A DNA stretch of 64,000 nt from Trichodelitschia bisporula (lineage: Eukaryota): NCBI GenBank assembly GCA_010356995.1, contig ML996705.1, positions 124,001-188,000 of the forward strand, in the 5' to 3' direction. This document shows, one piece after another, positions 1 through 64,000 of the stretch. Within the stretch, counting starts at the first letter, position 1. Every line of letters starts with the position of its first letter. Under the pieces are notes generated by a model that did no database searches, was not told the origin of the DNA, and saw only the letters and a program-made list of their open reading frames with translations. The position numbers and the translations under genes are program-made.

Positions 1-3000
1 CCTGCGAAGAAGCGCCGCTTCTTTGTTGAGGATCCGCAGTTTGATGCTGCGCTCAAAAAGGAACCTTCAGTCTCGGATGCTACGGCCAAAGAAGAGCCTT
101 CACTCTCGGATGCTACGATCAAGGAGGAACCTTCACTCCTGGGCACTACGATCAAAGAAGAGCCTTTACTCCTGGGCGCTACGGTCAAAGAAGAGCCTTC
201 ACTCCAGGACGAGATGGATGCAGTGCCAAAGACGGCTGCCTATGCCGAAAGACTAGCAGCTAACAGGGCAGCTTACGAGGCCTACTGCCCCAAAGATGAG
301 GAGGCCGAGGACCGCAGAGATGCCGAATTCTTAGCATCTCTCGATTATATAGACCGCAAAGCCTCGCTCCCGCAGTTCGACATGGAGCTCTTTGCGTCCG
401 TTACCGGCGTCGATAATCTCCCACTTGCCCAGCGGCAGCGGCTGTGGAAGGAGAGCGAACAGAACATGGAGAGGGGTAAGGACGCGCACATCTGTTTTTC
501 GTATTCTAATAGCGACAGCCATCAACATCTACCTGGATGGTGTCTCCCGTGCGAAGTCGGAACAGCCTGCATCCAGTGCACCCAGAACCACCGCTCGGGA
601 CCTCGACAATGGGCACCCCCCTGACCCCAACACCTCGGCCCCGCCGCGCAATATTGCACTGCGAGACGTCCCCTCAAAGCGCTACGTAGGCGCCTTCGGC
701 GTCACAGGCTGGGCAACGCGCAGCGGGTCCAAACTCGCATTTGGAGACACCGTCCTGATCGAGCGCACCAAGCCAGCCCCCACTGCGTACCGGCCGTACA
801 TGCGCCGATCCACCAACAACACCATCGTGCGCTTCACCAACGCCCAGGGCTCGGAGCTGGGCCGGCTGGAAGACGACTACGCGCAGTGGATCTCGTCGCT
901 GCTGGACCAGAAGGTGTGCGAGTTTAGCGGGACCTGCATTTATGCGCCTGAGCGGCTCAAGGTTAATGATACGGTTCACCTCCAGTTGCGCGTTTATCTG
1001 TGTAGGGATACGTTTAAGGGGGCGGCGCTTAAGCCGCTGGAGTCGAATCGCGCGGTTAATTTTCATGAGTCTAGGGAGTCAGAGGAGGAGCGTGCTATAC
1101 GAATACGGCAGGTTGGACTGGTTAAGCTGTTTGATGAGATTAGCCTTATCCCTTCCCGCGCCAGCATGCAGACGGAGAAGCACAAGCGTGAGGCCTTGCT
1201 CCGCGTGGCCGAATCGTCCGACAAGCCGAACAGCTCGTCTCATGTCTCGATGGCGACGCAGACGCTGACGCAGGGAGATGTCCCGTCCAGCCCGCCTGAG
1301 CCCGAAGACGGAGAAGAGCTCAAGCAGGACCAACTCGACGCGTTGTACCGGAAGGCGCAGTCATTCGACTTCAACACGCCTGAGGCCGAGCCCGCGGATA
1401 CGTTTGCACTGGATCTGCGCAAGTACCAGAAGCAGGCGCTGCACTGGATGCTGAGCAAGGAAATGGATGAGAAGGATAGGCACCGCCAGCAGTCTATGCA
1501 TCCGCTGTGGGAGGAGTACCAGTGGCCCACTAAGGACGTGGATGGCAAGGAACTTCCCAAGGTGCCGGGACAGACGGCGTTCTACGTCAACCCGTACTCC
1601 GGTGAGCTGTCGGTCAACTTCCCAGTGCAGGACCAGAACTGTCTCGGGGGCATACTTGCCGATGAGATGGGTCTGGGTAAGACGATTGAAATGCTGAGTC
1701 TGGTGCACACGCACGCGGGCCGTCCCCATCCAGCTGCTGCTGATAACCATCCGCTGCCGAGGTATCGCCCTGATGCCATGCAAGCGCCGAACACGACTCT
1801 CGTTGTCGCGCCGATGTCGCTTATCGCGCAGTGGAAGAGCGAGGCGGAAAAGGCATCGAAAGAAGGCACGCTCGAGGTGCATCTCTACTACGGAAATTCA
1901 CGGTCGCCTAGCCTACGTGATCTGTGCAACAAGAGCACCCCGAGCGTGATCATCACCAGCTACGGCACCGTGGTCTCCGAGTACAATGCAGCGGCGTCCA
2001 ACACCGGCTCCCGGGACTTGATGTCCCTCGACTTCTTCCGCATCATCCTCGACGAGGCACACTACATCAAGAACCGCCAGTCCAAGACAGCCAAGGCCTG
2101 TTTCGCCCTACAGGGTAAACACCGCTGGGTGTTAACAGGCACGCCCATCGTCAACCGCCTCGAAGACCTCTTCAGCCTGGTGCACTTCCTCAAAGTCGAG
2201 CCTTGGAGCAACTTCTCCTTCTGGCGCACCTTCATCACCGTCCCCTTCGAATCCGGCCAATGGATCCGCGCCCTAGACGTCATCCAAACCGTGCTCGAGC
2301 CCCTCGTCATCCGCCGCACAAAAGATATGCGCACCCCCGACGGCAAAACCCTCGTTGGCCTCCCCCCCCGCACCATCAACATTGTGCACCTCGAGCTCTC
2401 CAAGGCGGAGCGCGAAGTCTACGACTGGATCTTCATGCGCGTGCGCCGCGCCTTCGGCGGGAGCATTGACTCCGGCACCATCCTGAAGAGCTACACCACC
2501 GTGCTCGCGCAAATCATGCGCCTGAGGCAAACATGCTGCCACCCCGTCTTGGTTAGGGATAAATCCATCGTCGCGGACGAGGAAGGCGCGGCCGCGGCGT
2601 CGGATCTCGCGTCCGGGCTCGCCGATGATATGGATTTGGAAGCGCTGCTCGCGCGCTTCGAAGCCAGCGACAACGAAGAGCAGGACGCGAATAAATACGG
2701 CGCGCACGTACTGAAGCAGATCCAGGACGAAGCGAATAACGAGTGTCCGATCTGCGCGGAGGAGCCGATGGTACAGCAGGCTGTGACGGGGTGCTGGCAC
2801 GCCGCGTGCCGCAAGTGTTTGCTTGATTTTATCGAGCACCAGCGGCAGGCGGGCAAGATCCCGCGGTGCTTTATTTGTCGCGAGCCCATTAACGCGCGGG
2901 ATGTGTTCGAGGTCATTCGGCACGAGTACAACGGTGCCGAGGGCATTGCTATTATCGACAAGCCGCTTATTTCGCTAAGGCGGGTCAAGTGCGACGACGC

Positions 3001-3569
3001 CAGCACCAAGATCGCAGGCCTGATGAGCCATTTGCGCAGGCTGCGCATGGAGGATCCGCGCGCGAAATCCGTGGTATTTTCGCAGTTTACGTCGTTTTTG
3101 GATGTTATCCAGCCCGCGCTGGAGCGGGACCGCATTCCGTACGTGCGCTTCGATGGCACGATGAGCCAGAAGGCGCGCGCAGCTGTGCTGGAGGATTTTG
3201 CGTCGCGCCCGGTGGGGATGGTGCTGCTGCTGAGCTTGCGGGCGGGGGGTGTAGGGCTGAATCTCACGGCGGCGAAGAGGGTGTTTATGATGGATCCGTG
3301 GTGGAGTTATGCGGTTGAGGCGCAGGCGATTGATCGGGTGCATCGGATGGGGCAGGATAGCGAGGTTATTGTTACTCGGTTTATTATTCGGGGGAGTATT
3401 GAGGAGAAGATGTTGAAGATTCAGGATCGGAAGAAGTTTCTGTGAGTTTTGGGTGATGCTGGGTTTGGGGGTTGCTGCTAACGTGTGTAGGGCGAGTTCG
3501 CTGGGCATGATGAGCGATGAGGATAAGAAGTTGCAGCGCATTGAGGATATTAAGGAATTGCTGAGCTAG
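1..3569 (+). CDS. RAD5: DNA repair protein Rad5 (HIRAN + SNF2 helicase + RING E3 ligase); 5' end lies upstream of the window
   Basis: Frame 1 is open from base 1 (PAKKRRFF...). Intron 476-518 (GTAAG..CAG) joins NMER|AINIYLDG. HIRAN region IVRFTN..ELGRL, Walker A GGILADEMGLGKT, DEAH box, C3HC4 RING (CPIC..CWHAAC..C..CFIC), helicase-C QAIDRVHRMGQ. Intron 3442-3490; last exon ends IKELLS* at 3569. Confidence 0.95.
43..207 (+). repeat. Five 33-bp (11-aa) coding tandem repeats in the Rad5 N-terminus
   Basis: Frame 1 reads DAALKKEPSVS-DATAKEEPSLS-DATIKEEPSLL-GTTIKEEPLLL-GATVKEEPSLQ. Confidence 0.85.
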
Positions 3570-4972
3570 GTGTGATTGGCTTGCATGGCGGCTTTCTGCC
3601 TGTGGGTAGGGTTTCTCTTAGATATAGCCGGCGTTCGCGTTACATGGAAAGAATGGTTCACTGGATGTGGAGCGATGGGGCAATGGGACTTTCAACTGTA
3701 ATCCGGTTGCATGTGCATCTCACCTGGATAGATCCTAATGCGAGGCTATCACCGCCTACTCAACCCAGCCGACGACCGCAAACCTCGTTCAGAACCCCTT
3801 TGCTTCAACGTGAGGCACATCGTCCAAGGTCTGGCTTTCGCTCCCTTCCTTTGCAGTGATCAGCGCAGGAATCAATATTCTGTGCCCCGAAGGAAGGCCT
3901 ATGGGCCACAAATGATGCTTTCAAAATGGCATCCTGCGTCATTTACCACCAATTATCCCATTAAACAAGCTCCACATTCGTACCTCTGCACTATCTCTGG
4001 AATGGAGACCCCCTGCAATACCTCGTCTTTCCTCGGACGGGACTCGAGAAAGCCGGGAAATGGGGCGGATGCTATGGCGGACGCTACGACGGGCCAGAGT
4101 TTATTCGAGCTGCAAGTCCGATCGCACGGCCTTTAGACAGAACAGCAACTATTGTACGGCTGAGATCGTATTCCGGTAATGCTGTACAGCGTCTGGATCC
4201 GTAAAGGTCTACCTCCGTAGAACTACATCCTCACGATCCTGCACCCATGACTCCTGGATACGTTCTCCCAGCCACCGAAAGCCGGTTTCCTGTTAACATC
4301 TGGATTTTCGAATCTTCTCAACGCAATATAATCACTGTCCTCTCTCTCAATCTACTAAACCTAAGACCAGCTTATATCAAGCACTCGAATCTCAAGACAT
4401 GCTCACGATGGCACCGCAAAAAGCATTGAACATCTGGGCTCCACCCCCGCAATTCGCCAAGCCTGCCATCTCCTCTGCATTCAACCGTGTCACAACCTCA
4501 CACGGCGCACAAGAAGCTATGCAACGGTTGCATCCTCATGCTATCGTGAGAATCCTCCCCCCTCACCTAAAAAAAAAGTTCCACCGACCCAAATCCTTCG
4601 TATTCTGCCCCGCAATCTCCATCCAGAATCCTATCCGCTAATCCAAAGGGCCAAGGACCCAGCGCCCAGCACGCCGCCCCCATCTGATTGGCGAGCTATT
4701 CGTATCCCCGCCCTCATAACGGACAGGATATAAATGGGATCAATCTACTCCGCGCCGCACAAGCTGGTATATATAACCTGTCACTGCAGTACGAGTTCAA
4801 ACGTCCATCGACCCACGATCATTCCGTAAAGCTCAAAATCACACTCTTTTGACGTCACTCGGCCAACCTTCACGCTCTCAGCCCTACAAAGGGCCCTGCA
4901 GCCTCAGCCTCAGCCCTACGCAAGCCACACGCAGCCCTACACCACAGCCTCAACCTTACTCCAACCACCAAA

Positions 4973-6001
4973 ATGCTCGTCCTTACGACAACCCTCTTCC
5001 TCCTCCCCCTCCTCGCCACCGCATCCCTTGCTCCCACGCCCCCCCAACTTGACCCTCCCGGCAGCATTGAAACCGGCAACTTCTGCGGCTTCAAAAACCC
5101 CTGCCAACCAGGCTGGACCTGCAAGTCAAGCCTCGCCATGCCGGACTGTGCCGGGCTCGTGGGGGTCTGCCCGTCGGGTAGATGTATGCGCCCCGCACGC
5201 GCAGCGAACAGCCGCCCGCCCTTCCGGCCCGGACTGCCGGGACTTGACGAGCGGGGTGTGGGAGAGGGGGCGCAGGAGAAGGAGCAAGAGCCGAGTGCGC
5301 CGCTCCCCACCCCTTCCCGATGGGACACGCCCGGCTTTCTCCAGGACGCCTTTTGCGGGTCCCAACGCCCACCCTGCGGGCGGTCGCAGGTTGGTGGCCG
5401 GTATGAGGGGGATGAACAGCGGGCCCCCGCCCCTGAGCCCGCGACGTTGGCGAAGCGCGCCGCGGCGGCTCGTCCTACGCCCCCGCCTCTGGACCCGGAG
5501 GCTAGCATCGAGGGCCCGCCGTGCGGATTCAAAACCATGCCCTGTCAGCCGGGCTGGACGTGCAAGAAGCTTGATGAGAGCTGCACAAGGGGGGAGAACT
5601 GCGCTGGCGTGTGTACGCGCAAGGCGGCGGCGGCGGCGAATGGGCGGCCGCCGTTTCGGCCCGGCCCGCCGGGGTTGGATGCGCCTGTGACGAGCACGAA
5701 GCCGAGTGCGACACGTAGACCGAGCCCGGCCCGGCCCGCGGCTACGCGTCCTTCGTACAAGTCGTGTGGTGGGTTTCGGATTCGGAATGAGCCGTGCGCG
5801 GCTGGGGAGATTTGCGTGGATGATCCGTATGCGGGGGGTTGTGGGATGGCGTGCGATGCACCCGGGGTGTGTGTGAAGCCGGTGTTTTGTGGGGGGTTTG
5901 CGGGCTTTCAGTGTGCCGGGGGGCTGATGTGTGTGGATGATCCGAGGGATGATTGTGATCCGAGGAATGGCGGGTCGGATTGTGGGGGGATTTGTGTTTA
6001 G
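4973..6001 (+). CDS. Secreted cysteine-rich repeat protein
   Basis: 342-aa intronless ORF with a hydrophobic signal peptide. Duplicated CGFKxxxCQPGWTCK...RPPFRPGxPGLD module and C-terminal CGGF..C..G..CVDDP..DC..CGGICV modules. TATATAA upstream near 4770. Confidence 0.8.
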   Translation: MLVLTTTLFLLPLLATASLAPTPPQLDPPGSIETGNFCGFKNPCQPGWTCKSSLAMPDCAGLVGVCPSGRCMRPARAANSRPPFRPGLPGLDERGVGEGAQEKEQEPSAPLPTPSRWDTPGFLQDAFCGSQRPPCGRSQVGGRYEGDEQRAPAPEPATLAKRAAAARPTPPPLDPEASIEGPPCGFKTMPCQPGWTCKKLDESCTRGENCAGVCTRKAAAAANGRPPFRPGPPGLDAPVTSTKPSATRRPSPARPAATRPSYKSCGGFRIRNEPCAAGEICVDDPYAGGCGMACDAPGVCVKPVFCGGFAGFQCAGGLMCVDDPRDDCDPRNGGSDCGGICV

Positions 6002-7195
6002 GGGCTGACCTGGGGGGGAAAAGTTTAGCTTGAATTCGATGTACATGTTGGTTCGCGATGTCTTGATGGCTGCCGAATAAGTGCTATATGGAGAAGAAAT
6101 GAATGGCCCACACAGACCGCTTTCTTGCTGTGGACCAATCCGTGATGATAAAGCGACCATGATATAGATACATGAAGCAACCGGGTATTAAGGCATGTAG
6201 GGCACTAAGGCATCATACGTTTCGGTTGGAAGGAGCATATTACTCTTGGGAAGGGACGTGCCAACGGGAGTCGCACATGATGTAGTGTGCTCCTGATAGA
6301 AGGAAGGAACATCGGAGGATATCTGCTACATCATGTACGATGCGTATTTAGTCTCGAGGGTCTCTTTGACTTTCTTCCTCTTCCATCTTTTATCAACCTT
6401 CCCTCCACATCGTGGCCTTCTGTATTTGTCAAGTCTATGCTTCCATTAGACTACAGCGAACGATACAAGATGCTTTAACTCCGTCTGCGGGTACACACCG
6501 CTGTTTTTACTACTACTAGTTCTAGCAAGTTTTCAATATCCTTTCCACGGTTGTTAGCTGATATCCTTTCTTCAGCTCAGCGTGTAGACCACTTTCATTA
6601 TCCCCGCATTGGCAGCCATGTTTCTTCACTGTCACTTCATCGCAAGGCTGCGTCACGTGTCCTACCCCGCATCGTCTTGCAGACGTCGTGCATCCGAAAC
6701 ATGCGCTGCATACCGTAGCCTCTCTCTGCAGCACACTTGTCACACCACTCTGCAGGAAACACGTGAGCATGAAACACCCACTCCTCTCCCGGCACGCTGA
6801 TGAAGGGATGCTCGTCCCTCCGGAGAAACCTCCTCCGCACCGGGTACGCAACCACCTACAACATCAACCACCACCACCACCGTCGCAAAAGGTCTGCTAC
6901 CCCTCCATCCACCCATTAATCTCGCACCTATTCCCCCTCCAAGAAGCTCCTAATGGCGTACCTAGAATCCGGCAAAGCGGTACCACCGCGCCTCCCGCTC
7001 CCACAGTGTGGCGATATTGCAACGCCCCGCGCGCCCCAGCTTCGCCCGCCGCAGATATAGCACCCGCGGCGCATCCAGCCCCTCGCGCCGCCCCCGCGCT
7101 AATTTCCCAATGCCGCGTCCTCTCTTATCTATCAAGCGCGGCCGCGCACACATCGCCAGCACGTCTCCGTCACCAGTCTCTCCTTCAGCACCAGC

Positions 7196-8455
7196 ATGCG
7201 CCTCACTCCCGCCCTCGCGGCGGCCGCCGCTCTTTTCCACGTCCCTGAAGTAACCGCGCACGTCTCTATCCCGCAGGCATTGAACGAGGCCTTCGTCGCT
7301 GAAAAACCGGACTATGAGTGCAAGTTGGCGGCCCCGAGCTTTAACAGCATGTCCGAAGGCTTCGGGCCGCGCACCGCCTTCGCATCCTCCACCGGCCCCC
7401 TTCGCGCAGCCATGGTCTTCGTCGATTTCCCAGATGCCCCCGCGACCGATACCCCAGGCAGCCTGCTTCAGGCCTTCATGCCCGCGGCTGCGGACTGGTA
7501 CAACGCGTCCAGCTACGGACGGCTACATCTCACCGTCGCAGCGGACACACGCAAATTCTACCGCATGCCCCGGCCCAGCGCCGAGTACTCCTGGAACCGC
7601 GCTGGCTTCACGAGTCAAAAGCAAGAACGGTACATCAAGGACGCGATCGCAGCCATAGGCGCGGAGTTCAAGCCCGGCCCCACAGACGTGCTGTACATCG
7701 TGCCGACGCGGCAGGCCGCGCGCATAGGGTTCAGTCCCACGAGTTTGACGCCCATGGCGCTGGCGGATGGGACGAGGGTCAAGGGTACGGTTACGTTTGG
7801 GCAGGATTTGTGGACGGCGTGGGGGTTTAAGGTGCTTAATCACGAGACGGGGCACGTCATGGGTTTACCCGACCTGTATCCCATGGATGGCCGCGCGACG
7901 GGTCTCTGGGTCGGCGGGTTCGACATCATGGGCTTGATTTCCGGGTCCAGTCCTGATTATCTGGGGTGGCATAAGTGGAAGCTCGGGTGGGTGGATAACG
8001 CGCAGGTCAGCTGTGCGAAGGAGGGGGAGAGCGAGCACGTCCTAACCCCCGTGGAAGTCGCCGGCGGGACGAAGATGGCGGTTGTGAAGGTCAGTGACAG
8101 CGTGGCTGTTGTCGCGGAGGTGCGCACGGATGCGGGACTCAACCACGGGAGCTGCTCCAAGGGACTACTGGTGTACGTCGTCGATGCGAGCAAGTGGACG
8201 GGCAACGGCCCCATCGTGGTGCAGAGCGGGAAGGCGGGGACGGTGCGTGGATGCGCTCCGAGTAAGGGGGGCCCGCTCACGAGTGCGGCGTTTGATTTCG
8301 CGGCTAAGGAGGCGATGGTGGATGTTAAGAAGTATGGGGTTACGATTACGACGACTGCGGTGGAGGGCGCGAATTATCGCATTAAGATCAAGTATGCGCC
8401 GGTGGCGGGGGGGCGACCGAAGCCGGCGGGGGGGTTTTTGGGGTTCGGGGGATGA
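7196..8455 (+). CDS. Secreted M6-family (immune inhibitor A-like) zinc metalloprotease
   Basis: 419-aa intronless ORF with a signal peptide. M6 motifs VFVDFPD, SSYGRL, HETGHVMGLPDLY (HExxH), FDIMG and WHKWKLGW. Confidence 0.85.
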   Translation: MRLTPALAAAAALFHVPEVTAHVSIPQALNEAFVAEKPDYECKLAAPSFNSMSEGFGPRTAFASSTGPLRAAMVFVDFPDAPATDTPGSLLQAFMPAAADWYNASSYGRLHLTVAADTRKFYRMPRPSAEYSWNRAGFTSQKQERYIKDAIAAIGAEFKPGPTDVLYIVPTRQAARIGFSPTSLTPMALADGTRVKGTVTFGQDLWTAWGFKVLNHETGHVMGLPDLYPMDGRATGLWVGGFDIMGLISGSSPDYLGWHKWKLGWVDNAQVSCAKEGESEHVLTPVEVAGGTKMAVVKVSDSVAVVAEVRTDAGLNHGSCSKGLLVYVVDASKWTGNGPIVVQSGKAGTVRGCAPSKGGPLTSAAFDFAAKEAMVDVKKYGVTITTTAVEGANYRIKIKYAPVAGGRPKPAGGFLGFGG

Positions 8456-8557
8456 CGTGGATAGAACTAATAACACCCCAGTTTCCATGCATTGCGAACG
8501 TCGATGGCATTACCGCTTTTGCAACCCCCTTCATTAGGTACTCCTCGCCCCACACCC

Positions 8558-9874
8558 TCAGCGAAATCGCTCCGGACTCATAACCACCCTCGCCAGTTTA
8601 ACCCGCACAATCTGATCCAGCGCCAGCACAACAAGCTCATCGCCCGCCAGCGCAAAATTCGCAACATCGGTCTTTCGCGTAATCCCCTTCTTCAGCCCAT
8701 CGGCCTTGAACCCACCAAGAATCTCGCCCCCGCTATTCCGCACCACGATCCCCTCGCCCTCCGCCGCCCACACCCGCCCCTCGTCATCGCACTTCAGTCC
8801 ATCCGGCACGCCCTTCCGCGCCTTCTCACCGAAGGGCCGCATATTCCGCAACTCGTTCTCGGTGACATCAAACGCAAAAATCGCCTTCACGCCGCCGTTC
8901 ACGCGGTTCCGCCGCGGGGCGAACGGCGTCTGCGATACGTACGCCGTGCGCCCGTCAGGGCTGAAGCACACCCCATTCGGCGGGTCCAGTTGCCTGGCAC
9001 TGACGACGCGGATCAACTCGCCCGTATCGAGGTCAAGGCGGTACGTAGCGTCTGGCCCCTCCGGCGGTCCCTGGATGCGAAAGAACGTCGCGAAGTCCGG
9101 GTCCGTGAAGTAGAGCAGCGTGCGATTGCCATCTCGCACGACGGCAATGTCATCCGGGCCGTTGAGGCGGCGGTCCTCGAACTTGTCCACCAACGTGGTA
9201 ACTTGTCCGGAGACCGGGTCTATAGCGACGATGCCCGGCCTTGCGCCCGTTGTGCGATTGCCCCACTCGGTGAAGTACAGCGTGCCGTCGAAATAGAACC
9301 CGCCCGCCGGATTCACAAGCTCGCGACTCAGTGCCGGCGCGCGCACGGTATTAGTCTCCAGATCCAAGGTGAACACATACGCCGGCGGCTTATTAATCTC
9401 GCTCGTGAACCAGACCTCATTCCTAACCCATCAGCCCAGCACCCCCCAAGTTAACCGCACTCACCGCTCCGGCACCCAAACACCCCCCTCATACGCAAAG
9501 CTGCGCATCGTGATATTCGCCTCCTCACCCGGCCCATTCGGCGCCCAACGCCTCGCCGCCAGGTTGATACTCCCCGCGCCGGCCGGGCCCGCAAGACCCG
9601 CGGACCGCCCGAGCCCGACTAGGGCGTCGAACTCCGGCGACGCGGACCAAGTCACCTCATGTAGGGTCGGAGGCGGCGTGGCCAGGAAGTCGGCAATCTG
9701 TTCTGGCGTCTCGGGTTTCTGGGCCCCGGGCCGCGGCCACGCGGGTTGCAGTGCGTCACCGGCCTCATCTTTCTCGAAATCGTCGTCGTCGTCGTCATCC
9801 GGCGATTGGGCGCCTGTAAGGAGGGGCAGAAGCGCGAGAGCGCGGAGGAGCAGGGCGAGAGGGGGGCGGCGCAT
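8558..9874 (-). CDS. Secreted SMP-30/gluconolactonase family beta-propeller protein
   Basis: ATG at 9874 with a signal peptide. Intron 9423-9464 joins EGGVWVPER|NEVWFTS. Motifs RLNGPDD, LYFTDP, PNGVCFSPDG and PDGLKCDDEGRVW. Confidence 0.85.
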
Positions 9875-11277
9875 GGCGGGCAGTGGAATAGTGGGTGAAG
9901 CTCCATCCGGGACCGCAGTAGAACTAGTATATGTACCGCCACCGGCGGCGGGATAGAGTAGCACGCTCCACGCGGTAGTGCGAGCCGAAAAGTGGGCGAC
10001 GCGCGTGCGCCAAATTAGGCTTCCGGCCGGGGCGGCGCTGAATTCTGGGATGTGATTTAGTGGGTTGTCTGTGCGGTGTGGGGTTCAGGTACGGATTCAG
10101 AGTGCTTTACGGTAGAGGGGGCCGTGCGGGTTTATGGGATTTTGGCTTTTGGTGGTGGTGAGGTTGAGGCGTAGTGGCAGCTGTCTTGGGGACGCGGTGG
10201 TGTTTCTGGAGGTGCTAGAGTCAAGTCAATGAAACCATTGCAGCGTGGAAGTCGAAGATGGCGGTGTCCATGGCTGTGTCTCCAGTCGCTGCTCCTGAGC
10301 GACGTCGGCCGCGGTGAGCAAGACCCGGTATACGAGCGCTGCGTATAGGGCACACGCGAAAGGTTACTTAATCCGATGCGGGGAAGAAATATACAGTTAG
10401 TGACGGTAGTAGGCAATTGGGGCCAAAACTTTGCGCAAATAGCGTCGGTCAGCCGTCCATAAACTACATAGACGGCATACAAGGTCGGCGAACGCCATGG
10501 CTCGACAGAAACCGGCTTCCGGGATAGTAGGCCAGGTACAGAACCTTGATGCCGCGATCTCAAGATTTTTGGTTTACTTTGGGGGGGGGGGTCCTAAACT
10601 AGGGCAGTTAGCAAAAATTCTTACTGCTGGTAGGGTGCTCGGTTACCTTTAATATGCAGCTATATTGAGCTATCCGTGGCCAGTTGGACTTCGTGTTTTT
10701 GATGCACTAGTATCGAGACCTGTATCCGTTCGTCAGCATATGCGACGCGGAAGCACCACAGCCTTCCAGAGGTAGACGACGGCCAATGGCCACCTGGAAA
10801 AGTCATGGCCCCCCTGCCTGGGCGTTTCGCGGACGAGGTCGGCCACGACCTTGTCGATAGTCGTTGGATGTCACGATCCTATACCTTTTCAGGTGTAACA
10901 AAGATTAATTGTTCGGAGGAGGTGAAGAGGAGAGGGAGGAGAGGATGACTCAGAGTTTTCCCCTCCCCAAGCTCCTGCCGCGAGAAAAGAGCACCGCAGG
11001 CCCCCCAGTTCCTGGCAGGAGCTGCCCTCCAGACCCTGGGAGCGATCCGGAGGTGTCCCAGCCCAGTCCCGTGACATCGGATGTCGAGTGCGATGCGGTT
11101 TGCCGAGTATTTTCTGATGAGGTGGGTTCGAAACTCACGCAGCGCTGGAGGTTAGTCAAGACAATCGCCACGCACATCCCGTCAATAGCCTGGATGTCGT
11201 CTCTTATTTTTCCCCTCCGTTGCCTTCTCCCACCTCAAGGCAAAGCAGCTTGCCGCACTCTCCCCACTCAGCGCCCT

Positions 11278-12590
11278 CTACCTCTCCACCGAGCTCGTAT
11301 TCCTCCTCACAGCCCGCTCCTCAACCTCAGAACTTGAATTCCTCCGCCTCTCCCACCCCTTCTGCCCCCTCCCCTTCCCCTTCCCATTTCCCTCACGCTT
11401 GCGCTCCGCAGTATCCTCCCCCTTCACTCCCTCCTTCACACTCCACTCCTGCAACCTTTCCACAACCTTGGGTCCCCACGTGTCCTCCCCGGCTTCAAAG
11501 TCCGCCCACTCGAGCACATTCTTCCCTAGCTCAAAATCGCCCTGCTGCGTGCGCACCAGCGAGGCCATCGTGCCCAGCGAGCCCACAGCGCGCCCGACGT
11601 CATGGCACAGCGAGCGGACGTAGAATCCTGACGAGACAGTCATGGTGAGGCGGGCAGCCGGCGGGCCGGCTGTTTGTGCATCCGGCGCGCTCGAAGCTTC
11701 GGTGGTGTTTGGGACATCGGCGGGTACCGAGCCGGCGATGTTTGAAACTTCGGCGGGCGCCTCGCCAGCAACTTCTTCCGTCTTCGGCACCTTAGACTCG
11801 GGCTCAACCTCCTTCCCCACCGCCTCCACCTCCTCCCCCTCCCTCTTCCTCTTCAACGCCCCACCCCCCCCAACACCAAGCAACTTCGCCGCCACAGCCC
11901 TCTCCTCGCTCCCCGCCTCCTCCGGCAACCGCCACTCATGCGCGCCCGGCTCATACCACTCCACACACTCCAGCTCCTCAACCCTCACCGGCCTCTCCGG
12001 CAACGTCGGAATCTCCCCCCCCTCCCTCGCATACTCATACATCCTCTTCCCATTAACCCTGAGTGCCGAAAACACCGGCGGCTGCTGCATAATCTCGCCC
12101 CTAAACCTCTTCAGCGCCTCCTCAACCGCACCCCGCGTGACATGCCCCGCCGGTGCCCTTGCGACCGTCTTCCCAAGCACATCGTACGTATCTGTCGCCG
12201 CGCCGAAGAGCACCACGCACTCGTACCTCTTCGTACACTGCAAAAAACCGCCTAGGGCCTTCGTTCCAGCGCCGACCCCTAGGATGAGCACACCCGTCGC
12301 AAGCGGGTCCAGCGTCCCCCCGTGCCCGAGCTTCACCTGCAGTGCCTTGCGGTCGCGGCGGTGGCGCGCCTTGGTGCGCGGTTCGTTGTGGTTTTTGGCG
12401 GTTTCGCGGGCGAGGAGGGGGGCGAAGAGGGGGGAGCGGGATAGGAGGGGTTGGAGGTCGCGGAGGAGTTGGGCGGAGGTTATGGAGGGGGGTTTGTTGA
12501 TTGCTGGGATGTGTTAGTGGGGATGGGAGGGGAGGGGGGGGGGGGGTTACCCATTACGCCTTCCAGGATGGCGGAGGCCTTGGGGGGCAT
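11278..12590 (-). CDS. PUS4: tRNA pseudouridine(55) synthase, TruB family
   Basis: ATG at 12590. Intron 12504-12550 joins EGVM|AINKPPSITS. Motifs KLGHGGTLDPLATGVL, QQPPVFSALRVNGKRMYEYAR and GFYVRSLCHD. Confidence 0.93.
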
Positions 12591-12768
12591 TGTGGGGGGC
12601 CCGGGGGCGGGCGGCGCGTCTGAGGCCACTGTGGTGGATGGGTTGTTGAATTGAGGGTTTCTGCGGGGTGCGCGTTGAATCGGGGTGTTTAGCGACGGGA
12701 AAGGGATGGTGTGGTGTAGGTGCAGCTTGGTGATGGGTGCGCTGAAGACGTGGAGAAAAACAGATCGG

Positions 12769-12792
12769 GCTTATCGATAAGCTATCGATAAG
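12769..12792. promoter_or_regulatory. Duplicated palindromic TATCGATA element upstream of PUS4
   Basis: GCTTATCGATAAGC (perfect 14-bp palindrome) is immediately followed by TATCGATAAG. The same motif recurs at 23484-23495. Confidence 0.5.
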
Positions 12793-13212
12793 GCGATTGA
12801 TGAGCCATCATGTGATCGTCACTTCCTGTTACGAGTCTGGTCGATCACAGAGCATCGATCAGCTTCACAGCTGATAGCATCTTCGCCTTGAATGGACAGG
12901 ATTTTTGAAGCCAATTTAAACGCCAACTTGTCCCAACTCCGGCCCAGTACCCACATGCAAAACGTGAGTGCGTCCCAACTCGCAAAGAATAGATGATGCT
13001 CTTAACGTAACTAACTGGTCGGACGTACAAAAATATACACAGGCATACACCCACAAACATAGCCAACTTCTCAAAAACCATGACTGTTGTCGGGGGAAAA
13101 GTCTCAAGCCTCCGCAGCAGACCCTCGGTACTGTAATTATCTGCAGCCCGCGATGTTGTGGCGGTGCCGCTTGCCAATATTAGCCACAGATAATTGATGC
13201 CTGAGGCACTAA

Positions 13213-13404
13213 TCACAGCCTCGTCGAACTTCCACGAACCTTTGTGCGTTTGACGTTGCGCAGAGACAGCGGCGCGTCAAGAGGATCACGTCGTGAGTTT
13301 GATTCTGAATCGACGTGCTTGACCAGCGATGGCTTCTTAGGGGAATTAACGAACAAGGCGTCTCCTCCGTCCGACGGTGTGAAGCATGAGAGTATAGATC
13401 CCAT
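13213..13404 (-). CDS. MGSxLSC micro-protein family, copy 1 (unspliced ORF extent)
   Basis: MGSILSCFTPSDGGDALFVNSPKKPSLVKHVDSESNSRRDPLDAPLSLRNVKRTK..., homologous to six other copies. GTTCGT donor-like site after the basic tail. Confidence 0.6.
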   Translation of the reverse strand: MGSILSCFTPSDGGDALFVNSPKKPSLVKHVDSESNSRRDPLDAPLSLRNVKRTKVRGSSTRL

Positions 13405-13624
13405 CCTCTGGCTTTCCTCATCCGTTGGCGCGACAAAATAAAACAGGAGGAATAAGTTTAATGGTGAGACGAAAAAAAATCCCTAATGGGTGAGAGATGA
13501 TAAGCTGGCGATGGAACGACGCTCAAAGAAGGATATGAGGAGAAACATCTGGGGTTTAAATGCAACTGTATTGCACTGACGGACTGACTGACGGACTGAC
13601 TATGATGATGTAAGGGGACCAGGA

Positions 13625-14190
13625 GCCAATCGGGGAACTCGGGGTCCCTAAAGGTAGAAAGTTGCTGCCGTCTATTGCTAAGACTTTGACTGATCAAAAG
13701 AGCGGAGACTATCAGGCGGGAAGTCGCCGATCGCCCATAGGCCAATCGGAGGTCATGTCGACCTGGTAAAAAGTTACTGCCGCTCACTACTAGGGTCTTT
13801 GCTGAGCGAGGAAGCAGAGACTATCGGGCAGAGGGTTACCTCCCATGGGCCAATCGGGGAAGCCAAGCCAAGCCTAAAGAAAGTACTTGCCGAATATCAC
13901 TGGTGCAGTTGCGAGTAAGGAAGCAGAGACTATGCGGAGGGTTGTTGCGAGCCCAAGGGCCAATCGGGGAAGTCATGCCAAGCTGCATGAAAGTTGTTGC
14001 CATCCCTCGCTATGACTTTAGCTGGGGAAGGAAGCAGAGACTATGGGCCGGGGGATCGTCCAGTGGCCAAAGGCCAATCGGGCAAGTCATCTCAGACCGA
14101 CGGAAAGTTGATACTGCACTCGCTAAGGCTTTTGCTGGGTAAGGAAGCAGAGACTATCAGACGGGGGCGCAATCTGACTTTTTCGGGTAG
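13625..14190. repeat. Tandem array of five 108-116 bp units containing an imperfect palindrome
   Basis: GCCAATCGG starts at 13625, 13741, 13849, 13959 and 14073. Each is followed by AAAGTT..., a (G)CTAxG..TTTGCT-like block (degenerate in unit 3) and a GAAGCAGAGACTAT-like block. Confidence 0.85.
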
Positions 14191-15122
14191 CCCATGGCCT
14201 CCCGATATGACGTTCCTACATCTCCACCGAGCAGCTATGTAGTATGGCTTGCAAGCATGCCCCTTCTCACCCGGTATACTCGCCCCTGTCTAGGGTGTGG
14301 TGGGGCCACCAAACTCTTTACCATAACTTCGGCTGCTGTAGTCTTGCTGCCCCAAGTCAAAATCTTTGGAAGAGCCAGGCCACACACTTTACGATCGGAC
14401 CAAACCAGAAGGGATCCATGGTTGAGGTTGCATGTGTAATCTCTCTCGTCAGCATCTGATCCGATGTGTGAAGCTGATGCCTTACTAAAAGCTCATTATG
14501 TAAGGTGTAAGGCTAAGGCATCTATTCAACTTTCATATCCTTTCATAGTGAGTTGTGCACGGCAACCCGGCAATGGCGCTATATATGGTCCCGGCGCTAT
14601 TGCCAGGACGTGGGCACCGTAGCTAACCACTAAATACGGCACCTCCGCTACCCCCAAATCGAACACAACATCTTGCTAGTATTGTAGTTCAGTATTTATA
14701 TAGGTTTGTTCGTCTCGTCCGGGTTTCTTTTTCAGATTTCGTCTTCAAGAGAGGAATGATTCATGTTAAGCTTATCGTTCGCACCAGCAATGAAAAGGAG
14801 AGTGTACTCCGTAGGAACCACACCAAGAACTCCAAGGAATGCGCTTTAGCGTCATCATTACCACCATTACCATCACCACTTCAGGCCGCACCAACGCAAT
14901 TTTTTTCAAACTTTTTAGGCATCATCCCAACATCTTATTGTACCCGGAGACCGAGTTTGTGTATTTATCTATCGTGCACTGTGGTCGTAACGTCATCGCA
15001 GACCTCTCGCTCCCTAGGGAGGAATTGGCTTGCGTGATCGTTCATTCCTGTCCCCTCGTGGAGTCTGGAGCAAAACTACCGGTATATGTGGTACCAATTC
15101 CGTCTGGTCGTCCTTTCAATGA

Positions 15123-15350
15123 TTAGCCGCCATTGATGCTTAGGCATGATGCAGTAGCCACAGCCTTGTTGAAGGTTGAGTCACCTTCAATAGGTTGACG
15201 TTTGCGCAGCGGTAACGGCACGCCAAGAGAACGATGCCGTGGATTTGATACTCCATCATAATCTTTGACCGAAGATGCCTTCTTAGGGGAGTCAACGGGT
15301 AAGGCGACCGTTCCAGCGGACAGTGGGAAGCATGAGAGAATTGATCCAAT
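15123..15350 (-). pseudogene. MGSxLSC micro-protein family, copy 2 (ATT in place of the start codon)
   Basis: Reads (I)GSILSCFPLSAGTVALPVDSPKKASSVKDYDGVSNPRHRSLGVPLPLRKR..., colinear with copy 1. Confidence 0.55.
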
Positions 15351-15703
15351 TCTTGGGCTTTCTTCTTTAACCGTTAGCGCAAATTTGTGATGAATGCGAA
15401 GAACAAACTTACAGTAAAGTTATGAAGATAGCTTCCTGATGGCAAGTTCTGACTAGCTGGAGGAGAGAATGATGGCTAAATGAAAGTATCAAGAGAAGTA
15501 TTGTGGGCTTACATACTATGAGATCGTTTACCTATGATAGCTACCACCGGCCTTGCAGCTGGCCACTAGCGGAGCTTCGGCTGCTGTGCAGCGGCTGATG
15601 GGGGAGCGTCACTTCTGAAAGTGGTCTCAAAGTGAGGCGGATTGCCTGTGGCTTAGGTAGACACCCCTTGCACCCAGCCTCAGGCACAAGCCACAGCCTC
15701 GTC

Positions 15704-15904
15704 CTAGACTAGCACGACTAGGTACGTAGTACCGTACGTACCTCTGCCTCGTCTCCGTACATACGACGCTAGCAACGCATGCCGACAATCGCGCGGTTCA
15801 TTCGTCTCCGAATCAACATGTTTAACCAAAGATAACTTCTTCGGGGACTCAATCGACAAGTCATCTCCGTCCAGCGGCGCGAAGGCTGAGAGCACCGACC
15901 CCAT
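15704..15904 (-). CDS. MGSxLSC micro-protein family, copy 3 (unspliced ORF extent)
   Basis: MGSVLSAFAPLDGDDLSIESPKKLSLVKHVDSETNEPRDCRHALLASYVRRRGRG; GTACGT donor after the Arg-rich tail. Confidence 0.6.
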   Translation of the reverse strand: MGSVLSAFAPLDGDDLSIESPKKLSLVKHVDSETNEPRDCRHALLASYVRRRGRGTYGTTYLVVLV

Positions 15905-16354
15905 CTGTGGCAGTGCTTCCTGTCCCTTGGCGTGATGCAGTGGGGATGCGAAGAGCAATGATAATGCGAGGACGATAGACTCCGCGATTACGAGTATAAG
16001 CGCAGGACCAGCCGGAGGAAAAAAATATACCTAAACAAAAACAATAAGAGAAGCATCTGGGTTTTAAATGCTACGAAACCGTTCATCATGACCAGGCATG
16101 TCAAGAGAGATATCAGTGACATTCCGAGAGAGATGCTAAAATCATTAGAAGTGAAAGTTTCCTGAAAGTTCGCCAAGAGCAGAGTATATTAACAGCCTCA
16201 TGCTCGAACTGTGAGCGCATCCACGTGCTATGACTATATCTGACAGGCTTGTTGAGTTTGTCATCCTTGCTGCGAGCTGATCTCCCTTCATTCGCCCGTC
16301 GTGTGTCCCTTTTTTGTGTTCCACCGGGTGTCCCCGAATCCGGAGCCCTGGAAT

Positions 16355-16625
16355 CTACCCCGGGCGCCTCCCCCCCGCAACTACCGGTAGGTCAGCCACG
16401 CCGATCGCCCCAGCCTTAAACATCAGCCACAGCCTTGTCCGAAGAAACTTAACACACACCTCTGCCTTGTCTCCGTTTAAACGATGACGGCGGCACATAA
16501 AGCCTCTCCCTTCGCTCGTTCGTCTCCGAATCGATGTGTTTGACCAGCAAATCCGACTTCTTAGGGAACTCAGTCGCCAACCCGTCTCCGTCGGACTGCG
16601 AAAGGCATGAAAGCATAGACCCCAT
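16355..16625 (-). CDS. MGSxLSC micro-protein family, copy 4 (two exons)
   Basis: MGSMLSCLSQSDGDGLATEFPKKSDLLVKHIDSETNERRERLYVPPSSFKRRQGR|VAGGRRPG*; predicted intron 16381-16459 (GTGTGT..GCTGAC..TAG). Confidence 0.6.
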
Positions 16626-16789
16626 ATGTGACTGTGCGCACCGCCTCTTGGCGGGAGGGTCGCAGTAACGCAATGGTTGAGTGCTAGGAAGAAATGTAAC
16701 GCGAGGAGGATAGCGTTCTGATCATGAGCGTAGGCTAGCAGAAGGAGAGACCGACGACTTATCAAACAATGCGAAGGCATACCGCATAA

Positions 16790-17035
16790 CTGAAGTGCCA
16801 ACGGCATCCATGAAAGACAAAAAAAATTGAGGAGGGCCAAAGCGTCTGTGACGTGCCGACGGCATCCATGAAAATCCAAAAAAATGTGGAGAGTCAAAGC
16901 GTCCTGAAGTGCCCTAGTTCTGAGATGGGAAAGGCTACACATAAACACCCCAAATTTCTGAGATGGGAAATACTGCATAAACACCACCAATCTGAGATGA
17001 AAATATTGCATATATGCCCCAAATTTCTGAGTTGC
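16790..17035. repeat. Short local tandem duplications (~58-bp x2 and ~36-40-bp x3-4)
   Basis: GGCATCCATGAAA..AAAAAAA..CAAAGCGTC occurs twice; TCTGAGATG(G)GAAA..CATAAACACC is repeated. Confidence 0.6.
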
Positions 17036-17220
17036 AAGTCACTTTAGGAAAGTGCCTATCCTTAGCACGGAGGGCCGTGCGGGATGGCGAGATCCTATTC
17101 GTTCCTAAGCTCATTGCGTATGACATCTTTCCTTCTACCGAGGCGTAATGGAGAAGCAGGCCCATGTGTGACGTTCTTTCTTGTACGGCGTACCTCTCCG
17201 AATCCGAACCGTTGGAACGT

Positions 17221-17484
17221 TTATCCCGTCGTGCCCGTGCGACCGCCGCTCACCCTTCTTGCAACTGGGTCAGCCACGCCGACCATCACAGCCTTAGGCA
17301 CCAACCACAGCCTCGTACTTTTGCCTCGTCTCCGTCTGTACAGCGCCAGCTGCTTAGGAATCCGATCCCGTCACTCGTTCGTCTCCGAATCGACGTGCTT
17401 AACCATCAAATCCGACTTCTTAGAAGATTCAATCGATAACTCGTCTCCGTCCAGCTGTATGAAGCACAAGAGCGCCGACCCCAC
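17221..17484 (-). pseudogene. MGSxLSC micro-protein family, copy 5 (GTG start, in-frame TGA)
   Basis: (V)GSALLCFIQLDGDELSIESSKKSDLMVKHVDSETNE*RDRIPKQLALYRRRRGK; intron-like GTACGA..GCTGAC..CAG is retained. Confidence 0.6.
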
Positions 17485-17814
17485 CCGTGGCTGTAATCCC
17501 GGTCGAAGCAACGCAATGGTGAGGATGCGAAGAACAAATGTAATATGAGGAGGATAGAGTTCGCGATGATAAGCGCTGAATAACTGGAAAAATGAAACGG
17601 CGCATAGAGGAAGAAGGGAAAGATATGTAGTTGGTATTCCTCGGGTATAGATCCCACACGAGCTGCCACTAACGGCCACCTAAATGAAATCGTGGCGCCT
17701 CTCTCCACTGTGCAGGGTATCTTTAACTGTGGATGGGGAGAACTTCTTACTGCCTTGGACCCCAACCAGCGACAAGCCCATTGCATTACACAAACTCTTC
17801 CGGCGGATGCACCC

Positions 17815-18630
17815 ACATGGATGACCATGGCGAACATGTTGTTAAATTTCTCTTACTTGACGCGAGTTCATACGGTATCCTTCCCAAGCCCATCGTGTGT
17901 GGACATTCTTCATCACACGCGAAAATCCCGAACTCCGACAACCTCGAAGTCAACCGGCATTTCCACAGACGCCAACACGGCGAAGGACCAATCGACGGCA
18001 GCTGGAAATGTCAAGACATCTACCCCGCGACGAAGGCCGGGGCGAACAAATCGTAGCCCCGTCAAGCTGTCCTCCCTGACAAACGCCGACTATCCGAATC
18101 CCTCTCCGAGCCCGCAGCGTCGATGAAGCTTCCCTTTTTTTTGTATGCAGCCTTTCCATCCGCGTGCGAAAGTATTGCGATACAAGGTGTGGTTCTGTGT
18201 GGCGGTTTGGTGGGGTCACGATTTATTGGCTCGGCCCTGTGAAAGGATCAGCCACAACGTCCCTCAGCCTTGAGCACCGGCCATGGCTTCGTCCTCAGTT
18301 CTCAAGACATACCTCATCGTGCTCGTCTCCGTTTGCGCGATACCGGCGACCCGCAAACCCGGTCCCGCCATTCATTCGTCTCCGAATCGACGTGTTTGAT
18401 GAAATCCGACTTCTTAGGAAACTCGATATCCATGGACAAGTCATCTCCGTCGAGCGGTGCGAAGCATGAGAGCGAAGACCCCATCTGTGGCTGTGCCCCC
18501 CTCGCAGTGATGTAATGGTGAATGATGTGAAGAACAAATGTGATGGGAAGACAATGGAGTTTGCGATGAAAGTACTAGATAGATAGAGGAGAGAAACGGT
18601 GCATGGAGAAAGAAGGGAAAGATATACTCA
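17815..18630. repeat. Segmental duplication unit A (paralogous to ~19445-20520)
   Basis: Shared blocks GTATCCTTCCCAAGCCCA, GACCAATCGACG..AAATGTCAAGACA and TATCCGAATCCCTCTCCGAGCCCGCA, then the micro-gene and its CT-rich leader. Confidence 0.8.
18314..18484 (-). CDS. MGSxLSC micro-protein family, copy 6 (56 aa; stop just before the conserved donor)
   Basis: MGSSLSCFAPLDGDDLSMDIEFPKKSDFIKHVDSETNEWRDRVCGSPVSRKRRRAR*, followed by GTATGT..GCTGAT..CAG. Confidence 0.6.
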   Translation of the reverse strand: MGSSLSCFAPLDGDDLSMDIEFPKKSDFIKHVDSETNEWRDRVCGSPVSRKRRRAR

Positions 18631-19444
18631 TGGCTTATCGGCTATACTGGATGCGACTGGGCGCCGATGTTGTGTGTCTAGCGTAGAAGACCCTTGCGCA
18701 CACAGTGGAGGCGCCTTTAACGGGCGCGGGAAGAGGTCTTGAACGGGCGCGGGAAGAAGGGTAAACTGGACCCCTGCAGGCCAAAGGCCAATCACAAAAG
18801 GTGCCGTCTGCACCCGTGTGGGAGAGGTTGTAATGTGGCAGCCAGCCACTACAACCCGATAGGTCCACAACCGTTTCTGTGTCCCAAAGACCGAGGAACA
18901 AACAAGGCGTACTACATTTTGCCTTCGTGACAGACTTTGCCTTTGCATCAGACGTGCCTTCGCAACTGCAACGGTATTCAAAAAAGGTCGTTCCTGCGGC
19001 GCATTGGACCTCAGCCGATGCAAACACAGAGCCCATTGGTGCGAAGCCGATACATGCGACGTAGATCAGCTGGGGCGTGGTGACTTTCACGGTCGGTCCA
19101 AACGGAACCAATTAGGCGCGGCCTTCAAGCCGTTACGAACCATACAACCGATTGGGCGCGACCTTCAAGCCTCCGCGAACATAGACCTTGGGCGCGGCGA
19201 CTCTCCAGCCCTTAACTCAGTCGTAGCTGTACTTGGTCCAAGGGCTTAGCGGGAATTCGTGACCATCTCCGCGAAAATAACGTAGCCGTCTCTTGCTAAG
19301 CCTTTTGCGGAGATAAGAAGCAGGGACTATTGGGAAGCGGGGGCGGAAGGCGGCCACGACTTTTTAGGGTATGCCTTGGTCCATTAGACCTCAACGAGCG
19401 ATAGATCAACTGTATTTACACGAACTTGCTCTGCAGATGCACTC

Positions 19445-20520
19445 ACAAGCCATGACTACGGCGAACAGATTGTTGAACTTTTTTCCTTCTTGATGCGAGC
19501 TGATACAGTATCCTTCCCAAGCCCACGGTAGTCAACCGGCACCTCCACCGACACCAACACGACGAAAGACCAATCGACGACATCCCGAAATGTCAAGACA
19601 GATATCCTCGCCAACCAAGGCCTGGGCGAACAGATCGTGGCCTCCCTCAAGACAAAATACGAAGCGCGATATAAGGTACAACCCGCCTGCCAATGGACAG
19701 CAAACCATCTAACCCAAGCCTGCAGTCTTCCGCAGCAAGCAAGTCACCTTTGTTGCACACGCTGCTGGCGGCGTACGGATCCGTACTCTCGACCTCCCTA
19801 CCTAAAACTCCTCAAGCACCCACCTACAAACCCTCAAAGCACCTGCATGCTGCTGGACAGCAAGCGGCAATACCGTGGCAGGTGCCTGTTACCCGTAAGA
19901 TGCCCGTCCTAACGAACATCAACTATCCGAATCCCTCTCCGAGCCCGCAACGTCGACGAAGCCTCCCAGTTGTTTGTATCCAGCCTTTCCTTCCACGAGC
20001 AAAAGTATTGAAATGCTCTAACAAAACATTAGGCTTGTGGTTCAAGGTGTCGTTCCATGTTGCGGTTTGACGGGGTCTCGCTCGGCCCTTGCCCTGCCAC
20101 GCCTGCCTACAGTGCGGAAAGCATCAGCCACGACGTCCCTCAGCCTTGAGCACTAGCCACAGCTTCGTCCTCAGTTCTCAAGACATACCTCGTCTTCGTC
20201 TGTACGATACCATCGGCTTGTAAATCCGATCCCGTGGTTCATTCGTCTCTGAATCGACGTGTTTGACGATATCAGACTTTTTAGGGAACTCGATATCGAT
20301 AGACAAGTCCTCTCCGCCGAGCGGTGCGAAGCATGAGAGCGCAGACCCCATCTATGGCTGTGCGGCCCGTCTCTGGCCGGGAGGCAGCGACGTAATGGGG
20401 AGAATGCGAAGAATAAATGCAATAGAAGGATGGTAGAGTTTGCGATAAAAGCGCTGGACAGATAAAGGAGAGAAACGGTGTATACCGACATGGAGAAAGA
20501 AGGGAAAGATATCAGCTTAT
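19445..20520. repeat. Segmental duplication unit B (paralogous to ~17815-18630, with ~250 bp extra near 19640-19895)
   Basis: Colinear similarity with unit A, including the YPNPSPSPQRR block at 19924 and micro-gene copy 7. Confidence 0.8.
20042..20351 (-). CDS. MGSxLSC micro-protein family, copy 7 (two exons, apparently intact)
   Basis: MGSALSCFAPLGGEDLSIDIEFPKKSDIVKHVDSETNEPRDRIYKPMVSYRRRR|GRRGRARAERDPVKPQHGTTP*; predicted intron 20107-20188 (GTATGT..GCTGAT..TAG). Confidence 0.65.
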
Positions 20521-21430
20521 GGGCTCTGCTAAAGTACGAATAATGTAACCGGACAAAAACTGCGGAAATAAGATCTTTGCGGCGGCGTCTAGCCAATAAG
20601 CGTACTCAGCGTCGACGTACCCGCGATGCGGCCTAGATGCGGCCTATCCTTGTTCACAATATCTGCCCTGTTGGTTTAAGAAGCAAAGGGTGAGGCTGAA
20701 GCGGTCTAGCGTAACTTCCATTGCACATGAAGGATTTGCCTTTTTGTTGTATGATGCAAAGGGAGTGCGGAACGGTTGGAGTCTACTGATTGAAATGGTC
20801 CCCCAGACCTACCGGGTTGTAAGCGGGAGGCATGTCTATTGGATTATCTACGTACTGAACATTGCCGGTCCTTGGTCGGTAAATCCTTCATGAAGTGATC
20901 TTTACGCTAGACCGCTTTCTGTGACAATCCACCTTTGAATCATCAAATACCGTAGCCGTAGTTCCATCTCAGCGATAATTTTAGCACCGCGACAGTGCGA
21001 TACCGGCGACGACTTACGGAGGTAGTCAAAGGCCGTTTAAATCTGGCGTAACTGTCAATCGACAGCGGTATGATTCCTCTTCCAACCCGGCACTCGGTTG
21101 TCGCTAGGCACTTGGCGCCAGAGCTTGGCGTGAAATTCGTAGCCTGTCCCCGAAAAGATTGTAGCCGGGTCTCGCTAGCACTTTTGCTGAGCTCGAAGCA
21201 GGGACTATATCAGGGGCGAGGGGGCGGGGGCAATGACTTTCCCACCGGCCCTCGAATCTCAGTAGCCATCACGATCGATATCTCGGCATATTAATCCGCA
21301 AGACTTGAGTTCACATCATTCTCCTGCCAACCGGCGCACCAAACAGCCAACTATCATCCCTCGCAATTACACCGCGCGCTCCGTAGATCAAGACAAATGT
21401 GCCTTTTTCTCTCACCCTCCAGCACCCCCC

Positions 21431-22949
21431 TCATAACTTCTTCAACCCCCTAAAAATCGCCCTCACCCCCTCCGCCCCCGCCCTCCCCTTCTCCCCCCCA
21501 ACAGCCCCCTCCACCTCCCCAATCCTCGCAAACGCCTTCGTCTCCAGCACCTCCAGCACCCTCCGCGTATACTCAAAACTCCCCATCCGCTCCATAAACG
21601 CAATAGCATACCGCTTAACATCCTCATCCATAGTCCGCTGACGCAGGATATTCAGCAACGTAAGATCCGACGCATCGGCGCGGATGGCGTGGAGAATGGG
21701 GAATGAGAACTTGCCCTCGGTCAAGTCCTCCGCCAGCCCCTTGCGCGCCGTATACGTCTTCGAGCTCAGATTGAGCAGGTCGTCCAGGATCTGGAAGTAG
21801 AGTCCGATGGCCGAGACCAGCGGCACGCAATCGAGCTTCGCGCCTTGCTCCGCGAGACGCGCGGCGACAGGCGAGCACGCCTGCATCAGACGCACGGCGA
21901 GCCGGAAAAGGCCGCCTGTTTTGTTGGCCACCATTTGCAGGTAGGCCTCCTCGGTGGGACACGTCAGGGTGTCGCGCCAGAAGACGTCCATGCCCTGGCC
22001 GCGGTGGAGGTTAAGCAGCTCTTCGATGAAGATGGGGATTGCCTCAGGGGTGCCCAGCGCGGTTAGATCGGCTAGTGCGAGGAAGTAGACGTAGTTGGCG
22101 CTGTTGATTGTCTGGGCAGTGCCGAAGATGTTGTGTGCGACGGGGACACCGCGGCGCAGGTGCGATGAGTCTTCGACGTCGTCGACGCTGTGCGGAGCTG
22201 CTGTTAGCATCTTTTGAGGCAGAACTTGAAGCGCGGTATTACGAAAGGAAATGGGTGACGAACAGCAAGCTCGCCGTGTGCAGCATCCCCACCACACGCG
22301 TGATGGTCGCCAGTTCCGCCGCCGGCACCTGCAGCCACTCGTTAAAGGCAGCAATGAGCTGCGCGCGCACATCCTTGCCAGGATGACCGTAGAGATAGTG
22401 AAAGGGAGCAAGGAGGATAGTTTCGTTCTCGGGCGTCCACGACGGGCTATACTGTTCTATGATGTCGTCACCGATGGTGGGCGGGGGCGTGGTCGGGCCC
22501 CGGAAGGGCGGTGCACTAGCGGGTAGGGCTGTAGGGAGAACGTGCATCGTCAGCAAAATCCGACCTGGCAGCATGCCCCGCGGGGCCGCACCGCGCGCAT
22601 CGTGGAGCGGTTCCTCACCCTCGCTTTCGCGCGCCTTGCCCTTGCCCGCGCTGGAGCTCGCATGCTCGTTCATGTCGTGTCTGGAGCGGGTATTCCGCCT
22701 CGAGCGACTCGCTGCGGGAGCCGGATCGTGATGTGATGATTCGGGCGCCGTGCTGTCGGGGTATCCGCTGCGCTTGGAGCTCATGCGGCTGGGGACGGTG
22801 TGGTCCGTGGCTGCGCTGGAGGGGATGGCGAAAGGGGCAGCTCCAGAACCGGACAGTGTGAGGCGGTGAGAGGACGAGCGGGGAGGGATAGTTTTGAGGG
22901 GGAGTTGGGTGATTGGAGGGGGGGTGGATGCCTCGGCCGTGGTTGCCAT
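21431..22949 (-). CDS. BTS1: Geranylgeranyl pyrophosphate synthase (BTS1/al-3 type)
   Basis: Motifs PGKDVR, LHTASLL|VDDVED (FARM, joined across intron 22188-22263), LRRG, GQGMD, KTGGLF, FQILDD (SARM) and [11 protein letters not shown]. Long Ser/Pro-rich N-terminal extension. Confidence 0.93.
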
Positions 22950-23773
22950 CGTGGCTGCCTGTTTTGCAGAACTAGTGGGTGGGGGGGAAGCTTCGATCTG
23001 GGGGCGGATGCTAGCCCGGTGGACGGAGCTAAGCCTGGGTGCAGGGCCGGGGGTTGGGGGGGGTACGACGATGTGTACTTTGGTGTTACGAGGACACGGG
23101 GAGAGGTTGCGAATGGGTATTTGTATCCCGTGGGTATGGAGGTTGAGAAGGGAGGTTGTGTCGTCCCGCGTCCAAGTTCCAAGTCATCATGGCGTTTTTC
23201 CGCCCGCTGGGCGCGCGCAAACACGTCGGCCTTAGGGCGGCGAACATGTGATTGCCTGGGAACGTGCAGTGTCTCGCATGTGCAGTGGTGACGGCCAAGA
23301 AGTGATATAGTTCGGCGCTGCAAAGGCAGATAGAACGTCAAAATCCCGGCAACAAGTCCCCTCCAGAAGCATTCCAGAAGAAATAGAGTAGTCATAGTCG
23401 TAACTATTAAAGCGTAGTTTGCCCGTCCACCGCCTTGCAGCGATCTCGCCCCCCGGTCATCGCGACCCCATCCCAAGACACCTGCTTATCGATAATCACC
23501 CCGCCAACGCCTCCTGTTTGAACCCTCACCACCACCACTCCAACATCCATCCATCATCGCCCGCTACCCACACCACATCCCTACCATCACTTCGACCCCA
23601 GCAGCAGCAGCAGCGCAGCAGCAGCGCAGCGTACCCCACAACTGCTATCACGGTCACGGATTCTCACTACCATCGCTGCCACCTCAGCGCATCCTCCTCT
23701 CCCGCATCTCCTCTCCCGCATCTCCTCTCCTCTACTCCTCCCCATCCCCCTCACCTCCACATCCAACGCCAAA

Positions 23774-24755
23774 ATGGAATCCCTCCTAACCCTCGCCTTC
23801 GACAACCTCTCCTCCCCTACAACAACCAAAATCCGCAAAGGCCTGCGCCAAATCGAAGGCCTCCTCGCGCAAATCTGCCTCTCCCCCACCCCCCAAAACG
23901 CACCTGCGGGACACGCCCGCCGCGCCAGCGTCCTCCCAACACCCACCCCCTCCTCCACCCAACTCACCCAGCATAAACCCCTCTCCGCCCTCCCCACCGA
24001 CCCCGCCTTCGCCGAATTCTTCCGCCTCCAAGAATCCTTCGAGTGGAACGGTACGTCCCCCCCCTACCCCACCCCCTTACAACCCCATTAGTCACTAACA
24101 CCCCACAGTCGCAACCCGTCTAACAACAACCCTAACAACCCTCCTATCCCACCCCCCCACCCCGGCCCTAGACTCCACCCTCCACAGCACATTATCCCTC
24201 CTCCAAGGCACGCTCCTCCTCCACCCGCCGTCCCGCACCCTCTTCGCCCGCGAACCGCCCATGACAGCCCTCCTCGACCTCCTCGACCCCGTCGCCTCGC
24301 CCGACGTACAAGGCGCCGCGCTCCTCGCCCTAGTCTCCGCATTGCTAGGCACGCCTAGGGCGGCACGCACGTTCGAAGCCGCAGACGGGCTGAGGACGGT
24401 GGCCGCGCTGTTCCGGCGCCCGGGGACGGAGAGGGCGGTGAAGGTGCGCGTCGTCGAGTTTTTGTACTTCTACCTCATGGAGGAGACGCCCGCGACGGAA
24501 GGAGCGGCGGTCGGAGCAGGCGGGATAGGGAGTGCAGAGGGAGATGGGAAGAAGGGGGAGGGTAGCGGGAAGGGAAGCGGGAAGAGCGAGGAGGGGAAGA
24601 GTGTGCACACGCGGTCTACGGCTGAGAAACAGCGCCTGCTGGCGCGGTATATGAGTAATGTGGAAGATTTGGTGCAGGATTTGAGGGAGAGTGCGTTTGG
24701 GGGGGTTGGTGCTCCTCCCGCTGCTGGAGCTGGGGGGGTGGAGGTTGGGCGGTAG
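23774..24755 (+). CDS. cdc14: Cell division control protein 14, septation-initiation-network component (not the Cdc14 phosphatase)
   Basis: MESLLTLAFDNLSS..KIRKGLRQIEGLLAQICLS; EFFRLQESFEWN|VATRL across intron 24051-24108; RTFEAADGL and EFLYFYL. Confidence 0.85.
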
Positions 24756-25190
24756 GGGACGACTATCCGAAGAGTTTGGACAACGTTACGGCCGACTCTC
24801 CGAAAAGAGGTTGGGATTGCCGACGACGAGCCGAGATGAGTATCGATCATCACGACGAGGAGCAGAGACGTAGGGGTTTTTATTTCACTTCACAGCGCGG
24901 CGTTACGGGTCCCATCGACCAGCACAGAGAGTTTGGAGTCACATTCAGCGGGGATCGGGCATTCGCACGGCGTCAAACAACAGCAGTGAGCATACATGGA
25001 AAGGAGTCGGGAGTTTTGACGAACATGAACATATCGCACGGGAGGGAGGAACCTGTACTTGTACGATCAGAAGGCCTTTCCATTTCAAAGAGCCATTTTT
25101 GACAGCCTCGTTACTCGTTCTAACCCGTGTCCGGCAAAATTAGCTGCCAAACACTCCAAGCCTACCGCCGCCTTAAAACAGATTCGTCGT

Positions 25191-27514
25191 CTAGATCAGC
25201 TGCTGAAACGCCCGGTTCACAGGCGACCGCAGCGGCTTGACGTCCTTGTAGAAGTTGACCGTCGCGACAGCGCGCTTGGCGATGCCCTCAGGGGTGAACT
25301 CGAATTTCTATCTTGCATTAGCCCTCATCCCTTACAGCACACACGCAAAAACATACCTTGTATACCTCCTTGTACGGCCCACTGGCACCGAACCGGTTCA
25401 GGCCAAACTGCTCATGGCTGTACTTCTCCCACCCAAGCGTCGACAAAACCTCAACGCTCATGATAGGGATGCCATCCGGCAGCACCTTGAGCTTGTACTC
25501 CTTGTCCTGCGCGTCAAACACCTCCCAGCACGGAAGAGACACGACACGGGCCTTGAGGCCCTGGTCCGCGAGCGTCTTGACCGACTCGAGGCAGAGCGAC
25601 ACCTCGCTACCCGTCGAGACGAGCGTAACTGCAGCCTCCTTGTCCTCGAGCGCAACGTACCCACCGCGGATAGCGCCCTCAATGCTCGAGTTCTCCAGCT
25701 GAGGCAAGTTCTGGCGGGTCAGCGCCAGGAGCGACGGCGTGGTCCGGCTCGTCAGCGCCATGTAGTAGGCGGCCGAGGTCTCGTTCCCGTCAGCCGGGCG
25801 CCACACCATGAAGTTCGGCAGCGCGCGGAAGTGCGCCAGCGTTTCGATCGGCTGGTGGGTCGGGCCGTCCTCGCCGAGCCCGATGGAGTCGTGGGTCGCG
25901 ACGTAGATGACGCGCTGGTGGGAGAGCGCCGAGAGACGCACCGCGCCCGCGGCGTACGACACGAAGTTAAGGAAAGTACCGCCCGCGGGGATGTGGATGC
26001 CGTAGGCCGAAATGCCGTTCATCACCGCCGCCATGGCGTGCTCGCGCACGCCGTACCGCATATAGCGCCCGGACCAGTCGCCCAGCTTCGTGCTCGGGGG
26101 CTGGAAGTCAACTGCCTTCTTCCAGCGCGTGTTGTTAGAGCCCGTCAGGTCGGCAGAGCCGGACAGAAGCTCGGGAACAACGTCGTGAATGGCCTCGAGG
26201 ACAGCCTCCGATAGCTTACGCGACGCCTGGGCGGAGTCGCTCGGCTTGTACGTCGGCAGCGCCTTCTGCCAGCCCTCGGGAAGGTCGCGCTTCATACGGC
26301 GCACTAGCTCGGCGTGCTCCTTGGGGTGCTCCTTGCCGTACTTCTCAAACAGCTGGTTCCACTCCTGCTCCGCTGCGGCGCCATCGGATGCGTGCTTGTT
26401 GTACAGGTCGTACACCTCCTGCGGTACGACGAACGTCTTGTTCGGGTCGAAGCCGAACTTCTCCTTGACTTGCTGCACATCGTCAGCCTTAAGCGGGTTG
26501 CCATGCACGCCCCCGGTGCCCTGCAGCTTGGAGCCAAAGCCAATGGTGGTGGTGAGCTTGATGACGGACGGCTTGTCGGTGACGGCGCGCGCAGCCGCGA
26601 TGGCCTTCTCGATGGCCTCGAGGTCAGTGTCGCCGTGCTCGACCCACTGCGTGTGCCAGCCGTAGGCCTCAAAACGCTTGAGCACGTCCTCGGTGAATGC
26701 GCACGCGGTGTCACCGTCTGCTGAGGTTAGAAAAATGGGCACATGAAGACGGGAAACGCACCGATCGAGATGTGGTTGTCGTCATAGATGGCAATCAGGT
26801 TCCCGAGCTGCAGATGGCCCGCCATGCTGGCGGCCTCGCTGGCAATACCCTCCATGGCGCAGCCGTCGCCGAAAAAGGCGTACGTGTGGTTGTTCAGCAG
26901 CTCGAAGCCGGGCTTGTTGAACACAGCGCCACCCTGCCTCTGCGCAATGGCCAGGCCGACGGCGTTGGCGATACCCTGGCCGAGCGGGCCGGTAGTAACC
27001 TCAATGCCGGGCGTGTCGTGCGCCTCGGGGTGGCCGGGCGTGATGCTGTCCACTTGGCGGAAGTTCTTGAGGTCGTCCAGGGAGACAGCGTAGCCGAATA
27101 GGTGGAGAAGAGCTGCGAAGTCAGATTTACATGCATCAGCACAACGAACATTGCTCACCATAGTGCAACATGCAGCCGTGACCGTTACTGCCACAGCGTC
27201 AGTCCGGTGCATCCCGCCACTCCTATCACAGCGCTTACGAAAGCACAAAGCGGTCGCGGTTCAGCCACTCTGGGTTCTTGGGGTTGAAGGTCATGAAACG
27301 ATTGAACAGGACGTGGGCTACCGGTGCCATGCCCATGGGCGCGCCGGGGTGCCCGGAGTTGGCCTGGAAGGTGGCATCGACCTGGTGGTTGCTTTGTTAG
27401 CCCATCTTCTTCTATCGTGAAAAGTGAGAGTGAGGGGTAAGTGCGGGGTAGTTGACTCACGGCGAGTGTGCGAATGGTGTTGATAGCGAGCTCGTCGACC
27501 TTGTCGTAACCCAT
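25191..27514 (-). CDS. TKL1: Transketolase
   Basis: [51 protein letters not shown] (TPP motif), YGVREHAM and [18 protein letters not shown]. Several short introns; stop at 25191-25193. Confidence 0.97.
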
Positions 27515-30500
27515 GATGGCGGTTGGGAAGATTATGTGAGGGATAGAGAGAAAGGGCGGGTGTGTAGGAGGGGAAGAGCAGGATTGTTGGAGATGGGGTG
27601 GGATAGATAGCGAAGAGGAGGGGGTGGCGCGAAGAAGTATCTGCCGCTCGGTGACGTGGGGATGATTGGGACACTAAGCGGATGGGCCAATGGATTGGCG
27701 GGGTAAGGGTTCGTGTGGGCAGGGGGTCCATATCCCTTTTGCACGCTTTTTGCCTGGCCTTGACTGGTTTGCTTGCACGGGAGCGAATTGCCTGTCGTCT
27801 GGCGCAGCTCGGTAAGCAGCGCGCGCTGCACAGGAGTTTGCTTACCCAGAGTTGGTCAACCTTGTCTTGTTGAGGGATCGGTGCTATGGGCGATGCTGAG
27901 GCAACGGTTATTTAGTGGGGGCAGAAGTCGTGAGGTTTGTTGAGAGGATGTGAGGGTCGAGGGGTGGTGGGGGTGAGGGGTACCGTAATGGAGGGGCTGA
28001 GCCGGAAGTGACGTCCTTCAAGATACAACCAACGTCCGCCACATCTGGTAGCGGTTCATGTATCCTCACCAGCCCTACAACCCATGCCTATCTGTGGAAT
28101 CTCGAGGGTTAGGGTACAGCATGGAGGCTCGGCCAGGCCAATGGATAGAATATGCGGCTGAAGGAGACGCTAGAATGCCCAGCGTTGACAGGCATGACTG
28201 CCAAACTGCGAGGCTTAAGACAAGATGCTGACTTCAGGTTGACTCAGATGGGGTTTGATGATACTGCTATTAGATACCTATCCACATGTACATGGTCTGC
28301 CCTGGAGACTGCATCTCCGCCGACAGAACTCGACATCAGAAGTTTAAAAGGGGGCCCGTGAAGATGCAGTGTTGGAGCAGCAGAACTGTTACACGGCCCG
28401 TATGCAACAAAGGTTAGTCGACATTCATGGTCTCCGTCCGGTAGCAGGTGAGGTCCGACATGGGAGGTTCTAATGAAGTGAAGGAGATGAAGCACGAAGA
28501 CATCAACCGTACTGCGTAAAGGTAGAATGGATCTGAACGGATTGCTGCGCTCTACAGCTCACAGAGAGCGTCTCCAGTCCGCTGCGAGTTATCAGTCTTT
28601 GTACAAAGGCAGTGTGTTCGAAGCTCCAAGGGCGTAGCACGTCGCTCGAGCGAGATCAATCGCTTAAAGGAGTCGCAGTCGCGCGGGAGTTCCCAGTCGC
28701 GCGGCTGACCCCACATGACGTGCAAGACCAGGATTGGGACGTCATCGTCAGGGGAAGAGAGGTTGCCCATGACTAAAGTTGCCGAAGATCCATGAGGGAT
28801 AAACCATAATATTGCGATCCGCAAGACAAGAATAGCGACCATGGCGAGGTGAGACGAGCCGGCGTCCTCGGCTGGCGATCCGTGAGGATAAAATCTGCCG
28901 TCAGTACTCTATGCCGAACAGGCCATAGCCTACCTAACCGTGGGCGTACATGATCCCGAACCGCAGTCTGTCGTCAGCATCCCAGGTCGAAGGATGGCAA
29001 CTTTTCAGAGACAAAACCGCGGCCCAGCTCGTGGCAAAACAACCTCCAACGCTCTGACCAGCCCAATCTTCGAGAAAGCCTTCCTTCGCGTTAATTTGGG
29101 CATCGAAGAAGCCCCCCGACGTCTGGAAAACTGCCGAAATGAGCCGCGCTCAAAAGAAAACCCGCCCCAAGCCCAAAGAGGCAAGACACAACTCTAAAAC
29201 GTCGCCAGCTCGTCAGACATCATTAGGACAAACCTAGGTCGTTCGGCAACTCGCATTCCAAGGAACAAGATCGCAGAGAACAATGAATTCCCCACAGCCC
29301 TATTACCGCTTGTGAGCAGATTCGCGGGGTACGAACGCTTTGGTGTTCCCCGCCCGGGCGCCTGCCGTCTCCTGGTGGTCGGGACGGCGAGCCGCGGCGC
29401 TGGACATCATAACGCAAGCCCTACCGCAGCGGCACGACGGGAAGTGGGCGGGCCCTTGCGGTGTGCATTTGCTCGTGTTGCCTGGACGAGGCACGGACGG
29501 AGGGGGAGGGGGAGGGGTAGCCAGAAATTGAGCAAAATGAGGGGGCGGGGAGCGGTGGACAGCAGAAAAAAAAGTTGAAGTTCAACAGCGTCGACAGCGT
29601 CAACAGAAGGCAACAATACGATCGCTGGATAAAGGGCTGCAGAACCCAGGGCCAATGGGATGAGTGCCGCAACGGTTCGGACTGGCGGTGACCACACCGA
29701 TGTTTTGTGCTGCCGCGTTTGCTTCTTCGTTTCGCCTCTCGTCAACGAACCAAGAGTTGAACAAACGGCGGAATTGGTGGTGCGCTGCGACTGCTCAGGA
29801 CAAGCCGGATGGCGGTCCGCCGCACTTGTGGCGCGCGCGCGGCGTGGATGGGCTTGAGTTGGCGACGCCGCGACGCTCCGCCAGCGGGCCAGCGACCACC
29901 GCCGAGCTGGGTGGGCTGGTCCCGGACGATTGGACGGCGCGCGTTATTTCCCACCAGCCATTTCTTTTTTTGAGGGGGGGGGGCACGAGAGGGGTTTGAG
30001 TGGGTTTGGGGTTGTGGAGGGGTAACAACCTGGGAGAGGAGGGGAGGGGATGGTGAGGGGTAGATGATCTTTTTTTTCTCAGGACGAAAGTGGACAAGAG
30101 TGAAACTGTGATTGTTCGTCTTGCCTGCACTTGGATGTCGAGTGTTTTGTTGGTTGGCGGGGTGAGTTGTCGACGTGGGGTTGTCAGGGGCCTCAAAAGC
30201 AACGCGAATCAAGCGCGAATCGTGGCGGCGTCCTGGGATGATTTTCTGGAGGGAAGGGGTGAGGAAGGGGAAAAAAACCCACGAACTTGCGGGTGATGCG
30301 CCATGTGCAGAAAACGATATGGGCCAACGAACCGATTTCGAGCCAGAGACCGTCGATGATGCAGAGGCCGACAACACGGATGATGCGGGAGTAAAAGTTG
30401 ACAACATGCCCCGCCAGCCAACTATCGCCGGAGAAAGGCCGAGTTGGAAGCGGCAAGTGGAGATGGAGGAGCCAGCGGTGTTTGGGATCGCCGCCAAGTG

Positions 30501-31527
30501 TGGCTTGAGAGGGAGTGGAGGCGTGGAGGGGTGTGTGGAGGGGTGTGTGGAGGTGGAGGGGTGGACGACGGACGGGAAGACTTGAAGACATGGGGAGCAT
30601 CAAGTGTGTGCTCTGCGACTTGATGATGTACTTGACACTTTCTCGGCAAGCGCAGCGACGTGGCATTGATTCGAACTACGTGCGTATGTACCGTACATGT
30701 ACATCCGTACTCCCAGTTGCATCGCCAACGGCAGTGGTCGTCGTTCATCGCCCTGCTAGCGCCCACTGGCAGCTGGCCATGGTCGAGTATCGGTGAGGCC
30801 GTGCAGCACACGTCCCGTTCTGGCGCTCGATTCCGACGGGCGTCGCCACGTGAGCAGTGGGAAGGAGTCTGGCATGTTCATGCTCTAGACACAGGGATGA
30901 GGGTATGAGGATGGGGGGCGAGAGAAGTTAAGAAGGCGACGATGTGATGATGCGACGATGCGACGATGCGACGATGCGACGATGATGTCGTGCCCAGGAG
31001 GGACGCTTGCTGCATGGCAACGAAGAGGGCAAACAAGCGAGAAAAGTGAGCAAAGCAAGCAAAGCAGCACAAAGCAAACGCACAGTCCAGGGAAGGTGAG
31101 GCTGAGACTACCCCGCTTTAGTCCAGAGTCGACCGTCTTAAGAGTGTTCCCCGCAGCAGACACATGATTTGCTTTTCGAGACAAGTTGCACGGGGCCAAT
31201 TGCTCGCCTTCTCTATTGCCTTCAGCCAATCGGTGAGGGTTCCTAGAGGAGGTGTAAACCGAACCTTACAAGGCGGGGTCCGAATACGGGCTATTTCGTC
31301 CAATCCCCCTCCACACTAAAGCCAAAGAGGGTTTAGCGGCCACAGTTGTTAGCCAAGCAAGCGAAAGGACACAGACCCCTCTCTTCCTCTTTTCGCTCCC
31401 CCTCCCCCTCCTCTCCCCCCTCTTCTCCTCCCACTTCACCAGCAGCGCCCAGCCAACCCACCCACCTTCGTTGCCAGGCATTTCCCCTCCTTGCCCTTGA
31501 GTGCTGCTCCCCCCCCTCCCTCCCCCC

Positions 31528-31677
31528 NNNNNNNNNNNNNNNNNNNNNNNNNNNNNNNNNNNNNNNNNNNNNNNNNNNNNNNNNNNNNNNNNNNNNNNNN
31601 NNNNNNNNNNNNNNNNNNNNNNNNNNNNNNNNNNNNNNNNNNNNNNNNNNNNNNNNNNNNNNNNNNNNNNNNNNNNN
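31528..31677. other. Assembly gap (150 N)
   Basis: Run of N following a poly-C tract. Confidence 1.
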
Positions 31678-32001
31678 TCACTTTTGTCCACGTTCCCACC
31701 TTTTCCCAAACTTCCCCTCCCATCATCATCATCGTCATCGTCTTCCATCCCCGAACCCTTTCATCTCTCGGCTTTTGGATCCAGCTGGCATCTACGCTTT
31801 CTCCCACACTACACCATCACCACCCGACTCGAGGCTTGCTGGTCTCTAGTCGCGTCGCTCACTCACGTCCCTAGTAAATGCTTACGACTCGGAATGCAAC
31901 ACCGTCACATCACTCATCGCCCCCGCATTAACCACCGTCTACCGTCCGCGCGTCGTGCTGCATCAGCTTGAACGCATCCTCACCGTTCTCGTTCATCATC
32001 A

Positions 32002-34633
32002 ATGCCCGCTGTCGCAGTCATGCCCGCCTCCGCATCACCTTCATCATCAACTCGCAAGAGCTCTGGTGTGCCTGAGAAGAAATACAAATGCCAGTTCTGC
32101 GCGCGCGCCTTCAGTCGCAGCGAACATCGGTCGCGCCATGAGCGCTCACGTAGGTGGCCCTTTAGTTCTACTCCGCGTGTCTGCACGTCTCGAGACTACT
32201 TGTCTCTTTACTGCAGCCCGCACCCCTCACTTCGTACCATCTCTAACCCCTCCAGACACCAAGGAACGTCCCTTCAAGTGTGCAAAGTGCCGTAGCACCT
32301 TCGTCCGTCGCGATTTGCTCCTCCGTCACGACCGTACAGTGCACAAAGATGGCGGCGCGCCCCTACACAGCGAGACCAAGCGCCGCCCTGCGGCAAAGAC
32401 CGCGGCCGAGAAGCAACAAGCCATCGACACGGCGACGCTGGAGCAAATAGAAACGGCGAGCGATGGAATGGTCGATCTCGAGACGGCAGCGATGCTGATG
32501 ACGGACTTCCACCACAAGGCCATGGCGAGCCAAGAGCCTGAATCCATCCCTGATGAACAGGATGTGCCCTCTGTGAACGGTCCATCATTGATGGAGCCCG
32601 TCGGCTACACATCAGGCGCGGTGTCACTCCCCCAGATGCCGTGGGATTCGCTCGTTTCACACTCGGAACCGCGCTCACACTCCATCGCGTCGAGTGGCGG
32701 CCCCTCGTCGCATCCGCATCAACTACCACCCATCATGGACCGCCAGATGTCGGGCAGCGACAGCCTAATGCCGTCGTTCCAGTCGTTGCATAGCACGCTC
32801 TCCGTCTCTGACATGGCTGGAACACCGGGCGCGCTCTCGCCTTACCCGAACATGCTCGGCCCTGTGTCGCCCGTCGACTACCGTCGCTCGCCCGGCCCCT
32901 CTCAGGCGCTTACCATGGCGAAGTCACCGCAGATCGAGAGCGAAGAGCAGGTGCAGATGATCTGCAACAATATCACCGACGCCGATGGCGAGGTCGCGCT
33001 GCTCGAGACGTTCCGCTTACCGAACATGGCCGTGCTGAACCGCTACCTCTCGACTTACTTTAATCTGTTTCATCACCACTTGCCGTTCTTGCATCCCGCT
33101 TCGTTCGATCCCACAGAGACGGCGGCTCCGCTTCTGCTTGCCGTCCTGTCGATCGGCGCGCTTTACACCTTCGAGCAGGAGCAGGCGTACATGCTGCACA
33201 TTGGATCCAAGGTGCTAGTGAACCAGTTCCTGCAGAACAAGGCCAACTTCAGCTCGCGTAAATGCCCGCTGTGGGCGATGCAAAGCACGCTGCTCAACAT
33301 GATCTTTGCGAGCTGGAGCGGTGATGCCAAGGGCCTGGAATGGGCGTGCTCGATCAAGAGCTTATTAGCGAATGTAGGTTTTGTGCTGGTTTTTTTTTTT
33401 TTTTTTTTTTTCCGTATTTGACCGTGTGCTAATATCAGTAGATGGTCGCTGGTAACCGCTACGAGCTGAAGAACCGCACTGAGGCTCGCGAGGGCATGCA
33501 CCCCAGCCACGAGGAGTGGATTGAAGATGAGGGCTGCCGGCGCACCTACTACGCTGTCTACATCTTCTTCGGGCTCATGACACTCACCTACAACCACACG
33601 CCGGCCATCAGCTTCAACGAGTTTGACAACCTGGAACTGCCGTCGTCCGAATCGCTCTGGAACCTCGAGGCGGCGGACGAGGAGTCGTGGCGCGAGAGCC
33701 TAGCAGCATCAATGATCATCACCTTCCGGGAGGCGCACGACGCCCTCTTCCAGGGCGAGTGCGCACGGTACAGCGCCTTTGCGACGCGTGTGATGATCAA
33801 CGCCCTCTTCCTCGAGGTGTGGTATCACAAGCGCAGTCCCGAGGCACTGCAAGACGTGGTGACGGAGTACAAGCTGCGCCTCGCGCTCGAGACGTGGGAG
33901 AAGTCACTGCAGATCTGCGAGCCGGAGACGGTGGTTGTGCAGCTCAGTGCGCCGCACAAGGGCCACCCGCTCATCTTCAATGCCATGGCGCTCTATCGCA
34001 ATACACGCGCCCGGCTACTCGTCGACCTCAAGTCGGTGCAGGAAGCTCTGCGGTACCACGACTCGTACGAAGTTGCGGCGGCGATGACGAACGCCCGTGA
34101 CAAGGTCAAGCGCTCGCAAGAGATGATCAAGGTGATCCAGGAATGCTTCGACTGCATTGAAGTTGCGGCCGTGCAGGGCATCCGGTGGGTCGCACGCACC
34201 TCGGCGACGAACTGGAGTGTCGAGCATCCGCTCTGTGGCATGGACCTGATGGTGATCCTTACTCTCTGGCTTTACGCTCTTGAGCACGACGAGGAGCCGA
34301 CCGATGAGGAGATGGCCATGTACAACAAGCTCCGTGCGCTCTTCGATGACGACTCGGTGGACGTGTACGGCGCGAAGCTGTCGTCGACGGTGGCGCGGTT
34401 ATGGGGAAGCATGATTGATGAGGTTGTCGTGTGGGGGTGAGTCCTTTCTCTCCATTTTTTGCGAGTTGCATATACTGACCTGTCGCAGCATCACCAAGCT
34501 CATGGGTGAGGCTTTCCGCCTGCATTCTCAGGCTCTCGTCGGCTACGAAGACGCCATGTCGTCGCGCTCCGGCTCGCCAACTCCGTCACTCACACAGCAT
34601 GTGCCCGTACTCGACATGCAAGCAGCGTACTAG
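32002..34633 (+). CDS. C2H2 zinc-finger transcription factor with a fungal-specific TF middle-homology domain
   Basis: Two C2H2 fingers (CQFC..HRSRHERSH|TKERPFKCAKC..LLRHDRTVH) and YFNLFHHHLPFLHPASF..LLLAVLSIGALY. Introns 32150-32255, 33374-33441 and 34437-34488 restore one frame. Confidence 0.9.
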
Positions 34634-35621
34634 TAATATTTTGGATACGGTACGCGGTATGGATAGCAACAGCATCAACATCTCTCCCCCTCATCGGTCC
34701 AGCATGGCGTAAATTTGGTTTACGGTTCCGTCGGCGGTGTGCATGAAAACCCTCCGGTCTGATTTTTGTTCCTGCATCTCCTTTACGTGGCTATTTCCTT
34801 TACCTCTGTGGTCATTTTCATTGCGTTCGCGGCGTGCATCATGGGTGGGGGGCAGGGGTAGGACGTGGATAGGATAGGTCGGGGCTTTGCATGTGATCGG
34901 GTCCCCTCTTACGCGTCTTTTGCTGTGCACGCATACAACACTTTGCTAATACCGGTGCGCTGAGTCTCTTTTGCTTTGTTTGCTGCTTTTTCATCGTGGC
35001 TGGCTCCGCGGCTAGGATTTGGGTATTTTCTTTGGTCGCTCGTTGTGTGTCTGGGAGGCGTGCATTTTCCTTTGATCGTCTTCGTCTTTTGGCTGGGTCT
35101 TGCGCATATACCTTTAATGCGATGCGAGTGCGACTGCCTTTGTAGGATGGGCTAAAATTGGTATTTGGGGGCCCTTGGGGGGGGGGGGGAGGAGGGGGAG
35201 TGGAAGGAGGATGTTAATTCCGTTTTCCGTTCCTGAACTTTTTCTCCCGGCCGCGAGGGGGAGCCTGAGATTGTTGGATATTGGGCCCGACCTTAGACCT
35301 GGGGCCTTTGGAGCTCTTTGTACCGCACGCGTGGTTGACAGTTGGGGGGTGGGGGGGGGGGGGCATGGGGGATTGGCTAGTACATACCCGATGCTTTCTG
35401 CGTTTTTGGTGGTGCCGCGGGGCTGTATAGATAGGCGGTAGGGGGTGAGGGGGTGTAATTGATGTGGAATTAACGCTCAATGCTGCGATGCTGTGATTTG
35501 GTGATGTGTTTGGTGATGTCGATGGGCGGCGGGGAGAGGCTTCTTGAAAAGACAGCTGACACGGCTGTACCTGACATGTGCCATCTGGACTCGGGCCTCA
35601 ATTCTGCACCGACGTCACCCT

Positions 35622-35666
35622 CCAGCCCCTCAGCCCTCAGCCCTCAGCCCTCAGCCCTCAGCCTCA
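35622..35666. repeat. (CCCTCAG)n minisatellite
   Basis: About five tandem 7-bp units. Confidence 0.8.
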
Positions 35667-36029
35667 ACCCTGCCAGGCACAAGGCACAAGGCAACGAAAT
35701 CACACACCGACGTCAACGGGGCTGCGGAGCTGGACCGCTACCGCCGACGTGCGCCAGCACCCGCTGTCCCTGCGGTCCCCCCCCCCGGCGCTGATCGGGA
35801 TGATCACGGTGCAAGCGCCGCGTTCGTTGACGCGCGGGAGATTGGCGGGCGCGTGGGTCGGGGGAAGATGTCGTCACGGGGATTTGGCGGTGGAGTCGCG
35901 CCTTCCTTTCGTTTTGATGTTGGGAAGGCCCGATGGGGTGGGAGATGGGAGATGGGTTCGGGGTGGTGGGGATGACGAGACAGCTCTCATAGCTTCACCT
36001 TCACGACACCTCTTCTTCTGTTCTTTATG

Positions 36030-36072
36030 CTACGTCCTTTTACGTCCTTTTACGTCCTTTTACGTCCTTTTA
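36030..36072. repeat. (TACGTCCTTT)4 minisatellite
   Basis: Four perfect 10-bp units. Confidence 0.85.
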
Positions 36073-36390
36073 TGCTTCGTGGTGGAAGGAAGGAAGCTGC
36101 TCGCGTGAGGTCATTGAGTTCATGGCATTGAGGTCGAGATGGATGATGCTGACGCATGAACAGCATGAAGGCATGAAGAGATGAACAGACTCGGTGTTTC
36201 ACACCTCCATCCTCACCTCACCTCACCCCCATAACCTCATCCCGCCAGTCTCAACCCGTAATCTGCCCCTCACCACTCAGGCACACGAACCAGGCCCTCC
36301 AACGTTCGCGCATCCAGGACGCCTGCGAAAGTCAGCGCCCGGCTCCTCTTGACACCCAAGGGCATGGGCGAAAAGACGATGCGCACCCCT

Positions 36391-36602
36391 CCAAAGTTGT
36401 TGCCAGCTTTTACTAAGGGTTTCGCTGATTATGAAGTACCGACTATCGGGGGGCCGCTCATCACTTTTTCGCTCAGCCTTGATCGAAGGGCTACCTGAAA
36501 AGGTTATGGCCGCGTCTCGCAAAAGTTGTAGTTGCCTCTTGGCTAACGTTCTCGTAGAGTTAGAAGCAGAAACTATCGAGGGGTGAGACTATGACTTCTT
36601 TG
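36391..36602. repeat. Two dispersed monomers of the palindromic element seen at 13.6-14.2 kb
   Basis: AAAGTTG..CTAAG..TTTCGCTG..GAAG..GACTATCGGGGG..CACTTTT at ~36391, and AAAAGTTG..GCTAAC..GAAGCAGAAACTATCGAGGGG..ATGACTT at ~36519. Confidence 0.55.
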
Positions 36603-37249
36603 CTCTGCCCTCAACACCTCAGCATAAACTCAGCATCGACTTTCCCCAGGCACGGCTCTAAGCGCCCACCCCCTGGCCCCACCAATCAAGTCCGCCATAC
36701 ACTCGCCTCACAACCTCAAGGCGCCCAAACAGTGCGCAAATCACGCAAAATGTCCCGATCGTGGGCGCTAAGCCCTGCATTTGCTTGTGGTGCCTTGGGT
36801 GGGTTCGAGGCTCGTTGCCGCCGACAGGTACGGCTGGGGCGCGGGTTATGCGCCATGCGATGGCGTGGTTGGTGTGAGGACGGGACCTGCGCGGCGCGTG
36901 GATGAGGGGATGGGGGTATACACCTCGAGGGGCCCCCGCGGGGATGAGAAGGGTTTTTGTTGTTGCGTTTTTCATGGCGACGATGACCCTTGATGATTGA
37001 GGGTTGATTCTGGAGACAACGCTGATTACGACACGACACCGCGACGGCAATAAGAGCTGGGGATATCGGTCGCGGTATCGACGCGCGATATCGACATCTT
37101 TCGGACCTCGAGTCCGCACGGTCTCACGACACCGAGCACAGCAGCAACCGGGCAGTCGATGCGTTCATAGTTCTCCCGGTACGTCTTCACTCCCCGGACT
37201 CAACCTATATACCTAACACCCACAGCTCCCCACCCACCGGGCAAGCACC

Positions 37250-39214
37250 ATGGCCCCAATAACCCCCCTCTCCAACACTCCCCAACCCTCTCCCTCCCCC
37301 TCCTCCTCACCCCCATCTCGCCCTCTATCCCCCCCGCAAATCGCCGCCCTCACAATCGGCAGCATAGCCTTCATCATCCTTGCCGGCGGCCTCATCACCC
37401 TCGCCTACACACTGCGCAGGAACCGCCGCCTCCAACGGCAACGCGAAATCGAAGATACGGGACTGCTCTTCTGGCCACCCCCCAAGAGTCCGGGGAAACG
37501 CGCTGCGCCCGTTGGGGTGGTCGAAGGACGAGAATCCCGCGCCAGCAGGGCAAGTCGAGCGAGCAGAGCGAGTCGGGCGAGTAGGGCGAGTCGAGGGTCC
37601 CGGGGTTCGGTTGCCTCACGCCTATCCGTCGCCCTCGGCTTCAAGGAGCCGGCAAGCTCGCCGCCTCTGCCCCGAACATCGATCGGAGGCCGCAACGCCG
37701 GCGTGCCACTCGGCCCGCTAAGCCCACCGCTACGCTCACCACCTCCGAACACCTCACATGTCCCGCTGAGCCCGCTGCGATCGCCGCCCCCGACCCACCC
37801 CCCGATTTCCTCTCTAAACCCGCCCACGGCTCCCGCACCCGCATACTCCCCACAACTGCCCCCGGCGCCTTACAACGCGACAGGCGCGTACGTCATGCCC
37901 GGCGTTCTCCCCCCCACCCCCCTCCCGCCCGGCCCGGCTCCCGCCCCGGCTGGTCATGGTGCGGCGCTGCCCTGGCCGAGGTATTACCCCGTGCAGCCTG
38001 AGTTACAGGCTACTATTCATCCGGCGCTGAGGGCGATTCCGGACCCTGGGCCAAGGAAGCAACAGCATCAGCTGCAGAATAAGCAACAACATGTCCAGAA
38101 ACAGCAGGCTCTGCATCAGCTAGCGCAGAATCAGCTGCAGGCTCAGCAGCATCCCCAGGCTCAACATCAGCAGCATGCTCAATATCATCCCCAGTCGCCA
38201 CACCACCTCCAAGCCACCCCCCACCCGCCCTTCATCCCCTCCCGCTCGCCCATCCCTCCTCCCCCTCCAACACCACCCCCTGCCTTCGCCCCACCCACCA
38301 TCCCCATCGGTGTAGCCCGCACAACCGACCACCGCGCCCCCGTACCCGTCCCGCGGTCCGACCCGGCCATCGGCAGCCGCGTCCTCAACAAGCACCAACG
38401 CACCCACGCCCCCCCGTCATACGCATCTCTCGGCCGCAGCGCAAGCACGGCGTCCCTGCCCGTGTTTGGGGGCGGGTACGTCCCGAGCGCGAACGTGTCC
38501 ACGTCCAGCCTCCCCCTGACAACCGTCCCGCCACCCCCGCCCCGTATCGTCCCCGCGCCCGCGAAGAATTGGCGCCGGAGTCGCGTTCCGAGTTTGTCGA
38601 TCCAGATTCCGGGGAAGAGGGGGGCAAGAAAAGTTGGCGGGCTGGCGGGAGAGCCCCAGGCACCGCAGCCTCCTCAGCAACCTCAACCTCATCCCCAACA
38701 TCCTCCACAGCAACAACAACAACCACAACCCAGGCACCCCTCCCGCCAGCCCTCCCAGCACCACGCCGCGCCGCACCCACCCCACCACCGCCCCGCGCAT
38801 ACCCTCTCCCACCCCCGCCCTCACTCCCCCACCTCCTCCCGCGCCAGCTTCACCTCCTTCGAAAGCACCAGCTCCAGCAGCAGCGTGGGGTCCGACGACG
38901 AGGCGGGTCCGGCCAGCGGTACGCCAGCTAGTAGCACAGGTGCCACGCCGCCGACGCCCGGCGGAAGGATGCCAGCTGCGCCCGTGGCGCCGGCGCCGGC
39001 GCGGATGATGTCCCGGCGCAAAGCGCTGAGCCCGGTGATCGAGGCGAGCCCCGTGAGTGCGTTGACGGCCTCGAGTCCGATTTCGGGGCTGCGGTATCCG
39101 CGCGTGCCGAGGAGTAGTGCACAGGCGGTGGCGAGGAGTCCGAAGATTGGGGGTGGTGGGGGGGTGCTGACGCCGACGGTTTGGGGGGGGGAATTGGTGC
39201 TTAGGGTTGAGTAG
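37250..39214 (+). CDS. Single-pass membrane protein with a long Pro/Gln-rich low-complexity tail
   Basis: 654-aa ORF. N-terminal TM helix (IAALTIGSIAFIILAGGLITLAYTL) followed by RRNRR, then (ASR)n, poly-Pro and Gln-rich tracts. Confidence 0.65.
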   Translation: MAPITPLSNTPQPSPSPSSSPPSRPLSPPQIAALTIGSIAFIILAGGLITLAYTLRRNRRLQRQREIEDTGLLFWPPPKSPGKRAAPVGVVEGRESRASRASRASRASRASRASRGSRGSVASRLSVALGFKEPASSPPLPRTSIGGRNAGVPLGPLSPPLRSPPPNTSHVPLSPLRSPPPTHPPISSLNPPTAPAPAYSPQLPPAPYNATGAYVMPGVLPPTPLPPGPAPAPAGHGAALPWPRYYPVQPELQATIHPALRAIPDPGPRKQQHQLQNKQQHVQKQQALHQLAQNQLQAQQHPQAQHQQHAQYHPQSPHHLQATPHPPFIPSRSPIPPPPPTPPPAFAPPTIPIGVARTTDHRAPVPVPRSDPAIGSRVLNKHQRTHAPPSYASLGRSASTASLPVFGGGYVPSANVSTSSLPLTTVPPPPPRIVPAPAKNWRRSRVPSLSIQIPGKRGARKVGGLAGEPQAPQPPQQPQPHPQHPPQQQQQPQPRHPSRQPSQHHAAPHPPHHRPAHTLSHPRPHSPTSSRASFTSFESTSSSSSVGSDDEAGPASGTPASSTGATPPTPGGRMPAAPVAPAPARMMSRRKALSPVIEASPVSALTASSPISGLRYPRVPRSSAQAVARSPKIGGGGGVLTPTVWGGELVLRVE

Positions 39215-39364
39215 GATTGTATTATATTGAAGATTGTATGATTGTATGAGTATGTTTTGGCTGGGAGGGTAGATTGGTGTTTTGGATGTGGCGTTTTGGA
39301 GGATTGGGTTGCATTTTGAAGTGACCGGGTGCGGTGGTGTACTGAGTGCAATGTCAGCGGTTCT

Positions 39365-39491
39365 TTTGTGTTGTTACCCAGGCCTGTGTTGTTACCCAGG
39401 CCTGTGCTGTTACCCGGATCTGTGCTTTTACCCGGGTCTGTGCTTTTACCCGAGTCTGTGCTGTTACCCGGGCCTGTACTGTTACCCGGAT
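39365..39491. repeat. Seven 18-bp tandem repeats (CTGTGYTKTTACCCGGRY-like)
   Basis: Directly visible in the sequence; the minus strand would read as (PGNSTD)-like hexapeptides. Confidence 0.85.
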
Positions 39492-39884
39492 CCATTGCCT
39501 TACCTCCGTCATGACTTTCATCTTCTCAGATGCTGCGCGAACCGCCCCAGTATCGGTGGAAACCCGTTCACAGAACCCGCACATGAGCAACCCACATCGC
39601 GATGGCGTACAGCAAGCAGTTCACTCAGGAACAGGTGTGACCGCATCGCAAATACCACACAATCGATCCCCGGAAGCTCACTTTTCACTCCGTGACCATC
39701 ACACTCCACTTCCCACCGCACTCACAGGCACTCACTTTTCTCTCTGTAACCATCACACTCCACTTCCCACCGCACTCACGGGCGCTCACGCGAATCATAT
39801 AATGTCCCACATCTGCGGTAGATAAGAAACGATGGCCTCGCAAGAATCCTTTCCTCCCCGTACACCTTCCCCTCGAACGCAAAG

Positions 39885-40258
39885 ATGGGAGCAAACGCCC
39901 CGGTCCAGTATTTGGAAAAAAAAAGATGGTGGACCTCCGGGGCGCCGCCATCCTGATCGAGATGAGGCTTTCTGAGCGCCGGCGCACCAGGTCCACGAGG
40001 CCTCTGGCTGGATTGTCGATGGCGGAAGTGAGAGCGATGGCGATTGAGGAGGGCAAGTTTGCCGCGGAGCTCGAGATGGAAATTGCGCTGCTGCGAGAGG
40101 CGATTGGGGAGCTTGAGCGGCAGATTGATGAGCGCTTGGTTAGCGGGTTGGAGGGGTTGAGGTTGAGTCCTGAGCAAGATGCCAGGGTGGCGGCGGCGAA
40201 GGATGACCTGGCGGAGGTTAGTGAGAAGTTCGGGAGCTTGAGTGTGAGGGATAAGTGA
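39885..40258 (+). pseudogene. Small coiled-coil family, copy 1 (frameshift in an A9 run, or a sequencing error)
   Basis: ATG 39885 gives MGANAPVQYLEKK; the frame then shifts to MVDLRG..KFAAELEMEIALLREAI..LEGLRLSPEQDARVAAAKDDLAEV, which aligns end to end with 40838-41260. Confidence 0.65.
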
Positions 40259-40837
40259 GAGCTTGTTTCTGGCGTTAGATCGAATTTAAATCATGGATTT
40301 TTTCGAGTATTTTGGAAGAGTGTGAATGCAGTGATCTTAGTGATGTGCGGAGTGTTCAATCGGCCTACCGGGTAAAAATGCCTGGCCCTCATCGGGCCGT
40401 TCGCTGATCGGCCTAGTAAGTGTACGGGCACTAGTCTTATCCCTATAGGCCTCAAGATGGCGATGCCGCTGGGAATCCGAAAGCGCTACCTATAGTAATA
40501 CGTTAGGGTGGTGATAGAGGGCGGCTGAAGCTCGTCAAGCAAAACCCTGGTATGGAGCCCGGCTGCGCTTTACGGCTAAGGGGAGGTCTACCTAGAGGGA
40601 CGATCCGATTACGCCAGGGTGCCTGTACGGCGGCCCAGGTGCGTTCGTCGCCTCCGTCCGGACAGTTTCAGTCCGTTTGGTACCCTGCTCACTTTCCTCT
40701 CCACCATCCCCATATCCCCTTTCCACTGCACTCAGAAACGCTCACTCTCATTACAAGGTTTTCCGCATCTGCGGCATACAAGACGCAATAGCCTCTCAGC
40801 AAGTTGTCTTCTAGAACCTTTGCACTGAACTGCCAAG

Positions 40838-41260
40838 ATGGGAGCTAACGCATCCATCGAGACTCTCGAGGAGAAGCTTGCCGAAATCCGTGGCGAGGTC
40901 ATCCTTCTCGGGGTGAAAACGTCCGAGCGCTCATCCGTCGAGGAAATAGAAGTGTTGATTACTGAGGTCAAAGCGAGGGTGGACAAGGACGCCAAATTCG
41001 AGGCGGAGCTCGACTGGGAAATCAGGTTACTCTGCGCGATCATTAATATTCTCGAGCAGAAGATCGAAGAGCAGCGTCTGGCGCAGCAGCTTGAGGGTAT
41101 GCGCTTGAGCCCTGAGCAGGAGAAGCGGGTAGCGGCAGCTAAGGATGAGATTGCGGAGGTGAATGATAAATTGGCTTCGCTGAAGGTCCGGGATTCGGGT
41201 CGTCCGGAAGGCGATGGCTCGGGGCGCCAGGAAGGCGATGGCTCGGGGCGCGCCGGCTGA
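40838..41260 (+). CDS. Small coiled-coil family, copy 2 (140 aa, MGANAS start)
   Basis: Heptad-patterned E/K/L-rich ORF; clear paralog of copy 1 with shared upstream and downstream flanks. Confidence 0.7.
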   Translation: MGANASIETLEEKLAEIRGEVILLGVKTSERSSVEEIEVLITEVKARVDKDAKFEAELDWEIRLLCAIINILEQKIEEQRLAQQLEGMRLSPEQEKRVAAAKDEIAEVNDKLASLKVRDSGRPEGDGSGRQEGDGSGRAG

Positions 41261-42234
41261 TATGCAGGTCCGATGGGATCAAACGGATGCGACGAGTGAG
41301 AGGCAGCTTTAGATCGAATGTAAATCATGGATTTGGAATATTTGAAAGGGTGCGAATGCAGTGACCATGGTGATGTGTAGAGTGTTCAATCGGCAGCCGG
41401 ATAGTCCAAATACCCGGTTCTCATCGGACCGTCTGCTAGTCGGCTGGTAAGTGGGCGGACTTCCTCCGACTGTTTAAGTAAACGTGTTGAGAGCTAAACT
41501 TTAGCACCAGTTCGGGACCTGGGGCTTATCGGTCTCCTATTGACCATGTCATCCCATCGTCCCTGTCGTCCCATCGTTCTCGTTGCACCGTGGATGTAGA
41601 TGGATGGAGCATTGTTGTTCCAGGAAGGAGCATATTAAGGGACATGATGTAATCAGCACATGACAGAAGGAAGGGAGCAAAAGAGGATACTCGGCATTGT
41701 TTATTTACTCTCAAGAGTCTCTGACTCTCTTCTCCTCTCTGTGTTTACTTCAATCTTCGGTTTGCCTACTTGCCGTCGCATTCCTTAGAGCATTCACTTC
41801 CATCAGTTGTCTTGTCGTCGCGTCGTCCTATCCTTCCAATCGTTCCATCATTCCTATCGTCCTCAAGCTTGGCAATGCCACTGTACGCCAAAACTGCTAC
41901 GTATGGTGGTGTAATGGCGTGAATGGAGACAGTTGAAGCTCATTGACCAAGATCTTCTCCAGAGCCCGTTGGCTCCGCTCAGTCGGATTTGATTTCATTG
42001 GGCACACTGCTCACTTTCCTCCCCGCCATCTTCATATCCTCATTTTACCGCACCCACAAGGGCTCACCGCTTGATTACTTTCGCGCCGTACTCGCAAGTA
42101 CCCATACCCGAAATCACATTTTCCACGCATCTGACATATAAGGCAGGTAACACCCCCGCATTGGGCTTCCATCATCACCTCTCTTCCAAACGCCACGATG
42201 GAATCCATCCTCACCTTTTTTTCGGAGCGCCGCA

Positions 42235-42744
42235 ATGGAAGCCAACGATTATGCCGGGAGCATTGAGAGCCTCGATAAAGCCGTTGAGAATCTCAAGAGT
42301 TTCCTGGCCAAAATCCGGCCCCAAGTTGTTCGCAAGGAGAAGTTTATGAACAGCATTACAGCCGTCTCTGCGAAGAACCTACCGTGGACCGTGGGTCAGT
42401 TGCGGATTATGGCGCAACACATGACGCTCAGGAGACTCAAATCCGAAATGGCCGACTCATTGAAGACCACGCGCGTGCTCCTTTGGGTCTACGAGGATGA
42501 GCTGGTCGATAACATCGCCCTCAAAAACATAGAAACGGCCGAGGCAGCGAGGTGTAGAGCGGCCGTTAGCGAGCAGGAACAACTCTGGGAGAAATTATTG
42601 GACCTTCCCTGTCCCAACTCTGATGGCTCAGGCGTCGATGGCTCTTTGCGCGCCAGCCGGACTTGTCCTTACGGTCTTAAGGACTCAACAGTGGCTAGGA
42701 GGCCTGGTGACAAGAGAGAGTTAGGTTTGAATCGAATTGAATGA
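42235..42744 (+). CDS. Small coiled-coil family, copy 3 (divergent, 169 aa)
   Basis: MEANDYAGSIESLDKAVENL..., predicted helical. Shares the upstream CTCACTTTCCTC..CCATC block and the downstream AAATCATGGAT..GAATGCAGTGAC block. Confidence 0.55.
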   Translation: MEANDYAGSIESLDKAVENLKSFLAKIRPQVVRKEKFMNSITAVSAKNLPWTVGQLRIMAQHMTLRRLKSEMADSLKTTRVLLWVYEDELVDNIALKNIETAEAARCRAAVSEQEQLWEKLLDLPCPNSDGSGVDGSLRASRTCPYGLKDSTVARRPGDKRELGLNRIE

Positions 42745-43621
42745 AATCATGGATCAGGAACATATTTGCGGCGTCAGAATGCAGTGACGTTGATGATGTG
42801 CAGGATTCAATCAGATCGCCGGGATCGCGTCGGGACGGCCCGCTATGGCCGGGTATACCCGTACGCCTGGGCCTCGTCAGACCGTCCCCTAATTGGCCCA
42901 AGTATGAGGTGGAAGGAAAAGGCGTCACATACAGAGCTTAGAATAAATATCAGCTTGCAACAGCGCAAAGGAATTTAATAGACTTGTCAGCCGTGGTCTC
43001 AGCATCTAAGTGTATCTACAAACCGAGTTTTGCATTTATCTATCGCTCGTTGTTGTCGCATTGTCACCGTGTAGCTGGGGGTCTATTTTTGGAAGCGGCG
43101 CGCTCAAGGTTGTGCGCGACACTTCTTCCCATCGCGTGCCCTCCAGAGCCTACATTGAAAAGCAGCAGCATCAGCTATACCAAGATAAAATTTTGGCGAG
43201 CAGCCTGCTACATTGAATAAAGCCGGGAATCTTTGAGATCAAGTTAACTAGCCATGTTTTACGTTTGGTCCTGCCTGTTCACCTCCCACGGAGCTAAAAT
43301 AATACTCATAGGCAATGGGGGTTGGCATGACGCTTTCCATCGGCTCTTGGACGTGTTTGTACCATAGCCTTTCAGTTGGGCAACAATCACTCGGGCTGTC
43401 TGGACCGCGGTTCAGGTGCGTCATTGGAGATCCGTCCATACCGATGTAATCTGATTAGATACCCTACTCACTTTATTCGCCGCCATCCTCACACCTCCCA
43501 TCCCACCGCGATCACATGCGCTCAGTACCCCAATCACGCCATTTCTGCTTCCAAGGTATAAACGGCCGATGAACCCCTTAGAACCGATACCATCCACACG
43601 CCTGCTGCCATATTCACCACG

Positions 43622-43984
43622 ATGGGAGCCTGCAATTCCGTCGAAAGCCCCCAGAAGTCCATTGAGAACCTGGAAACCCGCATTGCCGAGCAGCGCGCGG
43701 AACTGGTTGCCTTCCAGATCGAGATGCTGGACATCTCGCGGGAAGCCGCTGCGGGTAAGCCCCCGACAGTGAAGATGGTTGAGGCCCGTAAATACATGGC
43801 GGACCTCAACTATAAGATATGGCAGGCGCGCATGTTCATCAAGTTGCGGAAGAAGCAGCTTGAGGGGCGCCTGCGCAATCGAGAGGGAGATGCGGTCGAG
43901 GCGGCTCAGCAGCATGCGAGGGTGATGGCGGCCAGCAACGAGATCAACGATCTCGAAGATATGCTGACCGGCCTGCGCATCTGA
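43622..43984 (+). CDS. Small coiled-coil family, copy 4 (120 aa, MGACNS start)
   Basis: SIENLETRIAEQRAELV matches SIETLEEKLAEIRGEVI, and RVMAASNEINDLEDMLTGLRI matches RVAAAKDEIAEVNDKLASLKV. Shared flanks. Confidence 0.65.
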   Translation: MGACNSVESPQKSIENLETRIAEQRAELVAFQIEMLDISREAAAGKPPTVKMVEARKYMADLNYKIWQARMFIKLRKKQLEGRLRNREGDAVEAAQQHARVMAASNEINDLEDMLTGLRI

Positions 43985-45037
43985 GATACTGCCCTCAGGA
44001 CCTAATAGAGATGGTAAGTAGGCGCTAATTTAGACGGAATAAGATTTCTGGGTTTGTAACCTTTTCAGAGGTGAGAACGCAGTGACGTTGGTGATATAAC
44101 TGTGCCCGAGGCTGGGATGCCGCAAGGCTGACTGCAGGGGTTCCCTGGTGTTGACGGATCCTCGCATGTTGTTGGAGTACGGAGTATATAAAAGCCTATT
44201 GGCTGAAGTCCCTGTAGAATTCATCTAGGAATATATACCTTGTCAGCTTGCTAAGACATCTAGACTGACGTCAGTGGTTTGGCTTGTTTCCATGGCACAC
44301 GGTTTCGTAGCTTGATTTTCCTCCACATGTGAGAATGCAGGGGTGCTGCGGGTAGATCCGCTGTGGCTGAGATCTGTGGATCTTTGTTGTCACGGGAATA
44401 AAGGGAATGTCTGATGTTCTTTGTCTTCACTGTTCTGCTTTCTCTGTGAGGCTGGTCTGTCCCATGTGCTCACCTAACACTGATCTAGTTGCCGCCCGCT
44501 AGCTAGCCGCGAAGGTCGACTCCCACTCAATAAAAGCTCCACCTTCAAATGTTCTCATGCATCTTATACCGGCTACCGTCAAGGCGTCTTGAAGCCATTT
44601 TCCAATGGCCATGATACCGACTGGGATTATCCAGGGCTATGGCGAAATGGTCGTCACCGTCATCGTCCGTACACACGTCCAGATATAGTGGCCAAATTTT
44701 TTTCAAGCGGCCTTTAATCATGAATCGAGGAAAGGAACAGCGGTGCTCGAACGAAGAGTGATCCCTAACGCTCACGATGTATACACAGCACCTCGCAAAT
44801 CTCCCTCCATGGCTCACGCCCCCCATCCGTCGCGTCTTCTGGACTTCTCAAACCACCTATACAGCTCACTACCCTCCATCCGTATCCCCTTTAAATGGCC
44901 CGCCCTCTCCCTCTTCCCAACCCACACACCTTCTCGGACCGCATCAAACCCCCATCGCAGTTCGGATCAACCACTCTTCCAAGAACGCAGAATCCGCAAC
45001 GTCCGCAATCTTGTCAGACTCCGCTTTCAATTCGGCC

Positions 45038-45400
45038 ATGGATGTTATCGATGAGCGCCTTCAAGGCCAGGCCCTCTTATGGGCCTCGCTTTGGGCCTTG
45101 AGACGGTCACTGGGCGACGTCCGCTCCGCCGATCTTGTATCTGCCTATGCTGCGACAATGCAGCTGAGGAACAACATCTTGGGGTGGAGGCGTTTAGCGA
45201 TGGTGGAGCAGGGAGAAGTTGACTGGAGGCTGAAAGATCCTGCCATCGTCGCTATGGAAAGGATGGAGAGAGATCAGCTGGTGGCGCTTGAGATGGAGAT
45301 TGTTATACTCCAGCTGGAGATTTGGGCTGCAACTAATAGTAGCCCGCCGGCTACGGAGAGTCACGGTTCTTCGGAGAGTTCTACCCCTAGTAGTACTTGA
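45038..45400 (+). CDS. Small helical ORF, possible distant member of the coiled-coil family
   Basis: MDVIDERLQ..LEMEIVILQLEI. Upstream GCTCACT..CCATCCGTATCCCCTTT resembles the family upstream block. Confidence 0.4.
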   Translation: MDVIDERLQGQALLWASLWALRRSLGDVRSADLVSAYAATMQLRNNILGWRRLAMVEQGEVDWRLKDPAIVAMERMERDQLVALEMEIVILQLEIWAATNSSPPATESHGSSESSTPSST

Positions 45401-46444
45401 GGCCGGAGCGTCCGCGCAGGCGTTTGACGGCGCCTCGGCGTACGATCACTGAGCCCGAGGGGCAGGGAGAGGCCGACGAAGCCTGTGGGGCTGATGATGA
45501 CGCCGTTGAGTCCGAAGAGGAAGAGGCTAAAGAGGATCCGTCGGAGGATATTACGCTAGTGATCCTGGGGGGGAGTGGCTCTGCTGTGGCTGTGGCTGGT
45601 GATCTTCGCCGGGCGAGTAATGCTGAGCGAGTTTAGAGGGTTATAAAAACGGTCATAGAAAGCAAAAAAAGAGTTCGGGTCACGATCAGAAAAATGTGAT
45701 GTGATGTGATACATGAACCAAATCTAGCAGGTGTTCAAGGCGGAGCATAGGGCGCGAGGCCGACAGCTCGGTCGGGAAGCGAAACGCAGCAAAGTAAACT
45801 GACAATGCCGTTTCCCATCTTCAGAATATCTCAATGTGTCTGCCACACCCGTGTACCACTGTTAAAAAACACTATACCGCTTTGTCCTCCAAGACTAGCT
45901 GGCTTTCCCCCTCGATATCACCTAGTGTATTCGATGTCCATGGGCATGCTTCATCTAATCAACGTAACGGCTTCGTGTTCTCGCCATGGCCGCCATTGCA
46001 AATCTCTTGGAAGGTAGCAGAATAATCACAAATTTTGAAATCCGAGTGTACCATTGTACCGATACAGTGGTCGACAAAGACCGCCACCCCAGTCTTACTA
46101 TTGGATTCACTGGTCTCTACAATGCTCACTTATAACTATCATGCGCCCCAGTCACTACCAGGCCCGCCTGTCACTCTTTCGACTACTTGTTGCTATCCCA
46201 CTCACTTCTTCTATCACTACTATGCTCACGTGTCACAGTCATGCCAACATATTACGACCATGCCCGCCGTTAGCTTCAGTCACAATCTCGTTCCATACAC
46301 CGTCCCATTATCGAATCACCATCGTCCACCTCAACCAGTACTCACATCAACAATATACATCGACCATCAGTAACAGCCTTTACGACTCTGTCGCCATCCC
46401 ACAACAATTACGATATTATACAAACAGCAATCCATTTCAACACA

Positions 46445-47473
46445 ATGTGCATTAAGCAAGAGCTCAACGGAGGAATTTCTCTGCTCGCTAATTGGTTCAG
46501 GGACAACGAGTTGGTGTGGGCAGCGGGGAGTTTGACACTTGACGGCGAAGGAAAGTGGCCCACCAGGAAGCCGAAGAATAAGGCGCCCACCTTCAAGCCA
46601 AAGAAAAAAGCGCCCACAAAGAAGACGAAGGAAATCGAACGTCCTCTGGTCACGAAGAAGCCTTCAGAGAAGGTGATATCGATCCGGGATGTCTCCCCTC
46701 CGCGCAGCATCGTTAAGAGACCGGGTAAGTACGTTGGAAGCCGGAAGGCGTGGAGGTGCGCAAGAACTCCTTCTCAAGTGCGCCTCTGCAATACTTGCGT
46801 CACAAACTCGGATCTTTTGAGGGCAATTGACCGCAGACTCACTAGGGCCCCTCAGTTGAAGCACCCAATGTTTGGGGCCTGGTATGAGCGGGTTCACTGG
46901 AGAGAGTTTTACAACCAGTGGTGTCCGCCCATGGAGTTAGACATACCCGGATTTGCGGATCTCGACGAGCATGGCTGCTTGCCCATGGAGGTGGACAGAC
47001 CTGAGTTTGCGGATCTCGACCAGTATGGTTGTCTGTGCATGGAGTTGGACAGACCTGGATATGCGGATCTCAACGAGTATGGCTGCCTGCCCATGGAGGT
47101 GGACCACCCGGTGCTTGCGAGCCTCGACGACTATGGCTGCGAGCCCATGGAGCTGTGGGAGGCTGCGCCGCTCGAGGGGTCTAGCTGCACACCCGTGGAG
47201 TCGGCTGCGTACAAAGCTGCATCCGCGAAACTAGACAGGATGGCACCCACGAAAAGAGTCAGGTTTGCAGACATGATACGGACCGAGGTTATATCCACGA
47301 CGGAGCCCGTGGCTGCACCCCCGATGGAGCCCGTGGTTGCACTCACTATGGAGCCCATGGTTGCACCCACGATGCCTACGTGGGGGGCCGTCGATGCCTA
47401 CGTGGGGGCCCGTCGATGCCCTTATGACAGATTCGGACTGGGATATATAACTGGACAGCCCATAATCTGCTGA
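46445..47473 (+). CDS. Orphan protein with 18-aa GCLPMEVD tandem repeats
   Basis: 342-aa ORF with a Lys-rich N-terminal part, 4-5 repeats of (P)xFADLDEyGCLPME(V/L)D, a KRVRF motif and three 8-aa EPxxAxxM repeats. Confidence 0.55.
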   Translation: MCIKQELNGGISLLANWFRDNELVWAAGSLTLDGEGKWPTRKPKNKAPTFKPKKKAPTKKTKEIERPLVTKKPSEKVISIRDVSPPRSIVKRPGKYVGSRKAWRCARTPSQVRLCNTCVTNSDLLRAIDRRLTRAPQLKHPMFGAWYERVHWREFYNQWCPPMELDIPGFADLDEHGCLPMEVDRPEFADLDQYGCLCMELDRPGYADLNEYGCLPMEVDHPVLASLDDYGCEPMELWEAAPLEGSSCTPVESAAYKAASAKLDRMAPTKRVRFADMIRTEVISTTEPVAAPPMEPVVALTMEPMVAPTMPTWGAVDAYVGARRCPYDRFGLGYITGQPIIC

Positions 47474-48305
47474 CCGGATTAACAGGAATTCAATTAACAC
47501 CCGGCAGTTTTGCATTCTCCCGGATCAGCCGTGCAATGTGATGTGATGAAAGTGACCATAGCCCAGCACGGATGGACAGCTGTGAGAACGGAAAGGACAT
47601 GCTATGAGGAAGTGGTACTGTTCATTCCTGCCGCACAGAGGTTGAGTCCATCGGCGATCCAGGAGATGTATTCGAATGCAATAATGGCCAGATGCTACGT
47701 ACAGTCAGCGCAGAGTGTCCAAAGTCGCCACTGACGCGTATGATGCTAGTTTCAACGTGCTGCATGCTCAGTTAACCGACTTCATAGATGCAGCTAGAAC
47801 TTCTTTAAGATTCGGTGTCAACAGTTGGTCTAATCTTATTTGACGTTAGAATAGGCTTTGCTCGGTGGCTGTACTGCAGGTGCCGGTGCATATGCACTCA
47901 ACAAGCATGCGGTACGGAGGCCACAAAGTCAGTCCAGCACTCCCCTTGCAGATCTGAGCCACGTGCGCCGGCTCGGTCCGAAGTGTGGGGCGTGTTGCAC
48001 GGTACAAAGGCGACGAGTGGTCGAGGCTTTGAGTTGTGAAATAAAGGAGTAAAGGTGTGAAACCTGGTCAGCAGAAGTTAACAAAGGTGTGAAGTCTAGT
48101 CAGCAAAAGGTAATAAAGCTGTGGCAATGACAGCATAGTAGTGAACTCCAACAGACACAAAGTGACAACAGGAATCACCCTCCGTCACAATGACGATGAG
48201 TAAATAAACTGGAATCCTCCCATCTCAACTCATTTTACGTCTTATCGCCGCCTGGCTTCTAGTTGAACCATTAACTTTTCGCAGAATTCTCAGACCTCAC
48301 CTACC

Positions 48306-48809
48306 ATGGCTTTTCCAACGAGAGGCTCCGGCTTTGCGCAAGAGCAGCTTAACGCGAAGCTTGCTGCTATCTGGTGGGATATTGCCACCGAGGAGATCGA
48401 GTCGGAAATCAAGGACCTAAAGGCAAAAGGGTCTAGCAATTGGTTTCCGCTGAAGATGCTTCAGGACAAACTGAAAACTATCAAAGATAACCACTCTCTC
48501 GCAAACGCCGAGCTCGCAATGACGCGCCTCACTGTCAACGAGAAGGACGAAGTTGAATTGCCCAAGATCGTGGCTTCACTTATAACGGTTGAAGACCGCA
48601 CCAGGGAAACTAGGGCGCAGATATTATACGAGGAGGCTCTTGCCCAGTCGAGAAGCTTGACCTCCGAGAGAGCTCTTTCCAGGAAGGCTGCGCAGGGCCG
48701 AAATGTCAAGATTTGCATGGCCCTGCAGAAGTATGAAACGGAGATCAGACTCCTCCGGGAAGAGATCGAGATGGGGGCTTGCATGGATGGCCTTCGATGG
48801 ACAAGGTGA
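48306..48809 (+). CDS. Orphan coiled-coil protein; may continue into 48779-49180 through a frameshift or intron
   Basis: Good start context (CTACCATGG) and a 167-aa helical ORF. ETEIRLLREEI resembles the family motif EMEIALLREAI. Confidence 0.5.
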   Translation: MAFPTRGSGFAQEQLNAKLAAIWWDIATEEIESEIKDLKAKGSSNWFPLKMLQDKLKTIKDNHSLANAELAMTRLTVNEKDEVELPKIVASLITVEDRTRETRAQILYEEALAQSRSLTSERALSRKAAQGRNVKICMALQKYETEIRLLREEIEMGACMDGLRWTR

Positions 48810-50656
48810 GTTTTCCCCCAATACCTAGTGCCAGCTCACGCTTCGGGTTGGGTGATATCACCACTAGGATGAGGAGCCTTTCGGTTGACGGGGAGGGTTT
48901 TGATATCCCAATGCCTGACGCCAGCTTAAGCATTGCCCCAGTACCTGGCTCAAGGTCCATGTTTGACCCAATACCTCCCACCAGGTCAACCTTCGCCCTT
49001 CCCCCTCCCCCCCCCCCCCCCCCTGCTCCCCCCCCCACCTCACTCTTTGACCCAAAAACTATCCCGCTATGCGTTCATGAGGCTAGGATGAAGGCTCTTG
49101 CGGTCTCCACGGTAGCCACCAGTGGCTGGACGGAGCCCAGCGACGGGATCGACAACCTCGAGGCCAAGTTAAAAGCATAAGAGCCAACCCCTGCTGGACC
49201 AGGTCTCCCGCAACGATAGACAGCATCGAGGGTGAGAGCTCAAGTTTCGGCGCCTCCAGCGGCAGGACCGGGTCCGGCGTTTCGACGAGAAAGCGCCCGT
49301 TTTACATGAAGGCGAAGGATAGGCCTATGGTAAGGCCAGTAAGGGGAGATGACATCTTGATGAGGAGAGTCGACCGCAACAGGGGGGTGGCCAGAGGCAG
49401 GTTCGTTGCGCAGCTCCGGAATCTTCCTTTTACGGCGGCCGAGGGCGCGGTAGACGTGATCGGTCAAGCCCGTGGCATGCTAAGGCGTTTGACTAACGGA
49501 GTTAGACTACTCTTTAATAGGGAATAAATATCAAGAAGAAACATACCTACTTGCACTGCAGCTGGTGAAGTGAACTTTGGAGTGACTGTGCTGTAGAACT
49601 AATGTGTCAAGTCCATCAAGAAAATTTCCGGTACTTATACCCGTGACAGGCTGCCGGGTGGACGCTAAAAAAGCCTTGGATAAGGCATGCCCGTAAGACC
49701 TTAGGCAATGTCATAAGATCTTTAGGGAGGCTCTCGTGCTTTCGTTTGGCCCATTGTCTTGCGGTCGCCCGGACAGCTTGACCTCAACAGCAACAGAAGC
49801 GTATGAAACGTGCCAGATTCAAGAGAGTGAAACGCAAGATTAGGCAAGGCGAATATATGCAGTACGCAGCACATCGGCTCTCGGACGGGTCGCCGCAAAG
49901 CCGAGAATCTCAAAGGTGCTGGTGAAGCAGGCGAAATCGCTAGCGACGGGTCGCATTATCGGAGGAAAAATGGATCAAGGGCTGGGTGGAAAAGTCGTGG
50001 GCAGCCCCGCCTGGTAGCCTCTGCATTTTACTTTTGACTTCTAGCTTGTGATATTGATTATACCTCAGTGATGCGGATCACCCCTTGACGAACTCGAGCC
50101 ACAGCCCCTAAATAGTGAAATTCCGCATTGAAGACCGATGAGGCCGACAGCATTTTGGGTCATCTGGCGGGTGGAATCACTATCCATTCCGCTGAACGTC
50201 TTGCTCAGATATGTGCCCGGTGCCATTTATTGGGCGAGACTTCCTCACGTGGTATCTGATACCGCTTGATCGGGCACCATTCTCAGCTGACTGTTGCTCA
50301 ATTGGGCATAAAGTATCGGGAATTACTCCTTAAAACTCTCTGCGGCTTCATGTGCTAACCCCCGGACATTACAAAAAGTACCGCCCGGTTGGTGTGCGTC
50401 TCCAACCCAAGCCCCGGAAAGGCGGCGCCTGCCACGAGACCAATCGAAGCCGGAGCATCAAAGATCACACTTGCGCAGCCCAGAGTCCCAGAAGATACCA
50501 CATACTTTACAACAAAATCACAGCCCGAACGCAGCGAAACACAAGCATGGACGGTCCCTCACACATGAGCTCAAGCCGACATCGTCGCTCACTCCCCAGA
50601 CCGCAACACCACCTTATAAGCGACGCTCGCTGCTCTAATCTTCCCTCCCTCAAGCA

Positions 50657-50793
50657 GCTCCAAGAAATTGGAGCATTCCCCGCAGGCTCCAAGAAACTGG
50701 AGCATCCCCTGCAGGCTCCAAGAAATTGAAGCAGGCCCCCCTCCGCTCCAAAGCAATTGAAGCATTCTCCCCCGCTCCAAAGCAATGAAGCAT
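50657..50793. repeat. Five 29-30 bp tandem repeats with an internal inverted repeat (GCTCCA-N6-TGGAGC)
   Basis: Units start at 50657, 50686, 50715, 50745 and 50774. Confidence 0.8.
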
Positions 50794-50810
50794 CGAACTT
50801 ACCTGCAAAG

Positions 50811-51896
50811 ATGGGTAGATACATGGTCATTCGGGAGTGGCTGACCGGGTGTCTAAACCGCCCCGGTTGCGCAAACCGCCCCTTCCGCACCCACAGCGTC
50901 TGGGTCCCTTACCCCGCCGATTTCGAGTACACAATTGATCCCAACGGCATCGCCTTCGCCGACACGGAAGTGGAGGGCATGTGCACGAACTGCCGCATAA
51001 TCTGGGAAGCGCAGATGCAAGAGAAAGTCGATGCGCTCATCGACTCGACTCGGCTCGAAACGGGGCCTGATCCGTGGCTCGAGGCACAAGAAGCCGAAGC
51101 CGAGTCCGACGCGCAGATCGAGGCCCCGCGGGAGTGCTTCGTGATCTTCCGCGAATGGGCCCGCGCTTGTCTCTACGGCGATGCATGCACCAAGCTCCCC
51201 CTCACCAGCTGGGCCGAGTGGCGCACCCATCTCGCCGATATGAACGGCGAGGAAGACGGCACGGGGCTCGGCTGGGTCGACACCGAGGTACTGGGTATTT
51301 GCGAGGGGTGCCAGCGCACGAAGGACGAGTGGGCCGCGGCGTGGGCGTTCGAAGTCGAGAAGGAGAAGGAACTAACAAAGCAGACGAACGAGCGGTTGGA
51401 GGCCAAGATCCGCCAGAGCCAGGAACGCTTTGCGGAGCTGAGTCTGCAGCACAGGAGGCAGATTATCCCTGCGATACTAGAGCAGATGCCAGGCCGCCTG
51501 ATGGACCTGAATTTGGGTACCGAGGAGCCAGAGCGGCCAAGCGGAGCCCCGCCGAACGAGGCTGAATTTCTCACCGCACAAGGTGCCGGTCACAAGTTCG
51601 TCCTTCCGATTAGAGGGCGCGCTGGTGCGGACACGGGTCCCGGTTTGAAGCGCCCCGGCGCAGACACGGGCCCTGGGCTGAAGCGCCAGAGTACTTGGAT
51701 GGCGGTGAATGATCCGCAGGATCAGGAGCCGAGCGAGCCAAGTGCGAAGCGTAAGAAGATCGAGGTGAGGCTGGGCCGGATGGGCGAAGCCGAGTTTTTG
51801 GCCTCGAGGGGTGCGACTCACAGCTTCAGCCTCCCGGTTAGAGCTCGGCCCGAGAAGTGCAAGCGCGAGGACGGCGGGGAAGAACCCGAAGATTGA
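50811..51896 (+). CDS. Orphan protein with two tandem Cys4 (putative Zn-binding) domains and a coiled coil
   Basis: Internal duplication: VIREWLTGCLNRPGC..DTEVEGMCTNC and IFREWARACLYGDAC..DTEVLGICEGC. EAEFLxxxGAxHxFxLPxR and GADTGPGLKR each occur twice. Confidence 0.65.
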   Translation: MGRYMVIREWLTGCLNRPGCANRPFRTHSVWVPYPADFEYTIDPNGIAFADTEVEGMCTNCRIIWEAQMQEKVDALIDSTRLETGPDPWLEAQEAEAESDAQIEAPRECFVIFREWARACLYGDACTKLPLTSWAEWRTHLADMNGEEDGTGLGWVDTEVLGICEGCQRTKDEWAAAWAFEVEKEKELTKQTNERLEAKIRQSQERFAELSLQHRRQIIPAILEQMPGRLMDLNLGTEEPERPSGAPPNEAEFLTAQGAGHKFVLPIRGRAGADTGPGLKRPGADTGPGLKRQSTWMAVNDPQDQEPSEPSAKRKKIEVRLGRMGEAEFLASRGATHSFSLPVRARPEKCKREDGGEEPED

Positions 51897-52904
51897 AAAG
51901 CCGACTGAACTGACCGAGGCGATTCCGAAGCGGACGAGGGGCGAGGACGGGAAAGCGGATTGACGGCGCAAGGAGTTATGGATAGAGAGCAGACTATAAG
52001 GTGCGAGAAAATAGAAAAGAAAAGGTGCGATACTAACAAACTTAGACCCAGTATGCTAGTGATACTAGTGACCCGGTGACTCGACGATGCCCAATCATGA
52101 CCCGACTGCTTCGCCCCAAAAGGCAAAGCATTGCGCTGAGCCGGAGTAAATGATGACGATACATGACTTCTGAGAGTGACAACGCAGTCCCAGCAGACAT
52201 TTTTGAACCTTACGGAGCCGCGGAGCTGTGCACCTGCAGAGAGTACTTAGAAAGCAGCGGCATCGAATGTGTCGGACATTCTTAAGAAAGTGACCAGCCC
52301 GGATCGCGGAGTCGGGCCGAAGTTGCGAAGTCCTCGTTCAGCCCGCTCACATCCAGGGGAAAGCATGAGCGCGTAGCGTAGCGCCGCGGTGGGTAGTGCG
52401 CGTCGTTCGCGAGGCTACCATCGCGTGCCGGTACTCCATGCCGGACCCGAGCACGCGGTGTCCGCATGAGCGGGGAAATGGGAGCAAATGATATGACTGG
52501 AGCAGGACGTCAGTCTCACGAGCTCTCTCCCATGTACAGTATGCATACTCACTCACGAAGTTCACCACCTCCTCAGCCCACCCCTACCCTCCCTCACACA
52601 GCTCCCAGAAATACATCCGCACGACCCCAAAAAATCACCATGGTATCGATTAACTCAGTACAAGCCCCACACCCAGCCAGCTCGCCTAACAACAGCTTGC
52701 GCATCCTACAAAGGGCCCCCAAAGTTCACTCAGATGCGCCCAAAAACGGGCTCACCATACCCTCCAGCCAAGCCCTGGGAATACCTCAAACCCCCACTCT
52801 TGCCTCAGAATCAGGCCGAAGAACACGCCGAAACGCCCCCAAGGAACAACAACCGGAACCATTCCCTACGCTCCCCTACACTACACCTACGTCGGACGAA
52901 AAAA

Positions 52905-55020
52905 CTACCCATCAACAAGCCCCTTCTGACTCTGCCCGCCCCCCAGACCCAACAACTCCAGACACCGGCGCGCCAGACCCACAACCTCACCATCTCCCTC
53001 ATCTTCCTCCTCCCCTGCCCCATCCCCCTCTACACTAACCGCCTTCTCTGCAATCCGCCTCACCATACCTACAATCCCCTCACTGTCGCGAATACGGCCT
53101 ACAAGCCGCTCATCCCCGCTCTCGAGCAGCTGCAGCAGCGTCCAGATAGCAATGTGCTGGAAGGTAGCATCCTCGCTCTCCAAAAAGCGCGTCAAGTACC
53201 CGTGGACACCGCCGCGCGGCTCCGTCCACTTCTGCAGGAAGAGGGAGTAATCCGCAACTGGGGTTGTTAGTATTGGCATTTACGAGATGTACCATGCGGG
53301 TAGGTGCTAGGCACGGGACCTACCTTTCGAGCTGAGATTCCCGAGCGCCGCGGCGCTATTGCCCTGCACTTCGACACTCTCTGACTCCGTGAGCGGGATG
53401 AGTACGTCGAACACGCCGAGGTCGAGCAGGCGCGGCTTGAGCTCGTCGCTGAGCGCGAGGACGGCAATGGCAGCCGTCATCTCGCTCTGCACGCTGAGAG
53501 GCACATGCAGCACAAGCTCGTTGCACTTATTCACAGCGCCGGCCTGCAGAACCAGCTCCTTGTTCTTGTCGCTCGAGGCAGCGAGGTTGCGCAGCGTACT
53601 AATAGCGTGGCACTGGATTTCCTCATTGTCGGTGCTGCCGAGCAGATCAACGAGCGGCGTCAAGAAGCCAGCCTCGATGATCGGCGACTCGTTCGCCGGA
53701 TGAATGCTGATGTTGCGGATGCAGGCCACGGCCGAGAGGATGAGGGGCAGGTAGGTCGACTTCAGCAGCTTGAGCAGCGGGGGCAAGCCGTGCGAGCGCA
53801 CAATGTCGAGCTGATAGCGCTCATCGGACGCGAGGTTGCGCAGCGCGAGGGCGGCCTGGCACTGCACCTTCGGAGCCTGGGACTCCATTAGCTTGACGAG
53901 GGCCTGTACGAGGCGCGGCTCCGTCGCGGCCAGCTTCTTGCGGTTCGTGGCGTCGACGGCGATGTTGCTCAGCGCCGTCGTGCAGTAGTACTGCACGTCG
54001 ACATCGGATGAGCCGAGGAGCTGTACCAGTACGGGGATGGCGCCGGCGCTGACGAGCTGCTGCCGATTTTCGTCTGAGGGGAAAGGGTTAGAGCCAAAAG
54101 CTACGCAGAGTGTGGGATACCCACCCGAGTGCGTCATGTTTAGCAATGCGCCCGTCGCGTTGCGCTGCACCCGCATGTCTTTGCTCTTTGCAAGGCGCGT
54201 AAGCGGGCCCAGTGCGCCGGACTTTGCAATCTTGGCCTTGTTCTCTTCGTGCGTCGCGAGGTTGGTGATGCAGCCGACGGCGTTGCACTGCACCTCGACA
54301 TTGATGCTGTTCATCTGCTTGATGAGGGGGATGAGCCCGCCGAGCTCAACGATCTTCACCTTGTTCTCTGCTACGGGGTGTTAGCTGGACCCTGACGTCA
54401 GTAGGCGGACGTACCGTTGACGGCCAAGTTTCCCAGCGCCGCGCTAGCCGCACGCTGCACCTCGGTGTCGGCATTTTGCAGCAGGAAGAGGATAGGGTCA
54501 AGGGTGTCACGGCCGACCTCACGCACATCTTGCCCATTAGTCTTGCCCCAGTATAAGTGTAGAGTATCATACCGCGCTCCGTGATCTCGGCGAACGTCAG
54601 ACTCGCGCTCCGCTGCAGGTCCACATTGTCTGAGTATACGAGGGTTGTGAGCGCCTCGAGGGCCGGCCCAGAGAAGAAGTCGGTTTCCGCGCGCTAGGCG
54701 GTTAGCAAAATGGAGGGAAGGCAGAAGGGTACAGGAAACCCACGTGTTCGAGGTATCCTGCGAGTGGTTAGCATCTTAAAGAGTTGCAAAACGTCAGAGT
54801 CGACATACCGAGCAAGTCAGACACGGCATCCCGCTCCGAGTCCTGCAGCACTAGCACCCGTCAGTTTCTTCCGCTTCCTCTCCGCCGCGAGCTACCCACC
54901 CGGTTCATAGAGGCTGTCCTTGGAGCGACCTAGCAACCATTAACTGTGTGCCTGTCAAACAGGCACGAAAAACCAACCGCCGCATCCGCAACAGCCAAAC
55001 AGCCTCCGACAGAAAGCCAT
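52905..55020 (-). CDS. VAC8: Vacuolar protein 8 (armadillo repeats)
   Basis: [73 protein letters not shown] and [16 protein letters not shown]. Many short introns; Cys-rich N-terminus from ATG 55020. Confidence 0.95.
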
Positions 55021-56847
55021 GACGACCTCCGCGGCGCAGGGCCGGTGCAGCGCTCTGAGCTAGTGCGAAACAAAGAAGATGCTTGAAACACGAGGTCAAT
55101 GATGTTAGTGAGGTGCGAACGGGTTCTCGTTGACGATGGTGACGTTTGGATGATGGATGGGGGTTTGTTGGGTGGTGGGTGGGTGTTGTGGCTTGGGAGC
55201 TGCAGCTGAGGACGATTCGACGTTTGGTTAGGGACGGGGGTGGGTGGGTGCCCGGCGGTGGTGGAGCGTGTGGTTGCTCGGCGCGCGCGGCTCTCTGCGT
55301 CAGTCACTTCTCTCTTTGTTTCTGCCACTCTTTCTTTTCTTCACTCACCCTCTATCTCTCTGTTGCTGGAGTAATCAGTTCGTCGGTGGGCACAACGGCA
55401 ACAACGACTCTCGTGAGATGGGGTGAATTGCTGCAGCAGCTGGCTATCAACACAACAAAACAGAAGCAGCAGCTTAAGACATCCCCCTCGTGCCCCGAAC
55501 TACGTAGTCAATCGCCAAAAAACTTCGTCTCGACAGCGCATCACCACCACCACTCCCCCTCCCCCCAAGTGCCACTTGCACGCAATCGGATTGGCTCCCG
55601 CCCCTTGCTCCGCCGTGCAGCATCGCCCGCACCGCCCGCATCGCCATCCACCACCTCACATCTTCGTTGGCAACGCCGCCCACTCCTCGCCCAAGTCATT
55701 AGGCACTGTTGATCCTCGAACGACTCCAGCGCATGCGCTGCCCCATCATTGTCTGCGAGCGAAATGCCCTGGAATGCAAACTCTGCACACTGCACAGGGT
55801 GGCCAATCCTGGGCATGTCCTTTGCGCTGACCGTTTCATGCCCCCCGGCTGTTTAGCGCAGGCTCTCCGCGCTTATCTGCGCTTGTGCGCGCTTGTGAGC
55901 TGGGGAAGAATGTTCCGATTCGTCCAAGGCCACCTGATAAAGTCATGGCCGCCATGACATGCAAAAATGCCCAGGCATGGACACCGCAAGTTTTTGGCGT
56001 GTCCCCTGGTCCTGAACTACCCGGTAGTCATGGCCGCTTCTTCCACGTGTAGCTACCCGGCAACGAGCAACCTTAAGTTGACTTGTTCGTACAACCGATA
56101 CTGACGGACTGCGTGCTTTTCACCTGGCTGGGTTTGTGGTCAATCTGCTCCTATTATTGAGTCTGTAAAACAGAAGATGTGTCGTCATCGAGGGTCCAGA
56201 CTTTGTCAAATTGCGCTTGGTGGGTCCAGGATGAGGGTGGGCCGATTCGGCTGGCTACCCAGTAATTTGTTATGGCCGCCGTTGGACTTTGCGAACGACG
56301 GGTAACCGCCTAGCAACGGGTAAGCTTGATCCACTTGCTCCCGGTGCCGAAGCCGTGAAACCGAATATGTCGGTGTTTAGGGCCCCGGCTTGTCCAGTCG
56401 CACTCGGCCGGTCCGTGAAGACGGCCATATCAGGTGATATGAACTAAGGAAGGGGCATTGGTATCCTGAAAGGAGCATATTCGTCTGAGGAAGTGACAAA
56501 GGGCAGACTGGAAGGAGCACTGGGTGAGCGTAGAAGGAGCATACGTGGCAAGCACTGTATCTGGATGTAAGTCGTCCCGCCGCTCACCTTCTCTTGTTCC
56601 TCGTCTCTCATTTCACTTTCCATCATGTACTCGATTTCGCATAGGGGCTGCCGCGACGCTCCCATCCTCAGGCCCACTTGCTCATGGACTTCCACGACTA
56701 GCTCTAGTCAGAGATACAGCATACATTCTGAACCCATTCATCACAGAACATCCAAGGCCCAGTTATTACCCAGACCCCATCTCCCATGCAAACCCCGTCC
56801 ATCCAGCCCCGAAAAGCACTTTTATGTCCCGTCCATCCAACCCCACA

Positions 56848-57870
56848 TCAGTCCCTCCAATACAACCACCCCTGATACCGCATATTCTCCACCACCAACG
56901 GGTATCTCAACCCCTCAGGAGCCCTCCACCACCGCCCCTCAATCCCCCACCCCTTCTCCCACCCCCCGCCCTCACGCATAAACGTCCAATCCACAAGCCA
57001 GCCCAGCGGATATCTCCTCCCCTTCTCTCCAATCTCAACCTCCCCATAACTCCCCGCAGAATCCACAACCAGCACCCCAGCGCCCGGACTCAACCCCTCC
57101 CCCACCGCCGCCAGAAACCCTTGCGTATCCGGCACACTAGCGGCATACATCTCCCCCAGCGTGAACATAACGGTGATCAAATCCGCGCCCCGGACCAGAT
57201 TCCCCACTTCTTCGCTCCTCAAGGAGAGCACATCCCTTCGCACAAACTCCACCGCGACCTCGTCCCCCAGCGCCCCAGCCAACCGCTCCACACACGCCCC
57301 CCAGTCCGCAACATCAACCAGCACAACCGTGACCTTGCAATCCAACCCTCTCCCCTCCTTCAGCATCCTCACCGCGCCCACCAAGCCCAGAAGCTCCGCT
57401 CCGGCCCCACCTCCCACACACACAACCCTCACACCCTCCTTCCCATCCTCTCCACCTCCTCCCCTTCCAGCTCCTATCCTCCTCCCCACCGCCCCGCGCA
57501 CGGCCTCTGCGAAGATACCCGCATAGCAGCCCGCGCGCCCTGCACTCCAGCGCACGACATACGCTTCTCGTCCCTCTTCCGTCCCAAACGCACCCTCAAA
57601 ATCCCGCTTAAACAGAGCCGCTTTAACAGATTGAATATCCTCCGCTAGCGCGCCATTGAACCGCGCGTTGAACGTTTCGCGCACGAGGGCGAGGAGTGCT
57701 TGGTGTGTTTCCAATGGTAGAGCGGGGAAGGGCGGGGGAGCAGGAGCGATGGGGGCCGTGGTGGTTGCGGTTGTTGTTGTTGAGGAAGGAGGGGGTTTGG
57801 AAGTGGAGGTTGAGGCGAGGGCGCGAGGCTTGCCCTTGACTTTGGTGGCTTGTTTGTCGCGTTTTGCCAT
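56848..57870 (-). CDS. BMT6: 25S rRNA uridine-N3 methyltransferase (Bmt6 / Methyltransf_34 family)
   Basis: Motifs AYVVRWSAGRA, VVCVGGGAGAE (SAM-binding), LITVMFTLGEM, LVVDSAGSY and YPL..ENMRYQ. Confidence 0.8.
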   Translation of the reverse strand: MAKRDKQATKVKGKPRALASTSTSKPPPSSTTTTATTTAPIAPAPPPFPALPLETHQALLALVRETFNARFNGALAEDIQSVKAALFKRDFEGAFGTEEGREAYVVRWSAGRAGCYAGIFAEAVRGAVGRRIGAGRGGGGEDGKEGVRVVCVGGGAGAELLGLVGAVRMLKEGRGLDCKVTVVLVDVADWGACVERLAGALGDEVAVEFVRRDVLSLRSEEVGNLVRGADLITVMFTLGEMYAASVPDTQGFLAAVGEGLSPGAGVLVVDSAGSYGEVEIGEKGRRYPLGWLVDWTFMREGGGWEKGWGIEGRWWRAPEGLRYPLVVENMRYQGWLYWRD

Positions 57871-60613
57871 GGTCGAGGTGCAGGGCGGGTAAAGATGTTG
57901 TGTCGTGCATCTGATATCTGCGTTTTAGCCGCGGGTGGGGCCGCGATTAGGCGCATGCCGCCCCCGGTCTACTGGGGCATGCCAAGCGCGCGTCTGTCCG
58001 CTAGCTGGCAACATTACCCGCTCCAACATCAACCTCAACAGATTGATACTTTAATACGTATAGCTTCCACCATCAAAGGGTGGCCCGTGGCTTCCAACGT
58101 CCAAGACAGACACGCAACTTCCAATATGTTCTGGAATTTGTGGAGTACAAAGATGGGCCACTATCGCATGTCTCCTCCGCCACTCTACGAACCTTTGTCC
58201 TCACATTTGTTGGCCTTGAAATACTTCACGTAGCTCGCTAGGCCACCCACTCGCCCGTCCACCGCTTCTGACCTGACGGTATATTTTCCCAAGGCTCAGC
58301 TCCTCGTTTCGTCTTTTCAAAAACAACGAAGATGAAACGCAAACACAGCGTCCTCTGCCGGAATATGCCCTTAAGGCGCTTGCGAGGCTCTCGTCAAATC
58401 GCCCCCTTCGACCGGGTCCGCATAACAATATAAGTAGATGGAATGGTGGAGCCACCAATCGACAAGCGTTACTACATCCGTGTGGTAGAGCAGTAACACG
58501 CCTTTGGACGTCTTCGCCGGCCGAAGGAGCCCCGAAGCTACACCTCGTGGAAAAGAGTATAATGATCCACTTGCTGCACACTAAGCACCCGCTCCACCCG
58601 CCCCTCTCCCACCTCCGGCACATCGAACTTGATATGCCCAGGTCCCTTTTGCCGTCGCTCCGCCGACTCGCCCATGCGATGAACCAGGAGGCACACTGAC
58701 GGATTACACGTATGGTCGTGGGGGGCGCATTTCATTCGACGCCTGGTTAAAAGCTGCACGAAGAACACCCTGAAGATACGCTCGAGCGGTGGGAGCCACT
58801 GGAGTGCGCACATATCATTCCATCCGCCATGGGCCAAAAGGAAGGCGAGGAGGAAGATGCCACTCGCGTGGCCAGGATTTGGACAATGCTGGAGTGGCTC
58901 TTTCCGCGCCTGCAAGCCACCACCATCTCATCCGCGAATGTGACCTTCGATCGAGAAACGTGTTCATGACCACCCAGCCAATGCACTGGGCATTTGGGTC
59001 GTTTAGACTCGGGGCTGGAAAAAGTAAAGTAGCCAGCGGATTGACGACGGATTTAGGAATAATGGCTGACCTCCTCCTTCAGATACCGGACGAAGAAGGC
59101 GTCTATCGGCCCATCGGTTTTCGACTTCTTCGAACACGGCGGGGCCCTGCACGGCTCCCAATCCCCGCATGAGATTCACGACCGAAGACACGGCCTGCTA
59201 CCCCATCCCGAGCGAGGCCGCTTTCCAAGCCCACCTGACGCTCTGCCGCGGGTTTGAGATTTCCGGTCCCCGGCGCAACTGTCAACAGAATGTCTGACAC
59301 CTTCGCCGACAATAATCACGAACTGCCTGCAAACGGGGACATCCCCCCCGCGCTTCTTCACGATTACATCATGGTCTCGGTACCAGGGGCGTCAGGACAG
59401 CAATATCATGTTCATGGTCAGCATCACGGTGAATCGTTTATTACGACATGATTCCCCGGCCTCGGATACCTTATGAGGCAGCATCAGCAACATCATGGTT
59501 TCCAGCAAAGGGGCAGAATCGAGTCAGCGCGACAACTGTACCGGTTACACAGCCTTGACGACGTTCGAATGCATAAGCTGAACGGTAGACGATGAACGTT
59601 TGCTGGTGTGAAGCTGACACCATTTATCTCTCTCCAAGTCGTTCTCGCAATAATCGTGTCGCGGAATCGGCGTTGTGGTATCGGATTGACTGCTGTTGGC
59701 CATGGAAACCGTCTTGCTTAACGTCACGATGATGGTTTACCACGACGGTCATAGCACTTTTGCGGTACATGCCACTACCTCGTCTCGCAAAGGTTGCTTG
59801 CCTTCGATCTTGTTGGCCACGTCTCTGCAGTTGGAGTGAAGCGGGCGGCTGCGCACATAGGCTGGACATTGCTCATGGAAAGGAAAGCTCGTGGCTTTGA
59901 TTCATGTGCGTAAGTGTGTCGGCAATCCGCTGAAACCTGAAGATTGGGACGACGTCGGCTATCACGTGGGATCAGTTCTATATCTCGACACAATACGTGA
60001 AAGTCAGATCCATGGTGGGTCTATATTATCCGAGAGCCTTAAAGTCCTAAAGTAAAAAAAAGATATTATAGGCATCACAATGAAGGTGGCAAGCAGATTA
60101 CAATCCATATATTACAATTACACAACCCACCCATCCCCACCCATGCCGTGCCGCCGCGCCTGGGATTCGAAAGAGAATGGCAAAATCTGCCCAGAGGGGG
60201 GGGGGGGGGCTATGTACGACGTCCTCTCAAATTCCTACAAGAAAGCGCACGCCCGTGTAACGCTCAACTCCTCGCAAAAGTAAAAAAGTCCCTTCCCCTC
60301 CCGTTTCCATGCTGAACCTGTATTTGGCCCCCGTTGTGGAGATGTAGTGCCGATTTGAAGCAAAGATCCTCCCTCCCTTCCTTTGAGAACCGTAATGTGT
60401 TGTTTATGAGAAATTGATGGGTGGATGTGATTGTGCGTGTTGGTGTAGTATGGGGAACGTGGTGCAGAGAAAGTGTGTTGTAGCGGATTTTGGTGTCGTT
60501 CGTTCATTCAAGCCTCTCCAACCGGTCCCTCCGTCCCTAACCCGCAGCTCCACCGAAGATAAAGAAACGCGCGAGAGGCCCAGCGGACCGTTCCCGCCCA
60601 TAGGTCCAGTCGC

Positions 60614-63600
60614 CTACCGCTGACACCACGCCCGATGCGAATCCCTCAGTATCTGGAGCACGAGCTTCTGGCCGTCACTCGTCTGACACGCACACTGCAG
60701 CGTCCTTCCATCCCTAAAATCCATAATAATACCTAGAATAGCCCACCAGATTAGCCCCGCTCCCCCACTCACACCCCAGGAACAGAAAAAACACTCACTA
60801 TTCGGCATCTCCTGCCTCTCCAAATCCGGCACAAACGGCGCATTGAACTCGTTGAGGTGATACCGCTTCGTCACGCCATTGGCGCGCTGCAGAATGCACC
60901 ATTAGCAATCCACACTCCCCCAAATCACACCCCCTCAAAACAAAGGGATAGGAAAAGAGACATACCTCATTCCCCCCATAAGGCCTGAGCATCAAAAACC
61001 CCTGCCCATCCACCTCCACCCACCTCCTCTTCCAAAGCAACGTATCCGGAAACTGCACATCCACATCCCCGACATCCGTCGCCGGCGGCCGCTGCGGACT
61101 CAGCGCCTCTTCGGCGGGTTCACTCTCCTCCTCCTTAACCGCATTCGGACTCAACGGGCCCAGCGGCAGTCTGCTCACCGACGCAATACTCGAACTCATG
61201 CGCTTCATCAACCGACTCGCCCGGCTGACCTTCTTCCCCGCCCCCGTACCCGACTCCCCACTCGCCGCCGTATCCAGGCTGCTATTACTCATACTCCGCG
61301 GCAAACCATGCGCACTCGGACTCTTACTCTCACTCCTCCGCCGCGCCAGACTGCGCCAACTACTCTCAAGCGACGCCCGCGGCGCCACCTCCCGTCCATC
61401 CGGACTCTGTGGAAGCGCAAGGCTCGTCGTACTCGCGCTCTTCATGCTCAGCCGCGAAATAGAGCTCTTCGTGCGGTGATGAATGCCCTTCTCCGCCCCC
61501 GGCAGCGCAGGCCCCGGACTCGGCGCGCGGCGGCGGTTAATCGTCAACGGACTCTCATGCAACGCAATCGGCGCAGGATCGACCGGCGGCGCAAGCGCAG
61601 GCTTCTTGTCCTTGTCCGTGCGGACAATCGTTGCGGTCACGCTGATGGACTCCATCTTCGGCAGGCGATTATAGCTGCTAATCCTGTTGATAATACTCCT
61701 CGACTCCGCCCTCGGCGCATCCCTCGCCGTCATCTTCGGACTCGCACTCGTCTCCCGACTCGGACTCAACGTCTCACGTGAACTAAAACTCGTGCGACTG
61801 AAACTGCGCGCCCGCAACCCCGGCACTATACCATTCGAGCTGCTCCGCGGCGGGGTGGTAGTCGCCAACGCCGTAGTCCGCGCGGAAACGAGGTTCGACT
61901 TTCCGCCTGTCGGGGAAGGGGCGAGGCTGACAACGGAGCCGCGACTAAAGCTCCGCTGCAAATCGGCGATTTTGGCTGCGATCCCGCCGTTGGGCTTGAC
62001 GCGCTTGCTGACGGTTATGTTCCCGTCTTCGGGCGGGACGACGGTGAGGCGCGCGGGGAAGCGCCCACTGCGGGCGCTGGGTGTGGGGGAGGGGGGGCGC
62101 ATTGTGTCCCCGAGGCGGGCCGGGGTAGTGGGGCGCGAGGAAGAGGATTGCGGCCTGTCCGTGGGGAGCATGCTGCCGTTGTGGGCGCTGGTGCGGCGGG
62201 GAAAGAAAGGCGTGATTGGGGATTTGGACACGGACATTGATTTCGCTTCGTGCACTTCGGCGGCGTGGAGTTCGTCGAGGAGGTCGTCGTCGTAGTCGGC
62301 GTCGGCGTCGGCGTCGGAGTGCGAGTCGATTAGCTCGAGAGGGGCGACGAGCGCGGTGCGTTTTTCTTTTTCGTCGGGGTGGGATGGGGAGGGGTTTGCG
62401 GGGGGCTCGATGATGCTGACGGAGGAGGAGTTGGGGAGGTCGAAGACGGTGATTGTGTCGCCGGTGGGGGTGCTGGTGGTGCTGTGGTTGGTGGCGGGGT
62501 TGGTGGCGCTGGAGCCGTTGGTGATGGTCGTGAGGCTCTCGGCGGCGGTGGGTGATGCGCAATTTGCGTCCTTCGCGTTGGTGTCTTTTGTTGGCTCGCC
62601 GTCCGCCGCGGCGCTGGGAGTCGTTTCCGTGCTCGCTTTGGGAACCGTTTCCGTGGCACCGTGGACGCCATTGACCTCCTCCTCCTCCACCCCATTAACA
62701 GGCTCATGGATCTTGACCTCAACAACCGTACTCGGCGTCGCCGGATCAGCAATGCTCTCCTCATCAGTACTCGCCATATTATCAGGCATGCTAGCTTCAG
62801 AAACAGAATGCGGGTGTGAAGCCGTTGTAATCTCTGCAATTCCGCCGTTGAAACCCACTTCCCCGTTTGCTCCCTTAAACCCGTTTGTCGCACCGTCAGT
62901 CGCCTCACTCGCCACGCCCTCCCCGCGAAGGGACTTGGGTAGCGCCTCGGCAGACCCCTCCGTCTCCACTTTATCCTCATCATCATCCAACCCCACGCCC
63001 GAATCCGTATTATCGTCCGCCAGGCGCTCGGGCTCGGGGTCCGGGTCCACGATTTCTGGCACCGGGGTTACGGGCTTCTTCTTCGCCAGGGCTTCGCGCT
63101 GCTTGTACATTTCGCGGAACTTCATCAGGCGTGCTTTTTCGGGCGTCATGCCGGGCGACTTTGGCAGTGTTGCAGGCAGCGATTTGACGCTCTGCGAGGA
63201 CGAACCGGGGCGCGGACCGAAGGTGGGTGATTCGGGGATGGGTGGTGGGGGCGGGAAGTGCGAGCGGATGGTCATGCTGGAGTCGCGCGACTCGGGGCGC
63301 GAGGGAGATAACTTCGGGGGACGCGAGGCGCGCAGTCTCGCCGGCAAAGTAGCAACGGGACGCGATTCAGAATTATTCGATTGACCGGGACGCTCGATAG
63401 ATGGCCTAGGCCCAAGTTTGACTTTAGGCTTGTAGAAGTTGTAAAGGTCGCCGGTGCTGGGACGCGCGCTTTGCGAGGATATGCGGCGGGTGGAGTCGAA
63501 GTAGTAGTCGTTGGTGGTGTTGATGGAGGCGGCGTAGTCGGCGGAGAGGCCGGGGGCTAGGGTGGGGATGTTGCCGTTCATGACGGACATTTGCGAGGCG

Positions 63601-64000
63601 GAGGTCTTGGGGCGTGGCGCGACTAGTGCTTCCGGACTTGATGGTGTGGGTGTGGGGGGTGTTGGGGTGGTTTCGGACGGTTTGGAGGTTGACGTTGAGT
63701 CGTCCCGTTTGTGTATGGTTGCTGCTGGCGCTGCGGCCGCGGTTGTCGTCGCTACTTCCTCTGCGTCCTCGATGATGCCGTCCAAGGCCGGCTTCTTGCC
63801 CGAACTCGACGACGAGCGGCTCGAGTGCAGTTCAATGTGCGCCGTCAGCCCAGATTCGTTCAATTGGGCGGTGGCAGTTGGCTCAAAGACCGTTTCGTGG
63901 TTGGGAAAGCGAGCGACGACAGACGTCCAATGTACCTGAACACGAGCTGGGACAAGTTAGCTACGGAACATTCAAGAACTCGACGTAAGGAACGCAAGGG
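60614..64000 (-). CDS. Large conserved fungal Ser/Pro-rich protein with a C-terminal PH-like domain; 5' end outside the window
   Basis: ORF of more than 1000 aa. C-terminal DVQFPDTLLWKRRWVEVD continues through short introns to KRYHLNEF..PDLERQEMPNS..TLQCAC..HRAWCQR*. Splice acceptor near 63936. Confidence 0.75.

Follow-up and report, generated by a model that had tools for sequence, protein, structure and literature searches.

The 64 kb stretch of Trichodelitschia bisporula DNA that was analysed (the window) probably carries an old array of four paralogous genes, U1 to U4, with conserved promoter and 3' modules and shared regulation. The four units lie on the same (+) strand, with the family ATGs at 39885, 40838, 42235, and 43622. 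In each unit (4/4), a small ORF is flanked by one block upstream and another downstream.

Organization of the array

The features of the four units are listed below.

39677..39884, + strand, upstream block of U1 (repeat finder, D2)
39885..39925, + strand, ancestral start of U1, MGANAPVQYLEKK (repeat D13 aligns it with the start of U2)
39926..40258, + strand, main ORF of U1, 110 aa (P0003 in the protein library)
40270..40430, + strand, downstream block of U1 (repeats D3, D5, and D9)
40666..40837, + strand, upstream block of U2 (repeats D4 and D7)
40838..41260, + strand, ORF of U2, 140 aa, starts MGANAS (P0001 in the protein library)
41304..41459, + strand, downstream block of U2 (repeat finder and self-blastn)
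41988..42197, + strand, upstream block of U3 (repeat D4)
42198..42266, + strand, 22-codon out-of-frame ORF of U3, its ATG 63 nt from the TATA-like box
42235..42744, + strand, ORF of U3, 169 aa, starts MEANDY (Gly2 replaced by Glu)
42726..42925, + strand, downstream block of U3 (repeats D3 and D14)
43445..43621, + strand, upstream block of U4 (repeats D2 and D7)
43622..43984, + strand, ORF of U4, 120 aa, starts MGACNS (modelled three-helix bundle)
44028..44197, + strand, downstream block of U4, GAACGCAGTGA .. GTGATAT (repeat D3)

A preliminary description had reported four to five genes in this region. The ORFs of U1 to U4 were found at the positions it gave, and these four are the members of the family. 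The fifth ORF (45038-45400) was rejected as a member, with an hhalign probability of 0.4%; it did not match the family HMM in the six-frame scan and the flank blocks were not found around it. The matches of the family HMM with E<1 in six frames were U1 to U4 only (4/4), and no further copy was identified within the 64 kb window by either flank profile or by the family HMM. The copies are 950-1400 nt apart and neighbouring copies are the most similar to one another. A second tandem array of small ORFs with MG starts is also present in the window.

In the upstream block of U1, a segment of 54 nt is duplicated in tandem (39677-39730 and 39731-39784, 91% identical), and the TATA-like TAGATAAG lies at 39819-39826, which is 66 nt before the family ATG. 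An A9 run (39916-39924) puts that family start and the 110-aa ORF in different frames; the ORF shares 50% protein identity with U2. The motifs in the downstream block of U1 are ordered as AAATCATGGAT .. GAATGCAGTGA .. GTGATGTG .. GTTCAATCGGC .. CTCATCGG. U2 has the TATA-like CATACAAG at 40775-40782, 63 nt before its ATG, and part of its C-terminal tail is encoded by a 24-nt tandem duplication (41195-41242, repeat D12).

The upstream block of U3 has a specific insertion of ~38 nt after 42067 and the TATA-like CATATAAG at 42135-42142. It is the out-of-frame ATG at 42198 that holds the conserved distance of the family to this box, and the start region of U3 seems to be locally duplicated at ~37 nt (second match 42205-42248). 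The downstream block of U3 overlaps the final codons of its ORF. The deposited model P0002 fuses residues 1-105 of U3 to U4 across a gap of ~1 kb. U4 has TATAAA at 43557-43562, 65 nt before its ATG, and its downstream block is the most diverged among the four.

Coding status and divergence of the ORFs

The + strand is the only strand that is open in all four units (130-189 codons, 4/4); the minus frames of U3 are closed, with 59 codons as the longest. GC3 is 0.62-0.77 in U1 to U4 and 0.72-0.85 in a comparison set of four ORFs from elsewhere in the window, including three with Pfam domains. Across 105 codons, U1 and U2 differ at 36, 35, and 57 first, second, and third positions, respectively. 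Pairwise dN/dS is 0.26-0.74 and is below 1 in 5/5 computable pairs, with 0.31 for the closest pair (U1-U2) and 0.74 for U3-U4 at the top of the range; the strength and mode of selection are poorly measured by these values because they come from paralogs only and dS (at least 1.2) is at or near saturation. The ORFs of U1 to U4 are real coding sequence because they combine open + frames and gene-like GC3 with dN/dS in this range at near-saturated dS.

The protein identity between copies drops to 24-31% while the core flank motifs are invariant. The alignment has 23 columns that are hydrophobic in all copies, spaced by 3-4, versus 8 invariant columns, and the hydrophobic pattern retained across the copies is heptad-like. 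This fits a fold-preserving drift that would have proceeded under purifying to relaxed selection. The rapid diversification that had been likened to conflict loci was not recovered, since dN/dS never exceeds 1 in pairwise comparison of these four saturated paralogs, the copies are old, and the hydrophobic core is kept.

Predicted structure, relatives, and N-terminal motif

The AlphaFold model of U4 is an antiparallel three-helix bundle (pLDDT 83.6, pTM 0.70) with helices at residues 10-43, 50-85, and 91-118 and a disordered MGACNS tail (residues 1-9). The model of U2 also has three helices (pLDDT 72.6) that do not pack (pTM 0.32). The family proteins (~110-170 residues) are thus predicted to fold as antiparallel three-helix bundles.

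No known domain could be assigned in the preliminary description, and no Pfam family, solved-structure sequence, or fold was matched here either. The Pfam scan of all five ORFs at E<=1 gave no match to Snf7, HeLo/HELL, MLKL, or any other family, the PDB sequence search gave nothing better than E 0.24, and neither of these sequence searches matched a toxin family. ESCRT-III, HeLo/HELL, and MLKL, which had been proposed as candidates, are small and all-helical like the proteins of the array; they differ in that the U4 model contains three helices instead of four or five, and that no sequence match to them exists at that Pfam threshold. An MLKL-type four-helix bundle was rejected on the models of U4 and U2, each of which has three helices. 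The ESCRT-III fold, a helical hairpin with additional helices, was not among the matches listed for the U2 and U4 models, an absence that excludes no family.

The U4 model superposes on the Habc domain of syntaxin-1A (1ez3_A; Foldseek TM 0.72, rmsd 2.4) and on generic three-helix bundles in general (syntaxin Habc, spectrin/plakin repeat, BAG, GAT, and cytosolic helices of CorA/Mrs2). VIA-align gave Z of 13.2-10.0 over 97-117 aligned residues in a continuous list where no family stands out and which is under the bar of the tool for helical bundles. Foldseek gave no match with E<=0.001. The matches of VIA-align have 4-16% sequence identity to U4 and those of Foldseek 8-24%. None of these generic domains is a stand-alone protein with an N-terminal acylation tail. 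The likeness of the U4 model to them is one of shared arrangement, not of membership.

The profile search against 1.84 billion representatives found three proteins, all encoded in the window; the representative library hides relatives whose identity to one of its listed proteins is above 50%. Word-indexed queries with U2, U3, and U4 against 5.8 billion clusters returned their own proteins only or nothing, and the two metagenome scans gave no relative. Judged by sequence divergence, the family is old and it is lineage-restricted as far as the databases searched can show. These results support the array as a tandem paralogous family without an assignable domain.

N-myristoylation follows a PROSITE-type pattern of Met-Gly, a small or uncharged residue 3, and Ser, Thr, Ala, Gly, Cys, or Asn at residue 6. 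MG..S and MGxC starts are found in acylated peripheral membrane proteins such as G-alpha subunits, Src-family kinases, and yeast Vac8, and the ESCRT-III protein Vps20/CHMP6 is myristoylated. The MGxxxS starts reported for copies 2 and 4 are real (MGANAS and MGACNS), and these are the only two of the four copies with an intact start of this kind. U2 and U4 meet G-{EDRKHPFYW}-x(2)-[STAGCN]-{P}; U1 and U3 (ME..) fail, with MGANAP (Pro at residue 6) plus the frame break in U1. U2 and U4 share the start pattern with acylated peripheral membrane proteins and the first nine residues of U4 are disordered in its model; the likeness is one of pattern only. U2 and U4 are predicted to be myristoylated and attached to the membrane. 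U1, with its frame break, and U3, with Gly2 lost and an upstream out-of-frame ATG, are each probably a degenerating or non-acylated variant.

The array resembles lineage-specific fungal tandem clusters, of which secreted-effector clusters are an example, in being tandem, fast-diverging, taxonomically restricted small proteins between conserved genes. It differs from them in having no signal peptide-like N-terminus, in the old age of the duplicates, and in the retained promoter and 3' blocks. Where PMC7082219 lists Trichodelitschia bisporula, it is among dung saprobes and not as a pathogen.

Transcription across the array

Run X3 behaves as RNA, with 10/10 joints absent from the DNA run X1 and 9/10 having canonical intron ends. 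The features of its contigs are as follows.

42045..42769, strand undefined, unspliced X3 contig that covers U3
43594..44187, strand undefined, X3 contig that covers U4 and skips 44000-44058 (or 44002-44060)
44002..44060, minus strand, skipped 59-nt segment whose ends are CT..AC when read on the + strand and GT..AG when read on the minus strand

The preliminary description would have been contradicted by ORFs that are not transcribed. Transcription does run across U3 and U4, as these RNA-like contigs demonstrate; the sole splice at U4 is antisense in polarity, and the contigs do not establish sense expression of any copy. Segment 44002-44060, the only splice in the array, appears to be an intron of an antisense transcript because GT..AG reads on the minus strand. 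The RNA at U4 may be wholly antisense since all of the depth over U4 comes from the spliced contig. The contig of U4 starts (43594) 32 nt after the TATAAA box, and its minus-strand reading has only a 55-aa ORF. The contig of U3 starts upstream of the TATA-like box (42045 versus 42135), which is a poor fit to a simple promoter, and is cut at its start by a repeated 45-mer. Antisense transcripts occur at many stage-specific genes.

It is distinctly unlikely that the array is decaying and its ORFs are relics, with the locus yielding only non-coding and partly antisense RNA. Such decay agrees with the frame break of U1, the lost Gly2 and gained out-of-frame upstream ATG of U3, the antisense intron at U4 with its 55-aa reading, and the deposited fusion of U3 and U4, which makes the annotation no independent support. 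It is opposed by four + frames that stay open for 110-169 codons despite saturated synonymous divergence, by dN/dS below 1 in all computable pairs, by the gene-like GC3, by the retained heptad-like pattern, and by the confident model of U4.

Conservation of the flank blocks

The upstream and downstream blocks described earlier were both recovered by the repeat finder (D2, D4, and D7 upstream; D3 in 4/4 units, D5, D9, and D14 downstream). Self-blastn with 39600-45500 as the query against the whole window aligned the downstream blocks of U1/U2 (77% over 154 nt, E 5e-24) and U2/U3 (77% over 70 nt, E 1.4e-5) and the upstream blocks of U2/U3 (77% over 70 nt, E 8e-9) and U1/U2 (68% over 171 nt, E 5e-5); the coding regions had zero matches in this search. 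The z-scores of semi-global alignments versus shuffles are 3.4-14.3 upstream and 4.2-27.6 downstream.

The claim that the flanks are better conserved than the proteins holds for the core blocks and the diverged pairs and does not hold for the upstream blocks of U1-U2. In 40-nt windows of U2-U3 and U2-U4, the flank blocks reach 60-80% identity while the CDS is mostly at 30-47%. For U1-U2, identity in the upstream block (61-67%) does not surpass that of the CDS (64%), and the downstream block (72-78%) alone does so. The spacers between units do not align (25-45% in 40-nt windows). Over whole flanks of ~180 nt, the JC distance is 0.55-0.71 upstream and 0.35-0.87 downstream, which is similar to or less than dN (0.45-0.90) and far less than dS (1.2-2.8 or not computable). 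The noncoding flanks are constrained because their divergence is far below that of the saturated synonymous sites. The conserved positions form discrete motifs whose distances are fixed; the ATG, for example, follows the TATA-like box by 63-66 nt.

The downstream block showed no stable RNA structure, as the fold z-scores are -0.92 to +0.68 (four copies, both strands) with a consensus energy of -4.45 kcal/mol, and the Rfam search gave only two sub-threshold, chance-level rows that are outside the downstream blocks. Without such a structure, the downstream block fits protein binding, which is not proof of it.

Gene conversion between neighbours could also homogenise the flanks in concert, where no function is needed. 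The same-strand copies at their present spacing are a good substrate for conversion, and there is mild incongruence in that the upstream block groups U2/U3 while the CDS and downstream block group U1/U2. We consider this very unlikely, as identity never rises above 82% in any 40-nt window and sharp tracts of high identity are missing, which argues against recent conversion; both flanks but not the intervening CDS would have to be converted repeatedly in four units, and discrete motifs at fixed distances are a footprint pattern.

The blocks could instead be remnants of a MITE-, SINE-, or cassette-like element that carried or captured the ORF. A contig in both the DNA and the RNA-like runs matches 42024-42068 at 95% or more and then continues on both sides into sequence absent from the window, so the U3 upstream block has at least one further copy elsewhere, which is transcribed. 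The family or its promoter may therefore exceed what the window shows. CACYGCRNTC (+ strand upstream, minus strand downstream of the units) has 8/10 of its window matches in the array versus 2.96 expected, for a motif chosen post hoc. However, unbiased local alignment of each upstream core with the reverse complement of the downstream core in its own unit scored at chance (summed score 31 versus 30.0 +/- 2.5 in 300 shuffles), no inverted repeat pair consistently flanks the units, neither a TE protein domain (Pfam) nor a tRNA-like element was found, and the depth excess at the 45-mer fits roughly one additional copy rather than a family dispersed through the genome. This origin is thus highly improbable. 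A TE gag or accessory ORF, which the preliminary description had held out as a possible match, likewise found no backing in TE Pfam domains, consistent inverted repeats, or further copies in the window.

Regulation and evolution of the array

An array of old paralogous genes that share their regulation remains our preferred explanation. Its ancestral N-terminus would have been MGAN.. with a glycine-2 acylation motif that was kept by U2 and U4, and U4 would have added the cysteine. Serial unequal crossing-over probably produced the copies, with adjacent copies the most alike, and the proteins would have drifted afterwards with the hydrophobic core kept. Selection would have kept a 5' promoter module, CTCACTTT .. 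CCGCCATC .. CCACCGCACTCAC followed by the TATA-like box at its distance of 63-66 nt to the ATG, and a module of ~150 nt that follows the stop codon immediately on the 3' side. Both modules may be sequence-specific protein-binding elements that impose a common expression programme, which is probably condition- or stage-specific. A regulatory role is suggested for the blocks, as is stage-specific expression with an antisense RNA at U4.

The conservation pattern points to shared cis-regulation of the copies rather than to a known conflict system. In a conflict locus (allorecognition, killer/antidote, or meiotic drive), diversifying selection would act on the proteins and the regulation would stay constant. 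The low identity between copies versus the invariant core flank motifs, dN/dS up to 0.74 (U3-U4), the lineage restriction, the second tandem array, and the antisense transcript at U4 are compatible with such a locus. We regard it as unlikely, as no pair of copies has dN/dS above 1 and the most similar two are at 0.31, the copies are ancient (dS at least 1.2) with no recent expansion, no HeLo, MLKL, ESCRT-III, or toxin-family match was found, and 2/4 copies look degenerate.

A bolder and quite improbable proposal is that each unit is a self-contained switch gene. The sense promoter, the 3' module, and the antisense RNA seen at U4 would silence a membrane-anchored bundle during vegetative growth, and its release would come at a single stage of development or of encounter with non-self; the surfaces of the bundle would diversify from copy to copy as recognition or killing specificities. 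If this is true, the switch genes would be a new minimal fungal conflict or recognition family that is unrelated to HeLo, MLKL, and NLR-associated domains.

The value of the array is mainly the correction of the annotation (one fused and one truncated model) and a defined regulatory module; no long-standing question is opened by it. If the preferred explanation is true, the array is a case of natural footprinting where old paralogs with saturated synonymous sites have kept promoter and 3' motifs that are discrete and fixed in their spacing. These motifs are candidate cis-elements for an order of Dothideomycetes that lives on dung and has hardly been studied, and the proteins would extend the small helical bundles that bear acylation motifs by one family that has no detectable relatives.

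Organisation of the tandem array

Four tandem units (U1, U2, U3, and U4) occupy 39.6-44.2 kb of the window on one strand. Each unit consists of an upstream block, a small ORF, and a downstream block.

Flanking blocks of the four units
about 180 nt, up to the ATG; plus strand; upstream block of each of U1-U4
about 150-200 nt, starting at most about 45 nt from the stop codon; plus strand; downstream block of each of U1-U4

The downstream block of U3 overlaps the final codons of the U3 ORF. The spacers between units are 200-550 nt long and cannot be aligned with one another. When the 64 kb were scanned, the profiles of both blocks matched only U1-U4, plus a 54-nt duplication inside U1. The six-frame scan of the window with the protein HMM also identified only U1-U4 as members. 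The ORF at 45038-45400, which the preliminary description had listed as a possible fifth copy, is unrelated: its hhalign probability is 0.4%, and it matches neither the family HMM nor the block profiles.

The similarity between the blocks exceeds chance. Self-blastn aligned the downstream blocks of U1 and U2 (E 5e-24), the upstream blocks of U2 and U3 (E 8e-9), the downstream blocks of U2 and U3 (E 1.4e-5), and the upstream blocks of U1 and U2 (E 5e-5), and returned no alignments of coding regions. The z-scores of the block alignments against shuffled sequences reach 27.6. The upstream alignment exhibits an invariant CTCACTTT followed by CCGCCATC-like and CCACCGCACTCAC-like motifs, and then a TATA-like element at a near-constant 63-66 nt from the family ATG. 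The downstream alignment exhibits AAATCATGGAT, GAAYGCAGTGA, and RTGATRT, with GTTCAATC and CTCRTCRG as further motifs in U1-U3 only. The motifs singled out as candidate elements are CTCACTTT, CCACCGCACTCAC, GAATGCAGTGA, and RTGATGTG.

Divergence of blocks and coding sequence

The Nei-Gojobori estimates for pairs of U1-U4 are 0.45-0.90 for dN and 0.26-0.74 for dN/dS, while dS is 1.2-2.8 or past correction in every pair. For the aligned blocks, the Jukes-Cantor distances span 0.55-0.71 (upstream) and 0.35-0.87 (downstream). Synonymous sites have thus diverged two to four times as fast as the blocks (1.2-2.8 versus 0.35-0.87). In general, block divergence is about equal to nonsynonymous divergence. 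The downstream block of U1/U2 is slower than nonsynonymous sites (0.35 versus 0.45), and so are both blocks of U2/U3. In 40-nt windows, the blocks of U2-U3 and U2-U4 reach 60-80% identity, compared with 30-47% in most coding windows. The earlier statement that the flanks are better conserved than the proteins is therefore borne out in the core blocks and in the diverged pairs, but it was overstated for the upstream block of U1/U2.

Gene conversion would also produce flanks that resemble one another, and it is considered very unlikely here. Identity is at most 82% in every 40-nt window, and conservation is confined to discrete motifs at fixed distances, which favours constraint over recent conversion. 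A conflict locus under diversifying selection, as first suggested for proteins that differ this much, is unlikely; the dN/dS range is that given for the pairs of U1-U4.

Other identities of the blocks were also considered. The downstream block was rejected as a coding exon or micro-ORF because it has no conserved frame and its indels, judged by eye, are not multiples of three. In U1-U3, the short frames opened by the ATG within AAATCATGGAT are unrelated, U4 lacks this ATG, and the only frame common to the downstream blocks of U1 and U3 has a stop in U2. The block was likewise rejected as a snoRNA, tRNA, or SINE-like element: conservation does not extend to the box-like motifs, ARAGORN found 0 genes, and Rfam gave no match. 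Folding of the downstream block on both strands gave no stable or covarying structure (z -0.92 to +0.68; consensus -4.45 kcal/mol).

That the flanks derive from a repeat is highly improbable. The 10-nt motif CACYGCRNTC is common to both blocks in inverted orientation and is enriched, but it was picked post hoc. The unbiased test of upstream cores against reverse-complemented downstream cores was at chance level, and the inverted-repeat (TIR) idea was rejected on this test and on the lack of consistent arms. The search for TE domains and terminal repeats found none.

Coding capacity and state of the copies

The ORFs of U1-U4 are protein-coding and preserve a helical core, as judged from frame, GC3, dN/dS, hydrophobic columns, and heptad-like windows. 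Every unit has an open plus frame of 130-189 codons from stop to stop, and the minus frames of U3 are closed (at most 59 codons). GC3 is 0.62-0.77 in U1-U4, near the 0.72-0.85 of four other window ORFs, three of which have Pfam domains. The differences between U1 and U2 by codon position are 36/35/57 over 105 codons, the third position differing most, with a dN/dS of 0.31. The N-termini of U3 and U4 are 36% identical over 45 residues (E 5e-5 as a single comparison). The alignment of the four proteins exhibits 8 invariant columns and 23 columns that are hydrophobic in all copies with a spacing of 3-4, and heptad-like windows are frequent.

U2 and U4 are intact copies, and their MGxxxS starts are as previously described (MGANAS and MGACNS, respectively). 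The family start of U1 is at 39885 (MGANAPVQYLEKK), and the 110-aa ORF is shifted by one base relative to it. The shift is located at the A9 run 39916-39924. The break may be a true lesion or a homopolymer error; the DNA run that agrees with the A9 run may be the assembly's own source. The long ORF of U3 starts with ME. A second, similar start region lies 37 nt upstream of the U3 start; its ATG at 42198 keeps the conserved spacing to the TATA-like box and opens an out-of-frame ORF of 22 codons. An array that is decaying or non-coding, for which the U3 starts and the U1 break might be cited, is considered quite unlikely.

In the protein library, U1 appears as a truncated model of 110 aa. The deposited model P0002 (239 aa; 42235-43984) joins residues 1-105 of U3 to U4, bridging about 1 kb as estimated by eye, and this fusion is unsupported by an unspliced contig reaching 42769. 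A 24-nt tandem duplication at 41195-41242 gives the U2 tail SGRPEGDG/SGRQEGDG, and a related DGSG stretch is found in the U3 tail (42636-42657).

Predicted structures and relatives

Pfam gave no family at cut-off (best E 0.013, 16 bits versus 27), and no sequence of a solved structure matched better than E 0.24, in agreement with the earlier view that no known domain can be assigned. The AlphaFold model of U4 is an antiparallel three-helix bundle (pLDDT 83.6, pTM 0.70) with helices at 10-43, 50-85, and 91-118 and nine disordered residues at the start. The model of U2 has the same three helices, unpacked (pLDDT 72.6, pTM 0.32). Foldseek gave no match at E<=0.001; its best superpositions of the U4 model are the syntaxin Habc domain and the CorA cytosolic helices. 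The matches of the exhaustive structure aligner are generic three-helix bundles whose Z falls continuously from 13.2 to 10.0, below the tool's own threshold for helical proteins. The modelled fold of U4 is thus a common arrangement and no family membership is assigned, because Foldseek gave no significant match and the aligner list is continuous. ESCRT-III, HeLo/HELL, and MLKL had been put forward as candidates; they have no sequence support in Pfam and differ in helix count from the models, and ESCRT-III, HeLo, and MLKL are absent among the fold-search matches listed for U2 and U4. The homodimer prediction for U4 scored 0.08 (the tool's mark is 0.32), which counts neither for nor against a homodimer. 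The ESM Atlas gave no usable feature match for U2 or U4; its own U2 model is of low confidence, and the structural neighbours of that model are helical proteins that are unrelated.

As far as sequence searching can tell, the protein family is without detectable relatives in the libraries searched. Of 1.84 billion representative proteins, the profile search matched three, all encoded in the window; this library conceals relatives that share over 50% identity with a listed protein. Word-indexed queries with U2, U3, and U4 against 5.8 billion clusters returned only the window's own proteins or nothing, and metagenome scans with the downstream-block pattern and with U2 returned nothing. The titles and abstract beginnings returned by a full-text literature search contain nothing relevant to the family. 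The relatives of T. bisporula, which is named among dung saprobes in PMC7082219, are probably thinly sampled.

Transcription

Two runs (X3 and X4) were taken as RNA from the tool's guess and their spliced joints; neither is recorded as RNA. All ten joints are missing from the DNA run, nine of them have canonical intron ends, and most fall in the armadillo gene. No contig of X3 or X4 was placed on 39755-41707 (U1 and U2), which is uninformative on the expression of both units. An unspliced contig (42045-42769) spans the whole U3 ORF. Its left end falls at a 45-nt stretch (42024-42068), and this stretch recurs with different flanks in another contig of both the DNA and the RNA-like runs. These flanks were not found in the window, and a close, transcribed copy of the U3 upstream block is therefore present elsewhere in the genome.

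The contig over U4 (43594-44187) skips 59 nt. The sole canonical reading within the 4-nt ambiguity is CT..AC, a minus-strand intron at 44002-44060, and each edge carries ACCT, which reverse-complements to AG|GT. The observed joint does not use a good plus-strand GTAAGT..CAG pair (44014-44068) that overlaps the skipped segment. Because the intron is on the minus strand and the spliced contig supplies the full depth over U4, this RNA is antisense at least in part, and possibly in full. A minus-strand gene was rejected, as the spliced minus reading yields only a 55-aa ORF. The left end of the contig is 32 nt past the TATAAA box, where a sense start is expected; as the contigs are without strand, U4 may also be expressed in the sense direction.

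Neighbouring features

The window is fungal, and among its other products are a SNF2/HIRAN/RING helicase, a polyprenyl synthase, an armadillo-repeat protein, and a protein with a fungal-specific transcription factor domain. A further tandem array, larger than that of U1-U4, lies on the minus strand (13197-20483) and consists of 5-7 copies of 30-180-nt blocks spaced about 720-1950 nt apart, and its flanks do not match the U1-U4 block profiles.

Short ORFs in the second tandem array
13213-13404; minus strand; ORF starting MGSILSCF
15704-15904; minus strand; ORF starting MGSVLSAF
18635-19036; minus strand; ORF starting MGSVFASA

The G+C content around both arrays (14001-22000 and 40001-50000) is 0.50-0.54, lower than the 0.57-0.63 that mostly prevails over the greater part of the remaining window sequence. 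An 18-nt tandem repeat in seven overlapping copies (39349-39510) reads on the minus strand as GNST/GKST repeats in ORF 38821-39495; there is an overlap between this ORF and the 3' end of a proline-rich 654-aa ORF (37250-39214). A 342-aa ORF at 46445-47473 has no Pfam match and contains several repeats of a motif like GCLPMEVDRPEFADLD. The 150 N at 31528-31677 are an assembly gap or a withheld stretch.

Biological meaning of the array

The array probably represents an old tandem family, restricted to its lineage, whose small three-helix-bundle proteins are held in one regulatory programme by conserved promoter and 3' modules. The ancestral N-terminus of the family would be MGAN.., and the two intact copies are predicted to be N-myristoylated and membrane-associated. 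The promoter module and the 3' module would keep the members under a shared programme, probably through sequence-specific binding proteins. A taxonomically restricted tandem gene family is of a familiar kind, and the blocks, as a tidy and testable regulatory module, would be of little surprise to specialists. The unusual point is that noncoding blocks outlast synonymous saturation and diverge no faster than the proteins they flank.
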